From the NCBI GenBank assembly GCA_964494105.1, contig CAZBQI010000001.1, positions 67,126 through 131,125 of the forward strand: 64,000 bases of DNA, given 5' to 3'. Each line of letters starts with the position of its first letter. The first letter of the stretch is position 1. Positions 1-64,000 of this stretch are shown piece after piece. A program made the translations under genes and the position numbers. Source of the DNA: an uncultured Candidatus Saccharibacteria bacterium (GTDB taxonomy: Bacteria > Patescibacteriota > Saccharimonadia > CAZBQI01). The notes under the pieces are model-generated. The model had not been told where the DNA came from and did no database searches. It saw nothing but the letters and a program-made list of their open reading frames with translations.

Positions 1-8
1 ATTAAGAT

Positions 9-323
9 ATGGAAAACCGGGATGATATTTTAAGTCTCTGGCCGGAACTGCACAAAGTAGTTTTTGAAAATGACAAAGCTAGAGTAATCAAATCATCTTT
101 ACCACCGGGTAAAAAACTATCCATGCATTGGCATCCCAGTCACGTCGGAATTATTGTTAAAGGCAGTCGAGTCAAGATTACTAAGCCAAATTCTGAACCC
201 GAAGAAGTGGACGTTGAGGACGGTGCATTTTTTGAAGGAAGAGAGGGTACTCATGCTGTTGAGAACATTGGTACAACAACCATAGAAGAGTACTTTATTG
301 AATTTAAGTTGAAAAATGGCTGA
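9..323 (+). CDS. cupin-domain protein
   Basis: 104-aa ORF. Conserved-His beta-barrel pattern (HWHPSHVGIIVKG ... GTHAVEN) typical of small cupins. Confidence 0.5.
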   Translation: MENRDDILSLWPELHKVVFENDKARVIKSSLPPGKKLSMHWHPSHVGIIVKGSRVKITKPNSEPEEVDVEDGAFFEGREGTHAVENIGTTTIEEYFIEFKLKNG

Positions 324-843
324 GTCTTTCACAAGTATTTTACTAGAGGGAAAAGTAAATTCTCTCGGTCGTACGCAAGAAGTGGTGGAAATAGTTTTGC
401 ATGACAAGTCTCGATTAGCCGAGTTGTATCAATGTTTATTTGAAGACGACCAGTGGTTGCGTATGCGGGCCGGTGATGCGCTAGAGAAAGTCTGTCGCGT
501 GCACCCCGGGTGGTTCACTGGCTACCTGTCAAAGCTATTCAACGAGATGGCCAAGATAGACCAGCCATCTATTCAGTGGCACTTAGCCCAAATGCTAGGT
601 GAGATTGAGCTCGATGCAAGCTACCAGCAAAAGGCCAATAATTTGCTTTGCAAAAACGTATCTACGACAGATGTCGACTGGATAGTAGCTGCTAATTCGA
701 TGATTACACTAGTACAGTTCGCAAAAAGCCGTAAGATTGATGCAAAAACTGTGATGAATCTTTTAAAGGTTCAACAGCACCATCATTCGAATGCAGTATG
801 TAAAAAAGCCACGAAGCTTTTAGCTGAGCTCCAAAATCGCTAG
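316..843 (+). CDS. HEAT-repeat DNA alkylation-repair-like protein (AlkC/AlkD-like)
   Basis: 175-aa all-alpha ORF with helical repeats (WLRMRAGDALEKV...). Similarity is judged by eye only. Overlaps the upstream ORF by 8 nt. Confidence 0.35.
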   Translation: MAESFTSILLEGKVNSLGRTQEVVEIVLHDKSRLAELYQCLFEDDQWLRMRAGDALEKVCRVHPGWFTGYLSKLFNEMAKIDQPSIQWHLAQMLGEIELDASYQQKANNLLCKNVSTTDVDWIVAANSMITLVQFAKSRKIDAKTVMNLLKVQQHHHSNAVCKKATKLLAELQNR

Positions 844-857
844 TGTAGTATAAATAC

Positions 858-1268
858 ATGGGTTGGTTTTATTTAATCGGTTACGTGATAATTATCGGTG
901 TGGCTACCTTTCTGATGAAGGTGTCGCTAAAAGACACCACACCTTACCAGCTAAATCTACTTATGGGGATTGGTATGCTACTTACCGGGATTCCAGCTCT
1001 GTGGTTGGCGCAAAAAAACTTAAAGATACCCCTAAAAGAGGCACCCATGGGCCTAGGTATTGGATTAGCAATGGCTATTGGCTCCCTTTTGTTTGTATTA
1101 GCAATTAATAAACTACCAGCCGGCCTTACTGCCGCTATTGCCAGCTGCTATGTGGTTGTAGTAGTGGTTCTTTCGTGGTTAATCCTTAAGGAATCGTTCG
1201 ACGTGGTAAAAGCTCTGGGGATTGTGCTTACGCTGGGCGGTGTAGCGATATTGGCGTATAAAGGATAG
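858..1268 (+). CDS. small EamA/DMT-family membrane transporter (4 TM)
   Basis: 136-aa ORF with four hydrophobic helices and an EamA-like G/A-rich TM pattern. Confidence 0.45.
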   Translation: MGWFYLIGYVIIIGVATFLMKVSLKDTTPYQLNLLMGIGMLLTGIPALWLAQKNLKIPLKEAPMGLGIGLAMAIGSLLFVLAINKLPAGLTAAIASCYVVVVVVLSWLILKESFDVVKALGIVLTLGGVAILAYKG

Positions 1269-1271
1269 CAA

Positions 1272-1529
1272 ATGAAGCTCTCGAAAAACTTAACAACAGT
1301 TACAACTCTCAGCAAGGTGCTGGCCGTAGCTCTATATTTTGTCGTAATGATGATCGGGTTCTTTCTAGGAGTGCAGTACCAGAAAAGCCAGGTTACAAGT
1401 CAGATAGATTCTTATGAAGAATGCGTTGAAGCGGGCGGTAGAGTAGCAGAAAAGTATCCTCCTACGTGTTATTTAGATGATGGACGTAGTTTTGATTCGG
1501 ACGCGCCTGCACCGGTTATAATTGATTAA
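1272..1529 (+). CDS. hypothetical membrane-anchored small protein
   Basis: 85-aa ORF with one N-terminal TM helix. Starts 4 nt after the upstream stop. Confidence 0.35.
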   Translation: MKLSKNLTTVTTLSKVLAVALYFVVMMIGFFLGVQYQKSQVTSQIDSYEECVEAGGRVAEKYPPTCYLDDGRSFDSDAPAPVIID

Positions 1530-1541
1530 GAAAGGTTTTTT

Positions 1542-1907
1542 ATGTATAAAACAGCAATACTGATTGGTTTAATTTCATTTGTAATATTAGCGGTGCTTGG
1601 CTTTGGTTGGCGTAGATCGTTTACCGAAAATGGCGATGCTCCGTTACTGCGAGGCATAATGCTAGAGAGTGGCTGGGTTGCCCAAACTGATACTGGCGCT
1701 ATCGGGTGCCTTTCGATAACGGTAGAGTCGAGCTACAAAGGGTTACCTTTTGTTAATAGTGTTAATCAAAGTGGATGCAATGGTGAATATGTCGCCACAA
1801 ATACGACAGCAAAAATATTGAATGGTGTAGCTGTATTTCTGCTGAGTTTATTATCTGTATTTTTATCGGTTAAGCTATTGCGAAATAAAAAAGTAAAATC
1901 TAGTTAA
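1542..1907 (+). CDS. hypothetical membrane protein
   Basis: 121-aa ORF with TM helices at both ends. Confidence 0.35.
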   Translation: MYKTAILIGLISFVILAVLGFGWRRSFTENGDAPLLRGIMLESGWVAQTDTGAIGCLSITVESSYKGLPFVNSVNQSGCNGEYVATNTTAKILNGVAVFLLSLLSVFLSVKLLRNKKVKSS

Positions 1908-2451
1908 TATCCTGCACAACCACATTAGCGACACTCTCAGCATCAGCTAAAATATGTTCGTCCGGCTGGGGCCCGCCGTTGCTGATAATTAACCAAACAT
2001 TGCTCTTTAGTACGTTTAATTGGCCGAGCTCCGGGTTCCAAAAAGCCATTTCACCAATACCGGTTACTTCTTGGGCACCTTCGGGCACTGGATCGAATTG
2101 CGCCTGGTTGCTTTCGGCACCAGCTTCGGTTTTAGGTGAGCGGGCCAAAACGCTAGCGGTTTTAATGCCGGATACCGTACCGGTGTCGTAAGTATATGTA
2201 CAACTACTGACTGTCACATCATCATTACTGGCTGCTGTTTCGCCACTTTCGCCTTTCGTAGTGGTGCTACCTAAAATGGCTTGAGCTTCTTCAAGGGTGA
2301 AGATTTCGCAAGCATCGATTATCTGAAAATTTTGAGTGACTTGTTCGTTCTGCACAGTCTCTTGCGGATTTGGCTTGAAAATCAACCACCCAGTAATCCC
2401 CAAAGTGACAATTATTAACGTGACTACAATTATTGTTAAGGATTTCTTCAT
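1900..2451 (-). CDS. hypothetical N-terminally anchored secreted protein
   Basis: The ORF track starts it at 2553. The internal ATG at 2451 (MKKSLTIIVVTLIIV...) gives a canonical signal-anchor, and the extension would overlap the divergent neighbour. End overlaps the convergent upstream ORF. Confidence 0.4.
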   Translation of the reverse strand: MKKSLTIIVVTLIIVTLGITGWLIFKPNPQETVQNEQVTQNFQIIDACEIFTLEEAQAILGSTTTKGESGETAASNDDVTVSSCTYTYDTGTVSGIKTASVLARSPKTEAGAESNQAQFDPVPEGAQEVTGIGEMAFWNPELGQLNVLKSNVWLIISNGGPQPDEHILADAESVANVVVQDIN

Positions 2452-2524
2452 AAACACCCTTTTTCTTAATACATTCAGTGTAACAAATGATTTAAGAAAC
2501 AAAGTAGGCTGTATAATATTACCA

Positions 2525-5467
2525 ATGCAAAAACGAAGGTGGCTAAACACCAAATTAGTGCTTGGCGTAGGAATTATATTTGTTTCTATATATACTTTTG
2601 CTACTCATTATTCACCGGTGCGCGCAGATCTAACGACTGGTTTACTTGTTCACTACACCTTTGAAAATACTAGTGGTAGCAATGTATACGATAGCTCAGG
2701 AAATAATCGAACTGCTTCACTAAGCGGTAATGCCACAATAAGTAGTGGCCTTTCAGGTAGCGGCGTTAACTTTGATGGAACTTCTGGCTATATGCAGGTG
2801 CCTCATCAGTTGGTGCCTGGCCAGCAGGCAGATTTTACCTACAGTTTTTTTGTTAAAGCCGATGCAGGTGGTGATAGCAATCAGTACTTAATGGGTCAAA
2901 GTAGTAGTGGCACGTTCAATAATGATTGCTTTAGCGTAGATTACGACAACGTAGGCAAGTCTTTAAAAGTACTAGCTACAAATAATGGTAATGGTGCTCA
3001 AATAACAACCTCGGCTGATCTTTCGAACTGGACGCATATTGCAGTCACAAATTCGCATACTTACGGTGAGTCGCAAGTATATGTCAATGGAGTTGCTACT
3101 TCAGGCCCAGAGGCGACATGTAGTCAGGCTCTCGCCAGTCAGTTTATGATTGGTAGAGCGCCTTACAGCGGTTATAACATGGAATTAGACGGGTCAATGG
3201 ACGAGATCCGGGTTTATAATCGCGTATTAAGCGCCGCCGAAATTTACCAGTTAGCTACCGAAGGCAATACGAATTCAGTTAACATAACTAGCCCAAGCAA
3301 TGGCAGTACTGTTAAGGGCTCTGTGAATCTTACTGCTAGTACGAGCGGTAGCCCTGCAATTGCATCGGTTAAGTATTATGCCAATGGAAGTGCACTTAGC
3401 ACGGCACTAACAACAGATCCCTATACATATACTTGGGATCTTAGTGCTGTCGAGCAAGGAGAGTATTTGCTGGTGGCTGTTGCTACCGATGTAAATGGGG
3501 TTACTGTGCCATCACAAGCCGTATTAGTAACGGTCGACAACGACCCAACAATAGCCATGCAAAGCTCCAAGAGTATACAGAAAACATCGAACAGGATTGC
3601 TTGGATAACTAGTGAGCCCACCACAGCGCGCGTGGATTATGGGTTAACAAGTTCATATGGTTCACAGACTACTCTTGATACTTCACTAAGTTATTATCAC
3701 GAGCAAACTCTGTCTAATTTAACGCCTGGTACAACTTATCATTACCGTGTCACATCCGTGGATTCTAATGATAATAGTGTTAGTTCTAGCGACTCGACCT
3801 TTACTACAATTAGTGATGCCACAGGTAATGAGTGGCATGTTACAACGAGTGGAACGTCTGGTGGAAATGGCTCAGTTAGTAACCCGTGGGATTTAGCGAC
3901 GGCTTTAGCGCAACCAGTTGCTGTTCAGCCAGGTGACACAATTTGGCTACATGGGGGGAACTATAGTGGAAACTACTCCAGCACGTTAACTGGTTCTGCC
4001 ACAGCGCCAATAGTTGTGCGTAACTACAACGATGAAAGAGTGATTATAGATGGTGGAGGTGGAAGCGGTTTTGCCCTGACTGTATATGGCTCGGATGCTT
4101 GGTACTGGGGTCTAGAAATTATGAGTTCTGGACTCGATAGGGATGTGTCTAACGCTGGATCGAGCCCGCCGGACCTAAACCACGCTTATGGATTTTATAT
4201 TTTTGGTGTTCGTACGCGGTTTATAAACAACATTGTTCACGACACGTCGCAGGGTTTTGGCTTTTGGACACCTGCAGTTGACTCAGAGCTTTATGGCAAT
4301 TTGGTTTACTACAACGGCTGGGAAGGTCCTGATCGTGGTCACGGACACGGTTTATATGTTCAAAATAATACCGGCATGAAGTACCTAGCTAATAATTTTG
4401 TATTTAGTAACTTTGGCTGGGGATTGCATGCTTACACTGAGGGAGGTCGCATAAATAACATTCAGACCGATGGCAATACTTTTTTTGAAAACGGTAAAAT
4501 CTCTGCCTTTGGATACACAACCAATCTGTTACATGGCGGGCTACAAATTGCTCAAAATCCAATGATTTTTAACAATGCAACCTATTACCCTCAAGCTGGA
4601 GGTGGTGGGGCGATAGGTCTTGGTTACAGTGCCGGATGCAATAGGCCAACGGTTGAGGGTAATTACTTTGCGGCAGAATCGGCCATTGATATTGGTGGTA
4701 GTTGTACTCATGAAACGTTTAAGAACAACTTATTTTATGGCAGTGTACCTGGTGGGCTTGAGACTAATTTCCCAGATAATACATATAAAACTAGCGCTCC
4801 TACTACTAATGCTACGCTACTGCGACCAAACCAATACGAGCCCAATAAAACAAATCTCACTATCTATAATTGGCAACAACTCAATAGTGTAGATGTGAAT
4901 CTATCCGCCGTCCTTACCGCTAATGATACGTACGAAATACGCGATGTTCAGAATTACTTTGGTGACCCAATTGCTAGTGGTACCTATGGGGGTAGTACAG
5001 TTTCTATTCCTATGAATTCAACGGCCGTTACAGCTGCTATTGGGTCTAATATACCGGTAGCACCAACTCATACCGCCAAAGAATTCGGCGCCTTTATGAT
5101 AATAAAGACCGGACACACCGACCCGGCTGATGAACCTCCAAGCGATGGTGCACCATCCTCAGGCGATGCCACTACAAATTCCACGAATAACACTAGTGGT
5201 TTTGGTAGAGTGTTGTCTATTATTAATACAGTTACACAATATGCTACAGGACAGTACTTCTTTGCCGATTCAGTTGTGGGCGTATCAGAACCAAACTCTA
5301 CTGACAGCACTGAAAAGAAAGTGGTAGAGGCCGGTCCTTTTGTTCAAGAAAATGCCTTAAAACAAATGTTCGCATCTCAGTGGCGTCCATTTTTAGCTAT
5401 TGGCGCTTTGACTCTAGCTGGAGGCTTGGTGGCAATTTATCTACGAAGGAAAACTAGAGTACATTAA
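2525..5467 (+). CDS. cell-surface LamG / Ig-like / FN3 / right-handed beta-helix protein with C-terminal TM anchor
   Basis: Start trimmed to ATG 2525 (MQKRRWLNTKLVLGVGIIF, signal-peptide-like). It has a LamG / concanavalin-like signature (DGSMDEIRVYNRVLSAAEIYQL), then Ig-like and FN3-like beta modules. A parallel beta-helix repeat region follows (NNIVHDTSQGFGFW, GNLVYYNGWEG, NNFVFSNFGWGLHAY). The C-terminus is a TM helix plus RRKTRVH. Confidence 0.7.
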   Translation: MQKRRWLNTKLVLGVGIIFVSIYTFATHYSPVRADLTTGLLVHYTFENTSGSNVYDSSGNNRTASLSGNATISSGLSGSGVNFDGTSGYMQVPHQLVPGQQADFTYSFFVKADAGGDSNQYLMGQSSSGTFNNDCFSVDYDNVGKSLKVLATNNGNGAQITTSADLSNWTHIAVTNSHTYGESQVYVNGVATSGPEATCSQALASQFMIGRAPYSGYNMELDGSMDEIRVYNRVLSAAEIYQLATEGNTNSVNITSPSNGSTVKGSVNLTASTSGSPAIASVKYYANGSALSTALTTDPYTYTWDLSAVEQGEYLLVAVATDVNGVTVPSQAVLVTVDNDPTIAMQSSKSIQKTSNRIAWITSEPTTARVDYGLTSSYGSQTTLDTSLSYYHEQTLSNLTPGTTYHYRVTSVDSNDNSVSSSDSTFTTISDATGNEWHVTTSGTSGGNGSVSNPWDLATALAQPVAVQPGDTIWLHGGNYSGNYSSTLTGSATAPIVVRNYNDERVIIDGGGGSGFALTVYGSDAWYWGLEIMSSGLDRDVSNAGSSPPDLNHAYGFYIFGVRTRFINNIVHDTSQGFGFWTPAVDSELYGNLVYYNGWEGPDRGHGHGLYVQNNTGMKYLANNFVFSNFGWGLHAYTEGGRINNIQTDGNTFFENGKISAFGYTTNLLHGGLQIAQNPMIFNNATYYPQAGGGGAIGLGYSAGCNRPTVEGNYFAAESAIDIGGSCTHETFKNNLFYGSVPGGLETNFPDNTYKTSAPTTNATLLRPNQYEPNKTNLTIYNWQQLNSVDVNLSAVLTANDTYEIRDVQNYFGDPIASGTYGGSTVSIPMNSTAVTAAIGSNIPVAPTHTAKEFGAFMIIKTGHTDPADEPPSDGAPSSGDATTNSTNNTSGFGRVLSIINTVTQYATGQYFFADSVVGVSEPNSTDSTEKKVVEAGPFVQENALKQMFASQWRPFLAIGALTLAGGLVAIYLRRKTRVH

Positions 5468-5557
5468 TTTGGCCGTTTGCTATATAAAGATAGTGCGCCC
5501 GGCTATAGATGCTTTTGCTTGCATAGTAGAGGTAGGTGCAATGTATAATATTGCCCA

Positions 5558-8500
5558 ATGGCAAATAAGAGGCACGGACTTAGTACTCGCATTACGCAAT
5601 ACTTTATTGAGCATTCCCGTATTACCGTAATCGCGCTCGCGACATTAGTAACTTTTGGTATCATTTCACTGCTAACCCTAAAGACCAGCGGTTTTCCTAG
5701 CCCAGAAGTTAACTTTGTAGTTATTAACACAGCTTATCCTGGTGCGTCTTCGTCGACAGTGCTGAAGGATGTGACAAAACCAATCGAATCTAGCATTAAG
5801 CAAGTTGACGGGGTTAAATCGTATTCTTCACAGAGTCTTGATAATTTCTCTATCGTTACAGTAAACATTGATGAATCGGCTAATGCAGATGCCGTTAAGG
5901 CTAAAATTGATTCCACCGTGCGCTCGGTAGCATTGCCGGAAACCGCTAAAGACCCAGAGGTAGCCACACCAAAAATATCTAACGACGAGTACAGTTACGC
6001 AATTGTTAGTAAGAATGGCGACATCCAAACGGCTTATCAGGCGACAGATATACTACGCAAGAAGCTCGAGCAAGATCCGGCGGTCATTGCGGTTAATGTG
6101 GCCGGCAAACTAAAACAAGAAGTAGTTGTTCAGTTGGATGCAGCCAAGCTAAACGCAGCCGGTCTTACACAAGAAGAAGTTAGCAATCAGTTAAAGACTT
6201 GGGGTCTAGCTATACCTGCAGCCGAAAACGCTAACTTTAGCGCCAAAAACTACAACATCGTGTTAACTCTGAGTGGTAGTAGCCTCGAGGAACTGCAGAA
6301 TCTCATGATTGCCAGCCAAAGTGCTCCGTTTGGGGTAAAGCTTTCGCAGGTTGCGGATGTTGGGACCATGTTTAGCTTAGAAGATCAAGCAGACGATGTA
6401 GTCGGTTTTCGTAGCAATGGTGAGGCTAATGTAGAAAAGTCGGTAATCTTTGGGATTGATGTAGATGACAACGCCAACCTAAGCAAGTATGACCCCAAAC
6501 TGCAAGATACTCTAACAAAATATTTCGATCCGGATGCGGCCTCGCATGCAGAGCTAACGCCAGCTGAGCGCGAGCTTTTTGACCAAGTTGAATTAGTTGA
6601 TGTGTATAACACCAACACCGATAATCAGCGTCAGATTCAGGAAGTTTTGGCCGGTTTAGCTGGCGAGAAGTGGGGAATACCGGTTATTGGCTGGATTGGC
6701 TTCGCTTTTGGCGCTATTCAGTTGGTGTTTATTTTTATGATGATTCTGGTCAGTTGGCGAGCAGCCATCATCGCGGCAATTGCCATTCCGTTAAGTTTCT
6801 TTTTCTCGACGATTACGTTGCTGCTAACGGGTAACGACTTAAACACCTTAACGCTGTTTTCACTGGTGTTGGTGATTGGCTTAGTGGTAGACCCGGCCAT
6901 TGTGGTATTAGAGGTTATTCAACGCTACATAGATAAGGGCGAAAAAGGTAAGCAGGCGGTGCTGTCGGCAATTGATGATATTGGCTACGGATTATTTATA
7001 GCGGTTCTAACGTCAATTCTGGTGTTCATTCCATTTGGGGTTGTATCAGGTATTTTTGGTGCCATCATTGCCTATATTCCCCTCACTATTATTCCGGCTT
7101 TAATTGGTTCCTACATAGTGCCGCTAATCTTTCTGGCCTGGTTTGGTAGCAAGATTCTAAAGCGCCGACCAGGCAAGTCGCAAGATGAAGAAAAAAACTT
7201 GTGGCGTAGCGCTCGCTGGATGATCAAAACTAATCGTCGTTTACTAAATCTCGGAGTTTTGCCGCGAATTGGTATTATCATTGTTTCGCTTGTCTTGCCG
7301 TTTGTTGTAGCTGGTGTCTATTTGGGAAGTGGCCAAGTCAAAATGGTACAGTTTTCGCAACCCGAAGACGGTGAGTTTTTGCAGATGGTGGTGGCTAAGT
7401 ATCCACAAGCCTCTGCTATTACTACCGAGGCTAATGCCAAGCAACTGCTAAGCGAAATCATGAAAAACCCGAACGTGGAGTATGTTGCGCCAATCTATAG
7501 CCAAGGTCCCACAAACGTTAGCTACTTCATTAAGCTTAAGGACCCTAGTGAGCGCAAAGGCAATACGGCCAGTGAAATTGCCGATAATTTTAATCATGTT
7601 TTTGAAAATTCAAATGTAGATGATGTTTTCTTTGACGTTAATGTAAGCACGCTTAGTCCAGGGCCACCGAATGCAATATTCCCAATTAGCATTGGTATAA
7701 AAAGCCAAGACCTCAATATTCAATCCCAAGTAGCTGGTGATGTAACAAAGATACTCAATCAAATGTGCCATAGCGATAGTGGCTTTAGCGTAAATTCTAA
7801 TTGCTCAGATGAAAACAAAGTGGTTGTAAAAATAGATAATGGCCAAGGTGCTCAGGCCAATAAATTTATCGAAGTGCGGTTGGATCGGTCTAAACTATTG
7901 ATGAGTCCAGTTAACCCAATTGCTTTGCGTGAGCAGCTGGCAAGCGTATACCAGCTAAATAGTGGCGAGGAATTAGCTAAGCTCCAAAGTGGAAACGAAC
8001 AGCTGCCAATTATAATCGCGCAAAATAATCAGAAACCGGCGAGCATAAATCAGTTACAGGCAGTGCCAGTTTTGACACTAACTGGGCAGAGTGTGCCACT
8101 TGGTCAGATTGCGGATGTGCGCGAGGTGGAAAGCCCGGGCAGTATTCGACAAGTTGATGGCGAGGCAGTTGGTGTAGTTACGGCCAAAGTACAACCCGAA
8201 TTCTCCGATCAGCAAAATGCAGCACTAGTACAGCAAAAAGTAATTGATGAGTTCAAGAATAACTACAAAGGCAAATATCCTCAGGAATTAGTTGTAGAAG
8301 GCTACAGCGAGGGCGATGTTGCAAGTATTGCTAAAAGTTTTAGTGAGCTAGGCATAGCGCTGCTGCTGGCGATTGTGCTTACGTACTTGTTGTTGGTGCT
8401 GTTCTTCGACAGCCTGAGCATGCCGTTGGTTATCCTGTTTGCCATTCCGTTAACATTTCTTGGCATTTTCCCGGGCCTGGCTTACCTGGCAGGTGGTCAG

Positions 8501-8857
8501 CTAGGTTTTCTGGAGATTATTGGCATTATCATTCTGGTTGGACTGGTAGAAAACGTGGCTATATTCTTAATTGACGCGGCTAACCGTAAGGAGCGTGAGG
8601 GCTGGAAACCAAAAGACGCAATTGCCTATGCCAGTGGTGTACGTTTTCGCCCAATTATTTTGACTAAAGTCATGGCCGTAGCATCGTTAGCACCGCTCGC
8701 AATTCTATCAGAGTTTTATCGTTCACTGTCGGTGGTAATTATTTTTGGGTTGCTAACCTCGGGCATCCTCTCGCTGTTTGTAACGCCAATCCTCTACATT
8801 GCCTTCCAGGATTTCAGCCAATTTATACGCGGTATTGGCGGACGAAAAAAGGCCTAA
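5558..8857 (+). CDS. RND-superfamily (AcrB/MMPL-like) membrane transporter
   Basis: 1099 aa. Two clusters of about 6 TM helices each follow two large extracytoplasmic loops. The N-terminus (YFIEHSRITVIALATL) is RND-like. Confidence 0.75.
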   Translation: MANKRHGLSTRITQYFIEHSRITVIALATLVTFGIISLLTLKTSGFPSPEVNFVVINTAYPGASSSTVLKDVTKPIESSIKQVDGVKSYSSQSLDNFSIVTVNIDESANADAVKAKIDSTVRSVALPETAKDPEVATPKISNDEYSYAIVSKNGDIQTAYQATDILRKKLEQDPAVIAVNVAGKLKQEVVVQLDAAKLNAAGLTQEEVSNQLKTWGLAIPAAENANFSAKNYNIVLTLSGSSLEELQNLMIASQSAPFGVKLSQVADVGTMFSLEDQADDVVGFRSNGEANVEKSVIFGIDVDDNANLSKYDPKLQDTLTKYFDPDAASHAELTPAERELFDQVELVDVYNTNTDNQRQIQEVLAGLAGEKWGIPVIGWIGFAFGAIQLVFIFMMILVSWRAAIIAAIAIPLSFFFSTITLLLTGNDLNTLTLFSLVLVIGLVVDPAIVVLEVIQRYIDKGEKGKQAVLSAIDDIGYGLFIAVLTSILVFIPFGVVSGIFGAIIAYIPLTIIPALIGSYIVPLIFLAWFGSKILKRRPGKSQDEEKNLWRSARWMIKTNRRLLNLGVLPRIGIIIVSLVLPFVVAGVYLGSGQVKMVQFSQPEDGEFLQMVVAKYPQASAITTEANAKQLLSEIMKNPNVEYVAPIYSQGPTNVSYFIKLKDPSERKGNTASEIADNFNHVFENSNVDDVFFDVNVSTLSPGPPNAIFPISIGIKSQDLNIQSQVAGDVTKILNQMCHSDSGFSVNSNCSDENKVVVKIDNGQGAQANKFIEVRLDRSKLLMSPVNPIALREQLASVYQLNSGEELAKLQSGNEQLPIIIAQNNQKPASINQLQAVPVLTLTGQSVPLGQIADVREVESPGSIRQVDGEAVGVVTAKVQPEFSDQQNAALVQQKVIDEFKNNYKGKYPQELVVEGYSEGDVASIAKSFSELGIALLLAIVLTYLLLVLFFDSLSMPLVILFAIPLTFLGIFPGLAYLAGGQLGFLEIIGIIILVGLVENVAIFLIDAANRKEREGWKPKDAIAYASGVRFRPIILTKVMAVASLAPLAILSEFYRSLSVVIIFGLLTSGILSLFVTPILYIAFQDFSQFIRGIGGRKKA

Positions 8858-9438
8858 ATAAATTTAAAGGCGAGGATTGCAGCAAATGCAATGGCATACA
8901 ATAACCAGCCAAAGGTGTCTGCACCACTGTTAAAACAGCGTTCGAGCATCGTTTTGGTCTTCTTGCTAAATGGTAAGTCGTTGGCATTAATCCGTAGCCA
9001 GGCCCAGTTCATGGCAATCACACCGGCATAGCAGAAAATACAGAAAATACAGAGTGCGCCAATTACATACGCACTTTGCCAGAGGTACCAAGCGCCGAAG
9101 CCCAAAAAGAACACACTAAAGAAGTGTAGGATTTTACGGTACATTGCTCCGAGGCTTCCGCCACTGATTACTGCGAAACCGGCGCCAAGTACAACAGCAA
9201 AAAAGACAATGCACATGAGTGAATTAGAAAAGCCAAAGACTGATGATTGCCAGGAATCAAACACATTAGAACAACTAAAAATTTTATTCAAATCGCAAGC
9301 CAGTGGTGTCGAAGGGTTGGAAGCGAAATTAATTTTCTCGACAGTCTGGATGAACGAAGCGACAAGGCCAACAGCCGAGGCAAATGTAAGTACACCCCAT
9401 AGTGATTTAGAAGATGTGTTTTTGGTTAGATTAGCCAT
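8854..9438 (-). CDS. vitamin K epoxide reductase (VKOR) family membrane oxidoreductase
   Basis: 194-aa polytopic protein with a loop Cys pair (ACDLNKIFSC) and a TM CxxC (CIFCIFC) as in bacterial VKOR/DsbB analogues. Convergent 4-nt overlap with the RND gene. Confidence 0.65.
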   Translation of the reverse strand: MANLTKNTSSKSLWGVLTFASAVGLVASFIQTVEKINFASNPSTPLACDLNKIFSCSNVFDSWQSSVFGFSNSLMCIVFFAVVLGAGFAVISGGSLGAMYRKILHFFSVFFLGFGAWYLWQSAYVIGALCIFCIFCYAGVIAMNWAWLRINANDLPFSKKTKTMLERCFNSGADTFGWLLYAIAFAAILAFKFI

Positions 9439-9485
9439 TGCATTAATTATAGTCGCAAGTTTTGCAATCGCAAATCACACATAGC

Positions 9486-9514
9486 TTGCAAGCTAGCTTG
9501 ATTTAGTCTATAAT
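9486..9514 (+). promoter_or_regulatory. sigma70-like promoter (TTGCAA-17-TATAAT) upstream of the L,D-transpeptidase gene
   Basis: -35 TTGCAA at 9486-9491, 17-nt spacer, -10 TATAAT at 9509-9514. An SD (AAGAGGTGA) precedes the ATG at 9537. Confidence 0.4.
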
Positions 9515-9536
9515 ATAGTAAATAAGAGGTGATGCA

Positions 9537-10199
9537 ATGTTTAGGCGACTTTTAATTGCGATATTTGTTTTTGCAGTGTGTGCGGGCATCAGCCAGCCGA
9601 TTGCATCGGTCCAGGCGCAATCTGCCCAACAAGCTGGCTCCGAAGCTATTAGTTGCAGAATTACCGCCAGTGGCGTGAGCGTTAGGCAGGTTCAGCTCAA
9701 GGTTGGAGTAGCTGATGATGGAGTTTTGGGGCCAATTACCTGTAATGCGATAAAATCTTATCAATGCACCAAAAACCTATCAGTAGATGGTAATGTGGGC
9801 CCTATAACATGGGGAGTAATGCAGGGCAATACGCCACCAAGAGGCCCGCGAATTTGTGTTGATTTGAATAATCAAAAGTTATGGCTGAGTAAAAATGGTG
9901 TGCGAACCTATACTGCTCAAAGAATGCGATCGGGCGACCCTCGTCTGAGTAATTCTGAAAACACCAAAACGGGAAATCACAGTATTTACTACAAAGATAT
10001 AGACCATATATCATCAATATTTGGTTCGCCAATGCCGTATTCGATGTTCTTTTACGGTGGTCAAGCAATACATGAATCCACCTTTAGTACTCCCGGTAGC
10101 CATGGCTGTATAAATATAACGCGCAATGACGCAAAAAAACTTTGGAATAACTCTCCTGTTGGAACGCCAGTTAGCGTTTGGGGCGCCCGACCACTGTAG
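9537..10199 (+). CDS. L,D-transpeptidase (YkuD family) with peptidoglycan-binding domain
   Basis: Signal peptide, PG-binding-like repeat (GVADDGVLGPITCNAIKSYQ) and the catalytic SHGCINI motif. Confidence 0.8.
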   Translation: MFRRLLIAIFVFAVCAGISQPIASVQAQSAQQAGSEAISCRITASGVSVRQVQLKVGVADDGVLGPITCNAIKSYQCTKNLSVDGNVGPITWGVMQGNTPPRGPRICVDLNNQKLWLSKNGVRTYTAQRMRSGDPRLSNSENTKTGNHSIYYKDIDHISSIFGSPMPYSMFFYGGQAIHESTFSTPGSHGCINITRNDAKKLWNNSPVGTPVSVWGARPL

Positions 10200-10322
10200 A
10201 ATCTTGACCTAAATGCGTAAGTTTAATTTATGAATATACCTATTTACGCTTCTATCAGGGTTTAATTGTGGATGGGTAGCTTGCTGTTTGCCAGTAGCTT
10301 ATACACTTGCTAGGATATAAAA

Positions 10323-10994
10323 ATGGAACAGACGCCTAGAGAGCAACAGCCCGTAAAACAGAAAAGCAAATTTTCACCAACTCTAAATGTAATACTAATG
10401 GGGATATTAACGCTTGTATTGGCTATTGCTGCCGGCTATTTCTATTTGGAGTATAAGAAAATCAAAGAAAACCCACAGATTGTTACCAAGCAAGAAACTG
10501 AAGCATTGGTAGAGCAAGCAAACAAACTCATTGATTTGCCAAAAGACGAAACACCTCAGGTTGCAACCGTGCTAGATAAAGAAAAGCTCAAGGATCAGCC
10601 GTTTTTTGCTAATGCTCAAAATGGCGATAAAATACTGATTTATACCAAGGCCAAAAAAGCGGTAATTATACGACCGAAAGAAAATCGCCTGATTAATGTG
10701 GGGCCGATTGCTATTGATCAGAAAGCGCTAGTATCTGTTGCGCTGGTAAACGCCGGCGGAGACGTGGCAAAGGCCGAAAAGTCGATAAACGATGCCCTCA
10801 ACGCATCAGTTAGCATTAGTGGTAAGTCAAACGCCAAAACCAAGAATGTTAAGCAAATGATTGTAGTTGATGTTAGTGGCCAAAACGCCGAAGCTGCCGA
10901 ACAGATAGCCAGCGCAGTAGGTGGTGGCGTAGGTGCACTACCAAGTGGCGAAAGTGCCCCAGACGGCGCAGCCATTGTTGTATTCGTTAAGTAA
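10323..10994 (+). CDS. membrane-anchored LytR_C (cell-envelope-related) domain protein
   Basis: N-terminal TM helix. The C-terminal region (KNVKQMIVVDVSGQNAEAAEQIASAVGG) resembles a LytR C-terminal domain. Confidence 0.45.
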   Translation: MEQTPREQQPVKQKSKFSPTLNVILMGILTLVLAIAAGYFYLEYKKIKENPQIVTKQETEALVEQANKLIDLPKDETPQVATVLDKEKLKDQPFFANAQNGDKILIYTKAKKAVIIRPKENRLINVGPIAIDQKALVSVALVNAGGDVAKAEKSINDALNASVSISGKSNAKTKNVKQMIVVDVSGQNAEAAEQIASAVGGGVGALPSGESAPDGAAIVVFVK

Positions 10995-11076
10995 AACATA
11001 CCACTATAATTTATTTGACGAACAGCCTTTCTACCTCTATTATATAAGCATAAGTTAAGTGTGAGAAACCAAACAA

Positions 11077-11451
11077 ATGGCTGTGGGAAAAAAAATACTT
11101 ATTATTGAAGACGAAGTGTCTTTGCTGAATCCTTTGTTACAGAAGTTTAAAGATAAAGATTTTGATGTACATGGCGAAAAGAACGGTCGAGACGGACTGA
11201 AGAAGGTAAAAGCACTAAAGCCAGACATGGTTTTATTGGACTTAGTAATGCCCGAAATGGACGGCTTAACAATGCTACAGGCGCTACGCTCTGATTCTGC
11301 AATTAAAAACACTAAGGTCATTGTGTTAAGTAATCTAAGTGATGTCGAAAAAGCCAGCAAAGCAGCTGCGCTTGGTGCACTAGACTACATAGTGAAATCC
11401 GATTGGAAAATTAACGATATTGTTAAGCGAGTATCAGAAAAGCTGGCTTAG
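11077..11451 (+). CDS. stand-alone CheY-like response-regulator receiver domain
   Basis: 124 aa with ILIIEDE, the phospho-acceptor region LLDLVMPEMDG and a conserved downstream K, and no output domain. Its stop is 2 nt before the giant-gene ATG. Confidence 0.8.
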   Translation: MAVGKKILIIEDEVSLLNPLLQKFKDKDFDVHGEKNGRDGLKKVKALKPDMVLLDLVMPEMDGLTMLQALRSDSAIKNTKVIVLSNLSDVEKASKAAALGALDYIVKSDWKINDIVKRVSEKLA

Positions 11452-11453
11452 AC

Positions 11454-14400
11454 ATGTCTAAGCCAAAACAATCAAACGCGCCCAAGAGCAATCTTAAAGT
11501 TCCTGATAATTCGCCGGTTACAGGGGCCGATTATTCAAATGCGGTCGGGACGCTACTATTAGAGAATTCAAAAAACAGCGCTCGTTTGCGACGTTGGGGT
11601 CTTTTAATGCTAGGGCTTCAGCTCGCCGGAGCAGCCCTACTAATAGTTACTGGATTGTCGTTCTTTAATACCTACTACAGCCAAAAGAATATCGAAAAAA
11701 TAAAGAAAGACCCACTTGGCGAAGTAAAGATAGATTTCCAAGACATTGCCAAAGGATCGATTGGGTTTGATCAGCTTGATCCAGGCGTTATTACCAAAAT
11801 TGAACAGATAGATCGCACTCTTTTAGGTCAGCAAGGTAAGGTTGGCCCCCAGGGGCCGGCCGGCTCGACAACCGGTTCGGTGATTAGTGTTGGGTCAGGC
11901 GCCGGCCTTACCGGTGGCACAATAACATCGCGCGGCACATTAGCAATTAGCGCACCAACCTGCGCCGCTAATGAACGGCTTAGCTGGACTGGCACGGCAT
12001 TTGCCTGCCAAGCTGTTGCCTCCGGCACTGCCTCCGGCACCAGCCCGATTGTGTTCGATAGCAACACTGGCGATATAAGTTGCCCCACGTGCCTGACTAC
12101 AGTTGGTATTGCGTTTTCGGCAGCAGCCGATAGTGGTACAGACCAAAATTTGAATATTGGCGATACCCTAAGCTTAATTGGTGGTAACGGTATTTCTACC
12201 GCTGCGTCACTTAGCAATAACATCACCTTTAGCCTTGTCGATACTGCCGTCACGCCCGGTTTCTATGGTACCACCAGCTCTGTACCGTCGTTTACCGTTG
12301 ATGCCCAAGGCCGAATAACTGCTGCCAGTGATACGGCGATTAGTATTAATGCCAGTGCTATTTCTGCGGGAACTCTATCTGTTACCCGTGGTGGTACCGG
12401 TGTCGATGGCTCAGGTGCTACCAATGGCCAGCTCCTGATTGGTAACGGCAGTGGTTACAGTTTAGCTAATCTTACGGCTACCGGTCCTTTGGGCGTTACC
12501 AATGGTGCCGGCACCATAAACCTCACTTGTGCAACTTGTGTTACGACCAGTGGTAACGGTGCCATTACCAGTTCTGGTGGCGATGTCACATTAAGCGGTA
12601 CTACAACTGGCCGGTTAATTGGCTCGGGCAATGTTAACTTTGATCTATCTTCTACCGGAGTGGTGGGTGCTACCTACGGTTCAGCCAGTTCAGTACCCGT
12701 CTTTACAGTTGATGGTAAGGGCCGCATTACTTCAGCCAGTAATACGGCGATTGCTGGTTTAACTAGTTCTAATTTATCGGGCAGTGCTGCCATCACTAAT
12801 GCCCAGTTACAAAATAGCGTTATCACCTTTAATTCGGGTAACGGCTTAACTGGTGGCGGGGCGGTGTCGCTTGGCGGCAGTACTAGCTTGGCCATTAGTG
12901 CGCCTACTTGTCTTTCAAACGAACGGCTTAGTTGGAGCGGGTCGGCCTTTACCTGCGCAACCGTTGCTGCAGGCGGTAGCCAGGCGGCGAACACCTTTTT
13001 TGCTGGGCCGAGCTCCGGCGGTGCGGCGGCGCCTGGTTTTCGCGGAATTGTTGCAGCCGATTTAGGTACCGGCACAGCTAATTCGCAATCCGTTTTGGCC
13101 GGTAACCAAACTTGGCTGCCATTGCTTGATGGCGGCGGCAAGATTTTAACCAGCCTATTGCCTGCCAGTGGTTTAAATTATCAAGGATCTTGGAACGCTA
13201 ATACCAATACGCCAAGCTTAAGTAGTAGTGGCGGCGGTGGCGTACAGGGCGATTTTTATATTATTGACGTGGCAGGAACAACCTCGATTGATGGTAATAG
13301 CACGTGGAACGTTGGCGACTGGATTCTAAATAATGGCGCAACATGGGATCGGATATCAAATACAAATGCGGTTAGTAGTGTTAATGGTCAAACTGGCGCG
13401 GTAGTACTAGATAGTGATGATGTATCGGAAGGCGTCAGTAACTTGTACTTTACCAATGCTCGTGCCCGCGGGGCACTATCCGGCACCGGGCCGATTAGTT
13501 ACAATTCCGGCACTGGAGTAATTGATTGCCCAACCTGTGTTACCACTAGTGGTAACGGGGATATTGTTTCCGGTACAGGCCTATCAATATCTGGCACAAC
13601 TACTGGACGACTCATTGGTACTGGCAATGTGACTTTTGGCTTGTCGACGGCTGTACCAACAAGTGTAGTAAACGACACCAACGTTACGGGCTCGATTTCG
13701 GCTAATGCTTTGACGCTGGGTTGGACTGGTCAACTATCAACAGCCCGTGGTGGTACCGGTGTCGATGGCTCAGGTGCTACCAATGGCCAGCTCCTGATTG
13801 GTAACGGCAGTGGTTACAGTTTAGCTAATCTTACGGCTACCGGTCCTTTGGGCGTTACCAATGGTGCCGGCACCATAAACCTCACTTGTGCAACTTGTGT
13901 TACGACCAGTGGTAACGGTGCCATTACCAGTTCTGGTGGCGATGTCACATTAAGCGGTACTACAACTGGCCGGTTAATTGGCTCGGGCAATGTTAACTTT
14001 GATCTATCTTCTACCGGAGTGGTGGGTGCTACCTACGGTTCAGCCAGTTCAGTACCCGTCTTTACAGTTGATGGTAAGGGCCGCATTACTTCAGCCTCCA
14101 ACACCGCCATTGCCCTAAACGCCTCTGCCATTACCGCCGGTACCCTCAGTGTTACCCGTGGCGGTACCGGAGTAGATGGTTCCGGCGCCACCAACGGCCA
14201 GCTGTTGATCGGTAACGGTACGGGGTACTCTTTGGCCACGCTAGCCTCATCCGGGCCTATTGGTATTACTAACTCCGCTGGTGGCATTAGTATTGGTTGT
14301 GCAACCTGCCTAACAACCGGTACAACCTTATTTACCGCGGCTGGTGATGTTGGTGTAAACCAAAGCGTGACCCAGGGCCAAACCATTACCTTTATTGGTG

Positions 14401-16385
14401 GCGTTGGTTTAACCACTACAGGTTCTGCTACCCGAAATATGACAATAGATTTGGATAATACCGCCGTCACCCCCGGTTCCTATGGTACTGCTAGTTCAGT
14501 AGGCTCATTTACTGTAGATGCGCAGGGACGAATTATCGCTGCTAGCAACTCATCGATATCTATCAACGCCAGCGCAATTACAGCCGGCACCGGGTCGGTA
14601 TCATTCACTTCTGCAACATCCAATGCAATTTCGCTCGACTCTGGAACAACCGGCGGGATAAATATTGGAACAGGTGCGAACTCGAAGACCATTACCATCG
14701 GTAACACTACCGGTACAACCGGTATTAACATCGACTCCGGTAGCGGTAACATTAATTTGCGTCCTGGTGGTTCCGGGACAACCGCTAATGTCCAAATAGG
14801 TGCTGGCGGGGCTGGCTCGACAACGCCCGATTTATTGGTGCTTGATAGAAAAAGTAGTGCCGGTGACCCTGCCGGTACCAACGGTGCAATGTATTATAAT
14901 GCTAGCTCAAATAAATTCCGTTGTTTCGAAAACTCCACCTGGAGGGACTGTATCAAGGGGTCAATAAACCTTGGTCATGCGGCCACCTACGACACGAACG
15001 AAGCCCTTACTAATGTGGCAGCTTCTCAGGTGACTCTCGGTACGGTATCTGTTACGCCAGCATCGGATACTGGTGATGTCTATGTAACTGGCAACGCGGA
15101 TGTCTATAGTAGCAACAATACCGACCAAACATTTGTATTTACCATAGAAACCGGGTCAACTTGTACCGGTACGACTGTGGCGACAAGGTCATATACAATT
15201 ACTGCATCGAACTCCGCAACGGTAGGCCGTGGCTCACTTGTAGTAAGTGGTATTGTCTCTGACCCCGGTGAGTCTTCGCAGGCATATTCACTCTGCGCAT
15301 CAACTGCAACAGGTGATACCGATGTTCTGAACTGGCGTATCGAAGCATTGGTTATTGAATCAGCAGGTGCTGATGTTGCGGAGATGTATTATACGCACGA
15401 TGATGCCCGGCCCGGCGAAGTTGTAAGTATTGACGGCAGTATGAAGGCTGGTGTTCGTAGATCAAACGGCTCGTACGATCCTATGGTGTTGGGTATTATA
15501 AGCACAAAGCCAGGGTACGTTCTTGCTGATGCTGAGGGGGTCGACCCTACGGCTAGGCCGGTTATACTGGCTCTTGCCGGTCGTGTTCCAGTCAAAGTTT
15601 CGGACGAAAATGGGCCAATAAAGGCTGGCGATGCGCTGACACCATCGTCGATACCGGGCGTGGCTATGAAAGCTACCCAAAACGGCTGGGTACTTGGCGT
15701 AGCCATAGAAGACCAAAAGCCAGGAGCGGGCACCTTGATGACTTTTGTGAATAGATCTTGGTATACAGGGGGCAGTAATAACCCCCCCTCACTGACCGGT
15801 ATGAGTTTAGGCGATGCAGATTTACCTGGCATAAAATCAGCCCAATCCGAAGGTGTAAAGAACGGCTTGCAATCAGAAAATCCGGAGTTGGTTGCTCAAG
15901 CTTTGGGCATTTTAAATGATATTCAAAATACGGTGGTAACCCAGCAAACCCAGCTCAACGCACTTGAAGCTAATCAAGCCAAAGCCAGCTCGAATTCACA
16001 GCAGATTAACCAAGCGATATTTAATGGCGGTATTGTGGCCGGCGATGTAGAGTTCCAAGGCAACGCCACCTTTAATGCTATCGCCACATTCAAGGGTCAG
16101 AGTGTCTTTAAGGGGGGTGCTATATTTGAAGGAGACGTAGCAATTAATGGGCGCGTGAAGTTCGGTGCTAATGGATCGGGCGTGGCAACTGTACCAGCCG
16201 GCGCCACGAGCGTTACAGTTAGCTTTACTAGCCCGTATGACGGACGGCCAATTGTAAACTTAACTCCTATAGATTACGACGGGAAATTCAAACTTAGTGG
16301 CGCATCGGCCGGTGGCTTTACGATTGTACTAGATTCGCCCGTGCCAAGCCCGGTAGAGTTTAACTGGTTAGCGAGTGAAAATTAA
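11454..16385 (+). CDS. giant (1643 aa) membrane-anchored repeat fibre protein (tail-fibre-like beta repeats)
   Basis: A cytoplasmic N-terminus of about 50 aa is followed by one TM helix (LLMLGLQLAGAALLIVTGLSFF). A short Gly-X-Y run follows (GQQGKVGPQGPAG). There are then many Gly/Thr/Ser-rich repeats carrying recurring CPTC / CATC motifs, including a protein-level repeat present in two exact copies. The C-terminal part is non-repetitive, with a coiled-coil-like segment (LNALEANQAKASS). Confidence 0.7.
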   Translation: MSKPKQSNAPKSNLKVPDNSPVTGADYSNAVGTLLLENSKNSARLRRWGLLMLGLQLAGAALLIVTGLSFFNTYYSQKNIEKIKKDPLGEVKIDFQDIAKGSIGFDQLDPGVITKIEQIDRTLLGQQGKVGPQGPAGSTTGSVISVGSGAGLTGGTITSRGTLAISAPTCAANERLSWTGTAFACQAVASGTASGTSPIVFDSNTGDISCPTCLTTVGIAFSAAADSGTDQNLNIGDTLSLIGGNGISTAASLSNNITFSLVDTAVTPGFYGTTSSVPSFTVDAQGRITAASDTAISINASAISAGTLSVTRGGTGVDGSGATNGQLLIGNGSGYSLANLTATGPLGVTNGAGTINLTCATCVTTSGNGAITSSGGDVTLSGTTTGRLIGSGNVNFDLSSTGVVGATYGSASSVPVFTVDGKGRITSASNTAIAGLTSSNLSGSAAITNAQLQNSVITFNSGNGLTGGGAVSLGGSTSLAISAPTCLSNERLSWSGSAFTCATVAAGGSQAANTFFAGPSSGGAAAPGFRGIVAADLGTGTANSQSVLAGNQTWLPLLDGGGKILTSLLPASGLNYQGSWNANTNTPSLSSSGGGGVQGDFYIIDVAGTTSIDGNSTWNVGDWILNNGATWDRISNTNAVSSVNGQTGAVVLDSDDVSEGVSNLYFTNARARGALSGTGPISYNSGTGVIDCPTCVTTSGNGDIVSGTGLSISGTTTGRLIGTGNVTFGLSTAVPTSVVNDTNVTGSISANALTLGWTGQLSTARGGTGVDGSGATNGQLLIGNGSGYSLANLTATGPLGVTNGAGTINLTCATCVTTSGNGAITSSGGDVTLSGTTTGRLIGSGNVNFDLSSTGVVGATYGSASSVPVFTVDGKGRITSASNTAIALNASAITAGTLSVTRGGTGVDGSGATNGQLLIGNGTGYSLATLASSGPIGITNSAGGISIGCATCLTTGTTLFTAAGDVGVNQSVTQGQTITFIGGVGLTTTGSATRNMTIDLDNTAVTPGSYGTASSVGSFTVDAQGRIIAASNSSISINASAITAGTGSVSFTSATSNAISLDSGTTGGINIGTGANSKTITIGNTTGTTGINIDSGSGNINLRPGGSGTTANVQIGAGGAGSTTPDLLVLDRKSSAGDPAGTNGAMYYNASSNKFRCFENSTWRDCIKGSINLGHAATYDTNEALTNVAASQVTLGTVSVTPASDTGDVYVTGNADVYSSNNTDQTFVFTIETGSTCTGTTVATRSYTITASNSATVGRGSLVVSGIVSDPGESSQAYSLCASTATGDTDVLNWRIEALVIESAGADVAEMYYTHDDARPGEVVSIDGSMKAGVRRSNGSYDPMVLGIISTKPGYVLADAEGVDPTARPVILALAGRVPVKVSDENGPIKAGDALTPSSIPGVAMKATQNGWVLGVAIEDQKPGAGTLMTFVNRSWYTGGSNNPPSLTGMSLGDADLPGIKSAQSEGVKNGLQSENPELVAQALGILNDIQNTVVTQQTQLNALEANQAKASSNSQQINQAIFNGGIVAGDVEFQGNATFNAIATFKGQSVFKGGAIFEGDVAINGRVKFGANGSGVATVPAGATSVTVSFTSPYDGRPIVNLTPIDYDGKFKLSGASAGGFTIVLDSPVPSPVEFNWLASEN
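12385..12737 (+). repeat. 353-bp perfect direct repeat, copy 1 (inside the giant gene)
   Basis: Identical by eye, base for base, to 13744-14096. Encodes RGGTGVDGSGATNGQLLIGNGSGYSLANLTATGPLGVTNGAGTINLTCATCVTT... Confidence 0.9.
13744..14096 (+). repeat. 353-bp perfect direct repeat, copy 2 (inside the giant gene)
   Basis: Identical to 12385-12737. The offset is 1359 bp, a multiple of 3. A third copy diverged at synonymous sites starts near 14157. Confidence 0.9.
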
Positions 16386-16457
16386 CGTGGTTTTCAAGGC
16401 GGAATTTGCTAGACTCAATGAAGTAAACTACAAAGCCAAATTGAAGACGGAATATAT

Positions 16458-18830
16458 ATGAAACAGAGAACATCTTGGGCACACCCTGTTAAGAGATTGC
16501 CATTTTCTAATCGCTTAAATCTATTAGAATTTGACAACAAGGTTGTAGCAGCCGAATTTTTGCGTAAAAAGAAAATTGGCCAAAACACCTACGAATTTAA
16601 ATTTGCATTGCATCGTAGCATTAAATATGTGCCTGGCCAATATGTTTGGCTTAATCTGCCGCAATTGCGGGCAACAGATAAGAAAGGCGCACGGCGAGCA
16701 ATGTCTATCGTGTATGTGGGGGCTGGCAATAAAGAGATTTCTATCGCAATGAGAATAAGCGATAGTAGTTTCAAGAAAGCTGCATTGCGGCTTACTTCGG
16801 GACAACAGGTAGAAATTATCGGGCCTAATGGTTCTTCTTTTTGCTTGCCGGAAAATGGAAAACAATCAGTTGTGCTTATTGCTGGCGGCACAGGTATTGC
16901 TCCGTTTGTAAACTTAGTACAAAATGAAGAATATAAAAAATCGAAAAGGACAATTCACCTTTTCTATACAGATGAGGGTGGCAATAGTGCGCCATATTTA
17001 GGTTTACTTAACAAAATAAAGTTAAACAACTATCACTTAAAATTTAGCCAAGTGCCTTTTGCTGAAAATGATTTTGCAGGAATTCATGAGTCGATGCGAG
17101 CAATATATTATCTAAGCGGACCTCAGAAATTTGTTGATTTCTACTACCGATTACTTAGCGGTATGGGAATTGCAAAATCAAGCATGAGGTTTGAAAATTT
17201 CTACCCAAGTAATGATGTTGTAGAGCTTATGCAACAGCTGTTTCGCGATGGCGATGCAATAAAACCCGTACCTGGAGATACCAAATTAGCCATTCAGCGG
17301 CGCGATATTTTGCTATCGGCAATACAAAGCTCATCACACCACATAGTCATCACTGACATTAATGGCGTTATTGTACTGGCAAACAAAGCTGCAGAAAGAA
17401 TAACAGGTTTTAGTTTTTACGAAATGGAAGGGCAAACACCACGCCTGTGGGGAGGGCTAATGCCTGTAAATTTCTATTCCAAACTATGGAACAGTAAGCT
17501 ACACGGGCTAACAATTGACGAAGAGATTGTTAACCGGCGTAAAGACGGATCGCTTTACTTGGTTATGTCGCACATTTCACCGATAAAAAATAAGCATGGC
17601 AAGGCGATAGGGTTTATTGGCACTGAAGAGGACATTACCCTGAACCGTCAAAAAGAAATCGAATCAAACACCATAGCTGAACAACTGGAGTCGACATTAT
17701 TAGGGATTGCCGAAGGTCTAATAATCACTGACGGTAAAGGAAGAATACAGCGGGTAAATGCAGCAGCTTGTAGCATGTTAGGTTATAGCCAAAAAGAGCT
17801 AGTTGGTAAAAATGCGAATGATGCTATTGAAATGCTTGATTCGAAAGAAGTCCCGATACCAAAAAATGAACGGATCACCAGCAGAGTAATCTCAAGTTCG
17901 GCGCCAGTAGTAACTGAAGATATTGCAAACAGCATATATTACCGAAAAAAGGACGGAACTAAGTTTCCCGTATATGTTGCGGCTTCACCAGTAATAGAAA
18001 ACAGTCGAATGGTTGGTTCTGTAGAAATATTTAGAGACATAAGTCGAGATAAAGAAATTGACATTGCAAAATCAGAGTTCGTATCTTTAGCTTCGCATCA
18101 GTTGCGTACTCCACTCTCGGCCATTAATTGGAATGCGGAACTCTTAATGGGAGGAGATGCGGGTAAGTTAACCGCTGACCAAGCGAACTTCGTAAAGGAA
18201 ATTTACAGTAGTAGTCAAAGAATGGTGGATCTAGTCAGGTCATTACTAAACGTCTCTCGTATCGAGCTTGGTACACTTGGTTTTGATCCATCGCCACAAA
18301 ATGTAAACGAATTGATAAAGGCAATTATGGCAGACGAAAGACTGCTTCGTGATAAAGAAGAAATTTCAGTTAAACTCAATCTTTCAAAAATACCTAGGAT
18401 ACCTGTCGATCCAAGACTAGTTACGCTACTAGTGCAAAATCTTGGTAGTAATGCTATTAAGTACTCGAAACATGGTGGCGAAATTATTGTGACAAGTGAA
18501 TATCTGGCAAATCCTTCAAAAAGAAAGAATTTTAGAAAAAAAGGTATAAAAATCCCAAGTGTATATTTGTGTTTTAAAGATAGTGGTATTGGTATTCCAA
18601 AAGAACAGCAAAAAAATATATTTTCAAAAATGTTCCGAGCTGATAACGCCCAGGAGCAAGTAACTGATGGTAATGGTTTGGGCTTGTATATGGTTAAGGG
18701 GATTGTCGAGAGCATTGATGGCAAAATATGGTTTGAATCTAGCGTAAAAAATGGCACAAGTTTCCACGTATTATTGCCACTTGAAGGCTTGGCCAAAAAG
18801 GATTCAGGTATAAAACTACTTGATGTATAA
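16458..18830 (+). CDS. soluble sensor histidine kinase: ferredoxin-reductase-like FAD/NAD(P) module + 2 PAS + HisKA + HATPase
   Basis: The N-terminus has an FNR-type FAD-binding signature (RAMSIVY, i.e. RxYS-like) and the NAD-binding motif GGTGIAPF. Two PAS-like regions follow. The H-box is SHQLRTPL, the N-box NLGSNAIKYS, and the G-boxes DSGIGIP and GNGLGL. No TM helix. Confidence 0.8.
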   Translation: MKQRTSWAHPVKRLPFSNRLNLLEFDNKVVAAEFLRKKKIGQNTYEFKFALHRSIKYVPGQYVWLNLPQLRATDKKGARRAMSIVYVGAGNKEISIAMRISDSSFKKAALRLTSGQQVEIIGPNGSSFCLPENGKQSVVLIAGGTGIAPFVNLVQNEEYKKSKRTIHLFYTDEGGNSAPYLGLLNKIKLNNYHLKFSQVPFAENDFAGIHESMRAIYYLSGPQKFVDFYYRLLSGMGIAKSSMRFENFYPSNDVVELMQQLFRDGDAIKPVPGDTKLAIQRRDILLSAIQSSSHHIVITDINGVIVLANKAAERITGFSFYEMEGQTPRLWGGLMPVNFYSKLWNSKLHGLTIDEEIVNRRKDGSLYLVMSHISPIKNKHGKAIGFIGTEEDITLNRQKEIESNTIAEQLESTLLGIAEGLIITDGKGRIQRVNAAACSMLGYSQKELVGKNANDAIEMLDSKEVPIPKNERITSRVISSSAPVVTEDIANSIYYRKKDGTKFPVYVAASPVIENSRMVGSVEIFRDISRDKEIDIAKSEFVSLASHQLRTPLSAINWNAELLMGGDAGKLTADQANFVKEIYSSSQRMVDLVRSLLNVSRIELGTLGFDPSPQNVNELIKAIMADERLLRDKEEISVKLNLSKIPRIPVDPRLVTLLVQNLGSNAIKYSKHGGEIIVTSEYLANPSKRKNFRKKGIKIPSVYLCFKDSGIGIPKEQQKNIFSKMFRADNAQEQVTDGNGLGLYMVKGIVESIDGKIWFESSVKNGTSFHVLLPLEGLAKKDSGIKLLDV

Positions 18831-18839
18831 TCGAAAACT

Positions 18840-19229
18840 ATGGATGCCAGGCTGAAAAGCACGATTCTTATTGTTGAAGACGAAATCCCTTTACAAAAAG
18901 TAGTTGGGTTTAAGCTCAAGAATGCCGGGTTTAATGTGATTTCTGCAAGGAAAGCCGAAGAGGCAATAAACTATATTAAGACTGCCGAATCAATTGACTT
19001 AGTTTGGCTAGACCATTACTTAATCGGTACGAAAACCGGATTAGATATTGTAAAAATAATCAAAAACAGCTCCGAGTTCAAACATATACCAATTTTTGTT
19101 GTAACCAATTCAGCTGACCTTAATAAGAAGCACGCATATATTAAATTTGGAATTGAAAAATATTTTATTAAATCAGACTTACGCCTAGATGAAGTAATAG
19201 ATGCTATTAAAGCCTCTCTAAAAGAATAG
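18840..19229 (+). CDS. stand-alone CheY-like receiver domain protein
   Basis: 129 aa with ILIVEDE ... LVWLDHYL and no output domain. Starts 10 nt after the kinase stop. Confidence 0.7.
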   Translation: MDARLKSTILIVEDEIPLQKVVGFKLKNAGFNVISARKAEEAINYIKTAESIDLVWLDHYLIGTKTGLDIVKIIKNSSEFKHIPIFVVTNSADLNKKHAYIKFGIEKYFIKSDLRLDEVIDAIKASLKE

Positions 19230-19286
19230 GCTACTGCAAAGTGATGCGTAGGTGTAGAATAGGCATAAGCACTAAACGAGCCAATA

Positions 19287-19682
19287 ATGGAACCTAATGA
19301 CAAAGGCAAAAAGAAAATACTAGTTGTTGAGGATGATAAATCTGTAAATGCAGCGATGAGTGCCGGCCTGACAAACAATGGCTATTTAGTTACAGCAAAA
19401 ATGAATGGCGCTGAGGGAATAGAAGCTACAAATACTAATGATTTTGATGTAATTATTCTCGACCTTACTATGCCAAAGATGGACGGGCTTGATGTGCTAA
19501 AAACACTTAAAGCCAATCCCAAAACGAAGCAAATACCAGTTATTATCGCGACTAATAACACGCAAACTGAGCTGGTTTATGAATGTATTGCCGCCGGCGC
19601 GCGCGATTACTTTATAAAGTCTGACATTACACTCATACAGCTATGCGCAGCTATCGACAAAGCTTTAGCTAGCATTGAATAA
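19287..19682 (+). CDS. stand-alone CheY-like receiver domain protein
   Basis: 131 aa with ILVVEDD ... VIILDLTMPKMDG ... K, and no output domain. Confidence 0.8.
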   Translation: MEPNDKGKKKILVVEDDKSVNAAMSAGLTNNGYLVTAKMNGAEGIEATNTNDFDVIILDLTMPKMDGLDVLKTLKANPKTKQIPVIIATNNTQTELVYECIAAGARDYFIKSDITLIQLCAAIDKALASIE

Positions 19683-19780
19683 ATAAGCTATTGCATCATT
19701 TAACGAAATCGCTTGGCGCTCAAAAGTTTATATTAATATGGTAATGCCTTGCGTATGCTATACCAGAAAGTGATAAAAAA

Positions 19781-20215
19781 ATGGACTTCGACACTGAAAT
19801 TGAGTTGAATAAACCCTTAGGAATTGTGTGGGCGTTTTTAATTGATCCTGCCAATATGCATCTTTGGCTAGGTGAGGTCGTTAGGTTTGAACAAAAGGGT
19901 GGCACTAAGGGATTAGCTGGCTTTCGTTGCCGTTATTTTTTTAGCAACGGCTATGTTGATCAACGAATTCAAACAAGTGATATGCACAAGAAATTAGTTA
20001 TGACACTCGAGAACGATAGTTTCAATACCAATATGAAAATGGTATTTAACGAACAAGGTGGCAAGACAAGTATTAAGATCATGAGTAATACGGAAATTGA
20101 TGTTCCGGGCGCGGCGTTTGCCGGAAATGCCATACGCTCGGCAATTGACACCAAGATGTCTACATATCTGAATCGGCTACAAATGGCAATTGAACAACAA
20201 AAAACTACCCCCTAG
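19781..20215 (+). CDS. SRPBCC (Bet v1-like / polyketide-cyclase-like) family protein
   Basis: 144 aa. The N-terminal pattern (LNKPLGIVWAFLIDPANMHLWL) is typical of SRPBCC ligand-binding proteins. Confidence 0.4.
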   Translation: MDFDTEIELNKPLGIVWAFLIDPANMHLWLGEVVRFEQKGGTKGLAGFRCRYFFSNGYVDQRIQTSDMHKKLVMTLENDSFNTNMKMVFNEQGGKTSIKIMSNTEIDVPGAAFAGNAIRSAIDTKMSTYLNRLQMAIEQQKTTP

Positions 20216-20235
20216 AAAGAGGGTAGTTTAGTTTT

Positions 20236-20254
20236 GTTAAGCCAAGGGCTTAAC
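20236..20254. terminator. 8-bp stem hairpin between convergent genes
   Basis: gttaagcc-aag-ggcttaac lies between the convergent SRPBCC gene and the minus-strand small ORF. There is no clear U-tract on either strand. Confidence 0.25.
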
Positions 20255-20481
20255 TAAACAGCTGCTGGTTGGTCGCCACTGCCGTCTTGGCCAGCGTCGT
20301 CAGCCGGTGCTGATGCATCGGCTGCTGGTGCAACACTAGAATCACCAACGTCTTCTACCGGAGCGTTCGCTACAGGAGCGTCACCGCTTACACCGGCGTC
20401 TGGTGCTGATTGATTTTGTGCTGGTAGTTGGCCAGCATCTTGTGCTTGATCTTGTGGGTTTTGGTTCTGATCTTCGTCCAC
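20254..20481 (-). CDS. small acidic low-complexity (D/A/Q/P-rich) protein
   Basis: 75 aa with a GTG start. A GGAGGT Shine-Dalgarno sits 5 nt upstream on the minus strand. Confidence 0.35.
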   Translation of the reverse strand: MDEDQNQNPQDQAQDAGQLPAQNQSAPDAGVSGDAPVANAPVEDVGDSSVAPAADASAPADDAGQDGSGDQPAAV

Positions 20482-20573
20482 GAAAGACCTCCTTTTTTAT
20501 ATATTACCTTTTTATGTTATCACATATGTAAGAAGCTTGTGCTAAGTTGCTTTTGCAGTGCTAAAATGAGCGA

Positions 20574-20954
20574 GTGACTGATGACGAATATAAAGAGAAA
20601 TTAACACCAGAGCAATATCGGGTTTTGCGAAAAAAAGGCACAGAATTGCCGTTTACGGGAAAGCTATTAAATAATAAAGAATCCGGCATATATACTTGCG
20701 CTGCCTGTGGACACGAGCTATTTAGTAGTGACACCAAGTTTGAAAGTGGCAGTGGATGGCCTAGTTTTACCGACCCGGCCAACCGCGAACACGTAAAACT
20801 AAAAGTGGACAAGAGCTTAGGGATGGTACGAACAGAAGTTTTGTGTGCAAATTGTGGCTCGCACCTTGGGCATGTATTCGATGATGGTCCTGGTAAGAGT
20901 GGCCAAAGGTATTGCATTAATTCTGTGTGTTTAGATTTTAGGCCAAAGAGCTAA
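20574..20954 (+). CDS. msrB: peptide-methionine (R)-S-oxide reductase MsrB
   Basis: Two CxxC zinc motifs ([25 protein letters not shown]) and the RxE catalytic region. GTG start. Confidence 0.85.
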
Positions 20955-21030
20955 CTAAGAAGTTACTTTTATAGATAGTAAAATTAGAATTACTTGGCGA
21001 AGCTGAAAGAACAGTTGTACAATAAAGTTA

Positions 21031-21972
21031 ATGAAATCAGGTGAGCTAATACTGTTAAGCGGTAACGCCAATCGCCCCTTAGCAGAAAAGATTGCGGCGT
21101 ATCTCAAGATGCCCTTGAGCAAAGCTGATATTGGTGCGTTTAGTGATGGCGAAACCCACGTGAAGATTCTTGACGATGTGCGAGGTCGTGAAGTTTTTAT
21201 CATTCAGCCAACATCACCACCGACCAATCAGAACCTAATGGAACTTCTAGTGATGATCGACGCAATTAAGCGTGCCTCGGCCGGGCGGATTTCGGCTGTT
21301 GTGCCGTACTTTGGCTACGCCCGCCAAGACCGCAAAGACCAGCCAAGGGTGCCCATAACGGCGAAACTTGTGGCAAATTTGTTAACGGCAGCACGGGTAG
21401 ACAGAGTAGTGACGCTTGATCTACATGCTCACCAAATTCAGGGTTTTTTTGATATTCCCCTCGATCACATTTACGCGATCAATGTATTCGTTGATTATTT
21501 CGAAAGCAAGAAACTAAAAGACTTAGTAATTGTTAGTCCGGACGTTGGAGGAATAAAGATGGCTCGAGGTTACGCAACCCGATTGGGTGTTGATATGGCT
21601 GTGGTAGATAAACGGCGCTTAAGCGATAGCGAAACCGAAGTCATGAATATCTTGGGCGACGTAAAGGGCAAGAACGCCATTATTGTAGATGATATTGTCG
21701 CAACGGCGGGTTCTTTGTGCGAAGCAGCCAGTGCTATCAAGAAAGCCGGTGCTTTGAAGGTTTTTTCGGCAATTACTCACCCGATTCTATCCGGTCCGGC
21801 CATCGAAAGGATTGATAAATCTGACATTGAAGAACTGTGCGTAACAGATTCAATTCAGCTTACAGATGACAAGAAGAATAAAAAAATAACTGTGGTAAGC
21901 GTTGGCGACTTAATGGGTGAAGCCATTCGTCGGATTCACCACGCTGAATCTGTAAGTAGTTTATTTAGGTAA
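21031..21972 (+). CDS. prs: ribose-phosphate pyrophosphokinase (PRPP synthetase)
   Basis: 313 aa with the PRPP-binding loop and the characteristic motifs VVPYFGYARQDRK and DLHAHQIQGFF. Confidence 0.9.
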   Translation: MKSGELILLSGNANRPLAEKIAAYLKMPLSKADIGAFSDGETHVKILDDVRGREVFIIQPTSPPTNQNLMELLVMIDAIKRASAGRISAVVPYFGYARQDRKDQPRVPITAKLVANLLTAARVDRVVTLDLHAHQIQGFFDIPLDHIYAINVFVDYFESKKLKDLVIVSPDVGGIKMARGYATRLGVDMAVVDKRRLSDSETEVMNILGDVKGKNAIIVDDIVATAGSLCEAASAIKKAGALKVFSAITHPILSGPAIERIDKSDIEELCVTDSIQLTDDKKNKKITVVSVGDLMGEAIRRIHHAESVSSLFR

Positions 21973-21986
21973 AAAAAGAGGAAACC

Positions 21987-22703
21987 ATGGCATTTAAACG
22001 AGTACTAATTAAACTTTCAGGCGAAATGCTAATGGGTGAGCGCGAACATGGTATCGACCCCCATTTCATTAATAAACTTGCTCAAGAGTTCAAGCAAATA
22101 GTTGATAGAACAGGGGTTGAAATTGCAATTATGGTTGGCGGTGGCAACTTTATCCGAGGAGCAGCCGTAGCAGGTAACGGGATTGATCGAGTTACGGCTG
22201 ATTACATGGGGATGCTAGCGACAGTATTAAACGGTATGGCACTGGTGGACATTCTCGAGAAGAACAATCAGCCCGCCAGACTTTTGACCAGACTCCATGT
22301 AGCAAGTGTGGCCGAGCCTTACATTCGACGTCGCGGTATTCGACACCTGGAAAAGGGCCGAGTTGTTGTAATTGCGGGTGGATCTGGAAATCCGTTCATC
22401 ACTACTGACACACCGGCTGTTACTACTGCGTTAGAATTAAATTGTGACGTTGTAATGAAGGCGACTAAGGTTGATGGCGTATACAATAAAGACCCAATCA
22501 AGCACGCTAATGCAAAACGGATCGAAAAGCTTACCTATCAAGAAGTACTCAAGAATCCCGATATTGCGGTTATGGATCAATCGGCAATATCATTAGCTGA
22601 GGAAAACGGTCTGCCAATTGTGGTTTTTGATTTGCTTGGCAAGAATAACATGCAGCAATTAATTGAAGGTGAATCAATAGGATCAATCATTAGTGAAGGC
22701 TAA
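21987..22703 (+). CDS. pyrH: UMP kinase
   Basis: KRVLIKLSGE and GGGNFIRG motifs. AAGAGGA SD. Confidence 0.9.
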   Translation: MAFKRVLIKLSGEMLMGEREHGIDPHFINKLAQEFKQIVDRTGVEIAIMVGGGNFIRGAAVAGNGIDRVTADYMGMLATVLNGMALVDILEKNNQPARLLTRLHVASVAEPYIRRRGIRHLEKGRVVVIAGGSGNPFITTDTPAVTTALELNCDVVMKATKVDGVYNKDPIKHANAKRIEKLTYQEVLKNPDIAVMDQSAISLAEENGLPIVVFDLLGKNNMQQLIEGESIGSIISEG

Positions 22704-22712
22704 AGCCTAGTA

Positions 22713-22742
22713 AAATATACGTACTGGGGGTATATTTGCTTT
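22713..22742 (+). terminator. hairpin downstream of pyrH
   Basis: aaatatac-(9 nt)-gtatattt followed by gcttt. The U-tract is weak. Confidence 0.3.
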
Positions 22743-22753
22743 AAGAGGAGCCG

Positions 22754-23191
22754 ATGCCTGCGATAACTAAACGTCATATTATGAAAGTGGCGAAAATATC
22801 AATCCTGGTCTTGTTTGTTATGGCTATCGCAGTGGCAACCTATTACGCTTACGCGACCGTTATGCTTTCGAATCGTGTCAAAATTCACGTTGTTTCATCA
22901 TCCGGTAAGCCGATAACGAATCGCAATGTTGTATTTCGGTCAACCGAGTGCCGGCCAAGTCCCTGTAGTGGCAAAGTGCTAGCCGAGGTGAAAACTAGCT
23001 TGTTTGGTAATGCCACCTTAACAACCAAGGAGCTCCCAGATTCGTTTATAGTTGAGGCAGATGGCTACAAGCCAAGCGAAGAGTATTTACGTTTACCCGG
23101 CTCGCTGCAGTTCAGTCGTCAAAATGACTCTGATTTTTACTCAGTAGATATTAGCCAAGGAGATCTACATATAGTCCTAAAAGATAATTAG
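22754..23191 (+). CDS. hypothetical N-terminally anchored protein
   Basis: 145-aa ORF with an AGGAG SD and one TM helix. Confidence 0.35.
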   Translation: MPAITKRHIMKVAKISILVLFVMAIAVATYYAYATVMLSNRVKIHVVSSSGKPITNRNVVFRSTECRPSPCSGKVLAEVKTSLFGNATLTTKELPDSFIVEADGYKPSEEYLRLPGSLQFSRQNDSDFYSVDISQGDLHIVLKDN

Positions 23192-23376
23192 AAATTCTTG
23201 TTTCGATAGAACAAATACCATCCGGACATTCCGCCCGCAATTAGTGACAACAGCAGGGCGATTCCGCCGGGAAAAAGGATAATTGGCGAGATTAAAAAAA
23301 TTAATGTACGAACCAAAATAAACACTAAGATTGCGGTTATTGTAAATTGGAACTCAGTGTTGTTTAGAAGGTTCAT
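23188..23376 (-). CDS. hypothetical small membrane protein
   Basis: 62-aa ORF with 2 TM helices, immediately downstream of 23379-23903 on the same strand. Confidence 0.3.
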   Translation of the reverse strand: MNLLNNTEFQFTITAILVFILVRTLIFLISPIILFPGGIALLLSLIAGGMSGWYLFYRNKNF

Positions 23377-23378
23377 TT

Positions 23379-23903
23379 CTATCTGTCAGTTGAATCTATT
23401 TGATTTAGTTGGTCAAGGTTGCGTTGATTATTATCATACACAGTTTCTAAAATTTTCTTTAGTGATGTGCTTTTCGATTCGTTAAATAGGTTTTGGATGT
23501 TGTTTCGATTCGCTTCTAGTTCTTGTTTAAGGCTTTTCTTATACTGTTCGTCGAAATCCACGCCGTTTTCTTTGGCGCTCAAAGCCACTGTCGGGTCGGC
23601 AGCTATCTGCTCTTTAGAGAGTTTCTTTAGTTTTATGGGCTTTCCGAAGCGTTTCGTATTATAGGCATTTATTTGAGTAGAATTACTGGTGGTAGTAATG
23701 GCGGTGTTAGTAGCGACCACTTTTATTTCGTAGCTACTTGCGCGTTTCTGAGCAAGCTCGGACAAAGCGATAATCCGGTTGTTTGTGCGATAGATAGTCT
23801 GCAAGCCTGGGCCGGTAACATTATCGCTGGTTGCGTTTATCACTACTAGCGAGAATATAATTAAGATCGCACCGATGAAAGCAAAAATTAAGATTTTCCT
23901 CAT
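23379..23903 (-). CDS. hypothetical N-terminally anchored secreted protein
   Basis: Start trimmed to MRKILIFAFIGAILIIF (signal-anchor). The remainder is polar and coiled-coil-prone. Confidence 0.4.
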   Translation of the reverse strand: MRKILIFAFIGAILIIFSLVVINATSDNVTGPGLQTIYRTNNRIIALSELAQKRASSYEIKVVATNTAITTTSNSTQINAYNTKRFGKPIKLKKLSKEQIAADPTVALSAKENGVDFDEQYKKSLKQELEANRNNIQNLFNESKSTSLKKILETVYDNNQRNLDQLNQIDSTDR

Positions 23904-23982
23904 ATACCTATTTAAGCATAAGAGAGTAGCTTGTGCTAAACATATTGCAAGATAATGCAAAATATGCTATAAAATTGATGTT

Positions 23983-24330
23983 ATGCCAGAAATTACTGAG
24001 CAACTTAGTTTTCCTGAGCAAGGTAGTACACCCTATGAGGATGTTTATTATGAGCAACTATCCTTTAGTGGAATAGATGGCGGTGAGAGCGGTGTATCGG
24101 GTGCAACAATTAATACGTCTGCCGACTATCAAGAAGAAGATCCTGAAACAGCCGAATCTATTTACTTGAGATATTCATTCGCTCATGGAGTGACAAACGT
24201 GCAGCCATCATTACCACTAGTTGAGCAACTGCCACCTCCTCAACCATCGGCCTTACCTGATGCTGTTCGATTGGGCCACGAGAGACACCTAGAGGAAATT
24301 AGAAGTCAGCATTTTCCACATGCTAGTTAA
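23983..24330 (+). CDS. hypothetical acidic protein
   Basis: 115-aa ORF divergent from 23903. No recognisable motif. Confidence 0.3.
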   Translation: MPEITEQLSFPEQGSTPYEDVYYEQLSFSGIDGGESGVSGATINTSADYQEEDPETAESIYLRYSFAHGVTNVQPSLPLVEQLPPPQPSALPDAVRLGHERHLEEIRSQHFPHAS

Positions 24331-24372
24331 GCGAGATTAAAGAGCTCTGGGCACCTCTGTTACAATTAGTGC

Positions 24373-26106
24373 ATGGATGCTGTTGAGGAAATCAAGTCAC
24401 GCTTGAGTGTAGACGAAGTAGTTGGTAGCTATATACAGCTAAAACCTGCCGGGGCAAATTTGCGTGGGTTGTGTCCTTTTCATAACGAAAAAACGCCTAG
24501 TTTTATGGTTAGCCCCGAAAAAGGTATATGGCATTGCTTTGGCTGTGGCGAAGGCGGTGATATGTTTACTTTTGTCGAGAAAATGGAAGGCCTAGACTTT
24601 AAGGCTGTACTAGAAAAGCTAGCGATTAAAGCCGGGGTAACTATAGAGGCTTCGACTCCGATGGCAGCCAAGCACGCTAAGCAAAAAGAGCGCTTAATGA
24701 TGGCGCTAGAACTAGCTACAAAATACTTTCAGCGAGGATTGGTAAAAAGTAAAACAGCCCAAAACTACATTATTCGTATTCGCGGGTTTAATAAGTCTAC
24801 TGTAGAGACATTTCGACTAGGCTATAGTCCGGATTCTCAGTCCGGCCTGAGCACGCAGTTAATAAAGAACGGCTTTAGTGAAAGTGAACTTATTCAAGCG
24901 GGCTTAGCGCGCAAGCGGGGCAATGGATTGCAAGATATTTTTCGGGGGCGAATGATGGTGCCTTTTATGGACGCACAAGCTCGCACCATTGGCTTTACCG
25001 GTAGGCACATCGCTGACGATGCATTCGGGCCCAAATACCTAAATACGCCGGCTACGGCACTGTTCGATAAGAGTCGGTTTATCTTCGGATTGTCGGTTGC
25101 TCGCGAATACATTCGCGATAAGGATGAAGTAGTGGTAAGCGAAGGCAACCTGGATGTACTTACTTCATTTCAGGCGGGTATAAAAAACGTTGTGGCCAGT
25201 AGCGGAACGGCTCTGACTATTGCCCAGTTAAAAACGCTTTCTCGCATTACAAAAAATGTAAAACTGGCTTTCGACCAAGACAAGGCTGGTTTATCGGCTA
25301 CCGAACGAGCTATTCCGTTGGCCCAAGATGCCGGCGTCACGTTGTCGATTGTAGATCTAAGTGGGGCGAAAGATCCCGATGAACTTATTCATCAAAGCCC
25401 AAGAATTTGGGAAAAAGCTATCGCCGAGGCACCCTATATTATGGATTGGTTGCTAGATAATTTAGCGAGCAAGTATTCCATCACGACGGCTACCGGGAAA
25501 AAACAAGTCAGCGACTCCGCTACAGCCGCGATTGCGAAGTTAACAGATAGCGTAGAACAAGATCACTATGTCAAAAAACTAGCTAAGTTGTTGCAGGTTT
25601 CATCGGATTCAATCTGGCAAAAGCTAGAAAAACTATTGCCAATTTCAACGTCTCAAAATAAAAAAGCAAAGTTATCGACAAAGCCAAAGGTGCGCCCGGA
25701 AAGCCAAACGGTTGAAGAGGCATTGCTGGCGATTAATTTGATGTTTCCGGATAGTCGAACTAGTCTAGACGAGCTGACCGCCGAACATTTTAGCTCCCAA
25801 GAGCGCCAGACAATTTTCGAGGCACTGCGTGAACTAGGATCACAAACCATAGAAAATGACATGCCTAAGTCTTTGCGAGCTTACGACAACTATGTTAAAA
25901 TACTACTGTTACGTGCCGAAGAAGAATATCGTGATTGGGCAGCTCTAGATCGTCGTATTGAGGCATTTAGTTTAAGCCAACGACTCGGCGTGCTATATAT
26001 CAAACACCTTAAACAAAAAATAACCAATGAAATTCACAAGGCTGAAGGTCAAGGTGATAGCAGTCGTCGCGACAAATTACTACAGCAATTTCGCGACTTG
26101 AATTAA
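24373..26106 (+). CDS. dnaG: DNA primase
   Basis: CHC2 zinc finger (CPFHNEKTPSF...HCFGCGEGGD) and a TOPRIM region (EGNLDVLT). Confidence 0.9.
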   Translation: MDAVEEIKSRLSVDEVVGSYIQLKPAGANLRGLCPFHNEKTPSFMVSPEKGIWHCFGCGEGGDMFTFVEKMEGLDFKAVLEKLAIKAGVTIEASTPMAAKHAKQKERLMMALELATKYFQRGLVKSKTAQNYIIRIRGFNKSTVETFRLGYSPDSQSGLSTQLIKNGFSESELIQAGLARKRGNGLQDIFRGRMMVPFMDAQARTIGFTGRHIADDAFGPKYLNTPATALFDKSRFIFGLSVAREYIRDKDEVVVSEGNLDVLTSFQAGIKNVVASSGTALTIAQLKTLSRITKNVKLAFDQDKAGLSATERAIPLAQDAGVTLSIVDLSGAKDPDELIHQSPRIWEKAIAEAPYIMDWLLDNLASKYSITTATGKKQVSDSATAAIAKLTDSVEQDHYVKKLAKLLQVSSDSIWQKLEKLLPISTSQNKKAKLSTKPKVRPESQTVEEALLAINLMFPDSRTSLDELTAEHFSSQERQTIFEALRELGSQTIENDMPKSLRAYDNYVKILLLRAEEEYRDWAALDRRIEAFSLSQRLGVLYIKHLKQKITNEIHKAEGQGDSSRRDKLLQQFRDLN

Positions 26107-26131
26107 GATATAGAATAAATCGGAGAAACCA

Positions 26132-27247
26132 GTGCCAAGGAAACCAGCAGCTAAAACAGCTAAAGCAGAAGACAAAGAAGACCTAACCCCCGAAGGTATT
26201 GCCGAAACATTACTAAAGAAAGGCGTAGCCCAGGGCTTTATTGACTACACCGAAATCGCCAAAGCTTTGCCTGATGACGAAGAAAACTTAGAAGCACTCG
26301 ATTCCTTACATGGAAATTTGCTTGAAAAGAATGTGGAAATTATCAATCAAAAGGGCGGCCCATGGGAAGATGATGACGAGGACGAACCCGAAGAAGACGA
26401 CAAATACTTAGATGATATTGCCGATGACTCCGTGCGATTATATTTGCGTGAAATTGGTAAAATTCCCCTGCTAAATGCCGAGGAAGAAATAAAGCTTGCG
26501 AATAAAGTTAAGCGTGGTGACAAGCGCGCCAAAGACGCCATGGCCGAAGCTAACATGCGGCTCGTTGTATCGATTGCCAAGCGCTACGTTGGTCGCGGGC
26601 TGGATCTTTTAGACCTTATTCAAGAGGGCAACACTGGGCTCTTGCGAGCTGTAGAAAAGTTCGACCCTACCAAGGGCTTTAAATTTAGTACCTATGCTAC
26701 CTGGTGGATTCGCCAGGCTATTACCCGTGCCATTGCCGACCAGGCACGCACCATTCGTATCCCAGTGCACATGGTAGAGACTATAAACAAACTACTCCGG
26801 AACCAACGGCGCATGACCCAAGAACTTGGTCGTGAACCAACCAACGAAGAGCTAGCCAAAGAAATGGAAATGGAGGTCGAAAAAGTCGACCACATTATGA
26901 AGATCAAACAAGATATTAGCTCACTCGATGCGCCAGTACGCGATGACGAAGAAGATTCCAAGCTTGGAGACTTTATCGAAGACGAAGACAGTGACAGCCC
27001 TGAGGAGTCGGCTACGCAACAGCTTCTAAAAGAGCACGTAAATGAAATGCTCGATATTCTAACGCCACGCGAACAAAAAATTTTGCGCATGCGTTTTGGC
27101 TTAGATGATGGCCGTACGCACACCTTGGAAGAAGTTGGCCAAGAATTTGGTGTTACCCGTGAACGCATCCGGCAAATTGAGGCTAAAGCTCTGACGAAAC
27201 TACGCAAAAACCGCGACTCTAAGGCTCTCCGCGACTATTTGAAGTAG
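26132..27247 (+). CDS. rpoD: RNA polymerase sigma-70 factor
   Basis: Acidic region 1. Region 2.4 ([27 protein letters not shown]). Region 4 ([22 protein letters not shown]). Confidence 0.9.
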
Positions 27248-27276
27248 TTGACAAAGCATAAACATTACCGTATAGT
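27248..27276 (+). promoter_or_regulatory. near-consensus sigma70 promoter TTGACA-17-TATAGT
   Basis: TTGACA at 27248-27253, a 17-nt spacer, and TATAGT at 27271-27276, immediately after the rpoD stop. Confidence 0.5.
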
Positions 27277-27316
27277 AAATCCTTATGTGTAATTCACACT
27301 CAGCAGTTTCAGACAC

Positions 27317-27432
27317 AAACCGCCACAGCAACGACTTTGGTTTCTATTTTTATGCTTTTACAAAGGGGCGGTTTAGTCGTTAAATAGATTTATTTTTAAT
27401 ACACACTAACCGCCCCCGAAGGGCGGTTTTCT
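27317..27432 (+). promoter_or_regulatory. leader with mutually exclusive hairpins (attenuator or riboswitch-like expression platform)
   Basis: ggggcggttt (27365-27374) can pair with aaaccgcc (27317-27324). Alternatively it can pair with aaccgcccc (27408-27416), which is the 5' half of the terminator hairpin. Confidence 0.35.
27408..27432 (+). terminator. rho-independent terminator
   Basis: Stem aaccgccc, loop ccgaa, stem gggcggtt, then a ttttct tract. Confidence 0.6.
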
Positions 27433-27461
27433 AATGCAAAATTTTTATAAAGGAGATAACA

Positions 27462-28565
27462 ATGAACGAAGTAGATATAGCAGTAAGAATGGAAAATTTA
27501 ATGTCACATCAGTTGGGACGAGGGGGTCAGCCACTTGATCTTGATATTCAAAGGGTAGAGGGCGGCTGGAGTGCGGTAGAAGGAATACGGCTAGGACCTG
27601 ATTTGGAAGTGAGTCTTATGCGTGGGCCCCTAGAAATACCCCATGACTGGATACAAATTGGCACTGATTTAGTAGGGGCTTGGTCTGATTGGGCAATAAC
27701 TCAGGAATCAACTTGGATTGGCAAGAACCATGGTGTGGCATCGCCAATTATGAGGATAGACGGTACACTAGCCATGCAACCAGATAACACTATTGGCCTA
27801 GTGCCATACGAAGTAGAAGTTCGACCGTCTGGCTTGGGAATTGCTGCAGCCATAAGCCCAAAACTAAGATCCAAACTAGAAGCAGTAAGGAGCAGTTGGC
27901 CAGATGTAGTTACAAACGCAGCTGTTGTGGTAGACGATGGTGGTATTAGGCTTGATGATCATTTATGGCACCATGGCCGAGAAGAATCATTAGAGGACGC
28001 CACACATTCAGGCCAGTTGTTATTAGTAAGAAACAACAGTAATGGCAGTCCAGATCACCTAGCGCATTTAAGTGAACGTGCCATTGCTCCTATTACTAGT
28101 GATGGGCTAAAAACTCATGCTGCTACTTTAGGTATGGCAACGCTCGTTTCAAGTGTAGAAGAGCTAGACGGTTGGATGGACTTAATGCAAACTACAGGCA
28201 CTGTAATTAAGCCGGTTAAAGGCGCATATGCTCAGGGCGTAAGCATACATTCTAATGCACCAAAGAAAGAGCGACCTCGTGGTGTAGTAACATCTGGGCG
28301 ACTACTTCGCGATGCAGCCGAGCTAATTGGTCAAGACGGTTCTGTTTTGGTACAGCCGTTAGTCCCTCCTTTGGCCGGGGAAATAGGCCCCGACTCTTGT
28401 AAAATCTTACGATTATTTTGGGCAAATGATCTAGCGGGTGGCGGATGGGTTCCTTTGGGTGGAGTAGCGGTAACGCGTGACAATATTCGTGTACATGGAA
28501 CCTCGGATTCAGTTACTCAAGCGGTAGAAATTGTTGATGCACCAGCTCTTTCTGGTGTGTCTTAA
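27462..28565 (+). CDS. hypothetical protein with atypical composition (possible ATP-grasp-like C-terminal region)
   Basis: 367 aa. Strong SD (AAGGAGATAACA ATG). The protein is Trp/Arg/Gly-rich and Lys-poor, unlike its neighbours, and the local GC looks higher. No motif can be assigned confidently. Confidence 0.5.
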   Translation: MNEVDIAVRMENLMSHQLGRGGQPLDLDIQRVEGGWSAVEGIRLGPDLEVSLMRGPLEIPHDWIQIGTDLVGAWSDWAITQESTWIGKNHGVASPIMRIDGTLAMQPDNTIGLVPYEVEVRPSGLGIAAAISPKLRSKLEAVRSSWPDVVTNAAVVVDDGGIRLDDHLWHHGREESLEDATHSGQLLLVRNNSNGSPDHLAHLSERAIAPITSDGLKTHAATLGMATLVSSVEELDGWMDLMQTTGTVIKPVKGAYAQGVSIHSNAPKKERPRGVVTSGRLLRDAAELIGQDGSVLVQPLVPPLAGEIGPDSCKILRLFWANDLAGGGWVPLGGVAVTRDNIRVHGTSDSVTQAVEIVDAPALSGVS

Positions 28566-28617
28566 CAGAACCTTTGATATTTAGCTTATGCTATAATTTG
28601 GGGAGATATTATAAGGG

Positions 28618-30999
28618 GTGAAAGTGCCCATACTAACACAAAAACATCATAGTCTGCATCACGCGAAAACAAGGCGTCTCGAGCTAGTCTTAATCACATT
28701 GCTAATTGCTACACTAATTATTGGTTTTGTATCATTCAATTTTTACTCGCAGAACCAATCAGCCACAAGTGAATCGGTGCGACTAGCAAAAGAAGAACTT
28801 CAGATTGGGCAAGCCAAAAATGCTCAACAAACGATTAAATCTAAGCTTGGATTCTCGTTGTCTTACAACAAAGATATGTTTAATGTGACTGCTACCGAAT
28901 TTAGTGGTGAAGAGCCGAAAGACTATAATGATTCCCAAACTGCGGTAACTCGTAACTATGCAATTGTAGATATTTATCGACCTATCAACAGCGAGAATGA
29001 CGGGGTAGCTAAGTCATTTGATAGTTCAACTTTCGAAATCATAACTGATCGGACAAAAGAATTCTTTACTCAGAAACAGCTGGAACGCGGTCCGTTTTTA
29101 ACAGACCTCCAAGTAACGGAAGCCCGGTATAGGCCAGTAACAACCGAGGACGTTATTTATACTGAACTTAAGCGCGAGAAAGTAAATGTAGGTGACATTA
29201 ATTATTTGAAGGTTGAATATAGCGAGCAAAATCGCCGGTTCAAGCCAATTAACGGCGAAGAACCGAATAAAACCATTATTTATTACACCGTGCAAAATAA
29301 TCGACCATACGCGATAAAGATGCGTAGTCTGAATTCAGATTCAGCTAATTTGCCTTACTTTGAAACAGTTCTAAAATCAATAGAATACTCTTCACCTGCG
29401 GAAGACGCGCAATTCACATTGAACGATACGACTACTCAAAAACACAAACCAAAACTCACCTGGCTATTGGTAGAGGGTGTGGATGCTGCCGGTGAAAATA
29501 AAAGCGGCATCGATACCGAAACCATTGAAGTAGTAGCCAAAAACACTCCGGCGGTTGTTAGGGTTAATACGGGCTATTGCACAGAGCCGACTGTTAGTTA
29601 CAAAGGAAAGAATGCTCAATTACCCCGTGGATGCGTGTTTGGCCACGGTAGTGGTTTCTTTATTTCCGGGGATGGATATTTGGGTACCAATGGACATGTT
29701 GTAAGGCTTAGTCCGGACGATGCAGTTGCTGGCGCCATAGTGCTTGGTAACGAAAAACTCATCACTGAAGCTCTAAGGTTTTATTACTCGGTTATTGGCG
29801 CTTCTCCAGCGAGCGTCGCCCGTCTATTACCCGAAAGCTTACAAGTAATTCTAACGGACCCCCAAGAAGCTGCAGATTTCGCCAAAACGTTAATGGTGGC
29901 TCAGTTTGGAGCGAAGAACGAGTATTCCGAATATGCATTGCAGCTTGGCAAAACTCCCGTAGCTGTAAATAAACAAGCGATTATTGGTGGCACAGCAAGC
30001 GCTAGTCAGGAAATGTTTGGGTACGACGAAAAAACAGTCAAAGCGCAGTTAAAAGGTTTAAATTTTAACCCCGATGATTTACGTTCACCAACGGGTGAAT
30101 TCAGTGCTTCGGATGTAGCCATACTGAAAGCTAATGGTAATAATTTCCCCACCACTATACTTGGTGAGATTGATGGGCTGGTAAGCGGTGCAAGCATTAC
30201 AGTAATTGGTTTTCCCAGTATTGCCGAAAGCATTAGCGATCAGTTCGCACCGGCAAAAGCCACCGCCACCAAAGGCATAGTTAGTGCAGTGCGAGACGAC
30301 CGCGGAAATGGTAAGAAAATTATTCAATCCGACGTTACAATTAGCGAAGGTAACAGCGGTGGACCAGCCTATGATAATGCCGGTAAGGTAATTGGCCTTG
30401 CTACTTATACACTGAAGGATCCGGATGGAGCTGGCCGAGTTAGCTTAATGCGTGACATCGCCGACCTGAAAGAGCTGTTGTCTAAAGAGGGAATAAAAAC
30501 AGGTTCAATTAGCAAAACCCAAGAAGAATGGTCCAAAGGGCTAGAGGACTTTTTAGGGGCCAAGTACTCTAAAGCCATTAAGCATTTCGATGAAGTGCTT
30601 TTAGAATATCCGCCTCATGTTCTGGCTCAGGAATACATCGATTTAGCTCAAAAAAAGAAGGCCAATGGCGAGGAAGCCAGTGACCCGATTGCAAATACTG
30701 TGAGTTTTTCTCTATTTATACTATTGCTGTCAGCTGCAGTTGTAGTATTCGTTAAGGTGCGCTCACATCGCAAGAATTTACCACCAACAAATAGTTCAAA
30801 TGCGTCGGGCGTATCATCGTCATCAGCACAATCAACGCCTCCAACAACTACTCAACCGAATCAAACTATTGCTCAGACGCCAAGTCAGTCAATCGTAGCA
30901 CCAAAGGCTGCGCCCACTAGCTCTTCTGTCGTTGCTACACAAGCGCATCAAGCAGGAGGAGTATATTATCCCGCTGTTGACGAGACAGCCAATAAGTAA
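28618..30999 (+). CDS. membrane-anchored trypsin-like (S1 / HtrA-like) serine protease with a large N-terminal domain and Ser/Thr/Pro/Gln-rich C-terminal tail
   Basis: N-terminal signal-anchor TM. The catalytic His is in GHGSGFFISGDGYLGTNGHVV, and the catalytic Ser region is GNSGGPAYDNAGKVIGL. A second TM helix near the C-terminus is followed by a low-complexity tail of about 90 aa. GTG start. Confidence 0.7.
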   Translation: MKVPILTQKHHSLHHAKTRRLELVLITLLIATLIIGFVSFNFYSQNQSATSESVRLAKEELQIGQAKNAQQTIKSKLGFSLSYNKDMFNVTATEFSGEEPKDYNDSQTAVTRNYAIVDIYRPINSENDGVAKSFDSSTFEIITDRTKEFFTQKQLERGPFLTDLQVTEARYRPVTTEDVIYTELKREKVNVGDINYLKVEYSEQNRRFKPINGEEPNKTIIYYTVQNNRPYAIKMRSLNSDSANLPYFETVLKSIEYSSPAEDAQFTLNDTTTQKHKPKLTWLLVEGVDAAGENKSGIDTETIEVVAKNTPAVVRVNTGYCTEPTVSYKGKNAQLPRGCVFGHGSGFFISGDGYLGTNGHVVRLSPDDAVAGAIVLGNEKLITEALRFYYSVIGASPASVARLLPESLQVILTDPQEAADFAKTLMVAQFGAKNEYSEYALQLGKTPVAVNKQAIIGGTASASQEMFGYDEKTVKAQLKGLNFNPDDLRSPTGEFSASDVAILKANGNNFPTTILGEIDGLVSGASITVIGFPSIAESISDQFAPAKATATKGIVSAVRDDRGNGKKIIQSDVTISEGNSGGPAYDNAGKVIGLATYTLKDPDGAGRVSLMRDIADLKELLSKEGIKTGSISKTQEEWSKGLEDFLGAKYSKAIKHFDEVLLEYPPHVLAQEYIDLAQKKKANGEEASDPIANTVSFSLFILLLSAAVVVFVKVRSHRKNLPPTNSSNASGVSSSSAQSTPPTTTQPNQTIAQTPSQSIVAPKAAPTSSSVVATQAHQAGGVYYPAVDETANK

Positions 31000-31034
31000 T
31001 AAGTAAGCTAAACTAGAAAGAAGGAGCCAAATAA

Positions 31035-31844
31035 ATGGACGACCAAAACCAACCCCAACCTACCAGTAATCCACCTGTACCTCCAGATCTGCCATCAGCA
31101 CCCATTACACAGCCAGTCATGCTAGCGACTTCTACGGCTCAAACTACGCCAGAACAAACAGAACCTGTTGATTCTCAGGCACCACTCGTATCTCCACAGC
31201 AACCACTTCAGCCTCAGCAAAATCCTAGCGTGCCACCACCAGTTCAACAAGCTCAAACGCCAGAGACGAGCAAGAAGAAGCGGAAATGGCCCAAGATTGT
31301 ACTAGTAATAGTCGTGGTTATCGTGTCCCTGTTTACTATTCTTGCTGTTTTCGGCGCCCTAATGAAGCCCGACCTGACTTTAACTGAATATAAAAATAGT
31401 GAATTCGATTACACTATTCTGCGCCCTGCCAAGTGGAGCGAAGACACGAAATCGTCTATTGGCGCTAAGTCTACTTTGTTTACAGATAAGATTGATAAAG
31501 ACAAAGAGCTATACCGTGCTTATATGGAAATTAGTGCTACAGCTCAGAAATATCCGGATTCAGTTTCTGACGCCGATGAGCTGTTTGATCAAATTCAATC
31601 AAGCATCAAGACAGAACTTAGTGGGTTTGCCCCAACCACAACAGACAACTCAGATTTCAAGGGCAATAAAGCGCGTCGTCTCGAGGGTACGTACAAATCC
31701 GGCTCGGAAGTTGGTAAAGCAATTGTACTAATTATTCTTGAACCAGACGGACAGGCGCAGGCATTGTTATTGGCATCGCCGGAAAAAACTTTTAAAACTT
31801 ACGAAAAGGCTTTTAACGAAATTATTGAGTCGTTTAACCCATAG
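31035..31844 (+). CDS. hypothetical protein: proline-rich N-terminus, single TM, extracytoplasmic C-terminal domain
   Basis: 269 aa. The N-terminal 80 aa is P/Q-rich, the TM helix is IVLVIVVVIVSLFTILAVFGAL, and a globular domain follows. Confidence 0.4.
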   Translation: MDDQNQPQPTSNPPVPPDLPSAPITQPVMLATSTAQTTPEQTEPVDSQAPLVSPQQPLQPQQNPSVPPPVQQAQTPETSKKKRKWPKIVLVIVVVIVSLFTILAVFGALMKPDLTLTEYKNSEFDYTILRPAKWSEDTKSSIGAKSTLFTDKIDKDKELYRAYMEISATAQKYPDSVSDADELFDQIQSSIKTELSGFAPTTTDNSDFKGNKARRLEGTYKSGSEVGKAIVLIILEPDGQAQALLLASPEKTFKTYEKAFNEIIESFNP

Positions 31845-31861
31845 TTATCAGAGGAGTAAAA

Positions 31862-32503
31862 ATGGTCAACAAAATAAAGAGTCACGCCCATATTGAACGG
31901 AAATGGAACGTCCTGGCAATTCTTGGCTTTGTGCTTGCATTTATACCGGTTTGGGCGTTAATTGCACCTGCTTTAGGTGTGATATCGCTAATTCAGATAA
32001 AGACAACCAAAGAAAAAGGGAAGGGCCTGGCGATAGCTTCTATAGTATTACCGATATTCTTTATCATTTTCATTTCATGCTTAATTGGATTTTTAATTAT
32101 CAGGGCTGAAAATCAAACAAGAAAAGAGGCTGAAAAATATGGACTAAGTAGTGGGTCGTATACTCAGCTGAGGAATTCGGTAGAGAATGATTGTTATAAG
32201 TATTTGCAGGCTCTCGATGCGGATATTAACAACACTAACAACGAACCATATGTTGCGAGCGATATAGATATATATAAGGTATCTGGTGATTTTGCAAGCG
32301 GGGATCGCACGTGTGGAGCAAGCCGTTTGAAAGAGAAGTTTATTGCAGAAAATAGAGGCAGATGGAAGGTAATTTTTACTGGGGAATATCCCGATTGTAG
32401 TTGGGCCGAGGAATACAATGTTCCGGCAGATATCGCACCAAAATGCCTGAGCGAACAGGGTGAGTTACAAAATCGATCAAGCCAAGTCCTATCTTCGCTT
32501 TAG
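31862..32503 (+). CDS. hypothetical membrane protein
   Basis: 213 aa with 2 N-terminal TM helices and a Cys-containing extracytoplasmic domain. Confidence 0.4.
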   Translation: MVNKIKSHAHIERKWNVLAILGFVLAFIPVWALIAPALGVISLIQIKTTKEKGKGLAIASIVLPIFFIIFISCLIGFLIIRAENQTRKEAEKYGLSSGSYTQLRNSVENDCYKYLQALDADINNTNNEPYVASDIDIYKVSGDFASGDRTCGASRLKEKFIAENRGRWKVIFTGEYPDCSWAEEYNVPADIAPKCLSEQGELQNRSSQVLSSL

Positions 32504-32539
32504 GGCGGTATCAAATTGGCTAAGGTATACTGAAGTAGC

Positions 32540-35182
32540 ATGAAACGGTTAGTAGTAATTGATGGTAAGTCTGTATTCTATCGGGGTTATTACGCCATGC
32601 CCAACCTGGCTACTCGCGATGGTACTCCGACGGGTGGAGTTTACGGTTTTGCCGTTTTGGCCCTGCAGATACTAAAAAAGCTCTCGCCCGACTACGTCGT
32701 TGTGGCTTGGGATAAAAGCAAAACTAATATTCGTTCTCGGCGCAAGTTGTACCCGGAGTACAAGGCCAATCGCAAACCAATGCCCGATGACATGCGCGAG
32801 CAAATTCCAGTCTTAAGAGAGCTACTAGAAGGTTTCAGCTGGCCGCTAATGGAAGTAGACGATTACGAAGCCGATGACATTATGGGGGCGCTAGCTAAAC
32901 AGGCACAGGCCAAAGGTATTGAAACAATCTTAGTAACCAGCGATATGGATTTACTACAGCTGGTAGACGGGAATATACAGCTTTATACGCTAAAAAAAGG
33001 CCTGACAAACATTGTGCACTACGACGACGCGCTTATTCAGGCAGAATTTGGTTTTAGCAAAGAAAAGTTTGACGATTACAAAGCGCTAAAAGGCGACAGC
33101 AGCGACAACATACCTGGAGTAGTGGGCATTGGTGATAAAACAGCCAAAGATTTGGTGCAAAAATACGAAACCCTAGAGAATATCTACGAACATATTGATA
33201 ATTTTAAGGGTGCTCTACGAAAGAATTTAGAAGAAAACAAAGAAATGGCTTTCTTAAGTCGAGAACTGGTGCACATTATGGTTGATGCCCCTGTAAAATT
33301 AGATTTAAAGGCGGCAGACGTGCAAGATGCCAACCCGGCTAAGATCGCCGATTTGTTCCAGCAACTTTCATTTAAGCGATTGATCGAGGAACTGCCTAGT
33401 CAAATGAAGGCGGAGCAACAACTGTTTACAACAGCAAACGAGCCAAAAAATGACTCACTCGATGTTAGGCCGACGAAAGTAATTGCCGATACAAAAGAGT
33501 TGGCTAGTGTTGTACCGAAAAGTACCAAAGAAGTTGTTCTATACTCATTTTTTAATCCACATGAATCATGGCAACTTCCCGTGCTGGACGGCGTATTATT
33601 TACGCTCGATGGTAAGCAATCGTATCTGATAGAAGGTAAAGAGAAGGCTCTATTGAAGACTTTTGGTACTCTATTGCAAAACAATAATATTGGCTTGATT
33701 GGTTATGACCTAAAGCAAGACATAGAAGCCTGGATTGATGTTGGAATTAGTTTAGAAAAGGTAACTTTTGATGTCATGGATGGTGCGTTTTTGCTGAATG
33801 CACTACTGCGCGAACAAACTTTGCATGATTTAGCTCAAGTCGAGCTTGGCATAAAACTGCCGGAGTTTGAACGCACTAGCGCAATAGATCACTCCCTGGC
33901 TGGTGCTGTAATGACTGCAATATGGAAGCTGTTTCAAACATATGAGAAGCAAATAAACAAATTGCCAAAAGTTTTGAAGGTTGCTGAGGAAATTGAATGG
34001 CCAATTATCCCTGTTCTGGCTCGCATGGAGTACCAGGGAATTCAGCTCGAAAGTAGCTATCTGGATAAAATGTCCAAAGATTTTGAACAAAAAATTGCCA
34101 GTGTTACCGAGCTTATTTATAAAGAATCAAAAACCGAGTTCAATATTAGCTCACCTGCGCAATTGCAAACTGTTCTGTTCGAAACTTTGGCCCTGCCAAA
34201 AGCTTTTGTTAAAAAAACCAAAACTGGCTATTCTACGGCGGCTAGCGAGCTCGAAAAACTGCGAAGTCTGCACCCCATAATTGACCTTATTACCCACTAT
34301 CGCGAACTAACAAAGCTCAAAAGCACCTATGTAGATGCCCTGCCGAAGCTGGTAGATAAACAGGGGCGTTTGCACACGAGCTTTAAGCTGACGGTAGCAC
34401 AAACCGGCCGTTTAAGCAGTGATAACCCGAACCTAATGAATATACCGGTGCGTACAGAGGCCGGACGGCTAATACGCAACGCTTTTGTGGCTAAAAGTGG
34501 CAATATGCTTATCAGTGCCGATTACTCGCAGTTTGAGCTACGCATTGCGGCGTGCTTAGCTAATGATAAAAACATGATTCATGCGTTTAACCAGGGCATA
34601 GACATTCACGCCATGACAGCTGCAGAGCTGGCCGACAAAGAAATCGGCGATGTTACCAAGTTTGAGCGCCGTGCCGCTAAGGTAGTTAATTTTGGCGTGC
34701 TGTACGGCATGAGTCCGCACGGCTTAAGTGTGGCAACGGGAATGACACGGGATAAAGCCAAGGAATTTATAGAGAGATACTTCGAGGTGCGCCAACCCCT
34801 GGTTAAATACCTGGATGGTTTGGTTACTCAAGCTAAAGCGGATGGTTATGTAGAGACACTATTTGGCCGGCGCCGGCCAGTGCCAGACATTCACTCGAGT
34901 AATTTTGTAGTGCGTAACGCCGCTGAGCGCCAAACCATGAACATGCCTATTCAGGGCACGGCTGCTGACCTGATGAAGTTGGCCATGATAGAGGTAGACA
35001 AACAGCTCGACGATGATTGCCAAATGTTACTGCAAATTCACGACTCGATTTTGGTTGAAGCTCCCAAAGCTAAAGCTAAGAAAATAGCAGAACGAGTAAA
35101 AAAAATCATGGAAAACATATATCAACTACCGGTAAGACTTGATGTTGACGTAGCCATTGGTAAAAACTGGGGCGAGCTTTAA
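32540..35182 (+). CDS. polA: DNA polymerase I
   Basis: 880 aa. It has a 5'-3' exonuclease/FEN domain, a central region in the 3'-5'-exonuclease position, and pol A motifs (DYSQFELRIAA, KVVNFGVLYGMS, QIHDS). Confidence 0.9.
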   Translation: MKRLVVIDGKSVFYRGYYAMPNLATRDGTPTGGVYGFAVLALQILKKLSPDYVVVAWDKSKTNIRSRRKLYPEYKANRKPMPDDMREQIPVLRELLEGFSWPLMEVDDYEADDIMGALAKQAQAKGIETILVTSDMDLLQLVDGNIQLYTLKKGLTNIVHYDDALIQAEFGFSKEKFDDYKALKGDSSDNIPGVVGIGDKTAKDLVQKYETLENIYEHIDNFKGALRKNLEENKEMAFLSRELVHIMVDAPVKLDLKAADVQDANPAKIADLFQQLSFKRLIEELPSQMKAEQQLFTTANEPKNDSLDVRPTKVIADTKELASVVPKSTKEVVLYSFFNPHESWQLPVLDGVLFTLDGKQSYLIEGKEKALLKTFGTLLQNNNIGLIGYDLKQDIEAWIDVGISLEKVTFDVMDGAFLLNALLREQTLHDLAQVELGIKLPEFERTSAIDHSLAGAVMTAIWKLFQTYEKQINKLPKVLKVAEEIEWPIIPVLARMEYQGIQLESSYLDKMSKDFEQKIASVTELIYKESKTEFNISSPAQLQTVLFETLALPKAFVKKTKTGYSTAASELEKLRSLHPIIDLITHYRELTKLKSTYVDALPKLVDKQGRLHTSFKLTVAQTGRLSSDNPNLMNIPVRTEAGRLIRNAFVAKSGNMLISADYSQFELRIAACLANDKNMIHAFNQGIDIHAMTAAELADKEIGDVTKFERRAAKVVNFGVLYGMSPHGLSVATGMTRDKAKEFIERYFEVRQPLVKYLDGLVTQAKADGYVETLFGRRRPVPDIHSSNFVVRNAAERQTMNMPIQGTAADLMKLAMIEVDKQLDDDCQMLLQIHDSILVEAPKAKAKKIAERVKKIMENIYQLPVRLDVDVAIGKNWGEL

Positions 35183-35188
35183 TTTTAT

Positions 35189-36112
35189 ATGAATCCAGAA
35201 ACAACAATAACAAAACAACAAATACGTAGTATCTTTAAGCATCATAGTCTATCTCAAAATCCTGAAATTAATCGGATAACAATCGGATTCAGCAATGAGA
35301 TTCATCGAGTTGATGACTACATTCTAAAAATCTACGTCCACAAAGACGAGGAAGGCTCATTTGATAAAGAATCGAAGTTTTATCGAGAACTTTACGGCAA
35401 AGTGTTAGTGCCAAGACTGCTTGTTGCCGATAAAAGCAGAGAAATTATAAAGAAGCCGTATATTATTTATGAAATGATTCCTGGCCAATCACTTGGCAAT
35501 TGCTGGCACCTACTTAATGATGAGCAAAGGAGGGGAATTATCAAAGTTGTGTGTGAACAACTAAAAATAATCATGGCGAACTATCCTGATGGTATTTTAG
35601 ATAAAGCGGAGTCTTGGCAAGATTATATTGTTGGGAGGTTAGAGGAAAAGTTAGCAACCGACAAAATAATCCGAATAATTTCGAATCAAACGAAAAGTCT
35701 GATTAATCAATACATTGCGAAAAATCGACATGTTCTAGAGCCGGCAAGGCTTGAATATACGTATTGGGACTTACACCAAGACAATATTATTGTTGACAAT
35801 GGCGGCCGAGTTACTGGCCTAATTGATTTTGAGCACATTGATGTTGTTTCTGTAGACTACCTATTAAACACTGTCCGACGAATGGTTTTAGACCCGGCTC
35901 GAAATGTAAGCGTGGAGATGGAAAAATATGCCAAGGTTGAAGATTACGCACATGTAATGGATTGGTTCCGTGAGTTTCTACCAGAGGCTTTTAACTTTTC
36001 GCATCTCGAGACCCGACTGGACTTTTACGAGCTAGATGAAGACCTGCGGATTTTACCGGATTTTCCAAAAGCGAAAACGTTGCACGATAGTATTGCTAGG
36101 ATAGTAGGATGA
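35189..36112 (+). CDS. APH / choline-kinase-like phosphotransferase family protein
   Basis: The motifs HQDNIIVDN and GLIDFEH correspond to the HGDxxxxN and IDxE motifs of the aminoglycoside phosphotransferase-like kinase fold. Starts 6 nt after polA. Confidence 0.7.
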   Translation: MNPETTITKQQIRSIFKHHSLSQNPEINRITIGFSNEIHRVDDYILKIYVHKDEEGSFDKESKFYRELYGKVLVPRLLVADKSREIIKKPYIIYEMIPGQSLGNCWHLLNDEQRRGIIKVVCEQLKIIMANYPDGILDKAESWQDYIVGRLEEKLATDKIIRIISNQTKSLINQYIAKNRHVLEPARLEYTYWDLHQDNIIVDNGGRVTGLIDFEHIDVVSVDYLLNTVRRMVLDPARNVSVEMEKYAKVEDYAHVMDWFREFLPEAFNFSHLETRLDFYELDEDLRILPDFPKAKTLHDSIARIVG

Positions 36113-36645
36113 ATTCGTTTATTTTTGTTCGTCACGGTGAAAGCCAAGCCAATGCATCTGGCCTAATTGCCACGCTAGATTCACCACTAACAGAAAAAGG
36201 TAAAGAGCAAGCTCATAAAACTGGGCAAGAATTAAAAAACAAAGGTATTGATACAATTCTTTGTTCACCACTAACTCGAGCCAGACAGACTGCCGAAATT
36301 ATTGCCGGGGAACTTAAAATTAACTCATCAAAAATCCAAATAGTAGATGATTTGCAGGAGCGTCTTGCACCTGGTTTTGAAGGAAAACGAAAGGAACACC
36401 CAGGTGAGTGGTATATTACAACCGATGATCCGCGCGAGGAATCAAGGCAAGTACTGGTAGAACGCATGGCAAGAGCTTTGGACTTAATCAGAAAGGCCGT
36501 TGGTAAAAAAGAGAATGTTCTGGTAGTTGGTCATGGAGCATCGGGTTACTATTTGTTTGAAGTTGCTAAAGGCAAAACCAAGTACAGTGAGTTTGAGCCC
36601 CCAGAACTTATGTTGAACGCTGATTACGTAAAAGTAGAATTATGA
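36109..36645 (+). CDS. histidine phosphatase family protein (phosphoglycerate-mutase-like)
   Basis: The N-terminal RHGES motif (FVRHGESQAN) and a later H (VVGHGAS). 4-nt overlap with the upstream gene. Confidence 0.75.
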   Translation: MNSFIFVRHGESQANASGLIATLDSPLTEKGKEQAHKTGQELKNKGIDTILCSPLTRARQTAEIIAGELKINSSKIQIVDDLQERLAPGFEGKRKEHPGEWYITTDDPREESRQVLVERMARALDLIRKAVGKKENVLVVGHGASGYYLFEVAKGKTKYSEFEPPELMLNADYVKVEL

Positions 36646-37208
36646 TTAAGGCGATAATTTTTGACTGTTTTGGCGTGCTGTACCCCGATGCGTCGTGGGA
36701 TTTTTTTAACAGTCTTAAAGACACCGGCAAACTAACGCGCGAAAAGTTGCTTGTGCACAACGAACAGGCAGACCTAGGGAAACTAAGCGAGGAAGAGTAT
36801 TACAAATACTACTCGGAACAAACAGGTATTCCTGTGCAGTCAATTAAGGACGGTGTGTACGCCAATTTTAGCCCTAATAAAGAAGTTTTTGAGGTGTTAA
36901 AAAAAATGGCCAGTAAATATCAGATTGGCTTGGTAACCAATGCCACAGTTTTTGATATGTTTATGCTCAAACGCGACGGAGTAGAAAAATATCTAGACTC
37001 AATAATCGTTTCGGCGAGCGTTGGTGTGACAAAGCCAAGTCCAAAAATATATCACTTGTCTGCTGAAGAATTAGGGGTTGAGCCAGAGCAGTGTATCTTT
37101 ATTGATGACCGCCAGCGCAATTTGGACGGAGCGACCAAAGTTGGCATGAAATGTGTTCTGTTTAAAAATGCCAAGCAACTAAATCAAGAATTGAAGCGAG
37201 TGCTATGA
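36642..37208 (+). CDS. HAD-superfamily hydrolase
   Basis: Motif I is IIFDCFGVL, motif II is VTNAT, and motif III/IV is K...IDDRQRNL. 4-nt overlap. Confidence 0.7.
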   Translation: MIKAIIFDCFGVLYPDASWDFFNSLKDTGKLTREKLLVHNEQADLGKLSEEEYYKYYSEQTGIPVQSIKDGVYANFSPNKEVFEVLKKMASKYQIGLVTNATVFDMFMLKRDGVEKYLDSIIVSASVGVTKPSPKIYHLSAEELGVEPEQCIFIDDRQRNLDGATKVGMKCVLFKNAKQLNQELKRVL

Positions 37209-37825
37209 GTCAGCGGGATTTTTGGGAAGAGTGGAATAAGGAACATAAAGATACAGAGCAGGCCAGCGAATCAGTAAAGGAATTTGGCTATCTTATTAAC
37301 CCCGGCTGCAAAGTTTTAGAGTTGGGATGTGGCCCGGGAGTAGATGCTTCGTACTTAGCCAAAGATCATAAGGTTATTGCCACTGATTTTGCCGAGTCTG
37401 CCATTAGGCAGAACAAACAAGAGTTTAAGCAGTTAAAGAACCTGGAATTCATACAGCATGACACCAGCGAGCGGCTACCCTTTAAAGATGAAATATTCGA
37501 TGGCATCTATGCTAGGCTAACTCTGCATTATTTTGATGATAAAACTACCAGGGCAATTTTTACTGAAATTCATCGAGTATTAAAACCAAATGGAGTGTTT
37601 TATTTCGTTTGTAAATCTACTTTTGAACACTTTTTTGGCAAGGGGCGGAAAATAAACAAAGACACGTTTATTGATGATGCAAATAACTTGCGCCATTTCT
37701 TTTCAGAGGAATTCACCCGCAATAATCTAGAGGGGTTGTTTCGCGAAGAGAAGCTCGAGGTTAAAGATATGCTTATTTATGACAGCGATTCGAACGTGGT
37801 GGTATGTGTTGCTACTAAAATCTAG
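37205..37825 (+). CDS. class I SAM-dependent methyltransferase
   Basis: Glycine-rich motif I (VLELGCGPGVD) and motif II (VIATDF). 4-nt overlap. Confidence 0.8.
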   Translation: MSQRDFWEEWNKEHKDTEQASESVKEFGYLINPGCKVLELGCGPGVDASYLAKDHKVIATDFAESAIRQNKQEFKQLKNLEFIQHDTSERLPFKDEIFDGIYARLTLHYFDDKTTRAIFTEIHRVLKPNGVFYFVCKSTFEHFFGKGRKINKDTFIDDANNLRHFFSEEFTRNNLEGLFREEKLEVKDMLIYDSDSNVVVCVATKI

Positions 37826-38304
37826 CCAACCTGTGCAACTTCGACTAAACGCACTAGTGGTATTTGCCTGTCACCGGCCTGCTTTTGATAATCCTCATAC
37901 CATGAGCGATCTGCCGTGAGGGCTGCCCATGTTTCGGAATAATCATCACCAGTGAGAATCTGTGGCTCAACGTCATGTAGTCCGTTTTGTGCTAGTACGG
38001 TGATGAGTGGATCGCCTCGATCTCGTATATTTAAAAACCAGGCGGGATCATGTTCGGCACCCTGAAATGAAGCCACGACTATAGAATTACCGGTGGCATC
38101 TTGCCAAATAGGCAGTGCAACTTTGCGTTCTTCACCAGATTTGCGCCCCTTGGTGTAAAGCACTATATTTTCCATGCCTCCCATTTGCCATAGAGGTGTA
38201 TTTGGGTCTTTTTCTAGTTCACTTACGTGCCATGCACTTATCTTGGTTATTTCCGCAGGAGTAAGATCATCCCAGTCACGTTCCACCCCTTGATCTGTAG
38301 GCAT
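37822..38304 (-). CDS. hypothetical protein
   Basis: 160-aa ORF. Its stop overlaps the methyltransferase stop convergently. No recognisable motif. Confidence 0.4.
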   Translation of the reverse strand: MPTDQGVERDWDDLTPAEITKISAWHVSELEKDPNTPLWQMGGMENIVLYTKGRKSGEERKVALPIWQDATGNSIVVASFQGAEHDPAWFLNIRDRGDPLITVLAQNGLHDVEPQILTGDDYSETWAALTADRSWYEDYQKQAGDRQIPLVRLVEVAQVG

Positions 38305-38369
38305 CCGCTCTCCCTCGAGTTAGAAAAAAAGTATAGCACCTTGCATACACCGATAAAAAGTAGTTGTGT

Positions 38370-38621
38370 TTAACCGTACTTGATTTTGTATATATCAACA
38401 ATCAATACAAGACATAGCAATATGCCGTTGCCAAATATTATGACAGGGTCGTTCCTGGCTATGCCATATGTAAGCCACAGGCTCAAAGAAACTGTGGCGA
38501 TCAGTAGCCATATAAGCGACAAGTCCTTGGTATGTTTAGTTTTTACCGTCTTAACAACTTGCGGTATAAAACCAATAACACCTAGAATTCCGGCTGCAGA
38601 GCCAATGGCGTCAATAATCAT
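38370..38621 (-). CDS. SemiSWEET (PQ-loop / MtN3-like) sugar transporter
   Basis: 83 aa and 3 TM helices. The PQ motif is in TM1 (GFIPQVVKTVKTK). The size and pattern are typical of bacterial SemiSWEETs. Confidence 0.65.
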   Translation of the reverse strand: MIIDAIGSAAGILGVIGFIPQVVKTVKTKHTKDLSLIWLLIATVSLSLWLTYGIARNDPVIIFGNGILLCLVLIVDIYKIKYG

Positions 38622-38643
38622 TACATAACTGTATAATTAGTGG

Positions 38644-39021
38644 ATGGCAAAAACAAATTACCTCGCTGTTTACGGCACGCTTAAGCGCGAATTTGATTTA
38701 CCGATTATGAAAAAAGTTGAATCTGCGCTGTCGTATGAACAAGAGTGTGTTATACCAGGCAAGATATACGATTACGGCAGATACCCGGCCTTGGTTTTGG
38801 GTGAGGGCAAAGTGCATGCAGAACTTTACAAAATACACGATGAATCTGCACTTAAATTACTTGATGAGTACGAAGCAGTTGATAACGAACACAGTGAGTG
38901 GCCGGGTTTTCGCCGCACAAGGGTTACTTTGATTGAACCGAAAATTTTGTGCTGGGTGTATGAATATACCGGGAGCTTAGAGGGCGTGTCGCTGGTTGAA
39001 TCAGGCGAGTGGCATGCCTGA
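38644..39021 (+). CDS. gamma-glutamylcyclotransferase-like (AIG2/GGACT family) protein
   Basis: N-terminal YLAVYGTLKRE motif and a later E (YEAVD), with the size of the AIG2-like fold. Confidence 0.5.
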   Translation: MAKTNYLAVYGTLKREFDLPIMKKVESALSYEQECVIPGKIYDYGRYPALVLGEGKVHAELYKIHDESALKLLDEYEAVDNEHSEWPGFRRTRVTLIEPKILCWVYEYTGSLEGVSLVESGEWHA

Positions 39022-39889
39022 GTTGCCGGAAGTAGAAACAATCCGCAGAGGCTTAGATGGATTGATTGTGGGTCAAACATTCTCGAGTGTCGATGTTATT
39101 TTCTATAAAACGATAACTACAAAGTCCTTGACGCCAGTAATTGGCAGTAAAGTATTACGTGTAGCACGACGGGGCAAAGTTTTAATTGTTGAATTGACAA
39201 ACAATCTATCGCTCTTGGTTCATCTAAAAATGACCGGTCAACTGATCTTAGTGCAAAGTGAAAATAAAAGATTCGGAGGCGGACATCCTACCAAAAGTAT
39301 GACTTCTAAGTTGCCAGATTCCAGCACAAGGGCAGTCTTTGTTTTTAGAAGTGGCGATAGATTATTCTTTAACGACCAGCGTAAATTTGGCTGGATCAAG
39401 CTAATACCTACTGGCTTGGTAGATGGTGATTCGCTGATTGCCCGCCTAGGCCCCGAGCCTTTAAGCGAGGGCTTCACGTTGGCAGATTTTAAGGCGAGGC
39501 TGCAAAAACGCAGTGGGCCAATTAAAGCGGTCCTGCTCGACCAGTCTACCGTAGCTGGCCTTGGCAATATCTATGTAGACGAGGCGCTACATATGGCTAA
39601 AATTCACCCAAGCACTCCGGCCAATGCGGTCTCTAATACTAAAGTAAAAGCGCTGTATATTGCCATCCCGAAAATCCTGAATCAATCATTAGGCAAAGGC
39701 GGCACGAGCTTTACTCCGGCAGCTGCCGGATTTGTGAATCATATGGGTTTTATGGGTGATTACCTCAAGCACGCTCGTGTTTTTAGGCGCGAAGGCAAGC
39801 CGTGCCCGGAGTGCCACACAACAATCAATAAGATTCGAGTAGCGGGGCGGGGCACACATATTTGTCCGAAATGCCAACGTGAGCCTTAA
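39014..39889 (+). CDS. mutM: formamidopyrimidine-DNA glycosylase
   Basis: Start trimmed to MPELPEVETIRRGL (catalytic Pro2). H2TH region. C-terminal zinc finger (CPECHTTINKIRVAGRGTHICPKCQ). Overlaps the upstream gene by 8 nt. Confidence 0.85.
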   Translation: MPELPEVETIRRGLDGLIVGQTFSSVDVIFYKTITTKSLTPVIGSKVLRVARRGKVLIVELTNNLSLLVHLKMTGQLILVQSENKRFGGGHPTKSMTSKLPDSSTRAVFVFRSGDRLFFNDQRKFGWIKLIPTGLVDGDSLIARLGPEPLSEGFTLADFKARLQKRSGPIKAVLLDQSTVAGLGNIYVDEALHMAKIHPSTPANAVSNTKVKALYIAIPKILNQSLGKGGTSFTPAAAGFVNHMGFMGDYLKHARVFRREGKPCPECHTTINKIRVAGRGTHICPKCQREP

Positions 39890-39910
39890 AATAACGGTAC
39901 AATGTATTAA

Positions 39911-40663
39911 ATGACACATTTAGAGTTTGCGACCAAATTAGCTCGTGAAGCTGGCGCTGTTATTAAGGCCAACTTTGCCATTGGTATGAAAAAAGACTGG
40001 AAGGCCGACGACACACCGGTAACTGTTACCGACCACGCCATAAATAGAACCGTAATTGAAGCAGTTAGAAAAACTTACCCCAAAATGAGCCTACTGGGCG
40101 AAGAGGACAGCTTTATGGTGGAGGGGTCGGAATACACTTGGGTTTGTGACCCGGTAGATGGCACCATTCCTTTCTCGCACGGCGTGCCGACCTGTATGTT
40201 CTCGCTAGCTTTGGTAAAAAACGGCGAAAGCATCCTTGGTGTTTTGTACGAGCCATTTTTAAACAGAATGTTTACAGCTGAAAAAGGTAAAGGTGCATTT
40301 TTGAACGGCAAGCCAATTCAAGTGAGCAAAGCCAAGACTTTCAAGCGCTCAATTACCAGCGTAACTGAGCCCGGAGCCTATAAGGCTTTTGTCGATGCCG
40401 GCTCGCGGGTTATGAGTTTGCTTTCGTATTGTTATGTTTCGTCTTTGGTGGCTAGTGGTGAGCTCACCGCGGCAGTAGCCTGGAAATGGGCAGGGGCCTG
40501 GGATGTGGCTGCAGTAAAAGTAATAGTCGAAGAAGCTGGTGGCAAGGTAACCGACCTACGGGGTAACGAGCAACGCTACGACGGGCCACTAAACGGCGCA
40601 ATTGCCACAAATGGCATATTGCACGCCGAAGCACTAAAGCTGGTGCAGGTAGATAAGCCGTGA
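39911..40663 (+). CDS. inositol monophosphatase family protein
   Basis: Motifs LLGEE, WVCDPVDGT and the WAGAWD region. Confidence 0.8.
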   Translation: MTHLEFATKLAREAGAVIKANFAIGMKKDWKADDTPVTVTDHAINRTVIEAVRKTYPKMSLLGEEDSFMVEGSEYTWVCDPVDGTIPFSHGVPTCMFSLALVKNGESILGVLYEPFLNRMFTAEKGKGAFLNGKPIQVSKAKTFKRSITSVTEPGAYKAFVDAGSRVMSLLSYCYVSSLVASGELTAAVAWKWAGAWDVAAVKVIVEEAGGKVTDLRGNEQRYDGPLNGAIATNGILHAEALKLVQVDKP

Positions 40664-41607
40664 TTATCTTTTTCTACGGCCCAAACAACTTTGCTGCGCG
40701 CCGTAAGTTACAAGAAACCATTACACGGTTCAAAAGTACTACCGGCAATGATTTTAGCTTAGAGCAATTTTACGGTAGTAGTCATAATTTAAGTGCTAAC
40801 GAGGTAGTTAGCGCCATTACTACTGTGCCATTTCTGGCTGCCAACCGCCTAATAGTATTAGAAGAAATTCTGTCTAACAAGAAACTGGCCGAGGTGCTGA
40901 TACCGGCGCTTAATGACGTACCAAAAGAAACAGTTGTTTTAATACATGAATTAAAAGTAGACGAGCGGACCAAGCTTTTTAAGGAGCTCAAGAAACTTGC
41001 CAAAAGCGTGAAGTTTGAACAGCTAAGAGAGCACCAGCTGACTGCCTGGGTTCAAAAAACTACTAAAGAATTTGGCGGCAGAATAGACTCGTCTACCGCG
41101 AATTTTCTGGTAGAGCGCGTAGGGAATAATCAGTGGCGGTTATGGAATGAAATTCAGAAACTAGTGTCTTATAATTCACTCATTACCAGCAAAAGCATCA
41201 TCTTGCTGGCAGAGCCGGCATTTGAGAGCTCAATTTTTGATATGGTTGAAGCAATAGCAAGCGGGCGAACGGCAGAGGCGGTGAGCTTGTACTTGGGACT
41301 AAGAAATCAGAAGGCCCAACCACTGTATATTCTTTCAATGATTGCCTGGCAGATTCGTAATTTACTAGTAGTAAAGGCTGCCAGCTCGAGTTCAGAGAAT
41401 AACATTAGCGATGCCAAGATATCACCATTTGTTGTTAATAAAATTCGTCCGCTTACAAATGGCATTGAGCTAGACAACATCATAAAAAGCTATAAATCTA
41501 TTCAAGAGACCGACCTAAAGTTAAAGACTACCCAGACGAATCCGGATATAGAAATGCAGCAATTAATTTTGCGAGTAACTGGCTTAATTCTGCCTACTGC
41601 TCGATAG
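40660..41607 (+). CDS. holA: DNA polymerase III delta subunit
   Basis: The N-terminus IIFFYGPNNFAARRK and overall all-alpha layout are typical of HolA. GTG start overlapping the upstream stop. Confidence 0.6.
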   Translation: MIIFFYGPNNFAARRKLQETITRFKSTTGNDFSLEQFYGSSHNLSANEVVSAITTVPFLAANRLIVLEEILSNKKLAEVLIPALNDVPKETVVLIHELKVDERTKLFKELKKLAKSVKFEQLREHQLTAWVQKTTKEFGGRIDSSTANFLVERVGNNQWRLWNEIQKLVSYNSLITSKSIILLAEPAFESSIFDMVEAIASGRTAEAVSLYLGLRNQKAQPLYILSMIAWQIRNLLVVKAASSSSENNISDAKISPFVVNKIRPLTNGIELDNIIKSYKSIQETDLKLKTTQTNPDIEMQQLILRVTGLILPTAR

Positions 41608-41682
41608 ACTGAATTTGGCTAAACATACTTTTTCAGGCTATTCTAATTGATGATAATTCTTATGTTAAAAATGCGTGAGCTT

Positions 41683-42162
41683 ATGTCACGACCTACCATC
41701 CAAAAAAACTCTTCGGGCTTTACAATCGTAGAGCTAATAGTAGTTTTGGTGGTAATAGCGTTATTAATAGCGCTTACACTACCAACTATATTTAGTTTGC
41801 CAAAGCGAGCACGCGACACCCAGCGCAAGAAGGACCTAAAAGACATTCAGTTAGTCGCCGAAGAAGTTTTTGTAGATAATAACGGCTCTTATGGTCCGAA
41901 TGGACCGCTGGATCTTGATTTTTCGCAAATGAGCGACTTCTTTGACTATATGAACGAAAAAAGAAACGTGAATGTGCGAGACCCGAAAACAAACGAATAC
42001 TATGGAATTATCATATCTCCTCCGGATTGTCCCTTCGATCCAGGCTACTGCGATTCTTATACCTTGTTCGCAAATTTAGAGAACTGCAGTGACAAAGAAG
42101 CCGACAATCAGTGTCGATATAAAGTTAAGAGCATACCAAACCCAGACGAAACTTTAGAGTAG
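41683..42162 (+). CDS. type IV pilin / pseudopilin-like protein
   Basis: Class III signal peptide (MSRPTIQKNSSGFTIVELIVVLVVIALLIAL, i.e. G-F-T-x-x-E). Start chosen at ATG 41683; the ATG at 41671 is also possible. Confidence 0.6.
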   Translation: MSRPTIQKNSSGFTIVELIVVLVVIALLIALTLPTIFSLPKRARDTQRKKDLKDIQLVAEEVFVDNNGSYGPNGPLDLDFSQMSDFFDYMNEKRNVNVRDPKTNEYYGIIISPPDCPFDPGYCDSYTLFANLENCSDKEADNQCRYKVKSIPNPDETLE

Positions 42163-42513
42163 TTACTTACTAGGTGCTGATTTCTTAGCTACGGGTTTAG
42201 CTGTGGCTTTTTTGACTACTTTATCGGCTTTAGGAGTTGCCGACTTAGGTGTTTTACCTGCGCTTTTTGCGGCTTGAGCCAACTGTGATTTTTTGCGAGC
42301 TGCATTGTTCTTATGAATCAGGCCGGCCTTAACTGCTTTATCAATTTTTGATTGGGCGTTTTTTAGCTTATCGGCAACAGACTTATCACTGCTTGCTATT
42401 GCCATTGTCAACGCCTTGATATCGCTTTTCATGGCGCGCTTTACGCGGACATTGCGTCGCTGAGACTTTAGATTTTGCCGCATTCGCTTGGCGGCTGATT
42501 TTGTTATAGGCAT
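42163..42513 (-). CDS. rpsT: 30S ribosomal protein S20 with Lys/Ala-rich C-terminal extension
   Basis: The N-terminus (PITKSAAKRMRQNLKSQRRN) matches the S20 signature. The last 45 aa are K/A-rich. Confidence 0.8.
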   Translation of the reverse strand: MPITKSAAKRMRQNLKSQRRNVRVKRAMKSDIKALTMAIASSDKSVADKLKNAQSKIDKAVKAGLIHKNNAARKKSQLAQAAKSAGKTPKSATPKADKVVKKATAKPVAKKSAPSK

Positions 42514-42661
42514 GAATTATAGGTTACAGGGGTACGCGTAAGTGGTCAAGTAGATGAGTAATTCTTAGTTCTAAGTCATAATTTAACGTAAACATTTTCA
42601 TCTCTACACGAATGAGGGGAATTAAGGTATAGTTTATGGTGTTAAGGGGCTTAATATACTC

Positions 42662-44245
42662 ATGGAACCACAAACACAAAAAAATCAGATAGTAGAGCTA
42701 CTTAGAGCCAGTGAAAACCTGGTTATTACTGTAAGTCAGCGTCCAGATAGCGATCAGATATCGGCAGCTATTGGGTTCGCCGAAATCTTGCACAAGCTTA
42801 ATAAACACGCAGATGTGGTAATAAGCGGTGCAGTTCCAAGTAACTTAAGCTATCTTTCAACAGGATTGGTAAAAAAGAGCTTCAGTGGTATTCGCGATTT
42901 CGTTATTGATGTAGATACCTCGACGGTCGAGGCAGACAAGCTTCGCTATGTGCCGGAGGGCAAGAAGTTGCGTATCTACGTGACACCATTTAACGGTAAC
43001 TATTCAGCTGACGATGTGGACTTTAGCTACGGCGATTACCACTGTGATGCGGTGATTGCGCTTGGTGTTGATACACAGGAGCAAATGGATAAGCAAATTA
43101 CTAATCAGAAAGAGCTTCTAAGCAAAACTAAATTAGTTACCCTGAATATTGGCGATGGCAGTGGTGGTGCAGGGTTAAATTGGCATGTTGCAACGGCCAG
43201 TTCCATATGTGAACTTGTGATGACACTGCTCGAAAGTATGCAACCGGATATATTAGATGCCGACATTGCCACTTCTTTGCTGACCGGTATTATCAGCAAA
43301 ACGGATCACTTTACCAATGAGCGAACATCAGCCAAGGTCATGAACATTGCTTCGCAATTAATGGCCGTTGGAGCTAAACAAACCGATATAATAGAGCACC
43401 TCAAGAAGCCGGTTGATGCCCCAAGTGAGCCGGACAGTAAGGATCATAAGCCGGTAGCTCGTCCTCTGGGCGAAAAACCCAAATCCGAAGGCGAACTGGA
43501 ATCGGGGCAAGTACAAGAGTTGCCACACAAGGGTAAAAAGCTGGATGTTGATGAAGCCAAGTCAGACTCAGAACCCGAGCCAAAAACGTCGGCAGAGCAA
43601 GTGCCACCACCAATAGTTAATTCGCCCTTACAACCAGTTTCTGGCTTAACCCCAATTAACAGCCCGCCTTTGCCACCAAAGCCAATGCCAACGCCAACTC
43701 CGCCACCCCTGCAGCCAATTGAAACCAAGCCGGCAGATACACAAGTACCTAAAAGCGAGCCAGTGGCCCCGCCTGCAGAGCTAAAACCGCCGATAAATGC
43801 TAACCCCGTCGCGAATTCAGCTCCGCCGTTACCAAGTATTCCCTCAACACCAGCGCAAATGCCTTTGCCACCCTTACCGAAGCCACCAATTATAAAAGAC
43901 GTCCAGAGTGAGTCGCCCCTTGTAAGTACGGCGCCACCACCACTTTCACCGCTTGGTGTGCCGTCATTACCACCGCTACCACCTTCGCAACCGGGTGATG
44001 TTGCTCAGCCAAATACACCGCTTGCTCTGCTTACAAACAATGCCCCTCCACCAATAGTGACAGCAGGTAGCCCATCTTCAGTATCACCTGATATTCCGCT
44101 TGGCCCCGACGGCAAGCCAGATATCGAAGCAGCCCGCAGGGCAGTAGAAGAGGCCGAAAGAAACGCGCCAGCGCCACCTCCACCACCGGTAAACCCACCA
44201 TCGAACCCGGTGCCGCCACCTCCACCGGCAAATCCGGCATCATAG
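42662..44245 (+). CDS. DHH-family (NrnA-like) phosphoesterase homolog fused to a ~280-aa proline-rich tail
   Basis: The N-terminal 250 aa resemble NrnA (QRPDSDQISAAIGF instead of HxxPDGDAIGS; LLTGIISKTDHFTNE). The position where the DHH triad is expected reads IGDGSG. The C-terminal half is low-complexity P/S/A-rich. Confidence 0.5.
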   Translation: MEPQTQKNQIVELLRASENLVITVSQRPDSDQISAAIGFAEILHKLNKHADVVISGAVPSNLSYLSTGLVKKSFSGIRDFVIDVDTSTVEADKLRYVPEGKKLRIYVTPFNGNYSADDVDFSYGDYHCDAVIALGVDTQEQMDKQITNQKELLSKTKLVTLNIGDGSGGAGLNWHVATASSICELVMTLLESMQPDILDADIATSLLTGIISKTDHFTNERTSAKVMNIASQLMAVGAKQTDIIEHLKKPVDAPSEPDSKDHKPVARPLGEKPKSEGELESGQVQELPHKGKKLDVDEAKSDSEPEPKTSAEQVPPPIVNSPLQPVSGLTPINSPPLPPKPMPTPTPPPLQPIETKPADTQVPKSEPVAPPAELKPPINANPVANSAPPLPSIPSTPAQMPLPPLPKPPIIKDVQSESPLVSTAPPPLSPLGVPSLPPLPPSQPGDVAQPNTPLALLTNNAPPPIVTAGSPSSVSPDIPLGPDGKPDIEAARRAVEEAERNAPAPPPPPVNPPSNPVPPPPPANPAS

Positions 44246-44279
44246 ATAAATCTAGATCTTAATCTGATACGATTAGACC

Positions 44280-44549
44280 ATGAGTGAACTTGAACAGCTA
44301 GAACAGCGCGTTGCTCGCATAGAGGCACGCAATAAGCGGGTAGAGTACGATAAAGCCTGGGAAGTAAGTATTACGCGTCGGGCGATTTTAGCTACTTTAA
44401 CGTACTTAGTAGTAGCAGCTTTTCTGGTTATTATTCATAAAGATAATCCATTTGTGAACGCGTTAGTGCCAGCGATTGGATTCTTGCTTTCCACCCCTGT
44501 AGTACGCTTTGCGAAGCAGCGCTGGATTAAGCGCCAAGAACACAAATGA
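44280..44549 (+). CDS. hypothetical small membrane protein
   Basis: 89 aa. A coiled-coil-like N-terminus is followed by one TM helix. Overlaps truB by 4 nt. Confidence 0.3.
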   Translation: MSELEQLEQRVARIEARNKRVEYDKAWEVSITRRAILATLTYLVVAAFLVIIHKDNPFVNALVPAIGFLLSTPVVRFAKQRWIKRQEHK

Positions 44550-45229
44550 ACGGTATATTATTGGTAGATAAGCCAAGCGGGTGGACATCCTTTGACGTAG
44601 TAGCCAAAGTTCGTGGAATATTGAAGGCTTCAACAGGTCAAAAGGTAAAAGTAGGGCATGCGGGCACGCTGGATCCTCTGGCAATCGGGCTGCTCGTTAT
44701 TCTGATAGGTGATGCATGCAAACAAGCCGATATGTTCCTTAAACTCGATAAGCGCTATGACGGCGAAATTATGCTAGGCGCAACCAGTAACACCGATGAT
44801 GCTGAAGGGGCTATTACACAAGTATCCAAAACAAAACCGAGCCAGCAAAAAATTGAGGCAGTCTTGAGCAAGTTCGTAGGAGAAATATCGCAAATTCCAC
44901 CGGCTTTTAGTGCGATAAAAATGAACGGAAAGCGGGCCTATAAGTCTGCCCGAGCCGGCGAAGTAGTCAAACTAGAACCTCGAATCGTAAAAATATATGA
45001 ATGCTCACTTAAGTTGTACAATTACCCAGTTTTACAGATACAAACTCGCGTTGGTAGCGGTACCTATATTCGCAGTTTAGCCCGCGATATTGGTGCCGAG
45101 CTGGGTACTGGCGCTTACCTTAGTGCGCTGCGCCGAATTCAAATAGATGTCTATTCCGTGAATGAAGCTGTACAAATGTATGAACTCGACATTGCTAAAA
45201 TTCGAGCGAACATCAAATCTGTTCAATAA
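44546..45229 (+). CDS. truB: tRNA pseudouridine(55) synthase
   Basis: The motif GILLVDKPSGWTSFDVV and the catalytic Asp in GHAGTLDPLA. Confidence 0.85.
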   Translation: MNGILLVDKPSGWTSFDVVAKVRGILKASTGQKVKVGHAGTLDPLAIGLLVILIGDACKQADMFLKLDKRYDGEIMLGATSNTDDAEGAITQVSKTKPSQQKIEAVLSKFVGEISQIPPAFSAIKMNGKRAYKSARAGEVVKLEPRIVKIYECSLKLYNYPVLQIQTRVGSGTYIRSLARDIGAELGTGAYLSALRRIQIDVYSVNEAVQMYELDIAKIRANIKSVQ

Positions 45230-45268
45230 CTTGAGTCAAAAAATATATATTGGTATACTAACTTAACT

Positions 45269-45538
45269 ATGGCAAGCGCAGACACACCCAAAGCAGAGAT
45301 CATCGCTGATGCAGCAGAGCATAAGAAAGATACTGGTTCGCCCAGCGTTCAGATAAGTATATTTACGCGTCGTATTCAGCAGTTAACCGACCACCTCAAG
45401 ACACACAAGAAAGACCATCATTCTCGACGCGGGCTATTACAGATGGTAGGCAAGCGCCGTCGCCTCCTTGACTATTTGAAGAAAAAAGACCAAAATAAGT
45501 ATCAGACATTGGTCAAAAAGCTCGGACTTCGTCGCTAA
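45269..45538 (+). CDS. rpsO: 30S ribosomal protein S15
   Basis: 89 aa. [27 protein letters not shown] is the S15 signature. Confidence 0.9.
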
Positions 45539-45649
45539 TAACAATAGAGGTAGTAGGTAGCAGAGCTGTAGGATAACCTTATCCTGAACTGTGCTACGTA
45601 CAACTCACCCTAGAAGGTAGGTTTCCTCTTTAAAGAAAGGTATTTCCAT

Positions 45650-47782
45650 ATGTCGGATATTATTAATCCGTTTAACAAAAAACAACTAAAACTAACAACT
45701 CAATTCTGTGGTCGTGAATTAACTATAGAAACCGGTAACCTGGCCTTTTTAGCCGATGGTGCCGTAACTGTTACCTACGGAGAAACTGTAGTACTAGGTA
45801 CTTCTGTGGTATCCAATACAGTCCGTGAAGGTATGGATTATTTCCCACTACTAATTGACTACGAAGAAAAAATGTATGCGAGTGGCAAAATAAGTGGCAG
45901 CCGTTTTATTAAGCGCGAAGCCAGGCCCAGCGAGGCTGCAATTTTGGCTTGTCGCTTAATTGATAGACCTATTCGACCACTATTTCCCAAGGGCTTTCGT
46001 AACGACATTCAGTGCATTGCCACTGTTGTTTCGGCCGATCTAGTATATAGTTCTGACATTATTGCCATGATTGCTGTCTCTGCTGCGTTAACTCTTACTG
46101 GAGCTCCGTTTGCAGGCCCTATTGGCGGTGTACGAGTTGGTTTAATTAACGGCGAACTTAAGGCTTTCCCAACCAATGAAGAAATGAAAGACAGTAAGCT
46201 CGACCTCGTCGTAGCCGGAACTCGCGACGCGATTATGATGGTAGAGGCGGGTGCCAATGAAGTTGACGAAGAAACAATGATTAAGGCCATTGAGCTTGGT
46301 CATAAAGCCATTCAGCCGGTGATTGATTTACAAGAACAGCTAGCTAAAGAAATGGACGTTCAACCTCGAGAGTTTGAGCTTGAGTTGGTTGATCAAGATT
46401 TACAACAGCGAGTTGAAACCTACTTGCAGGAAAAACTTGGCCCGGCCATTCGCCACGAAGATCATTACGAGCGACATAATGCCATTCGAAATCTAAAGGA
46501 AGAAACCATTGAACACTTTGTTGGTGAAGGCGGTGAGTTTTCAAAGAATGATGTTGGCCAGGCGTTCGAAAACGCAGTCAAAGCCGATGTGCGCCGCTCT
46601 ATTTTAGAGGAAGATGCTCGTCCAGATAACAGAACTCGGGAGCAAATTCGCCCACTTTCTAGCCAGGTTGGTGTATTGCCTAAAGTACATGGCAGTAGCA
46701 TATTTACCCGCGGTACAACGCAAGCCCTGAACATTACGACTTTAGCACCGCCAAGCTACGGAATGCTTATAGACACCATGGAAGAAGACATAACGAAGCA
46801 CTTTATGCATCACTATAATTTTACTCCGTATTCAACGGGCGAGGCTCGACCGCTACGTGGACCAGGACGGCGTGAAATTGGGCATGGCGCACTTGCGGAG
46901 CGGGCGTTAACACCAATGATTCCGGATGTAGAGGATTTTCCATATACCATTCGAGCGGTTTCCGAAATAGTAAGTTCAAACGGTTCGACCTCGATGGCTA
47001 GCGTGTGTTCTACCACCCTTAGTCTTATGGATGCCGGTGTACCGCTAAAGAAACCGGTCTCAGGCATTGCGATGGGCCTAATAACAGAAGGTGAAAAGTA
47101 CGTTATTCTGTCTGACATTGCCGGTGCAGAGGATTTTGCCGGCGACATGGACTTCAAGGTCGCAGGAACTGCCGATGGAATTACAGCCTTACAGATGGAC
47201 ATTAAGGTCAAGGGCTTAACACCAAAGATAATGGACGATGCACTGGCTCAAGCCAAGCGTGGGCGGGCTCAAATTATGGAGCATATGCTTTCGACTTTAT
47301 CGGCGCCCCGAGCAGAGTTATCGCCCAATGCACCACGCATTACTCAGATAAAAATCAATCCGGAGAAAATTCGTGAGGTAATTGGCAAAGGTGGCGAAAC
47401 AATAAATAGAATTATTGACGAAACCGGTGCAGAAATTGATATTAAAGACGACGGAGTAATATTTATCAGCTCAGTCAAAGCCGAGGGCGCAGAGGCTGCT
47501 ATTGCCCAAATAAAGGCCATAACTACTGAACCTGAAGTTGGCCAAATATATCAGGGTAGAGTTGTTAAGCTAATGGATTTTGGCGCATTCGTGGAAATTA
47601 TGCCGGGCAAGGATGGTTTGGTGCATATCTCCGAGCTAGCCCATAATAGGGTAGAAAAAGTTAGCGATGTAGTGCGCGAAGGTGATACAATTCGAGTGAA
47701 GCTAATAGCTGTCGACGACAAAGGGCGCATTAATCTAAGCAAGAAACAAGCCGAAACCGGACCCACCCCCAACCCTTCATAA
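45650..47782 (+). CDS. pnp: polynucleotide phosphorylase
   Basis: 710 aa with two RNase PH domains, a KH domain (IGKGGETINRI) and an S1 domain. It follows rpsO in the canonical order. Confidence 0.95.
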   Translation: MSDIINPFNKKQLKLTTQFCGRELTIETGNLAFLADGAVTVTYGETVVLGTSVVSNTVREGMDYFPLLIDYEEKMYASGKISGSRFIKREARPSEAAILACRLIDRPIRPLFPKGFRNDIQCIATVVSADLVYSSDIIAMIAVSAALTLTGAPFAGPIGGVRVGLINGELKAFPTNEEMKDSKLDLVVAGTRDAIMMVEAGANEVDEETMIKAIELGHKAIQPVIDLQEQLAKEMDVQPREFELELVDQDLQQRVETYLQEKLGPAIRHEDHYERHNAIRNLKEETIEHFVGEGGEFSKNDVGQAFENAVKADVRRSILEEDARPDNRTREQIRPLSSQVGVLPKVHGSSIFTRGTTQALNITTLAPPSYGMLIDTMEEDITKHFMHHYNFTPYSTGEARPLRGPGRREIGHGALAERALTPMIPDVEDFPYTIRAVSEIVSSNGSTSMASVCSTTLSLMDAGVPLKKPVSGIAMGLITEGEKYVILSDIAGAEDFAGDMDFKVAGTADGITALQMDIKVKGLTPKIMDDALAQAKRGRAQIMEHMLSTLSAPRAELSPNAPRITQIKINPEKIREVIGKGGETINRIIDETGAEIDIKDDGVIFISSVKAEGAEAAIAQIKAITTEPEVGQIYQGRVVKLMDFGAFVEIMPGKDGLVHISELAHNRVEKVSDVVREGDTIRVKLIAVDDKGRINLSKKQAETGPTPNPS

Positions 47783-47788
47783 TTTTGT

Positions 47789-48409
47789 ATGTCCTCACAA
47801 TCCGAGCTCGACGCAGTTGCGTCAGAAATAGTTAAAAATAGAGTCTGCCAATGGCTGGCTGGTGGTGCTACTCAGTTAGTGCCGGGAGCCGGAAACCCAA
47901 AAGCTGACCTAATGTTTGTGGGCGAAGCACCGGGCAAAGATGAAGACATACAAGGCCTACCATTTGTTGGTGCAGCCGGTAAGTTTCTAAACGAGATGCT
48001 TGGTACTATTGGCTTGAGCCGAGAGGATATATTCATTACTAATATTGTTAAATATCGACCTCCAAATAACCGTGACCCTAGTCTTGAGGAAATAGAAGCC
48101 TTTATGCCGTACTTATATCGCCAAATTGCCATAATAAAACCAAAGCTACTTATTACTCTTGGTCGCCATGCAATGAACGTTTTTCTGCCCGAAGCCAAGA
48201 TCTCGAATATACACGGCCAACCGAAACGTCGAACATTTATCTTCAACAAGGATGAACAATTCAAGTTGGTCATACTGCCTTTGTTTCACCCGGCAGCAGC
48301 TCTATATAATGGGGGAATGCGTCAAACTCTTATTGACGATTTTGCCCGCATACCGCAAATATTAGAATTAATAAATAAGAAATCCAATAAAACACCGTTG
48401 TCTGCCTAA
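47789..48409 (+). CDS. uracil-DNA glycosylase, family 4
   Basis: The motifs GEAPGKDED and GLPFVGAAGKFL. Starts 6 nt after pnp. Confidence 0.75.
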   Translation: MSSQSELDAVASEIVKNRVCQWLAGGATQLVPGAGNPKADLMFVGEAPGKDEDIQGLPFVGAAGKFLNEMLGTIGLSREDIFITNIVKYRPPNNRDPSLEEIEAFMPYLYRQIAIIKPKLLITLGRHAMNVFLPEAKISNIHGQPKRRTFIFNKDEQFKLVILPLFHPAAALYNGGMRQTLIDDFARIPQILELINKKSNKTPLSA

Positions 48410-48437
48410 GGCAGGTAATAGGTAATGAAAGGAAAAT

Positions 48438-50414
48438 ATGAATCCATCAAAACCAACTAACAATCCGAACACCCAAGGGCAAAAGCGCCAGCCGGGTAGT
48501 GGCGGGGGCGCCGCCGGACGGGCAGCTAGGCGCAATCGAGAAATGGCTAGCAAACTGACAAGTAAACACGCCAGTGTTTCTGATGCCGAAAAGGCACGAT
48601 TAATAATGCAAAAAAAGCAAAACGGCAATTCGGTGTTTGCTCAAAGCGGATTAAAACTCACACCAATTGGCGGGCAAGACGAAATTGGTAGTAAAAACAT
48701 GCAAATAATTGAGTACGGAAACGATGCGATTGTAGTAGATTGTGGCAATAATTTAGGCGTGGACTTGCCGGGTATTAATTACACAATCAATGATTCTACG
48801 TACCTAGAGTCTATAAAGCATAAAATTCGTGGCTATATTATTACGCACGGTCACCTAGACCACATCGGTGGTATTCGCCATATTTTGCCCAAAGCTCCGG
48901 GCCCCGTGTATGGTACGCAGTTTACGATTGGTATGATTGAAAAGCAGTTCGAAGGCGAAACTTTTGACCTACAAAAAGTCATACTCAACTCTGACAACCA
49001 CGACCGCGTAAAGGTCGGACCATTTATGGTTGAGGCTATTCGGGTTACCCACTCAATTCCAGACTGCACATTAATGGTGATAGAAACTCCGGTTGGTAAA
49101 ATTGTACACACAGGTGACTTTCGATTAGACCCAGAACCGCTTGATCGTATGCCAACTGATTTGGCTCGTATAAATGAAGTTTGCAAAGACGGAGTGTTAT
49201 TGTTGCTCTCGGATAGCACTAATGCCGGAAAGCCGGGGCGCGTTAAGACCGAGGATACCTTAAGGCAAAGCTTTAAAGATATTATTGCTCATGCAAGAGG
49301 GCGCGTAATAGCGTCATTCTTCTCAACCAATATGAACCGAACTCAGATGACGATTGATGCCGCCGTAGCTGCTGGGCGCCGGGTGGCTGTTGATGGGCGG
49401 GGAATGCTCTCGACCATCGAAATAGCCGTTAAACTTGGCTACATTCGCATACCTAAAGGCACCATTGTTCCTATTCGAGATGTCCCGCGCATGCAAGATA
49501 GCGACGTGGTTATAATTTGCACTGGTGGCCAGGGCGAAGAAAACGCAGCACTGGTGCGTATGTCGACGGGCGAACACCAGCACGTAAAGCTAAAGCGAGA
49601 CGACACGGTTATTATTAGCTCAACTCCAATACCTGGAAATGAGCGTTCGTATCAGGATATTTCAGGTAATTTAGCGCAAATTGGGGTGCACTTGTTTCGG
49701 GCTATCACTACAGAAGTAGATGGTTGTGGCCCGTTACATGTTTCGGGGCACGCTAACCGAGATGAATTGGCAGAGATGATTGAAATGGTCAAACCAAAGT
49801 ACGTGATGCCAGTTCACGGTAGCCCCCTCGATCGCAGGTATCACCAACAATTAGCTATTCAATCTGGCATTCCAGAATTAAATGCATTAATGGTTAGTAA
49901 CGGTGACACTCTGGAATACAAGAATGACAAACTAGAAATTACTGGGCGCGTGCCAATTGGTGCGCATTTGGTAGATCAAACCGGCAATGTAGTGCCAGAC
50001 TTAGTTATTCACGATCGATTACTAATGAGCGAAGATGGTATTGTGGTGGTAGTACTAACAATCGATAAAAAGAACTCTCAACTGTTAACAAGCCCCGATA
50101 TCATAACTCGTGGGTTTATCTATATGAAAGAAAACGAGGTACTAATGAATGAATTGCGCAACGAACTACGTCGCTTTAGTTTGAGGCGATTTTCGCGGGT
50201 AGACCTGGTGCGATTTAAGCAAGAGTTGCGTGATCACGTAAACAACTTTTTGTTTCAGAATACTCAGCGCTCACCCATTATCATTCCGGTGGTAAATGCC
50301 GTTGGTTCAGGGGGGAATGCACAGCCGCAGTCAAATTCTAATGCCCAAAGACGACCGCAATCTCAATCGCGCTCGCCGAGGCCAAATAATCCGAGACAAG
50401 TTAACAATGGCTAG
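48438..50414 (+). CDS. rnj: ribonuclease J (metallo-beta-lactamase / beta-CASP)
   Basis: THGHLDHIGG motif and a beta-CASP region. A basic, Gly-rich N-terminal extension of about 75 aa and a Q/S/R/P-rich C-terminal tail are present. Confidence 0.85.
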   Translation: MNPSKPTNNPNTQGQKRQPGSGGGAAGRAARRNREMASKLTSKHASVSDAEKARLIMQKKQNGNSVFAQSGLKLTPIGGQDEIGSKNMQIIEYGNDAIVVDCGNNLGVDLPGINYTINDSTYLESIKHKIRGYIITHGHLDHIGGIRHILPKAPGPVYGTQFTIGMIEKQFEGETFDLQKVILNSDNHDRVKVGPFMVEAIRVTHSIPDCTLMVIETPVGKIVHTGDFRLDPEPLDRMPTDLARINEVCKDGVLLLLSDSTNAGKPGRVKTEDTLRQSFKDIIAHARGRVIASFFSTNMNRTQMTIDAAVAAGRRVAVDGRGMLSTIEIAVKLGYIRIPKGTIVPIRDVPRMQDSDVVIICTGGQGEENAALVRMSTGEHQHVKLKRDDTVIISSTPIPGNERSYQDISGNLAQIGVHLFRAITTEVDGCGPLHVSGHANRDELAEMIEMVKPKYVMPVHGSPLDRRYHQQLAIQSGIPELNALMVSNGDTLEYKNDKLEITGRVPIGAHLVDQTGNVVPDLVIHDRLLMSEDGIVVVVLTIDKKNSQLLTSPDIITRGFIYMKENEVLMNELRNELRRFSLRRFSRVDLVRFKQELRDHVNNFLFQNTQRSPIIIPVVNAVGSGGNAQPQSNSNAQRRPQSQSRSPRPNNPRQVNNG

Positions 50415-50421
50415 CATTGAG

Positions 50422-50680
50422 ATGCTTGGTCTTCTGGCGGGGGCGATCAACATCTGTTCGTTTATTCCATAATAATTAAATCGTAAATAATTAAATCGTA
50501 TCGGACAAAAGAAACGCGGTATCTTTCGTTGTTGACTTTTGTCTCGTTATTAGTTGGCACGGTACTTTGGTTTATTTATGGCGTAGCTATTAATCGTGCG
50601 TCTGTCTACATAACCAACGGCGTTTTTCTGTGTTTGCTGGCGGTTATTGTTTTTCAGGAGCTTCATTACAATAAGCGAAA
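50422..50680 (+). pseudogene. decayed SemiSWEET (PQ-loop) paralog
   Basis: MLGLLAGAINICSFIP then TAA (50470-50472), exactly where the Q of the PQ motif belongs. An exact 15-bp tandem duplication (aataattaaatcgta x2, about 50472-50501) follows. The remaining TM2-TM3 region is in another frame and ends at 50680. It parallels LSLIWLLIATVSLSLWLTYGIARNDPVIIFGNGILLCL of the intact copy at 38370-38621. Confidence 0.5.
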
Positions 50681-50731
50681 ACGATAGAATACCGGTAGCA
50701 ATTGCCCCATATACAGCGCTATAATAAGGCA

Positions 50732-52861
50732 ATGGCTAAACGAAAAAGCTCAAAAAAATCAGCATCAAAAAAGAAGCTCGAGAAAAAGTCAGGTTTTAAT
50801 AGTGAACTTGTACCTGAGATAATCGCGATACTATTAGTACTAGTTGCGATACTATTGGTTGTGGCCTTTTTTGGAGCTGGTGGTGCATTGAGTGCCGGTT
50901 TGCTTCGAGGTTTACGGCTGGTGATGGGTTTGGCTGCTTACTTATTGCCGTTTTTATTGGTATACATTGCCTGGCAACTATTTCAAAAAAACGAAGACTC
51001 TTCTTTCGGTGGATTTAGCTATCTTGGTTTGGCGCTTATCATTTTGGCGGCTGCGGGGCTTTTTCATGTTGGTATCAGCTCGAGTGAAGCACTTTCGGTG
51101 GCTCGTTCGGGCGGAGGCGGTGGTTTTTTGGGCTATGTTGAGCACCAGGCATTGTTAGCACTCTTTAACGTCTTTACCTCAACAATTGTATTGATAGCGG
51201 TTGGATTGATCGGCATTATTTTGGCAGCGAATGTAAAGCTCAGCGAATTAATATCCGGCCTATTTAAGCGTGAAGAAAATGAAGATTTGGCTAGTCAGTT
51301 AGCCAAGCAGGATGGTTCCCCCGGCAAATTAACAATTTCTGCCAAGGTGCCTCTAGAAACCGGTGGTGGTAGTAGCGAAAGCAATTCGCCAAAAGAAGAC
51401 GCTGTAGTACTAACAGCCAGCGCAGACCCGGACTGGAAACTACCCCCACTTGATATTCTGGAAGAAAAACAAGGCAAAGCTGATGCCGGCAAGCCGGAAG
51501 AAAACGCTGAAATTATTCATTCCACTCTTTCAAGTTTTGGAATTGAGGCAACCATGCAGGAAGTAAATATTGGTCCAACGGTAACTCAATACACCCTCAA
51601 ACCGGCAAGTGGAGTACGCCTTAGTAAGATATCTGAGCTAGCCAGCAACTTAGAGCTTTCGCTGGCAGCTCACCCAATTAGAATTGAAGCGCCAATCCCC
51701 GGAAAAAGCGCAGTTGGGCTGGAAGTACCAAATCACAAGGCGGCCACCGTTCGGCTAAAGCCAATTCTGCAGTCAAGCGAATGGGGATCACGAAAAAGCC
51801 CGCTAAGTTTTGTGCTGGGTCGCGATATTGCGGGGCAGGCAATAGTGGCTGATTTGATTAGTATGCCACACCTGTTAATTGCCGGTGCCACCGGTTCCGG
51901 TAAATCGGTTATGATTAATACTTTCTTGTTAAGTTTGCTATATCGAAATTCACCGGCAGACTTAAAGTTAATTTTGGTTGATCCAAAGCGTGTCGAACTA
52001 AGTTTGTACGAAGACATACCGCACTTGCTAGCACCGGTAATTGTAGAACCGGAAAAATGTATTTCAGCCCTAAAGTGGGCAACCGCCGAGATGGAACGTC
52101 GCTATAGCGTATTTGCCGAACAGCACAAAAGAAACATTGCTGAATATAATACAGCTAACAAAAACGAAACCATGCCCTACATTGTGGTTGTTATAGATGA
52201 GTTGGCAGATTTAATGAGTTTAGCCGCAAACGACGTAGAAAGTTTGATTGTCCGCTTGGCACAGAAAGCTCGTGCAACCGGTATTCACTTGGTACTAGCT
52301 ACACAGCGACCGAGCGTAAACGTTATTACGGGGCTCATTAAGGCCAATGTGCCGGCTCGTATTGCTTTCAGCACGGTTAGCCAGGTGGATTCACGTACCA
52401 TCATTGATCAAGCCGGGGCTGAAAAGCTACTGGGTAAAGGCGATATGCTGTTCTTGGCGCCGGATTTTGTTAAATCAAGGCGAATTCAGGGTGTGCTGAT
52501 TGATGAAAAAGAAGTTAAAGGTGTAACTGACTTCTTACGCAATGCTCGCGAACCACAATACAATGAAGAAGTGTTATCGCAGGATGTGCGTCTGGGTGGA
52601 GGTAAGGGTAGTTTTGGCGCTGTTGACGATGTTGACGACAGTTTGTTTCTCGATGCGGCCCAATTAGTTATCGAAAGTCGCAAGGCCAGCGCCAGCTTAC
52701 TACAGCGTCGTTTGAGGGTTGGCTATGCCAGAGCGGCGCGATTGCTCGATATGTTAGAGGAGCGCGGTATTGTCTCGGCTCCGGATGGATCACGTCCACG
52801 AGATGTTTTAGCTACAAGCATGAGTGAAGTTATGGGGGAAGATGCGGAACCCCAGACCTAA
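50732..52861 (+). CDS. ftsK: DNA translocase FtsK/SpoIIIE
   Basis: Start taken at ATG 50732 (MAKRKSSKK). N-terminal TM helices, Walker A (GATGSGKSV), Walker B (VVVIDELADL), and a C-terminal gamma winged-helix domain. Confidence 0.85.
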   Translation: MAKRKSSKKSASKKKLEKKSGFNSELVPEIIAILLVLVAILLVVAFFGAGGALSAGLLRGLRLVMGLAAYLLPFLLVYIAWQLFQKNEDSSFGGFSYLGLALIILAAAGLFHVGISSSEALSVARSGGGGGFLGYVEHQALLALFNVFTSTIVLIAVGLIGIILAANVKLSELISGLFKREENEDLASQLAKQDGSPGKLTISAKVPLETGGGSSESNSPKEDAVVLTASADPDWKLPPLDILEEKQGKADAGKPEENAEIIHSTLSSFGIEATMQEVNIGPTVTQYTLKPASGVRLSKISELASNLELSLAAHPIRIEAPIPGKSAVGLEVPNHKAATVRLKPILQSSEWGSRKSPLSFVLGRDIAGQAIVADLISMPHLLIAGATGSGKSVMINTFLLSLLYRNSPADLKLILVDPKRVELSLYEDIPHLLAPVIVEPEKCISALKWATAEMERRYSVFAEQHKRNIAEYNTANKNETMPYIVVVIDELADLMSLAANDVESLIVRLAQKARATGIHLVLATQRPSVNVITGLIKANVPARIAFSTVSQVDSRTIIDQAGAEKLLGKGDMLFLAPDFVKSRRIQGVLIDEKEVKGVTDFLRNAREPQYNEEVLSQDVRLGGGKGSFGAVDDVDDSLFLDAAQLVIESRKASASLLQRRLRVGYARAARLLDMLEERGIVSAPDGSRPRDVLATSMSEVMGEDAEPQT

Positions 52862-53579
52862 AAATCAGAATAAAAATATATTCAAACAGCCGCCCAAGGC
52901 TCCCAAATTACCAAAAATAACCAGGGAACAAGAGGCGGCTGGTCACTTCTTTACGGGTAGCGTTGGTCAGACTCTGCGCAAACGACGCGAGGAATTTGGC
53001 CTTGGGTTTGAATCGATTGCTTCTGAAACGAAAATTCAGCCCAAGTACCTAGAAGCTATCGAAAAAAGCGCATGGAATCAGTTGCCTCATACAGTTCATG
53101 CTTTGGGTTTTGTGCGCCAATATGCAAGAGCCCTGGGTTTGGACGCTGAGGTTGCTGCCACCAAGTACTTATTAGAACGGGGCCCGCTGGCTACTGCTCC
53201 AAGCAGGGCACCGACAAGACGTGTGCAACGAGCGATTGTTGGTACTCGGGTATTCATAGGGGGCGGAATTGCAATCTTGGTAGTAGGAGTTATTGGATAT
53301 TTACTAATTCAGTTATCGGTGCTGGCGGCACCGCCAAAACTTGAGGTTACACAGCCACCCGGAGATGTTGAAATTAGGGAAGCCGATTACGAAATAGTAG
53401 GTAGTACGACAATCTCGGCTAGCGTGACTGTTAATGGCTCGGCCATTACAGTTGGTGATGACGGTAGCTTCAAAACTAATGTCAGCTTGCAGGACGGTCT
53501 AAATACTGTCAGGGTAGAATCTACCAATCGTGCCGGCAAGACCTCTCGCGTCGAGCGCAACATTCTGGTTAAGAACTAG
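52824..53579 (+). CDS. RodZ-like HTH (XRE-type) domain membrane protein
   Basis: An N-terminal HTH (GQTLRKRREEFGLGFESIASETKIQPKYLEAIE), one TM helix and a beta-rich C-terminal domain. The start is uncertain, and the ORF overlaps the ftsK 3' end. Confidence 0.45.
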   Translation: MKLWGKMRNPRPKNQNKNIFKQPPKAPKLPKITREQEAAGHFFTGSVGQTLRKRREEFGLGFESIASETKIQPKYLEAIEKSAWNQLPHTVHALGFVRQYARALGLDAEVAATKYLLERGPLATAPSRAPTRRVQRAIVGTRVFIGGGIAILVVGVIGYLLIQLSVLAAPPKLEVTQPPGDVEIREADYEIVGSTTISASVTVNGSAITVGDDGSFKTNVSLQDGLNTVRVESTNRAGKTSRVERNILVKN

Positions 53580-53590
53580 TCTGTTATAAT

Positions 53591-54457
53591 TTGCCAATGA
53601 ATTGGATTACTGCTAGCTTACTGATGTTCGCATCATCAGTTGCTCTCTATTTGGTGGTTCGGAAAGCGACACTTTTAAAGGTGCCGACGCACATTACCAA
53701 TTTAGCGATGTTCACAATTCCATTGGTTTTCTTTGTGTTGTTGCATGCTGGCAAAGGGGAATCCTACTCAGTGTCATTCAGTGGAATCGCTATACTTCTG
53801 CTTGCCGGTATAATTTTTGCTTTTGGCGGTAACACTGCTTCTTTGCGCGCAATCAAAGAGGCGCCGAATCCGGGTTATAGCCTTGTACTGTCAAAAAGCT
53901 ATGTTTTGTTTACGACTATAGTTGCTCTAATTATTTTCAATGCCGAACTATCAATACGAAAGGCAATTGGAATTTTAGTTATCGTTGGTTTTTCGGCACT
54001 CATTATGGTCGATCCATCTAAGACTAAAAAAATGGCGAAAAAGAATCACTGGCTTGCTCTCTCGATAGGTGCATTTTTTGCCTGGGGTTCATTATCACTC
54101 TCCGCTAAGTACCTGTTTAATAATGGCCTTGGTACATATACGTTCTTACTTTATCTTTATCTGGTAGTCACGATATGCATACTAATAAAACTGTTTGTCG
54201 ATCGGCAGAAACTATATCATATTATGGATCATAAATGGGTACTGTTATTTATTGGAATATTCTCTACGACTTTTAATTTATTTCAGTTTGAGGCAATTAA
54301 GTTGGCACCAAATATTGGGTATGTTAATGCAATAAACGCTGGTTCAATCGCGCTTGTGACTGTACTGGCCGTTCTTGTATTTAAAGATGACTTTTCGATT
54401 AAGAAATTTATTGGTGTAGTCGGTGTGATCGCCGGTATAATTATGCTACTTGTATAA
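53591..54457 (+). CDS. EamA/DMT-superfamily transporter (10 TM)
   Basis: 288 aa with two 5-TM halves of EamA-like pattern. Confidence 0.55.
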   Translation: MPMNWITASLLMFASSVALYLVVRKATLLKVPTHITNLAMFTIPLVFFVLLHAGKGESYSVSFSGIAILLLAGIIFAFGGNTASLRAIKEAPNPGYSLVLSKSYVLFTTIVALIIFNAELSIRKAIGILVIVGFSALIMVDPSKTKKMAKKNHWLALSIGAFFAWGSLSLSAKYLFNNGLGTYTFLLYLYLVVTICILIKLFVDRQKLYHIMDHKWVLLFIGIFSTTFNLFQFEAIKLAPNIGYVNAINAGSIALVTVLAVLVFKDDFSIKKFIGVVGVIAGIIMLLV

Positions 54458-54564
54458 ACGCTTGACCCCCTGTTAGTTAATCAGATACAATTAGTCTCTA
54501 TTAAATAAACCCTTATCTGCTTGTGGCAAATGGTCTACAGGCAAGCCCAAGGAAAGGAGTTATC

Positions 54565-55026
54565 TTGACTCAATACGAATTAGCAGTAATTCTGCACCCG
54601 GATCTCGAGATAGATCTAGAAAAGCCGCTCAAGAAAATTGAAAAATTCATCACAGAGAGTGATGGCAAAGTTGTCAATCGAGACGACTGGGGTAAACGCA
54701 AGCTAGCCTACCCGATTAAAAAACAGGGGTTTGGCTTATATTTTATTTATCTTTTAGATTTGCCACCTTCGGCTGTAAACCGCCTAGAAAAAAATCTTAA
54801 TATTGCCGACGAAGTTATTCGTCATCTGTTAGTGAAATACGTTGAACCACCGGTACCCGAGGAAAAAGAAGAAAAAGAAGCTGCAAAATCGGATGAGTCA
54901 GTAGCTAAATCCGAAAAGAAAGTCGTAAAATCGACCAACCCCGACGTTTCAGTCGGGGCTACGAGCTCTCGCAATAGCGAGGCGCCAGAGAAGAGTACTA
55001 AAGCTAAGGAAAAGGGAGAAAAATAA
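54565..55026 (+). CDS. rpsF: 30S ribosomal protein S6 with acidic/Lys-rich C-terminal extension
   Basis: Start trimmed to the TTG at 54565, which sits 7 nt after an AGGAG SD. YELAVILHPDL...RDDWGKRKLAYPI is the S6 signature. Confidence 0.8.
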   Translation: MTQYELAVILHPDLEIDLEKPLKKIEKFITESDGKVVNRDDWGKRKLAYPIKKQGFGLYFIYLLDLPPSAVNRLEKNLNIADEVIRHLLVKYVEPPVPEEKEEKEAAKSDESVAKSEKKVVKSTNPDVSVGATSSRNSEAPEKSTKAKEKGEK

Positions 55027-55505
55027 TGGCACGTAGCTTTAACCAAGTAATTTTAGTTGGTAATTTAACTCGCGATCCGGAGATGCGAACAATTCCTTCT
55101 GGGCAAAGTGTAACTAGTTTCGGGGTAGCCACTAGTCGCTCCTGGAAAAGCCAAGACAGCGATGAGTGGCAAGAACAGACCGAGTTTCACAATGTGGTTG
55201 TCTGGGGCCGTCAGGGCGAAACAGCCGCGCAGTATCTGAGCAAGGGGCGAAAAGTGATGATTGTAGGTCGCTTGCAAACCCGCAGTTGGGAAAGCGAAGA
55301 CGGTAAAAAGAACTATCGTACCGAAATAGTTGCTGAGCAAGTTAATTTTCTTGATGGTCGCGGCAAAGGCGACGGAGATGATGGTGGCTTTAACCAAGAG
55401 GCGACAGCAAATAATGATAAGTCCAAGAAACCGGCCAAGAAAGACGAAAAAGTTGAAATCGAAGATCTTGGTGACGACGTAGATTTAAGTGAAATACCAT
55501 TCTAG
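55026..55505 (+). CDS. ssb: single-stranded DNA-binding protein
   Basis: OB fold (NQVILVGNLTRDPEMR..., NVVVWGRQGE) and an acidic C-terminal tip (DDVDLSEIPF). Its start overlaps the rpsF stop. Confidence 0.85.
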   Translation: MARSFNQVILVGNLTRDPEMRTIPSGQSVTSFGVATSRSWKSQDSDEWQEQTEFHNVVVWGRQGETAAQYLSKGRKVMIVGRLQTRSWESEDGKKNYRTEIVAEQVNFLDGRGKGDGDDGGFNQEATANNDKSKKPAKKDEKVEIEDLGDDVDLSEIPF

Positions 55506-55637
55506 TATGAAAATATCAATAATCAAGCACCAAAAAACAAATAATTTCCAAATTCAAAAAATAGAGAATTGCTACATGAATATTGTTTGTAGTTTGGAAT
55601 TTGATATTTGTAATTTACCAACCGAAGGGAGTTCGTA

Positions 55638-55862
55638 ATGGCAGAAAGAGATGACAACAGACGAGACAACAACAAACGACGACCTAGGGCGCCAGACTTT
55701 ATAGATTATAAAGACGTAAAAGTACTACAGCGCTATGTAAATATCTATGGTCAAATAGAATCGCGTCGTCGCAGTAATATGAGCGGTAAGCAACAGCATC
55801 AGCTAGCCGTGGCTATCAAGCGAGCCCGACACTTGGCTCTCTTGCCATTTGTTGCGGAGTAA
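55638..55862 (+). CDS. rpsR: 30S ribosomal protein S18
   Basis: 74 aa. [13 protein letters not shown]...[22 protein letters not shown] is the S18 signature. Confidence 0.9.
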
Positions 55863-55865
55863 ATT

Positions 55866-56423
55866 GTGGCTGATTTAGGCGTGCTCAAGAAAGATGCACT
55901 GATACAGATTAACTCACAGCCATATCGGATTTTAGAATCTCAACATTCAAAGCAAGCCAGAGGCAGTGCAGTGGTACGGGTAAAACTTAAAAACCTAATT
56001 GATGGCAGTGTTCGGCAAGAAACCTTTCAGGGCAGCGACAAGATTGAATCTGCTAATGTCCAAAAAGTAGATATGCAGTATTTGTATCGAGAAGGTAGCA
56101 CTCTTCATTTAATGGATACAAATAGCTTTGCACAAGAACAAGTTGAGGCGGCCATGATAGGTGACGCGACAAAGTTCTTAATTGAAGGTATGAATGTGAT
56201 GGCCCTACATTATAACGGTCGAATTATTGGGCTTGAATTGCCAAAAAAACTGAGTGTAAAAATCGCCAAAACTGAACCGGCTGTTCGTGGTGACACCTCA
56301 AAGGCAGCCCTAAAAAAGGCAGAGCTAGAGAACGGTACAATTGTCGACGTACCTCTGTTTATTGGTCCGGGTGTTGTTGTAAAAATTGACACTCGTGATG
56401 GAAAATACGTTGAACGTGGATAA
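55866..56423 (+). CDS. efp: elongation factor P
   Basis: 185 aa with GTG start and three OB/KOW-like domains. The conserved loop region is AVVRVKLKNLIDG. Confidence 0.9.
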   Translation: MADLGVLKKDALIQINSQPYRILESQHSKQARGSAVVRVKLKNLIDGSVRQETFQGSDKIESANVQKVDMQYLYREGSTLHLMDTNSFAQEQVEAAMIGDATKFLIEGMNVMALHYNGRIIGLELPKKLSVKIAKTEPAVRGDTSKAALKKAELENGTIVDVPLFIGPGVVVKIDTRDGKYVERG

Positions 56424-56502
56424 TGTTCCGGCGGAAGCCGTTAGCAGTACTTATGCCCAGACTTATCCATAAGTTCTGCGAATACATTAATTACTCATTA
56501 GC

Positions 56503-57237
56503 ATGAAAAAAGCTCGACTAGATGAGATTGTTTTTAAGCGAGGCTATGCTACCTCCAAAACTCAAGCAGCAGCACTTATTATGGCTGGCAGTGTATTTGT
56601 CGAGGGCAAATTACACACTAAACCAGGGCACTCATTGCCAGCGGATGTAGAAATTCACTTAAAAGAGGCCCAACGCTACGTGAGTCGAGCTGCCCTAAAA
56701 CTGGAAAGCGTAGTACAGAAGCTTTCGTTGCATTTCAAAGACAAGGTAGTTCTAGATATCGGTTCCTCTACCGGTGGCTTTACCGATTACGCCTTGCAAC
56801 ATGGGGCAAAAAAGGTATATGCAATTGATGTAGGAACTAATCAGCTCGACTCTCGCTTGCGTGGAAACGAAAAAATTGACTTGCGCGAGAAGACTGATAT
56901 TCGAGACGTACACGAACTGCCAGATAAAATCGACATCGCCCTAGCAGATGTGTCTTTTATAAGCTTGCGAAAGATTTTGCCTGGTATTAGGCAGTTGCTA
57001 AAGCCAAATGCAATGATTGTCGCCATGGTTAAGCCGCAGTTTGAAGCCGACAGGCAAACGGCCAGTATGCATAAAGGTGTTATTAAGAACAATCGGATAA
57101 GGCGAGAAATCTTGAGGCAGTTCGAAGACTGGACGAAAAGCGACTTTATAATTGATGCCAAGGCAGATTCAGCGGTGGCCGGAGCAAAAGGTAATGTTGA
57201 GCGATTCTATCTGTTACGAGTAGTAAAAAAGCTTTAA
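56503..57237 (+). CDS. tlyA: TlyA-family rRNA 2'-O-methyltransferase (S4 domain + FtsJ-like MTase)
   Basis: An N-terminal S4 RNA-binding region (RLDEIVFKRGYATSKTQAAALIMAGSVFVEG) and the SAM motif VVLDIGSSTGGFTD. Confidence 0.8.
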   Translation: MKKARLDEIVFKRGYATSKTQAAALIMAGSVFVEGKLHTKPGHSLPADVEIHLKEAQRYVSRAALKLESVVQKLSLHFKDKVVLDIGSSTGGFTDYALQHGAKKVYAIDVGTNQLDSRLRGNEKIDLREKTDIRDVHELPDKIDIALADVSFISLRKILPGIRQLLKPNAMIVAMVKPQFEADRQTASMHKGVIKNNRIRREILRQFEDWTKSDFIIDAKADSAVAGAKGNVERFYLLRVVKKL

Positions 57238-57271
57238 TAATTACGCAAATTGGCCTAGTATTAAAACGAAT

Positions 57272-57967
57272 ATGCTTAATACCTTACCGACAAATGTAAT
57301 ACCATCCTTCTTAATCGGTTTGTCTAGCGTGTTTTTCGGTATACGGGGATTGTTACACTATCGACGCTTGCGTTCGCCACTTTCGCTTTATTATTCGCTA
57401 TGTGCCTTATTTGTAGGAATCTCCGCACTATTTTACTCATTGCCATTTGTGTTTACCCAGGCGGATGTACCACTCAAAACGACCACCATTATTGGCGATC
57501 TTTTTTACTACGCAACAGCCGTAATGTGCGGAAGAATAATCTGGTATTTGGGATTAAAGAAAAGGGTGGCTTTTGGTTGGGTATTGGCGCCAATACTGGC
57601 AATATGTACTTTTTCGCTAATCGTGTTCGTTGTCGATATTCAGCAGCTTACCTACCAGGTGGTAGATGGATTGGCAGATTATCCCATACCCCCGTTCTCT
57701 AGCTGGCTAATGGCATTTATTACATTACTAATAATAATTGTAGCTGTTTTGACTATTATTCAAGCCAAAGTCATCGAGGATGCGCGCCAAAGATATAGAT
57801 TGTATTCGATCGGGATTGCCTTTGGGTTGGGCGGTATATTTGCCATAATTAATTTCTTGTTTTTTCAGGGCAATAACTCTTCACCAATCTCCATTATTGG
57901 CTACATTGTTGCAGCATCTATACTGTTTTTTGGGCTGGTTTTTGTAAGTCGGCGTAGTTCGAGATAG
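57272..57967 (+). CDS. 7-TM membrane protein of unknown family (tandem paralog A)
   Basis: 231 aa with seven predicted helices. Blocks conserved with the downstream paralog include GLRG..RYRSL.SPL..YYSL and IGD.(L/F)YY. Confidence 0.5.
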   Translation: MLNTLPTNVIPSFLIGLSSVFFGIRGLLHYRRLRSPLSLYYSLCALFVGISALFYSLPFVFTQADVPLKTTTIIGDLFYYATAVMCGRIIWYLGLKKRVAFGWVLAPILAICTFSLIVFVVDIQQLTYQVVDGLADYPIPPFSSWLMAFITLLIIIVAVLTIIQAKVIEDARQRYRLYSIGIAFGLGGIFAIINFLFFQGNNSSPISIIGYIVAASILFFGLVFVSRRSSR

Positions 57968-57974
57968 ACCGAGG

Positions 57975-58667
57975 ATGTTTAATATGCCTTCAAACGTATT
58001 ACCGCTGTTCTTTCTGGCACTTGGATCTCTAGCGCTTGGATTGCGGGGCATTATGCGTTATCGGTCATTGAAATCACCGTTAATTATGTACTATTCGCTA
58101 GCAGCTATACTAATCGGTGCAGCTGCGTTAGTTTACTCGTTGCCATTTACATTTTTCGATGACAGTCGGAGCTTAAAAATTGCTATCACTATAGGCGATG
58201 TATTGTACTATGTCGGTATTCTAATGGTGGTCAAAATAATATGGTATTTACGACTCAAGCAAAGAAAGGTGCCGTTTTTAATAGTGGCTGTGCCGGTCGG
58301 CCTAGTCGCCGGATTTTCTTTCTTGATTGATCTATTTTATCGCCAAGATCAAATATATGGGGTATTTAACAATGTGGCCACGTACCCAACATCGCCGGTT
58401 GCACTCAGCCTGCTGGCGCTACTAAGCTCATCAATTATAATTTGCGGTTTTCTGACAATTACTGAGGGGGTAAAAATCAACGATAAGCGCCAACGCTGGC
58501 GTTTATTTAGCATTGGCACAATGATGCTACTTGGCGGAATCGTGGCGGTTAACAACTTTTTATTCCTGCAAGGAACGAATAACAATACGGCATCCTTGGT
58601 AGGCTATGCTATGGTTTTCTGGCTATTTTTAAGCGGGCTGTTGTTCGTGCGTAAATCTAAACATTGA
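57975..58667 (+). CDS. 7-TM membrane protein of unknown family (tandem paralog B)
   Basis: 230 aa. Paralog of 57272-57967 with the same 7-TM layout and conserved blocks. It lies 7 nt downstream and overlaps the ychF end convergently. Confidence 0.5.
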   Translation: MFNMPSNVLPLFFLALGSLALGLRGIMRYRSLKSPLIMYYSLAAILIGAAALVYSLPFTFFDDSRSLKIAITIGDVLYYVGILMVVKIIWYLRLKQRKVPFLIVAVPVGLVAGFSFLIDLFYRQDQIYGVFNNVATYPTSPVALSLLALLSSSIIICGFLTITEGVKINDKRQRWRLFSIGTMMLLGGIVAVNNFLFLQGTNNNTASLVGYAMVFWLFLSGLLFVRKSKH

Positions 58668-59730
58668 ACCTGAATTCAACCACGTCGCCCTCGTGCATAA
58701 TGTAATCTTTGCCTTCGGTTCGGACCTTGCCTTTGCTCCGAGCCTCAGCCAATGAGCCGGCCGATATTAAGTCTTCATAATTCACAATCTCAGCTGCAAT
58801 AAAACCGCGCTCAAAGTCACCATGAATTACGCCGGCTGCTTGTGGTGCAGTGTCGCCCTTATGAATAGTCCAGGCACGAACTTCTTTCTGACCGGCAGTT
58901 AGATATGTTTGTAGGCCAAGTGTTTCATAGGCCACACGTACCAGTTCTTCTAGCCCGGAGTGTTTTAGTCCAAACTCAGCTAGCAATTCTGCACCCTCAG
59001 CAGGCTCCATTTGGGCTAGCTCGGCCTCTAGCTTGGCGCAAATAAATGCAGACTTGGCTGGGGCTACCAGCTTAGTTAATTCATCTTGCTTTGCGGTGTC
59101 ACTCAAACCTTCCTCATCTAGGTTGAAAACATATATAAAGGGCTTAGTTGTCAGTAGGTTTAGCTGGGCTAGTGGGGTGGCATCGAGTTCGGTTTTTGAT
59201 AGTAATTTACCTTCATCTAAATGCTTTTTGGCTATCTCTAAATGGGCAACTTCCGACTTAATTTTTGGGTCGGCTTTAGCTTGTTTTTGCAACCGCGAAA
59301 TAGCCGACTCTACCGTTTGAAGGTCGGCGAGGATTAGCTCGGTGTGTATGGTATCGACATCGTCGCTCGGATTTATTTGGTTAGCCACATGAGTCACGTT
59401 GTCATCCTCGAAGGCTCGCACCACCTGTACAATAGCGCTGGTCTCCCTGATGTGGGCGAGGAACTGATTGCCCAGGCCTTCGCCTTTGCTGGCCCCAGCC
59501 ACTAGGCCGGCGATATCCACAAACGTTACCGTTGCTGGAATAATTTTTTCGGTCTGGTACAGATTTGCCAGTTTCTCTAAACGCTCATCCGGCACTGCCA
59601 CAATGCCGGTATTTGGCTCAATCGTGGCAAAGGGGTAGTTAGCCGCCAGCACGTTATTGCGGGTAAGTGCATTAAAAAGCGTAGATTTCCCTACGTTGGG
59701 CAAGCCGACGATACCTAGAGTTAAAGCCAT
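58657..59730 (-). CDS. ychF: ribosome-binding ATPase YchF (Obg-like)
   Basis: G1 motif GIVGLPNVGKSTLFNALT, the motif ANYPFATIEPN, and a C-terminal TGS domain. Confidence 0.9.
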   Translation of the reverse strand: MALTLGIVGLPNVGKSTLFNALTRNNVLAANYPFATIEPNTGIVAVPDERLEKLANLYQTEKIIPATVTFVDIAGLVAGASKGEGLGNQFLAHIRETSAIVQVVRAFEDDNVTHVANQINPSDDVDTIHTELILADLQTVESAISRLQKQAKADPKIKSEVAHLEIAKKHLDEGKLLSKTELDATPLAQLNLLTTKPFIYVFNLDEEGLSDTAKQDELTKLVAPAKSAFICAKLEAELAQMEPAEGAELLAEFGLKHSGLEELVRVAYETLGLQTYLTAGQKEVRAWTIHKGDTAPQAAGVIHGDFERGFIAAEIVNYEDLISAGSLAEARSKGKVRTEGKDYIMHEGDVVEFRFNV

Positions 59731-59811
59731 TTATAAATTATAACAGATAGACGGTATTGCAAAAAGAGGAAAAGTATGCTATTATATACACTTAAGGTAG
59801 CAAAATAAAAA

Positions 59812-60267
59812 ATGAGTACTATTGAACAACCAAATGCCCCTGAATCATCTGAACCTACAGCAGTCGATCTTGGCAACGCTATTGTTCAAGCCTGGTCCTG
59901 GCATACCGATGCGTTAGCACAAACACCAACGCACAATGCTTATAAACTTGTTCTTGATAGCGAGACAGCTGGCTCTCCGGCGACATTAGCGATTGAACCC
60001 ACAGTTGGCGCAGATGTAGAGAGTGGCTTAGTATTCGTTGAGCGAGCAACGAAGCATCACCCACCAGAGACATTTATGCTAATACGTGATCCGAAGGGAG
60101 CAGTTTTGACAAGAGTTGATAAGCGCGGAAAACAACTTAAAATACTACCAACAGCAGATACAGATGTTTCAGAGCTAACACATGCTATTGCCACGGGCAC
60201 TTTGCACTCGCCACGAAAGCGGTCGGCACAGGCAATCAGTCGGCTACTATTTCACAGCCGGCATTAA
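59812..60267 (+). CDS. hypothetical protein
   Basis: 151-aa ORF divergent from ychF. No recognisable motif. Confidence 0.3.
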   Translation: MSTIEQPNAPESSEPTAVDLGNAIVQAWSWHTDALAQTPTHNAYKLVLDSETAGSPATLAIEPTVGADVESGLVFVERATKHHPPETFMLIRDPKGAVLTRVDKRGKQLKILPTADTDVSELTHAIATGTLHSPRKRSAQAISRLLFHSRH

Positions 60268-60424
60268 CGCAAATAGGCTGTTTTCAAGTCGGCGGTTTTG
60301 GTAGCGAACTACATAATTTAGTTATTTGTAATTCGTAGTTGGCGATAATGCTTATGGTACAATTACACTAGTAGAATTAGAAAAATGCAACACGATTTGA
60401 GCATAAAACAAGTGAGAAATTTTA

Positions 60425-61465
60425 GTGAAAATATTTAATCAAAGCGTTACTCAAATTGGATTGGATATTGGCACCACGGGTGTGCGGATGGTAGAGCTAG
60501 AATTTTCAAAAAACGAAACCAAATTACTGTGTAATGCTAGTCAGACAATTAGCACTAATGTATCTGAGAGTCAGACCGTCGAGGATCACCAGGAGCTGAT
60601 CGCTACAATAAAGAAACTAATTACGGATTCCGGCGCGACAAGCAGAAGTGCAGTAATTAGCTTGCCGTTATCAAAAACCACATCGACGCTTTTAAAAACG
60701 TCAAAAAAGTCCGATGAAGAGCTCAAGCCGTTGGTAAAGAAGCAAGTGGAGCACTTTACCTCGATGCCAATAAATCAGTTGGCTTATGATTGGATTACAA
60801 CCGATGACAGCATGCCGGATAATCAGATTGAAATATTAACGGTGGCTTGTCCTATTTCATTAGCCCAAAAATATACCGGTTTGGCGTCCAAAGCCGGTCT
60901 AAAGGTAATAGCAGTGGAGCCGGGAGGGATTAGTATTGCACGCAATTTAGCTTCAGTAACCAAGCTGGGCAAGGTGATCGTTCACTTGGGTGCGTACTCT
61001 ACAGATATTGTAATCGTTTATAAGAACACCCCCCGAATCATGCGCTCAATACCGGTTGGTGGCGAGACTATAGTAAACGAGCTAACCAACGAAGCAACGA
61101 TAGAACTCGGACAGGCTCGACAACTTATTGCCAGCTTTGGGCTTAGCCCGGGCAAGCTAGAAGGGCAACTGCAACGCATAATTAAAGCTTCAATCGATAA
61201 GATTATTGATGAAGTAAAGAACACCAAGTTAGTTTTCTTAAATAGATACAAAGATGCTGTAATTGAGCAAATAGTCGTTAGCGGAGGGTCCTCGCAAATT
61301 CCGGGCTTACCCAGCTATATTGCAAATCAAATTAGCTTGCCGGTAGAAATCGGGAATTCATGGGTAGGAATATCTTATGACGTTGCCCGGCAAGATAAAT
61401 TGCTGCAAGAATCTGCCTCTTATTGCGTAGCAGCTGGCTTGGCCCAGCGATCGGTAAGGTTTTGA
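60425..61465 (+). CDS. pilM: type IV pilus assembly ATPase-fold protein PilM
   Basis: GTG start. The N-terminus IGLDIGTTGVRMVEL is actin-like (FtsA/PilM). The neighbouring genes are consistent. Confidence 0.7.
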   Translation: MKIFNQSVTQIGLDIGTTGVRMVELEFSKNETKLLCNASQTISTNVSESQTVEDHQELIATIKKLITDSGATSRSAVISLPLSKTTSTLLKTSKKSDEELKPLVKKQVEHFTSMPINQLAYDWITTDDSMPDNQIEILTVACPISLAQKYTGLASKAGLKVIAVEPGGISIARNLASVTKLGKVIVHLGAYSTDIVIVYKNTPRIMRSIPVGGETIVNELTNEATIELGQARQLIASFGLSPGKLEGQLQRIIKASIDKIIDEVKNTKLVFLNRYKDAVIEQIVVSGGSSQIPGLPSYIANQISLPVEIGNSWVGISYDVARQDKLLQESASYCVAAGLAQRSVRF

Positions 61466-61467
61466 AA

Positions 61468-62067
61468 ATGTCTAAACAAATAAACCTACTGCCACCAATT
61501 GACCAAAAAGAAATAAGCATCGAACATTCTCGTCAATCGTTAAAGGTGCTTCGTGGGTTAACTATCATATTTTTTACGGCTTTACCGCTTCTGCTGTTTT
61601 CTATTGTTACCATTCAATCAAGATATATCAGAAGCACCCAAGAACAAATCAATACTAGTCTAAGTGCCATCAAAAAAACACCCGGCCTCGACACAATGTT
61701 GACTGTTAAAAATGGTCTGGCAGCACTACCCAAGCTCTACCAGAAGAGAGTGCTGGTGTCCGATATATTTAAAGTACTGCCCGGCGTAAGTTCAACCAGC
61801 ATCCAGCTCACCGGCCTAACCGTAAATTCAGATGGTACTGTTGTGTTTAGCGGAAGCTCAAATAGCTACAATAGTATTTATAAGTTTTTCGAAGCCCTAA
61901 AGCAGTCGGGTAAAAACGCCGACCCAAGCGTTGTTAACAACCCAAATGCCAAAGGCCATTTTAGTAATCTGAAACTTGAGGATGTGGGTGGAATAAGTGG
62001 TGGCAGAGTTGCCTTTAAGATAACCGGCAATTACAATCGCCCACCAGTCGAGGTCAAAAATGATTAA
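61468..62067 (+). CDS. pilN: PilN-like pilus assembly protein
   Basis: Start at ATG 61468. INLLPP is the PilN hallmark, and one TM helix follows. Confidence 0.55.
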   Translation: MSKQINLLPPIDQKEISIEHSRQSLKVLRGLTIIFFTALPLLLFSIVTIQSRYIRSTQEQINTSLSAIKKTPGLDTMLTVKNGLAALPKLYQKRVLVSDIFKVLPGVSSTSIQLTGLTVNSDGTVVFSGSSNSYNSIYKFFEALKQSGKNADPSVVNNPNAKGHFSNLKLEDVGGISGGRVAFKITGNYNRPPVEVKND

Positions 62068-62692
62068 TAAACTTGCGGGTTTCTTTAAGTCGCGGTTTGC
62101 CAATCCGACCAAGGTAACGAAGTCGGCTCAGGTGGCGCTTTTTATCTTGTTTATTTTTTCTAGTATTTGGCTAAGCACTAAGCTTATCGGGGAGATTTCA
62201 TACAAACAGAAAGTAATAACTCAAAAGCGTTTAGTAAATACTATACTGAAATCAAACATTAGTGCGGTCGAGAAAATAAAGCAGAATTACGCTGTTCTAA
62301 AAAAGACCGGCCCAGAACCGAGCAAGGTGCTGATGGCGATACCGGTAGAAGCAAGCTTTGCTAGTTTAGGTAACGAATACGAAGCCATGGCCAGTACGAC
62401 CGGCGCCAGGCTTAGCAAGGTGGAGCAAATAGGAGAAGCCAAGAAACTTTCGAACGAAGACGCCCAGGATTCGCTCGCACAAGTTTGGGAATACCGCTAT
62501 AAAATAAAAGCCAAAGGTAATTACCTTAGCCTGCAAAACCTTACTAAAAGTATCGAGACACAATTAAGGCCAACAAAGATCGAATCCGTCAAAATTAGCG
62601 GGCTCGAGCCCGACCTGACAATTGAATACATCCTGACAGGATACTACCAGCCGGCAACTATAATAAGCCCCGCTACGGAGCCAATAAGATGA
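62060..62692 (+). CDS. PilO-like pilus assembly protein
   Basis: 210 aa with an N-terminal TM helix and a coiled-coil segment. It is translationally coupled to pilN. Confidence 0.4.
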   Translation: MINKLAGFFKSRFANPTKVTKSAQVALFILFIFSSIWLSTKLIGEISYKQKVITQKRLVNTILKSNISAVEKIKQNYAVLKKTGPEPSKVLMAIPVEASFASLGNEYEAMASTTGARLSKVEQIGEAKKLSNEDAQDSLAQVWEYRYKIKAKGNYLSLQNLTKSIETQLRPTKIESVKISGLEPDLTIEYILTGYYQPATIISPATEPIR

Positions 62693-62955
62693 GTATGTTG
62701 TCGAGAGACAATCTGGTCAAAATGATAGTAGTTTTAAGTATGGTGGCATACGGCTTTGTTTTTCTTGCTAGCCTCAGGCCGGCTATTCGCAATACCCAAA
62801 TTGAAATTGCCACTAAACTCGATCCGTCATTCGATGGGCGGGCAAAGTTGATATTACTGGGTCAAGATCCTAATGTGCCGGTCAATACGTACTCGGCGCC
62901 CCTGAATTTGAGTACGGGCATTGGCAACGCTACACCGTTTAATGCCGGCGAATAG
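62689..62955 (+). CDS. small anchored protein, possibly a PilP-like component
   Basis: 88 aa with one TM helix and a 4-nt overlap. The assignment rests on position only. Confidence 0.25.
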   Translation: MSMLSRDNLVKMIVVLSMVAYGFVFLASLRPAIRNTQIEIATKLDPSFDGRAKLILLGQDPNVPVNTYSAPLNLSTGIGNATPFNAGE

Positions 62956-63167
62956 CGCTATTGCCAAATAAATATTGTGCCAGTCTGTCTGGTTTAAAAA
63001 TAGTCCAATACGGGAATTTATAATTGTTGCTTAACTAGCCCTTGCTCATAACTAGTCAAAACGCTTATACTTTAAACAGTGAAAATTAATTGCTGCCGCA
63101 TATGTAAAAGTGCTGAATAATTGTCATGGAGTTATTTAGCCAATAGGCCAAAGCAAAAAGGGTGTGA

Positions 63168-64000
63168 ATGGATAGCCAGCCAAAAATTGAAATCCTACTC
63201 GAAGAGGTTGTAAAGCGGAAAGCTTCGGACTTGCACTTACAAGTTGGCTTGCCACCTACTCTTAGAATTGACGGGGCTTTGGTACCGGTAGCGAACCAAG
63301 CGCCACTTACAGAAGAAGTAACCGAACAATTAATCTTCTTTATTCTTGACGAAGATCAAAAGCAAATTTTGCTTAAAGATAAAGAATTTGATTTCTCGTT
63401 TGCGTTTGGTGATGTAGCCAGGTTTCGAGTTAATGCTTTTCATGAGCGTGGCAATTTGGCTGCAGCGTTGCGCTTAATTCCGAATGAGATACGAACAACC
63501 GAGGAACTTGGCCTACCTAAGGCAATTAATAAATTCACCGACTATCCAAGAGGTTTGGTGCTAGTGACCGGCCCTACAGGGTCTGGTAAGTCTACGACGC
63601 AGGCAGCTTTGCTCGACATCATTAATACCACTAAGGCCGCGCACATCATAACTATCGAGGATCCGATAGAATATACCCATAAAAGCAAAAAGTCGTTGGT
63701 TGTTCAGCGTGAGGTACATTACGATACATACTCATTTGCTGGAGCCTTGCGTTCTTGTTTGCGCGAAGATCCCGATGTTGTGCTGATTGGTGAGATGCGT
63801 GATCTCGAAACTATCTCTTCGGCCATTACAATTGCCGAAACCGGCCACTTGGTATTGGCAACATTGCATACAAACTCAGCATCGCAATCGGTAGACCGCA
63901 TGATTGATGTTTTTCCACCGCACCAACAGCAACAAATACGGGTACAGCTTTCGGTTATCTTGCAGGGTATTTGTTCGCAGCGGCTAGTGCCAACAATTGG
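63168..64000 (+). CDS. pilT: type IV pilus retraction ATPase PilT (partial, runs off window end)
   Basis: ATG at 63168. Motifs LHLQVGLPP..R and HIITIEDPIE, Walker A (GPTGSGKSTT) and Asp box (VLIGEMRD). It was not in the ORF track because it has no stop within the window. Confidence 0.8.
   Translation, partial: MDSQPKIEILLEEVVKRKASDLHLQVGLPPTLRIDGALVPVANQAPLTEEVTEQLIFFILDEDQKQILLKDKEFDFSFAFGDVARFRVNAFHERGNLAAALRLIPNEIRTTEELGLPKAINKFTDYPRGLVLVTGPTGSGKSTTQAALLDIINTTKAAHIITIEDPIEYTHKSKKSLVVQREVHYDTYSFAGALRSCLREDPDVVLIGEMRDLETISSAITIAETGHLVLATLHTNSASQSVDRMIDVFPPHQQQQIRVQLSVILQGICSQRLVPTI

Follow-up and report, generated by a model that had tools for sequence, protein, structure and literature searches.

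A SemiSWEET gene between rnj and ftsK, very probably inactivated only recently, in an uncultured Saccharimonadales bacterium

SemiSWEETs are three-helix PQ-loop sugar transporters which, as seen in solved structures, work as dimers of complete three-helix bundles. Young pseudogenes of host-dependent bacteria in reductive evolution arise via slipped-strand duplication and nonsense or frameshift mutations. In phase-variable contingency loci, a tandem repeat in the 5′ part of a surface or membrane protein gene breaks the reading frame. Here, we describe a locus that shares features with all 3 and lies in a 64-kb stretch of DNA (64,000 nucleotides; hereafter, the window). Like the SemiSWEETs of Thermodesulfovibrio yellowstonii (4RNG), Leptospira biflexa (4QNC), and E. 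coli (4X5M), the relic encodes three helices and the residues Trp50 and Asn66; unlike working SemiSWEETs, it has a reading frame disrupted at the PQ motif by stops, a duplication, and a frameshift, and Tyr in place of the conserved Asp34. It resembles young bacterial pseudogenes in carrying few, clustered lesions in an otherwise undamaged coding sequence, in having an intact ortholog in relatives and a dN/dS at the level of purifying selection, and in the retention of a redundant paralog. By contrast with the pseudogenes of reductive evolution, it stands alone, 94% of the window being coding, rather than being one of many in a pseudogene-rich genome. The likeness to phase-variable loci, a frame-breaking tandem repeat in the 5′ part of a membrane protein gene, is offset by the presence of only 2 repeat copies, by a 15-nt unit that is a multiple of three, and by the extra nonsense and 1-nt lesions. 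Among the papers listed in a literature search for SemiSWEETs in Saccharibacteria or CPR bacteria, none mentions SemiSWEET, and a search for the sample accessions found no paper naming them.

SemiSWEET remnants in the gap between rnj and ftsK

The 317-bp gap between rnj and ftsK is the largest non-coding stretch in the window. Its features, those of the flanking genes, and a second SemiSWEET gene of the window are as follows.

48438–50414, + strand: rnj (RNase J), the upstream neighbour; stop codon at 50412–50414, overlapped by the pseudogene start (ATG)
50407–50469, + strand: N-terminal remnant of SemiSWEET-B, 21 codons, MASIEMLGLLAGAINICSFIP
50470–50475, + strand: TAA TAA, stops in the N-terminal frame, at the place of the Gln codon of the PQ motif
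50471–50500, + strand: exact 15-bp tandem duplication, AATAATTAAATCGTA twice (50471–50485 and 50486–50500)
50484–50486, + strand: junction TAA in the C-terminal reading frame, …IIKS*IIKSY… in the frame translation
50487–50687, + strand: C-terminal remnant, 66 codons (50487–50684), IIKSYRTKETRYLSL…HYNKRKR, with TAG at 50685–50687
50688–50731, + strand: upstream leader of ftsK, outside the pseudogene, filling the rest of the gap
50732–52861, + strand: ftsK, the downstream neighbour, with its ATG at 50732
38370–38621, − strand: SemiSWEET-A, the intact, surviving copy, 83 aa

The N-terminal remnant covers TM1, ending at the Pro of the PQ motif, and shows 100% amino acid identity with residues 1–21 of P0001, an intact ortholog from related bacteria. 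Its likely start is ATG 50407 (MASIEM...), which is located 8 nt inside rnj and is also used by the intact ortholog. The 5′ ORF (…MLGLLAGAINICSFIP) ends at TAA 50470–50472, with a second TAA at 50473–50475. The C-terminal remnant, in the −1 frame relative to the N-terminal one, comprises the loop, TM2, and TM3; this second frame reads ...LLTFVSLLVGTVLWFIYGVAINRASVYITNGVFLCLLAVIVFQELHYNKRKR and, more fully, across the junction stop, …IIKS*IIKSYRTKETRYLSLLTFVSLLVGTVLWFIYGVAINRASVYITNGVFLCLLAVIVFQELHYNKRKR*. It is open and homologous from 50487 (IIKSYRTKETRYLSLL...), directly after the would-be Gln, and no coding sequence has been lost. Several of these features had been recognized in a first-pass annotation of the DNA. 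Its claim that the gap is not empty is borne out by the Pfam matches and the syntenic ortholog, and the TAA reported at the Q of the PQ motif (50470–50472, CAG in the intact ortholog) and the exact 15-bp tandem duplication are both present. Two boundaries had to be moved: the ORF said to begin at 50422 exists but more likely starts at ATG 50407, and the different frame described as resembling TM2–TM3 from about 50529 likewise exists but is already open at 50487.

For the family assignment, the 2 remnants were joined and the Gln restored, yielding a repaired protein of 88 aa. This translation matches the Pfam families PQ-loop (PF04193; E = 1.6e-11, 44.2 bits, gathering cut-off 22) and MtN3_slv (PF03083; E = 2.1e-9, 37.7 bits, gathering cut-off 23.7), the latter being matched also by the C-terminal piece alone (E = 4.9e-8, 33.3 bits). 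Among the SemiSWEETs in the PDB, the best match is 4RNG (E = 2.2e-16), followed by 4QNC, 5UHS, 4X5M, and 9KAX; the repaired protein can be aligned with the solved SemiSWEETs end to end, and its hydropathy profile contains 3 hydrophobic segments. Consistently, the AF2 model of P0001 (pLDDT 82.6) consists of helices at residues 2–29, 37–56, and 60–87, and its top 11 fold matches in the PDB are all SemiSWEETs, with modest TM-scores of about 0.55. W50 and N66 form invariant columns in the homolog alignments A2 and A4; we take these positions to be the Trp and Asn that line the sugar pocket in the solved structures. On this evidence the relic is a SemiSWEET by descent, one that lacks the uninterrupted ORF and the PQ motif of the family. 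Compared with known SemiSWEETs, it represents a divergent, lineage-specific subtype, with at most 49% identity to P0001 among the representatives of a library of 1.8 billion proteins. The best full-library matches to P0001 are P0128 to P0131, proteins of ~190–210 aa that each match it twice and are fused, two-repeat, SWEET-like proteins.

SemiSWEET-A and the repaired SemiSWEET-B are 35% identical (BLASTP E = 3e-19), so that the similarity to the protein encoded at 38370–38621, pointed out in the first-pass annotation, is far above chance. Given that the identity is only 35%, the 2 copies are old paralogs or xenologs rather than products of a recent duplication. An ortholog of SemiSWEET-A (P0002), 93% identical, is encoded on the same contig as one of the P0001 genes (contig L002), and relatives found elsewhere are 65–90% identical. 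SemiSWEET-A thus appears to be the conserved copy, and the one between rnj and ftsK an accessory and labile copy.

Relatives of the locus and the age of the inactivation

The window evidently belongs to an uncultured lineage of the Saccharimonadales (Saccharibacteria/CPR), closer relatives of which are represented only by metagenome contigs. All loci linked through RNase J come from metagenome-assembled genomes of Saccharibacteria/Saccharimonadales. The nearest GTDB species representative by RNase J is only 52–56% identical, and the GTDB representatives found via RNase J (≤56% identity) have no SemiSWEET within 4 kb of rnj; the species or genus of the window thus lacks a close representative in that set. 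Metagenome loci found via alignment of the SemiSWEET were distant only (33–44% identity) and uninformative. The slot between rnj and ftsK in closer relatives, with RNase J identity to the window, is occupied as follows.

L002 and L003, RNase J 93%: intact type-1 SemiSWEET of 88 aa, 92% identical to the repaired copy
L065, RNase J 93%: intact type-2 SemiSWEET of 84 aa, 50–54% identical to the window/L002 type
L066, RNase J 84%: slot empty, rnj–ftsK spacing of 33 bp
L067, RNase J 80%: no SemiSWEET-like sequence, gap of 145 bp

The protein shared by the first 2 loci is P0001, recovered in the protein search. The contigs, L002 (80.6 kb) and L003, originate from different samples and have the same gene order as the window (…pnp–udg–rnj–SemiSWEET–ftsK–HTH gene…); intact orthologs at the same position, a prospect raised in the first-pass annotation, thus do exist. 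P0001 was the only protein returned by a word-index search with the repaired protein, in which the window's own lineage was not represented by an intact allele, and a scan of JGI metagenomes for any allele of the lesion site (TGTTCKTTTATTCC N{5,35} TCGTATCGSACAAAAGAAAC) gave 0 matches. Exact-protein look-ups with the FtsK and UDG of the window retrieved no further contigs of the same strain, and the look-up with ribosomal protein S15 led to 3 short contigs in 3 samples, none reaching the locus; SRR30350710 and ERZ27258501 carry the identical S15 gene. As neither an intact nor an intermediate allele of the window's lineage was found, the lesions can be ordered and dated by inference only.

Over 87 codons, the remnant and P0001 differ by 40 synonymous and 8 non-synonymous substitutions (pS 0.63, pN 0.040), corresponding to a dN/dS of 0.03, with dS near saturation. 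The respective values for neighbouring genes are 0.037 (rpsO), 0.015 (pnp), 0.015 (ftsK), 0.026 (ssb), and 0.12 (udg). A dN/dS of 0.03, within the range of the neighbours, suggests that the inactivation is very recent, nearly all of the divergence having accumulated under purifying selection. As a rough bound, the period of inactivity would be short compared with the time that has passed since the L002 lineage split off; with dS near saturation, the age is only roughly bounded. The recently inactivated paralog proposed in the first-pass annotation is thus supported, with the qualification that the 2 copies do not stem from a recent duplication.

The comparison with L002 also brought to light an effect of the overlap between rnj and the SemiSWEET gene. 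A synonymous GCA to GCT change in the Ala2 codon of the SemiSWEET creates the TAG that ends rnj (window 50410–50414 versus L002 8004–8014), and rnj ends 2 codons earlier in the window (…NNG*) than in L002 (…HGKY*), showing the mutual constraint of the 2 overlapping genes.

Downstream of the relic, the 44 nt preceding the ATG of ftsK are nearly invariant among the window (50688–50731), L002 (8268–8312), and L065 (~5565–5608); the corresponding stretch of L066 is 2122–2154. Between the window and L002, this leader contains an exact run of 35 nt and is far more conserved than the flanking coding DNA. It includes a palindrome, GCAATTGC, at 50698–50705, and a TATAAT at 50720–50725, 6 nt before the ATG of ftsK, an arrangement (TATAAT-N6-ATG) that is kept also in the more distant L066. 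The leader could serve ftsK as a promoter, giving a leaderless or near-leaderless mRNA, or its palindrome could be bound by a regulator. A promoter and terminator scan yielded no more than expected by chance, and an Rfam scan of 50300–50850 gave no match. Elsewhere in the window, the intergenic region between the S15 gene and pnp (45546–45696), 79% identical to L002 overall, contains a run of 72 nt that is identical in the two; this run is probably a conserved pnp leader or a regulatory RNA structure.

Lesions at the PQ motif and their possible readings

In the base-level alignment, the intact orthologs read TTT ATT CCG CAG ATA ATT AAA TCG TAT CGC around the PQ motif and the window reads TTT ATT CCA TAA TAA TTA AAT CGT AAA TAA TTA AAT CGT ATC GG. 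The net difference of +14 nt equals the 15-bp duplication minus 1 nt; the duplication is absent from L002 and L003, which show the 14-nt net gap. The Pro codon of the PQ motif (50467–50469) is retained, and a C to T change has turned the Gln codon (50470–50472) into TAA; P0001, the L065 gene, and paralog A all have the motif intact. A deletion of 1 nt at the 50470–50475 site, within an A-run, shifts the frame, so that the ORF is interrupted by TAA TAA (50470–50475), by TAA (50484–50486), and by the change to the −1 frame. From a presumed ancestral CCA CAA ATA ATT AAA TCG TAT, the duplication alone would already produce a stop at its junction (…TCG TAA ATA…). The gene therefore carries 3 independently disabling features, namely, the duplication with its own junction stop, the nonsense codon, and the frameshift, all within 30 nt. 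In addition, the C-terminal remnant shows a radical change, D34Y (TAT, 50520–50522); every aligned homolog (P0001 to P0007, paralog A, the L065 gene, 4RNG, and 4QNC) has Asp at this position.

The AATAATTAAATCGTA pair is the highest-scoring tandem repeat of the 64-kb window (TRF score 60) and one of only 2 exact tandem duplications with a unit of 12–40 nt, whereas locally shuffled sequence contains 0.02 on average. The other exact tandem duplication with a unit of at least 12 nt, TGCCTCCGGCAC twice at 12017–12040, is located in frame within an ORF of 1643 aa (11454–16385).

In line with the homology, the lesions, the syntenic intact orthologs, and the low dN/dS, we consider it very probable that the SemiSWEET copy at 50407–50687, an accessory gene, was inactivated very recently and is no longer functional. 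Of its 3 lesions, given here in no particular order, the 15-bp duplication probably arose by replication slippage in an AT-rich stretch, a C to T change converted the Gln codon to TAA, and a 1-nt deletion shifted the frame. Ribosomes finishing rnj may restart at ATG 50407 and would release, at TAA TAA, a TM1 peptide of at most 21 residues. The TM2–TM3 part seems to have no plausible start or ribosome-binding site, and hence no transporter would be made. Loss of SemiSWEET-B may be tolerated because the more widely conserved SemiSWEET-A is still intact, and the conserved element upstream of ftsK probably insulates that gene.

The alternative that fares best, and which the first-pass annotation had offered, is that the organism itself has an intact gene, the stop, duplication, and frameshift having been introduced by errors in an AT-rich repeat. 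In its favour, the affected stretch is AT-rich and of low complexity, and an A-run is the site of one of the lesions, the 1-nt change. However, a contig from a second assembly (L001; Logan, SRR30303755) is 100% identical to the window over 4004 bp (47850–51853), all lesions included, which makes sequencing error unlikely, even if the read set of this second assembler's contig may coincide with that of the window's source assembly. Moreover, at least 2–3 distinct errors (the exact 15-bp duplication, the substitution, and the 1-nt deletion) would have to coincide at a single spot. Apart from the +14 nt, every indel that falls in coding DNA in the 9-kb alignment with L002 has a length divisible by three, so that the sequence of the window does not look indel-prone. 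D34Y, which radically alters an Asp conserved in the other homologs, is likewise consistent with relaxed constraint. We therefore regard an artefact as very unlikely.

Even less credible is that the gene still functions, be it through a phase-variable repeat switch, programmed frameshifting or read-through, or a split protein made of TM1 and TM2–TM3. The undamaged state of the remaining coding sequence, with its 66 open codons, and the concentration of the lesions at one repeat-containing site speak in favour of function. Phase variation is rejected since no gain or loss of repeat copies would reopen the ORF: removal of one 15-nt copy gives CCA TAA TAA TTA…, which is still stopped and still in the −1 frame. 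One frame contains 2 consecutive TAA codons and the other a further TAA. Programmed recoding is rejected on the grounds that the interrupted arrangement is not conserved, all 3 orthologous loci (L002, L003, and L065) being plain uninterrupted ORFs. As for a split protein, the C-terminal frame offers no canonical start before TTG 50529, which would omit the loop and the beginning of TM2 and is preceded by no Shine-Dalgarno-like motif discernible by eye, and the assembly of SemiSWEETs from complete bundles also counts against it. The weakest alternative, that the PQ-loop resemblance is a product of chance in a hydrophobic-looking intergenic translation, has only the short length of the fragments in its favour and is refuted by the Pfam (E = 1.6e-11) and PDB (E = 2.2e-16) matches, by the 92% identity to a real gene, P0001, at the syntenic site, with mostly synonymous differences, by the base-level alignment, and by the dN/dS, leaving it a negligible probability.

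Gene turnover at the junction and meaning of the relic

In L065, the flanks are closely related to those of the window (FtsK 92.5% and PNPase 96.6% identical), and its SemiSWEET gene (5298–5552) corresponds to window 50357–50683. Sliding-window nucleotide identity of L065 to the window/L002 falls from 80–90% to ~50% exactly across 50357–50683 and then recovers sharply. This pattern appears to indicate replacement of a cassette (allelic or xenologous) in L065 or, otherwise, very fast and extreme divergence. The cassette is flanked by imperfect direct repeats, GGCTAGCATTG at 50409–50419 and GGTAGCAATTG at 50694–50704, which are short enough to have arisen by chance. In L066, in which the gene is absent, there is a single hybrid copy, GGTAGCATT (2116–2125), containing the rnj stop. 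We mention the pattern of GGCTAGCATTG, GGTAGCAATTG, and GGTAGCATT, which would fit a repeat-mediated deletion or insertion, as a lead rather than as a result.

Another small transporter varies within the clade. A gene of the EamA family (53591–54457), located between an HTH_25 gene and rpsF, is present in the window, L065, and L066 and is cleanly absent from L002, which has a gap of 113 bp at this site and no trace of the gene by tblastn.

It is conceivable, if rather doubtful, that the rnj–ftsK junction in this clade of Saccharimonadales is a small hotspot of transporter-cassette turnover. If so, a sugar-uptake gene would be gained, lost, and replaced through repeats at the junction, and the turnover might follow shifts in the hosts or nutrient sources of these episymbionts. 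Cassette turnover among close relatives is the only mildly novel aspect of the locus. Since the slot shows replacement as well as absence in relatives, gene turnover describes it better than one-way reduction; the first-pass view of a snapshot of ongoing genome reduction was overstated, there being just one large non-coding gap in the window, 94% of which is coding.

The relic itself is an ordinary, textbook young pseudogene and implies no new biology or mechanism. Its main value lies in annotation: the 317-bp "intergenic" gap should be annotated as a SemiSWEET pseudogene, and the organism should be counted as having 1 working SemiSWEET rather than 2. Beyond that, the locus provides a clean, dated example of the loss of a small accessory transporter in an episymbiont with a reduced genome, in which the accessory sugar transporter is evolutionarily labile among relatives while the other SemiSWEET copy is conserved.

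Follow-up and report, generated by a model that had tools for sequence, protein, structure and literature searches.

Within the window, by which we mean the whole stretch of 64,000 nt that was analysed, two adjacent genes (here called A and B) encode small polytopic membrane proteins and lie between tlyA and ychF (Table 1). The initial annotation had described them as two genes for proteins of 231 and 230 aa separated by 7 nt. Both reading frames are present on the plus strand, but the start of B and the size of the gap should be revised. The true start of B is most likely the second ATG, which would shorten the protein to 227 residues, since this ATG is preceded by a Shine-Dalgarno-like motif and since it is the start used by gene callers on identical contigs. 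With this start, the intergenic gap becomes 16 nt. The same motif also supports co-transcription of B with A. A promoter and terminator scan found no promoter- or terminator-like sites above chance between tlyA, A and B, and an Rfam scan of the whole window gave no match.

Table 1. Coordinates of the genes and features discussed in the text (nucleotide positions in the window; residue numbers for the helices of A).
Feature	Position	Strand	Description
tlyA	56503..57237	+	S4 + FtsJ rRNA methyltransferase; Pfam FtsJ 4.3e-33, S4 5.5e-07; 34 nt from A
Gene A	57272..57967	+	ORF of 231 aa; stand-alone 7-TM protein, N-out/C-in
Shine-Dalgarno-like GAGG	57971..57974	+	Read from sequence; 9 nt 5' of the ATG at 57984
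Gene B	57984..58667 (mechanical ORF from 57975, 230 aa)	+	227 aa; paralogous to A and of the same architecture
ychF	58657..59730	-	Ribosome-binding ATPase; Pfam YchF-GTPase_C 1.8e-37, MMR_HSR1; 11-nt overlap of its 3' end with B
Helices of A	7-33, 36-61, 65-94, 101-123, 141-167, 171-198, 205-225		AlphaFold2 model

The two proteins share 43% identity over 225 residues (BLASTP, E 4e-46), in line with the tandem paralogy proposed earlier. Judging from the orthologue relationships, B is no fresh duplicate of A: it has a separate orthologue of its own (P0009, 50% identity, bootstrap 100), and the orthologue of A is P0002 (65% identity). Public assemblies also contain a protein 100% identical to A.

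As first described, the pair lies directly downstream of tlyA. In Saccharibacteria the 7TM genes occupy a fixed slot, efp-(tlyA)-7TM-ychF, which holds one or two 7TM copies, and ychF is the convergent downstream neighbour in every Saccharibacteria locus covering that side (L001, L003-L016). The tlyA gene is found in the slot of some relatives (L008) and is missing from others (L005, L011-L016). Thus, with regard to conservation of the pair after tlyA, the slot between efp/tlyA and ychF is kept, but the linkage to tlyA itself is not, since several species have the slot without this gene. We regard tlyA as genomic context, not as a demonstrated functional partner. In the cultivated, host-associated Southlakia epibionticum the conserved slot contains no 7TM gene. 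The slot lies a few kb from pilM/pilN, a loose proximity that is not retained beyond Saccharibacteria.

Hydropathy analysis revealed seven hydrophobic segments in A as well as in B, and the AlphaFold2 models contain seven helices each, which agrees with the layout originally reported. The model of A (pLDDT 87.2, pTM 0.85) is a compact bundle in which the TM4-TM5 loop, on the outside, forms a beta-hairpin (residues 129-136), and the model of B (pLDDT 94.8, pTM 0.90) displays the same hairpin. The fold class can be taken as established at a coarse level. Only 6 residues precede TM1 and about 6 follow TM7. Lys and Arg residues are biased towards the inside (12 inside versus 1 outside in A, 14 versus 3 in B), which places both proteins in an N-out/C-in orientation. 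All of the sequence blocks reported as shared are present, although two had been misspelled, as A reads GIRG and B reads QRWRL. The blocks common to the two proteins are G(I/L)RG..(H/R)YR(R/S)L(R/K)SPL, YYSL, IGD(L/V)(F/L)YY and QR(Y/W)RL(Y/F)SIG.

When 1.84 billion protein representatives were searched exhaustively, 114 relatives were retrieved in total. They range from 79 to 262 aa (approximately 220-262 aa when full-length), all stand alone, with termini of no more than 10 residues, and none of the 114 is fused to a signalling domain or reaches the length of a kinase. Relatives with a source name derive from Patescibacteria, save one from a MAG labelled Dormibacteraeota. A and B are real, conserved members of a small and previously undescribed family that is almost entirely restricted to Patescibacteria and extends beyond this one genome. 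Genomes carry 1 to 4 copies, and tandem pairs recur in other lineages. The family diverges rapidly, with approximately 20% identity between orders and frequent lineage-specific duplications. Among 7 Saccharibacteria members, 42 alignment columns are invariant, and dN/dS is 0.04-0.18 for both the upstream and the downstream copies; by this measure both copies are under strong purifying selection.

Across the family, conservation falls mostly on Pro, Gly and Trp residues, together with N8, D76, N194 and basic residues on the cytoplasmic side. The conserved small residues are G15, G23, G75, G158, G181 and G188. No polar position is invariant in the 95-member alignment, and no conserved set of His, Ser, Cys or Glu residues hinting at catalysis was found family-wide. 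D76 in TM3 is the single family-wide acidic position, occupied by D or E in 72% of members and by another residue in 28%; the earlier statement on conserved charged residues in TM3 applies to this position but not, across the family, to the others. Specificity positions that distinguish the upstream from the downstream orthologue group were uninformative, as there were only 9, which did not cluster, on the outer face or elsewhere.

No model in Pfam-A (2025), NCBIfam (2026), PADLOC or PHROGs reached threshold with A, B or three consensus sequences, the Pfam and PHROGs scans being run additionally with all 95 members. Likewise, the family profile had no match among PDB sequences at E <= 10. The proteins can thus still be called an unrecognised 7-TM family. 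The families that the initial annotation had set aside on motif grounds stay aside: a motif check of A and B found no Lys in TM7, where microbial rhodopsins and heliorhodopsins bind retinal, and no HxxxH, GxSG or EExxxR, and no Pfam match linked them to the rhomboids or to the CPBP (Abi) proteases. Bac_rhodopsin had no Pfam match to A, B or the family members. For HlyIII (PAQR) a Pfam match was equally lacking, the one His in each protein is not conserved, and the N terminus is outside, whereas PAQR topology is N-in. TMBIM can be set aside as well, as there was no Pfam Bax1-I match and no Asp in TM6 or TM7 that could form the C-terminal di-aspartyl pH sensor of that family. A 3+1+3 repeat of the SWEET/PnuC/PQ-loop type was not detected when TM1-3 was compared with TM5-7 (hhalign probability 2.3%). 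Among the best 50 Foldseek matches in the PDB there was no PAQR, TMBIM, rhodopsin, SWEET or PnuC structure.

Nor did a confident match to any other characterised 7-TM family emerge, the closest candidates being sub-threshold in sequence or borderline in structure. The best Pfam match was 7TMR-DISM_7TM (PF07695), which scored 14.2 bits with A (E 0.042), gave no match with B and reached 13-22 bits with the consensus sequences, all below its gathering cut-off of 29 bits. It was matched by 6/95 members at E <= 1 (best 0.0025), in an inconsistent register: A aligned co-linearly, whereas the family consensus placed TM5-7 on profile positions 49-152. Seven TM helices and an N-out/C-in orientation are common to this domain and A/B. 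However, true 7TMR-DISM_7TM proteins carry a DISMED1/2 domain outside the cell at the N-terminus and an output module in the cytoplasm at the C-terminus, and A and B have neither, given their short termini and relatives of at most 262 aa. RgsP exemplifies the bacterial 7-TM receptors with diverse intracellular signalling modules (PMC6107284).

At the level of the fold, the best 50 PDB matches of both models were GPCRs only, of classes A, B and C, and many of the best were peptide receptors. These matches should be interpreted with caution since they are borderline (E 1.5e-3 to 3e-2, TM 0.35-0.57, rmsd 6-9 A, 9-17% identity) and since the PDB is heavily enriched in GPCRs. Like A and B, the GPCRs of eukaryotes and viruses are N-out/C-in seven-helix bundles, and in peptide-binding class A GPCRs the TM4-TM5 loop is likewise a beta-hairpin; the resemblance is at fold level only. 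A and B are about 60 residues shorter, and the motifs DRY, NPxxY and CWxP were not seen in them by eye, TM3 ending in WYL. To our knowledge, heterotrimeric G proteins are absent from bacteria.

A precedent comes from the same phylum. In the Saccharibacterium Southlakia epibionticum, the histidine kinase SEML1_0678 is described as carrying an N-terminal HisKA_7TM domain (PF16927), whose model was assigned a 'Family A GPCR-like' fold (PMC10633639). HisKA_7TM resembles A and B in its size of approximately 220-240 residues, its seven helices and the GPCR-like fold call, and it is tied to histidine kinases, to which some members of the present family are adjacent. In contrast, it is fused to PAS, HisKA and HATPase domains, and the family of A and B is always stand-alone. 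The HisKA_7TM model matched neither A nor B at E <= 10, nor the family consensus sequences, and no kinases of this type were found in the DNA of all loci examined.

In a viral structure library the best folds were the Gordonia/Mycobacterium phage membrane proteins A0A7G9UZD0 and A0A7G8LIL3 (~240 aa; E 4e-4, TM 0.54/0.51), which align with A and B over their full length and are of similar size, but have no detectable sequence similarity to them. Sequence kinship with phage membrane proteins was rejected, as a tblastn search of 50,697 phage records was empty at E <= 10 and no PHROG recurred (each matched at most 1/95 members). The phage fold match adds no functional information, because the phage proteins are themselves uncharacterised.

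Direct sampling outside Saccharibacteria covered seven arrangements of the 7TM gene. In five of these (L023, L025-L028) an orthologous histidine kinase of 556-560 aa, with 6 TM helices and PAS, HisKA and HATPase domains, abuts the 7TM gene in convergent orientation at gaps of -4 to +16 nt. In L019/L020 the two genes are 1.9 kb apart. In L017/L018 no orthologue of it is present, other PAS kinases lie in the surroundings and a stand-alone MASE1 protein abuts; L024 has no kinase. A kinase-led metagenome scan added six further abutting cases (L029-L033, L045). The outer flanks of the kinase-7TM loci differ between loci, identities in this comparison are 19-24% for the 7TM proteins and 34-44% for the kinases, and the 7TM-adjacent kinases form two separate clades (bootstrap 100 and 86). 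On the other hand, 74/80 loci of the kinase orthogroup have no adjacent 7TM gene, and many of these, including 10/10 of those read completely, have a membrane GT2 glycosyltransferase as their convergent neighbour. Kinase adjacency was absent from every Saccharibacteria locus examined. The only kinase in the window is located 40 kb from A and B; it was rejected as a missing partner since it is not orthologous to the 7TM-adjacent kinases and has an N-terminus resembling, weakly, an FNR-like soluble domain in place of a 7-TM domain. Short convergent ORFs beside other kinases, considered as hidden 7TM members, proved to be fragments of membrane GT2 glycosyltransferases, and the 6-TM domain of the kinase was rejected as a relative of the 7TM family (E > 0.3, hmmsearch --max). 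Given their convergent orientation, kinase and 7TM genes are not co-transcribed. Moreover, their adjacency could be preserved without a functional link, since no breakpoint between genes whose 3' ends overlap or abut would be neutral.

BceAB-BceS and UhpC-UhpB are transporter/kinase pairs in which an accessory membrane protein acts as a co-sensor for the histidine kinase. The kinase-adjacent loci described above (L023, L025-L033, L045) are comparable insofar as a separate polytopic protein lies beside a membrane kinase with no obvious periplasmic sensor. However, the genes of known co-sensors usually run in the same direction as the kinase gene or share its operon, and their products are members of recognised transporter families, whereas the 7TM genes are convergent, match no transporter family and are not paired with a kinase in the lineage of the window.

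We tentatively favor the hypothesis that A and B are stand-alone, receptor-like sensor modules, to which we assign a probability of about one in three. According to this hypothesis an external ligand would be bound by a predicted outward pocket, formed by the tops of TM1, TM2, TM3 and TM6 beneath the TM4-TM5 beta-hairpin; candidate pocket residues, read along the helices, are P6/N8, P58-x-x-F61-T62, G75-D76 and N194. As a 7TM protein without an output domain of its own, the sensor is proposed to signal through its conserved cytoplasmic face, comprising R25/Y30/R31 in loop 1, W91 at the end of TM3, and K/R174 and R176 before TM6, by contacting a separate partner protein. For two clades of other Patescibacteria this role would fall to the membrane PAS histidine kinase encoded directly next to the 7TM gene. 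The tandem pairs would then be subunits of a heteromer or sensors of different specificity.

Several lines of evidence support the receptor-like hypothesis: the constraint on both genes, seen in the invariant columns and the low dN/dS, the N-out/C-in seven-helix architecture with very short termini, the restriction of the best 50 Foldseek matches to GPCRs, the lack of both a transporter-type internal repeat and a family-wide set of catalytic residues, and the adjacency to kinases in some lineages together with the HisKA_7TM precedent. The borderline fold scores against a GPCR-rich PDB argue against it, as does the absence of a sequence-level tie to any bacterial 7TM sensor family and of signalling fusions. 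The kinase adjacency is itself missing from the window, from Saccharibacteria and from most loci of the kinase orthogroup, its convergent gene pairs preclude co-transcription, and the paralogue-specific positions do not gather on the outer face. In addition, the conserved cytoplasmic basic residues may be mere topology signals. A bolder version, in which the family constitutes a Patescibacteria-specific 'split' receptor system where GPCR-fold sensors of host or community cues signal in trans to a histidine kinase or other partner, with the tandem paralogues as heterodimers, we consider rather unlikely.

The initial annotation suggested a transporter or a receptor-like protein, naming the transporter first, and both possibilities are retained here. 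The proteins may instead be small secondary transporters, or channels, that pass an ion or a small metabolite, with D76, N8 and N194 lining the path and the paralogues differing in substrate; this is nearly as likely as a receptor-like sensor, and just as tentative. A compact 7-TM protein that has no soluble domain very often turns out to be a transporter, and Patescibacteria have to import most of their building blocks. A single membrane-embedded acidic residue is conserved, as are glycines that permit the tight helix packing of a channel, and both the variable copy number and the slot empty of a 7TM gene in one host-associated species fit this explanation. CPR-enriched families with >4 TM helices have moreover been suggested to be those that 'may be involved in transport' (Meheust et al. 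2019, PMC6744442). These points have to be set against the lack of a 3+1+3 or inverted repeat, the absence of any transporter among the best 50 Foldseek matches of either model, and the conservation of only one deep-membrane polar position family-wide. Beyond NMN_transporter, matched by 1/95 members (E 0.0067), no transporter family of Pfam or NCBIfam was found, and ABC, energising or substrate-metabolising genes are not consistent neighbours.

The predominance of structural Pro, Gly and Trp, the rapid divergence with its frequent duplications, the phage membrane proteins at the top of the viral fold list and the pil genes near the Saccharibacteria slot could also be accounted for by a membrane scaffold or cell-surface interaction protein (of the envelope, a pilus, phage reception, superinfection exclusion or host contact) that neither signals nor transports. 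We find this improbable, as no sequence links the family to phage proteins, PADLOC was negative, the low dN/dS argues against a surface protein engaged in an arms race, and the pil proximity is loose and lost outside Saccharibacteria. Least probable of all would be an enzyme embedded in the membrane that attacks a lipid or a polyprenyl-linked substrate, loosely in the manner of PAQR proteins or alkaline ceramidases, and in which D76, N8 and N194 would serve in catalysis or substrate binding. Hydrolases of the PAQR/CREST superfamily do combine seven TM helices with a GPCR-like bundle, one member of the family matched DUF3522 (E 7.3e-05), a viral ceramidase and a hemolysin-III-like protein appeared low in the BFVD list (TM ~0.5), and the membrane GT2, an envelope enzyme, fills the equivalent convergent slot of many kinase-orthogroup loci. 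Yet the family has neither HxxxH nor a conserved His, its topology is the opposite of that of PAQR, no polar position is invariant, D76 itself being replaced in more than a quarter of members, and no Pfam enzyme family reached threshold.

A large part of bacterial diversity belongs to the Patescibacteria, which live attached to other microbes or depend on them, and in which about half of the genes have no assigned function. That such a family exists is in itself unsurprising, since unannotated multi-TM families specific to Patescibacteria are already known to be common (PMC6744442). However, the constraint on this 7TM family, its receptor-like shape, its tandem pairs and its fixed place beside a kinase in some lineages make it a concrete candidate for sensing or uptake. 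If its members are transporters, they would help to explain how nutrients are acquired by cells with minimal biosynthesis. If they are stand-alone 7-TM sensors that work with a kinase, they would represent a new architecture in bacterial signal transduction. Should the split receptor system prove true, it would add a class of bacterial 7-TM receptors without a covalent output domain, in organisms that rely on sensing other cells.

The tandem 7-TM proteins described in the initial annotation are encoded by two ORFs, genes A and B, which we recovered at the reported coordinates, both on the plus strand. The proteins are unmistakably paralogous (BLASTP aligns 225 residues with one gap, 43% of them identical and 60% positive, E = 4e-46), and hydropathy gives seven segments in each. 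All the sequence blocks quoted earlier are present, and HxxxH, GxSG, EExxxR and a Lys in TM7 are, as had been stated, found in neither protein. The distribution of Lys+Arg between inside and outside (12 vs 1 in A, 14 vs 3 in B) places the N-terminus outside and the C-terminus inside. The 7-nt gap given between the genes requires revision: GAGG at 57971-57974 lies directly before the first ATG of B and 9 nt before the second, gene callers annotate the 227-aa form on identical public contigs, and several relatives likewise have an M-P-x-N start. For these reasons B most likely starts at 57984, and the gap becomes 16 nt. Upstream, Pfam matches give the order ftsK, a RodZ-like HTH protein, an EamA transporter, rpsF, ssb, rpsR, efp and tlyA; beyond B come ychF, which is convergent and shares 11 nt with B, then a 151-aa ORF and pilM/pilN. 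Unannotated ORFs of 164-166 aa occupy the equivalent post-ychF position in two related loci (L008, L009). Elsewhere, a 1643-aa ORF sits in the window's only GC-rich stretch (GC 0.50-0.51 at 12-16 kb; 0.37-0.47 in the other 2-kb windows).

Coordinates of the genes and loci discussed in the text
Feature	Location	Strand	Remarks
Gene A	57272-57967	+	ORF, 231 aa
Gene B	57975-58667	+	ORF, 230 aa; likelier start 57984, 227 aa
Window histidine kinase	16458-18830	+	790 aa; two PAS, HisKA, HATPase_c after N-terminal ~250 residues
151-aa ORF	59812-60267	+	between ychF and pilM; no Pfam match
1643-aa ORF	11454-16385	+	no Pfam match at E <= 1e-5
L015 tandem pair	CAZKFZ010000004.1; L015 6001-7436		in efp-ychF slot
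L021 tandem pair	CAZKFZ010000003.1; L021 5271-6693		among msrA, msrB, FMN reductase, aldo-keto reductase

The judgement that the family is unrecognized was upheld. Nothing reached threshold when A and B were compared with Pfam-A, NCBIfam, PADLOC and PHROGs, when 95 family members were searched singly against Pfam and PHROGs, or when three consensus sequences were searched against Pfam; the family profile found no PDB sequence at E <= 10, and no published description was found in the literature searched. The commonest weak match, 7TMR-DISM_7TM (14-22 bits; cut-off 29), is co-linear for A and displaced by about two to three helices for the consensus, a register shift typical of hydrophobic-composition matches. 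A word-indexed search of 5.8 billion proteins yielded 6 relatives, and an HMM search run exhaustively over 1.84 billion representatives clustered at 50% identity yielded 114, 54 of them at E <= 1e-10. Since all 114 are only 79-262 aa long (full-length members about 220-262 aa), none is fused to another domain. Any name carried in the source is always "hypothetical protein", from organisms given in two cases as Microgenomates and in one as a MAG with the label Dormibacteraeota; relatives from species-representative genomes belong to five Candidatus Saccharibacteria MAGs and one "Patescibacteria group bacterium". The family is restricted almost entirely to Patescibacteria. Mean column identity across the 95 members is 24%, and conservation exceeds 90% only at P6, P58 and W91, followed by N8, R/K25, Y30, R/K31, F61, T/S62, L68, G75, D/E76, G158, K/R174, R/K176, G181, G188, N194 and G200.

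In Saccharibacteria the 7TM genes occupy a fixed slot, rpsF-ssb-rpsR-efp-(tlyA)-7TM(-7TM)-ychF. The slot is what is conserved, and linkage to tlyA is not: tlyA is present in the window and L008-L009 and missing from L005 and L011-L016, and copy number varies between one (L004-L012) and two (the window, L001-L003, L013-L016). Tandem pairs also occur outside the slot, at L019/L020 in another Patescibacteria lineage and at L021/L022 in the Saccharibacteria MAG that carries L015, which gives that genome four copies. The genes around the L021 pair are of an oxidative-stress type. In a neighbor-joining tree, whose deeper nodes lack resolution, the upstream copies of L013-L016 cluster with the single-copy L005 and L012 genes (bootstrap 100), and this clade is sister (bootstrap 97) to one made up of the downstream copies of L013-L016 (bootstrap 100). 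Window A pairs with its ortholog P0002 (65% identity), and window B with its own ortholog P0009 (50% identity), both at bootstrap 100; the branching shows that not every duplicate is fresh. Comparison of orthologs gives dN/dS values below 0.07 among upstream copies, 0.04-0.12 among downstream copies and 0.18 between the single-copy L005 and L012 genes, from which it follows that each gene of a pair is functional. Southlakia epibionticum ML1, which is cultivated and host-associated, keeps the rpsF-ssb-rpsR-efp-tlyA-ychF-pilM block (SEML1_0097-0104), with a 1797-bp beta-lactamase-like serine hydrolase gene inserted between efp and tlyA and nothing between tlyA and ychF (PMC10633639). The 7TM gene is consequently missing from its slot, and Tn-seq in that organism does not bear on the gene.

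AlphaFold2 gave confident models of both proteins, with pLDDT 87.2 and pTM 0.85 for A from only 7 sequences, and pLDDT 94.8 and pTM 0.90 for B from 51. In each model seven long helices are flanked by very short termini, and the outside loop joining TM4 to TM5 contains a two-stranded beta-hairpin. When the models were compared with the PDB by Foldseek, every one of the top 50 matches to either was a GPCR, from class A, B or C and often a peptide receptor, at borderline scores (E 1.5e-3 to 3e-2, TM 0.35-0.57, rmsd 6-9 A); structures of PAQR, TMBIM, microbial rhodopsin, SWEET or PnuC type are absent from these 50. The predicted fold thus reads as a generic GPCR-like bundle, coarsely receptor-like, from which neither GPCR membership nor homology follows, and with GPCRs so over-represented in the PDB the apparent likeness is inflated. 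In the BFVD viral library the best two matches to the B model (57984-58664) are uncharacterized membrane proteins of about 240 aa from Gordonia phages Sephiroth and Rabbitrun (E 4e-4, TM 0.54/0.51); proteins of Gordonia phage Bantam and Mycobacterium phage Archie appear further down the list. No sequence-level link between the family and phages was detectable. The hosts of cultivated Saccharibacteria are Actinobacteria.

Outside Saccharibacteria we sampled seven arrangements of the 7TM gene directly. In five (L023, L025-L028) it is convergent with an abutting histidine kinase of 556-560 aa (gaps -4 to +16 nt; about 6 TM helices, then PAS, HisKA and HATPase), L025 and L027 having one whole neighborhood in common, and L026 and L028 one of the two flanks of the pair. 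At L019/L020 this kinase is 1.9 kb away from the 7TM gene; other PAS kinases, response regulators and a stand-alone MASE1 protein surround L017/L018, and L024 has no kinase at the locus. At L017 (6001-7754, GCA_035536395.1, labelled Candidatus Dormibacteraeota) the member, the only one found outside named Patescibacteria, is convergent with the abutting MASE1 membrane-sensor protein; several PAS histidine kinases, response regulators and a MEDS protein make this locus unusually signaling-dense. The kinases are orthologous (34-44% identity over full length), the adjacent 7-TM proteins share 19-24% with each other, and the outer flanks of the loci differ. Reciprocally, among 80 metagenomic loci collected with the kinase alignment, a 7TM member is convergent at -1 to +30 nt in six (L029-L033, L045), and 74 have no abutting member. 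In many of these 74 (within L034-L108) a membrane protein of some 375-510 aa takes the convergent position; GT2-glycosyltransferase-like motifs ("CIPARNE...LDD", C-terminal "WKGR") occur in 10 of 10 read fully, five being contig-end fragments, and the same kinase family appears to have here a second convergent partner that is conserved. In the kinase tree, whose deep nodes are weak (bootstrap 40-54), 7TM-adjacent kinases fall into two clades (bootstrap 100 and 86) parted by 61 non-adjacent kinases. The pairing is old, whether retained or recurrent, yet far from universal, and it could also have been kept neutrally, since no harmless breakpoint fits between 3' ends that abut. The window itself lacks this pairing; its sole kinase lies 40 kb from A and B and matches the orthogroup only in PAS and catalytic core. 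The soluble N-terminus of that kinase has weak FNR-type FAD_binding_6 and NAD_binding_1 matches (about 21 bits each, just below cut-offs), and the translation shows no evident hydrophobic stretch up to residue 300; the protein could be a cytoplasmic sensor kinase with a redox or flavin link.

Genes A and B are real and constrained, and any function has to be inferred. We rank first, at roughly one chance in three, that they encode a stand-alone receptor-like sensor or co-sensor; membrane topology and fold class favor this reading, as do the absence of both an internal repeat and a catalytic set, adjacency to kinases and a fused precedent in the phylum. A small transporter or channel, also tentative, comes a close second: compact polytopic proteins in auxotrophic organisms carry such a prior and D76 is a single buried acidic residue, but TM1-3 and TM5-7 show no internal repeat (hhalign probability 2.3%), which argues against a 3+1+3 transporter build. 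Action as a scaffold or surface-interaction protein seems unlikely. A membrane enzyme is more doubtful still; no His, Ser, Cys or Glu is conserved family-wide among the 95 members. Paralog-specific positions number only 9, scattered and without the outer-face clustering that would favor divergence in ligand specificity, and they do not discriminate.

The precedent that bears on the sensor reading is SEML1_0678, a histidine kinase of S. epibionticum in which residues 6-221 match Pfam HisKA_7TM (PF16927) by structure-based annotation (PMC10633639). The phylum thus has 7-TM sensor modules that are GPCR-like, equal in size and fused to kinases, whereas A, B and their relatives stand alone. The PF16927 model matches neither A nor B and no kinase-length relative occurs among the 114, so any relationship would lie beyond HMMER's reach. 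Meheust et al. 2019 listed 106 CPR-enriched families, eight with more than four TM helices (PMC6744442). Since CPR-specific, poorly annotated multi-TM families are already known, a new one with seven helices is plausible, and not startling, to the specialist. Members of the family hold a fixed slot in Saccharibacteria, and their stand-alone architecture, recurrent tandem pairs and partial linkage to kinases, in a subset of lineages, make them a reasonable experimental target.
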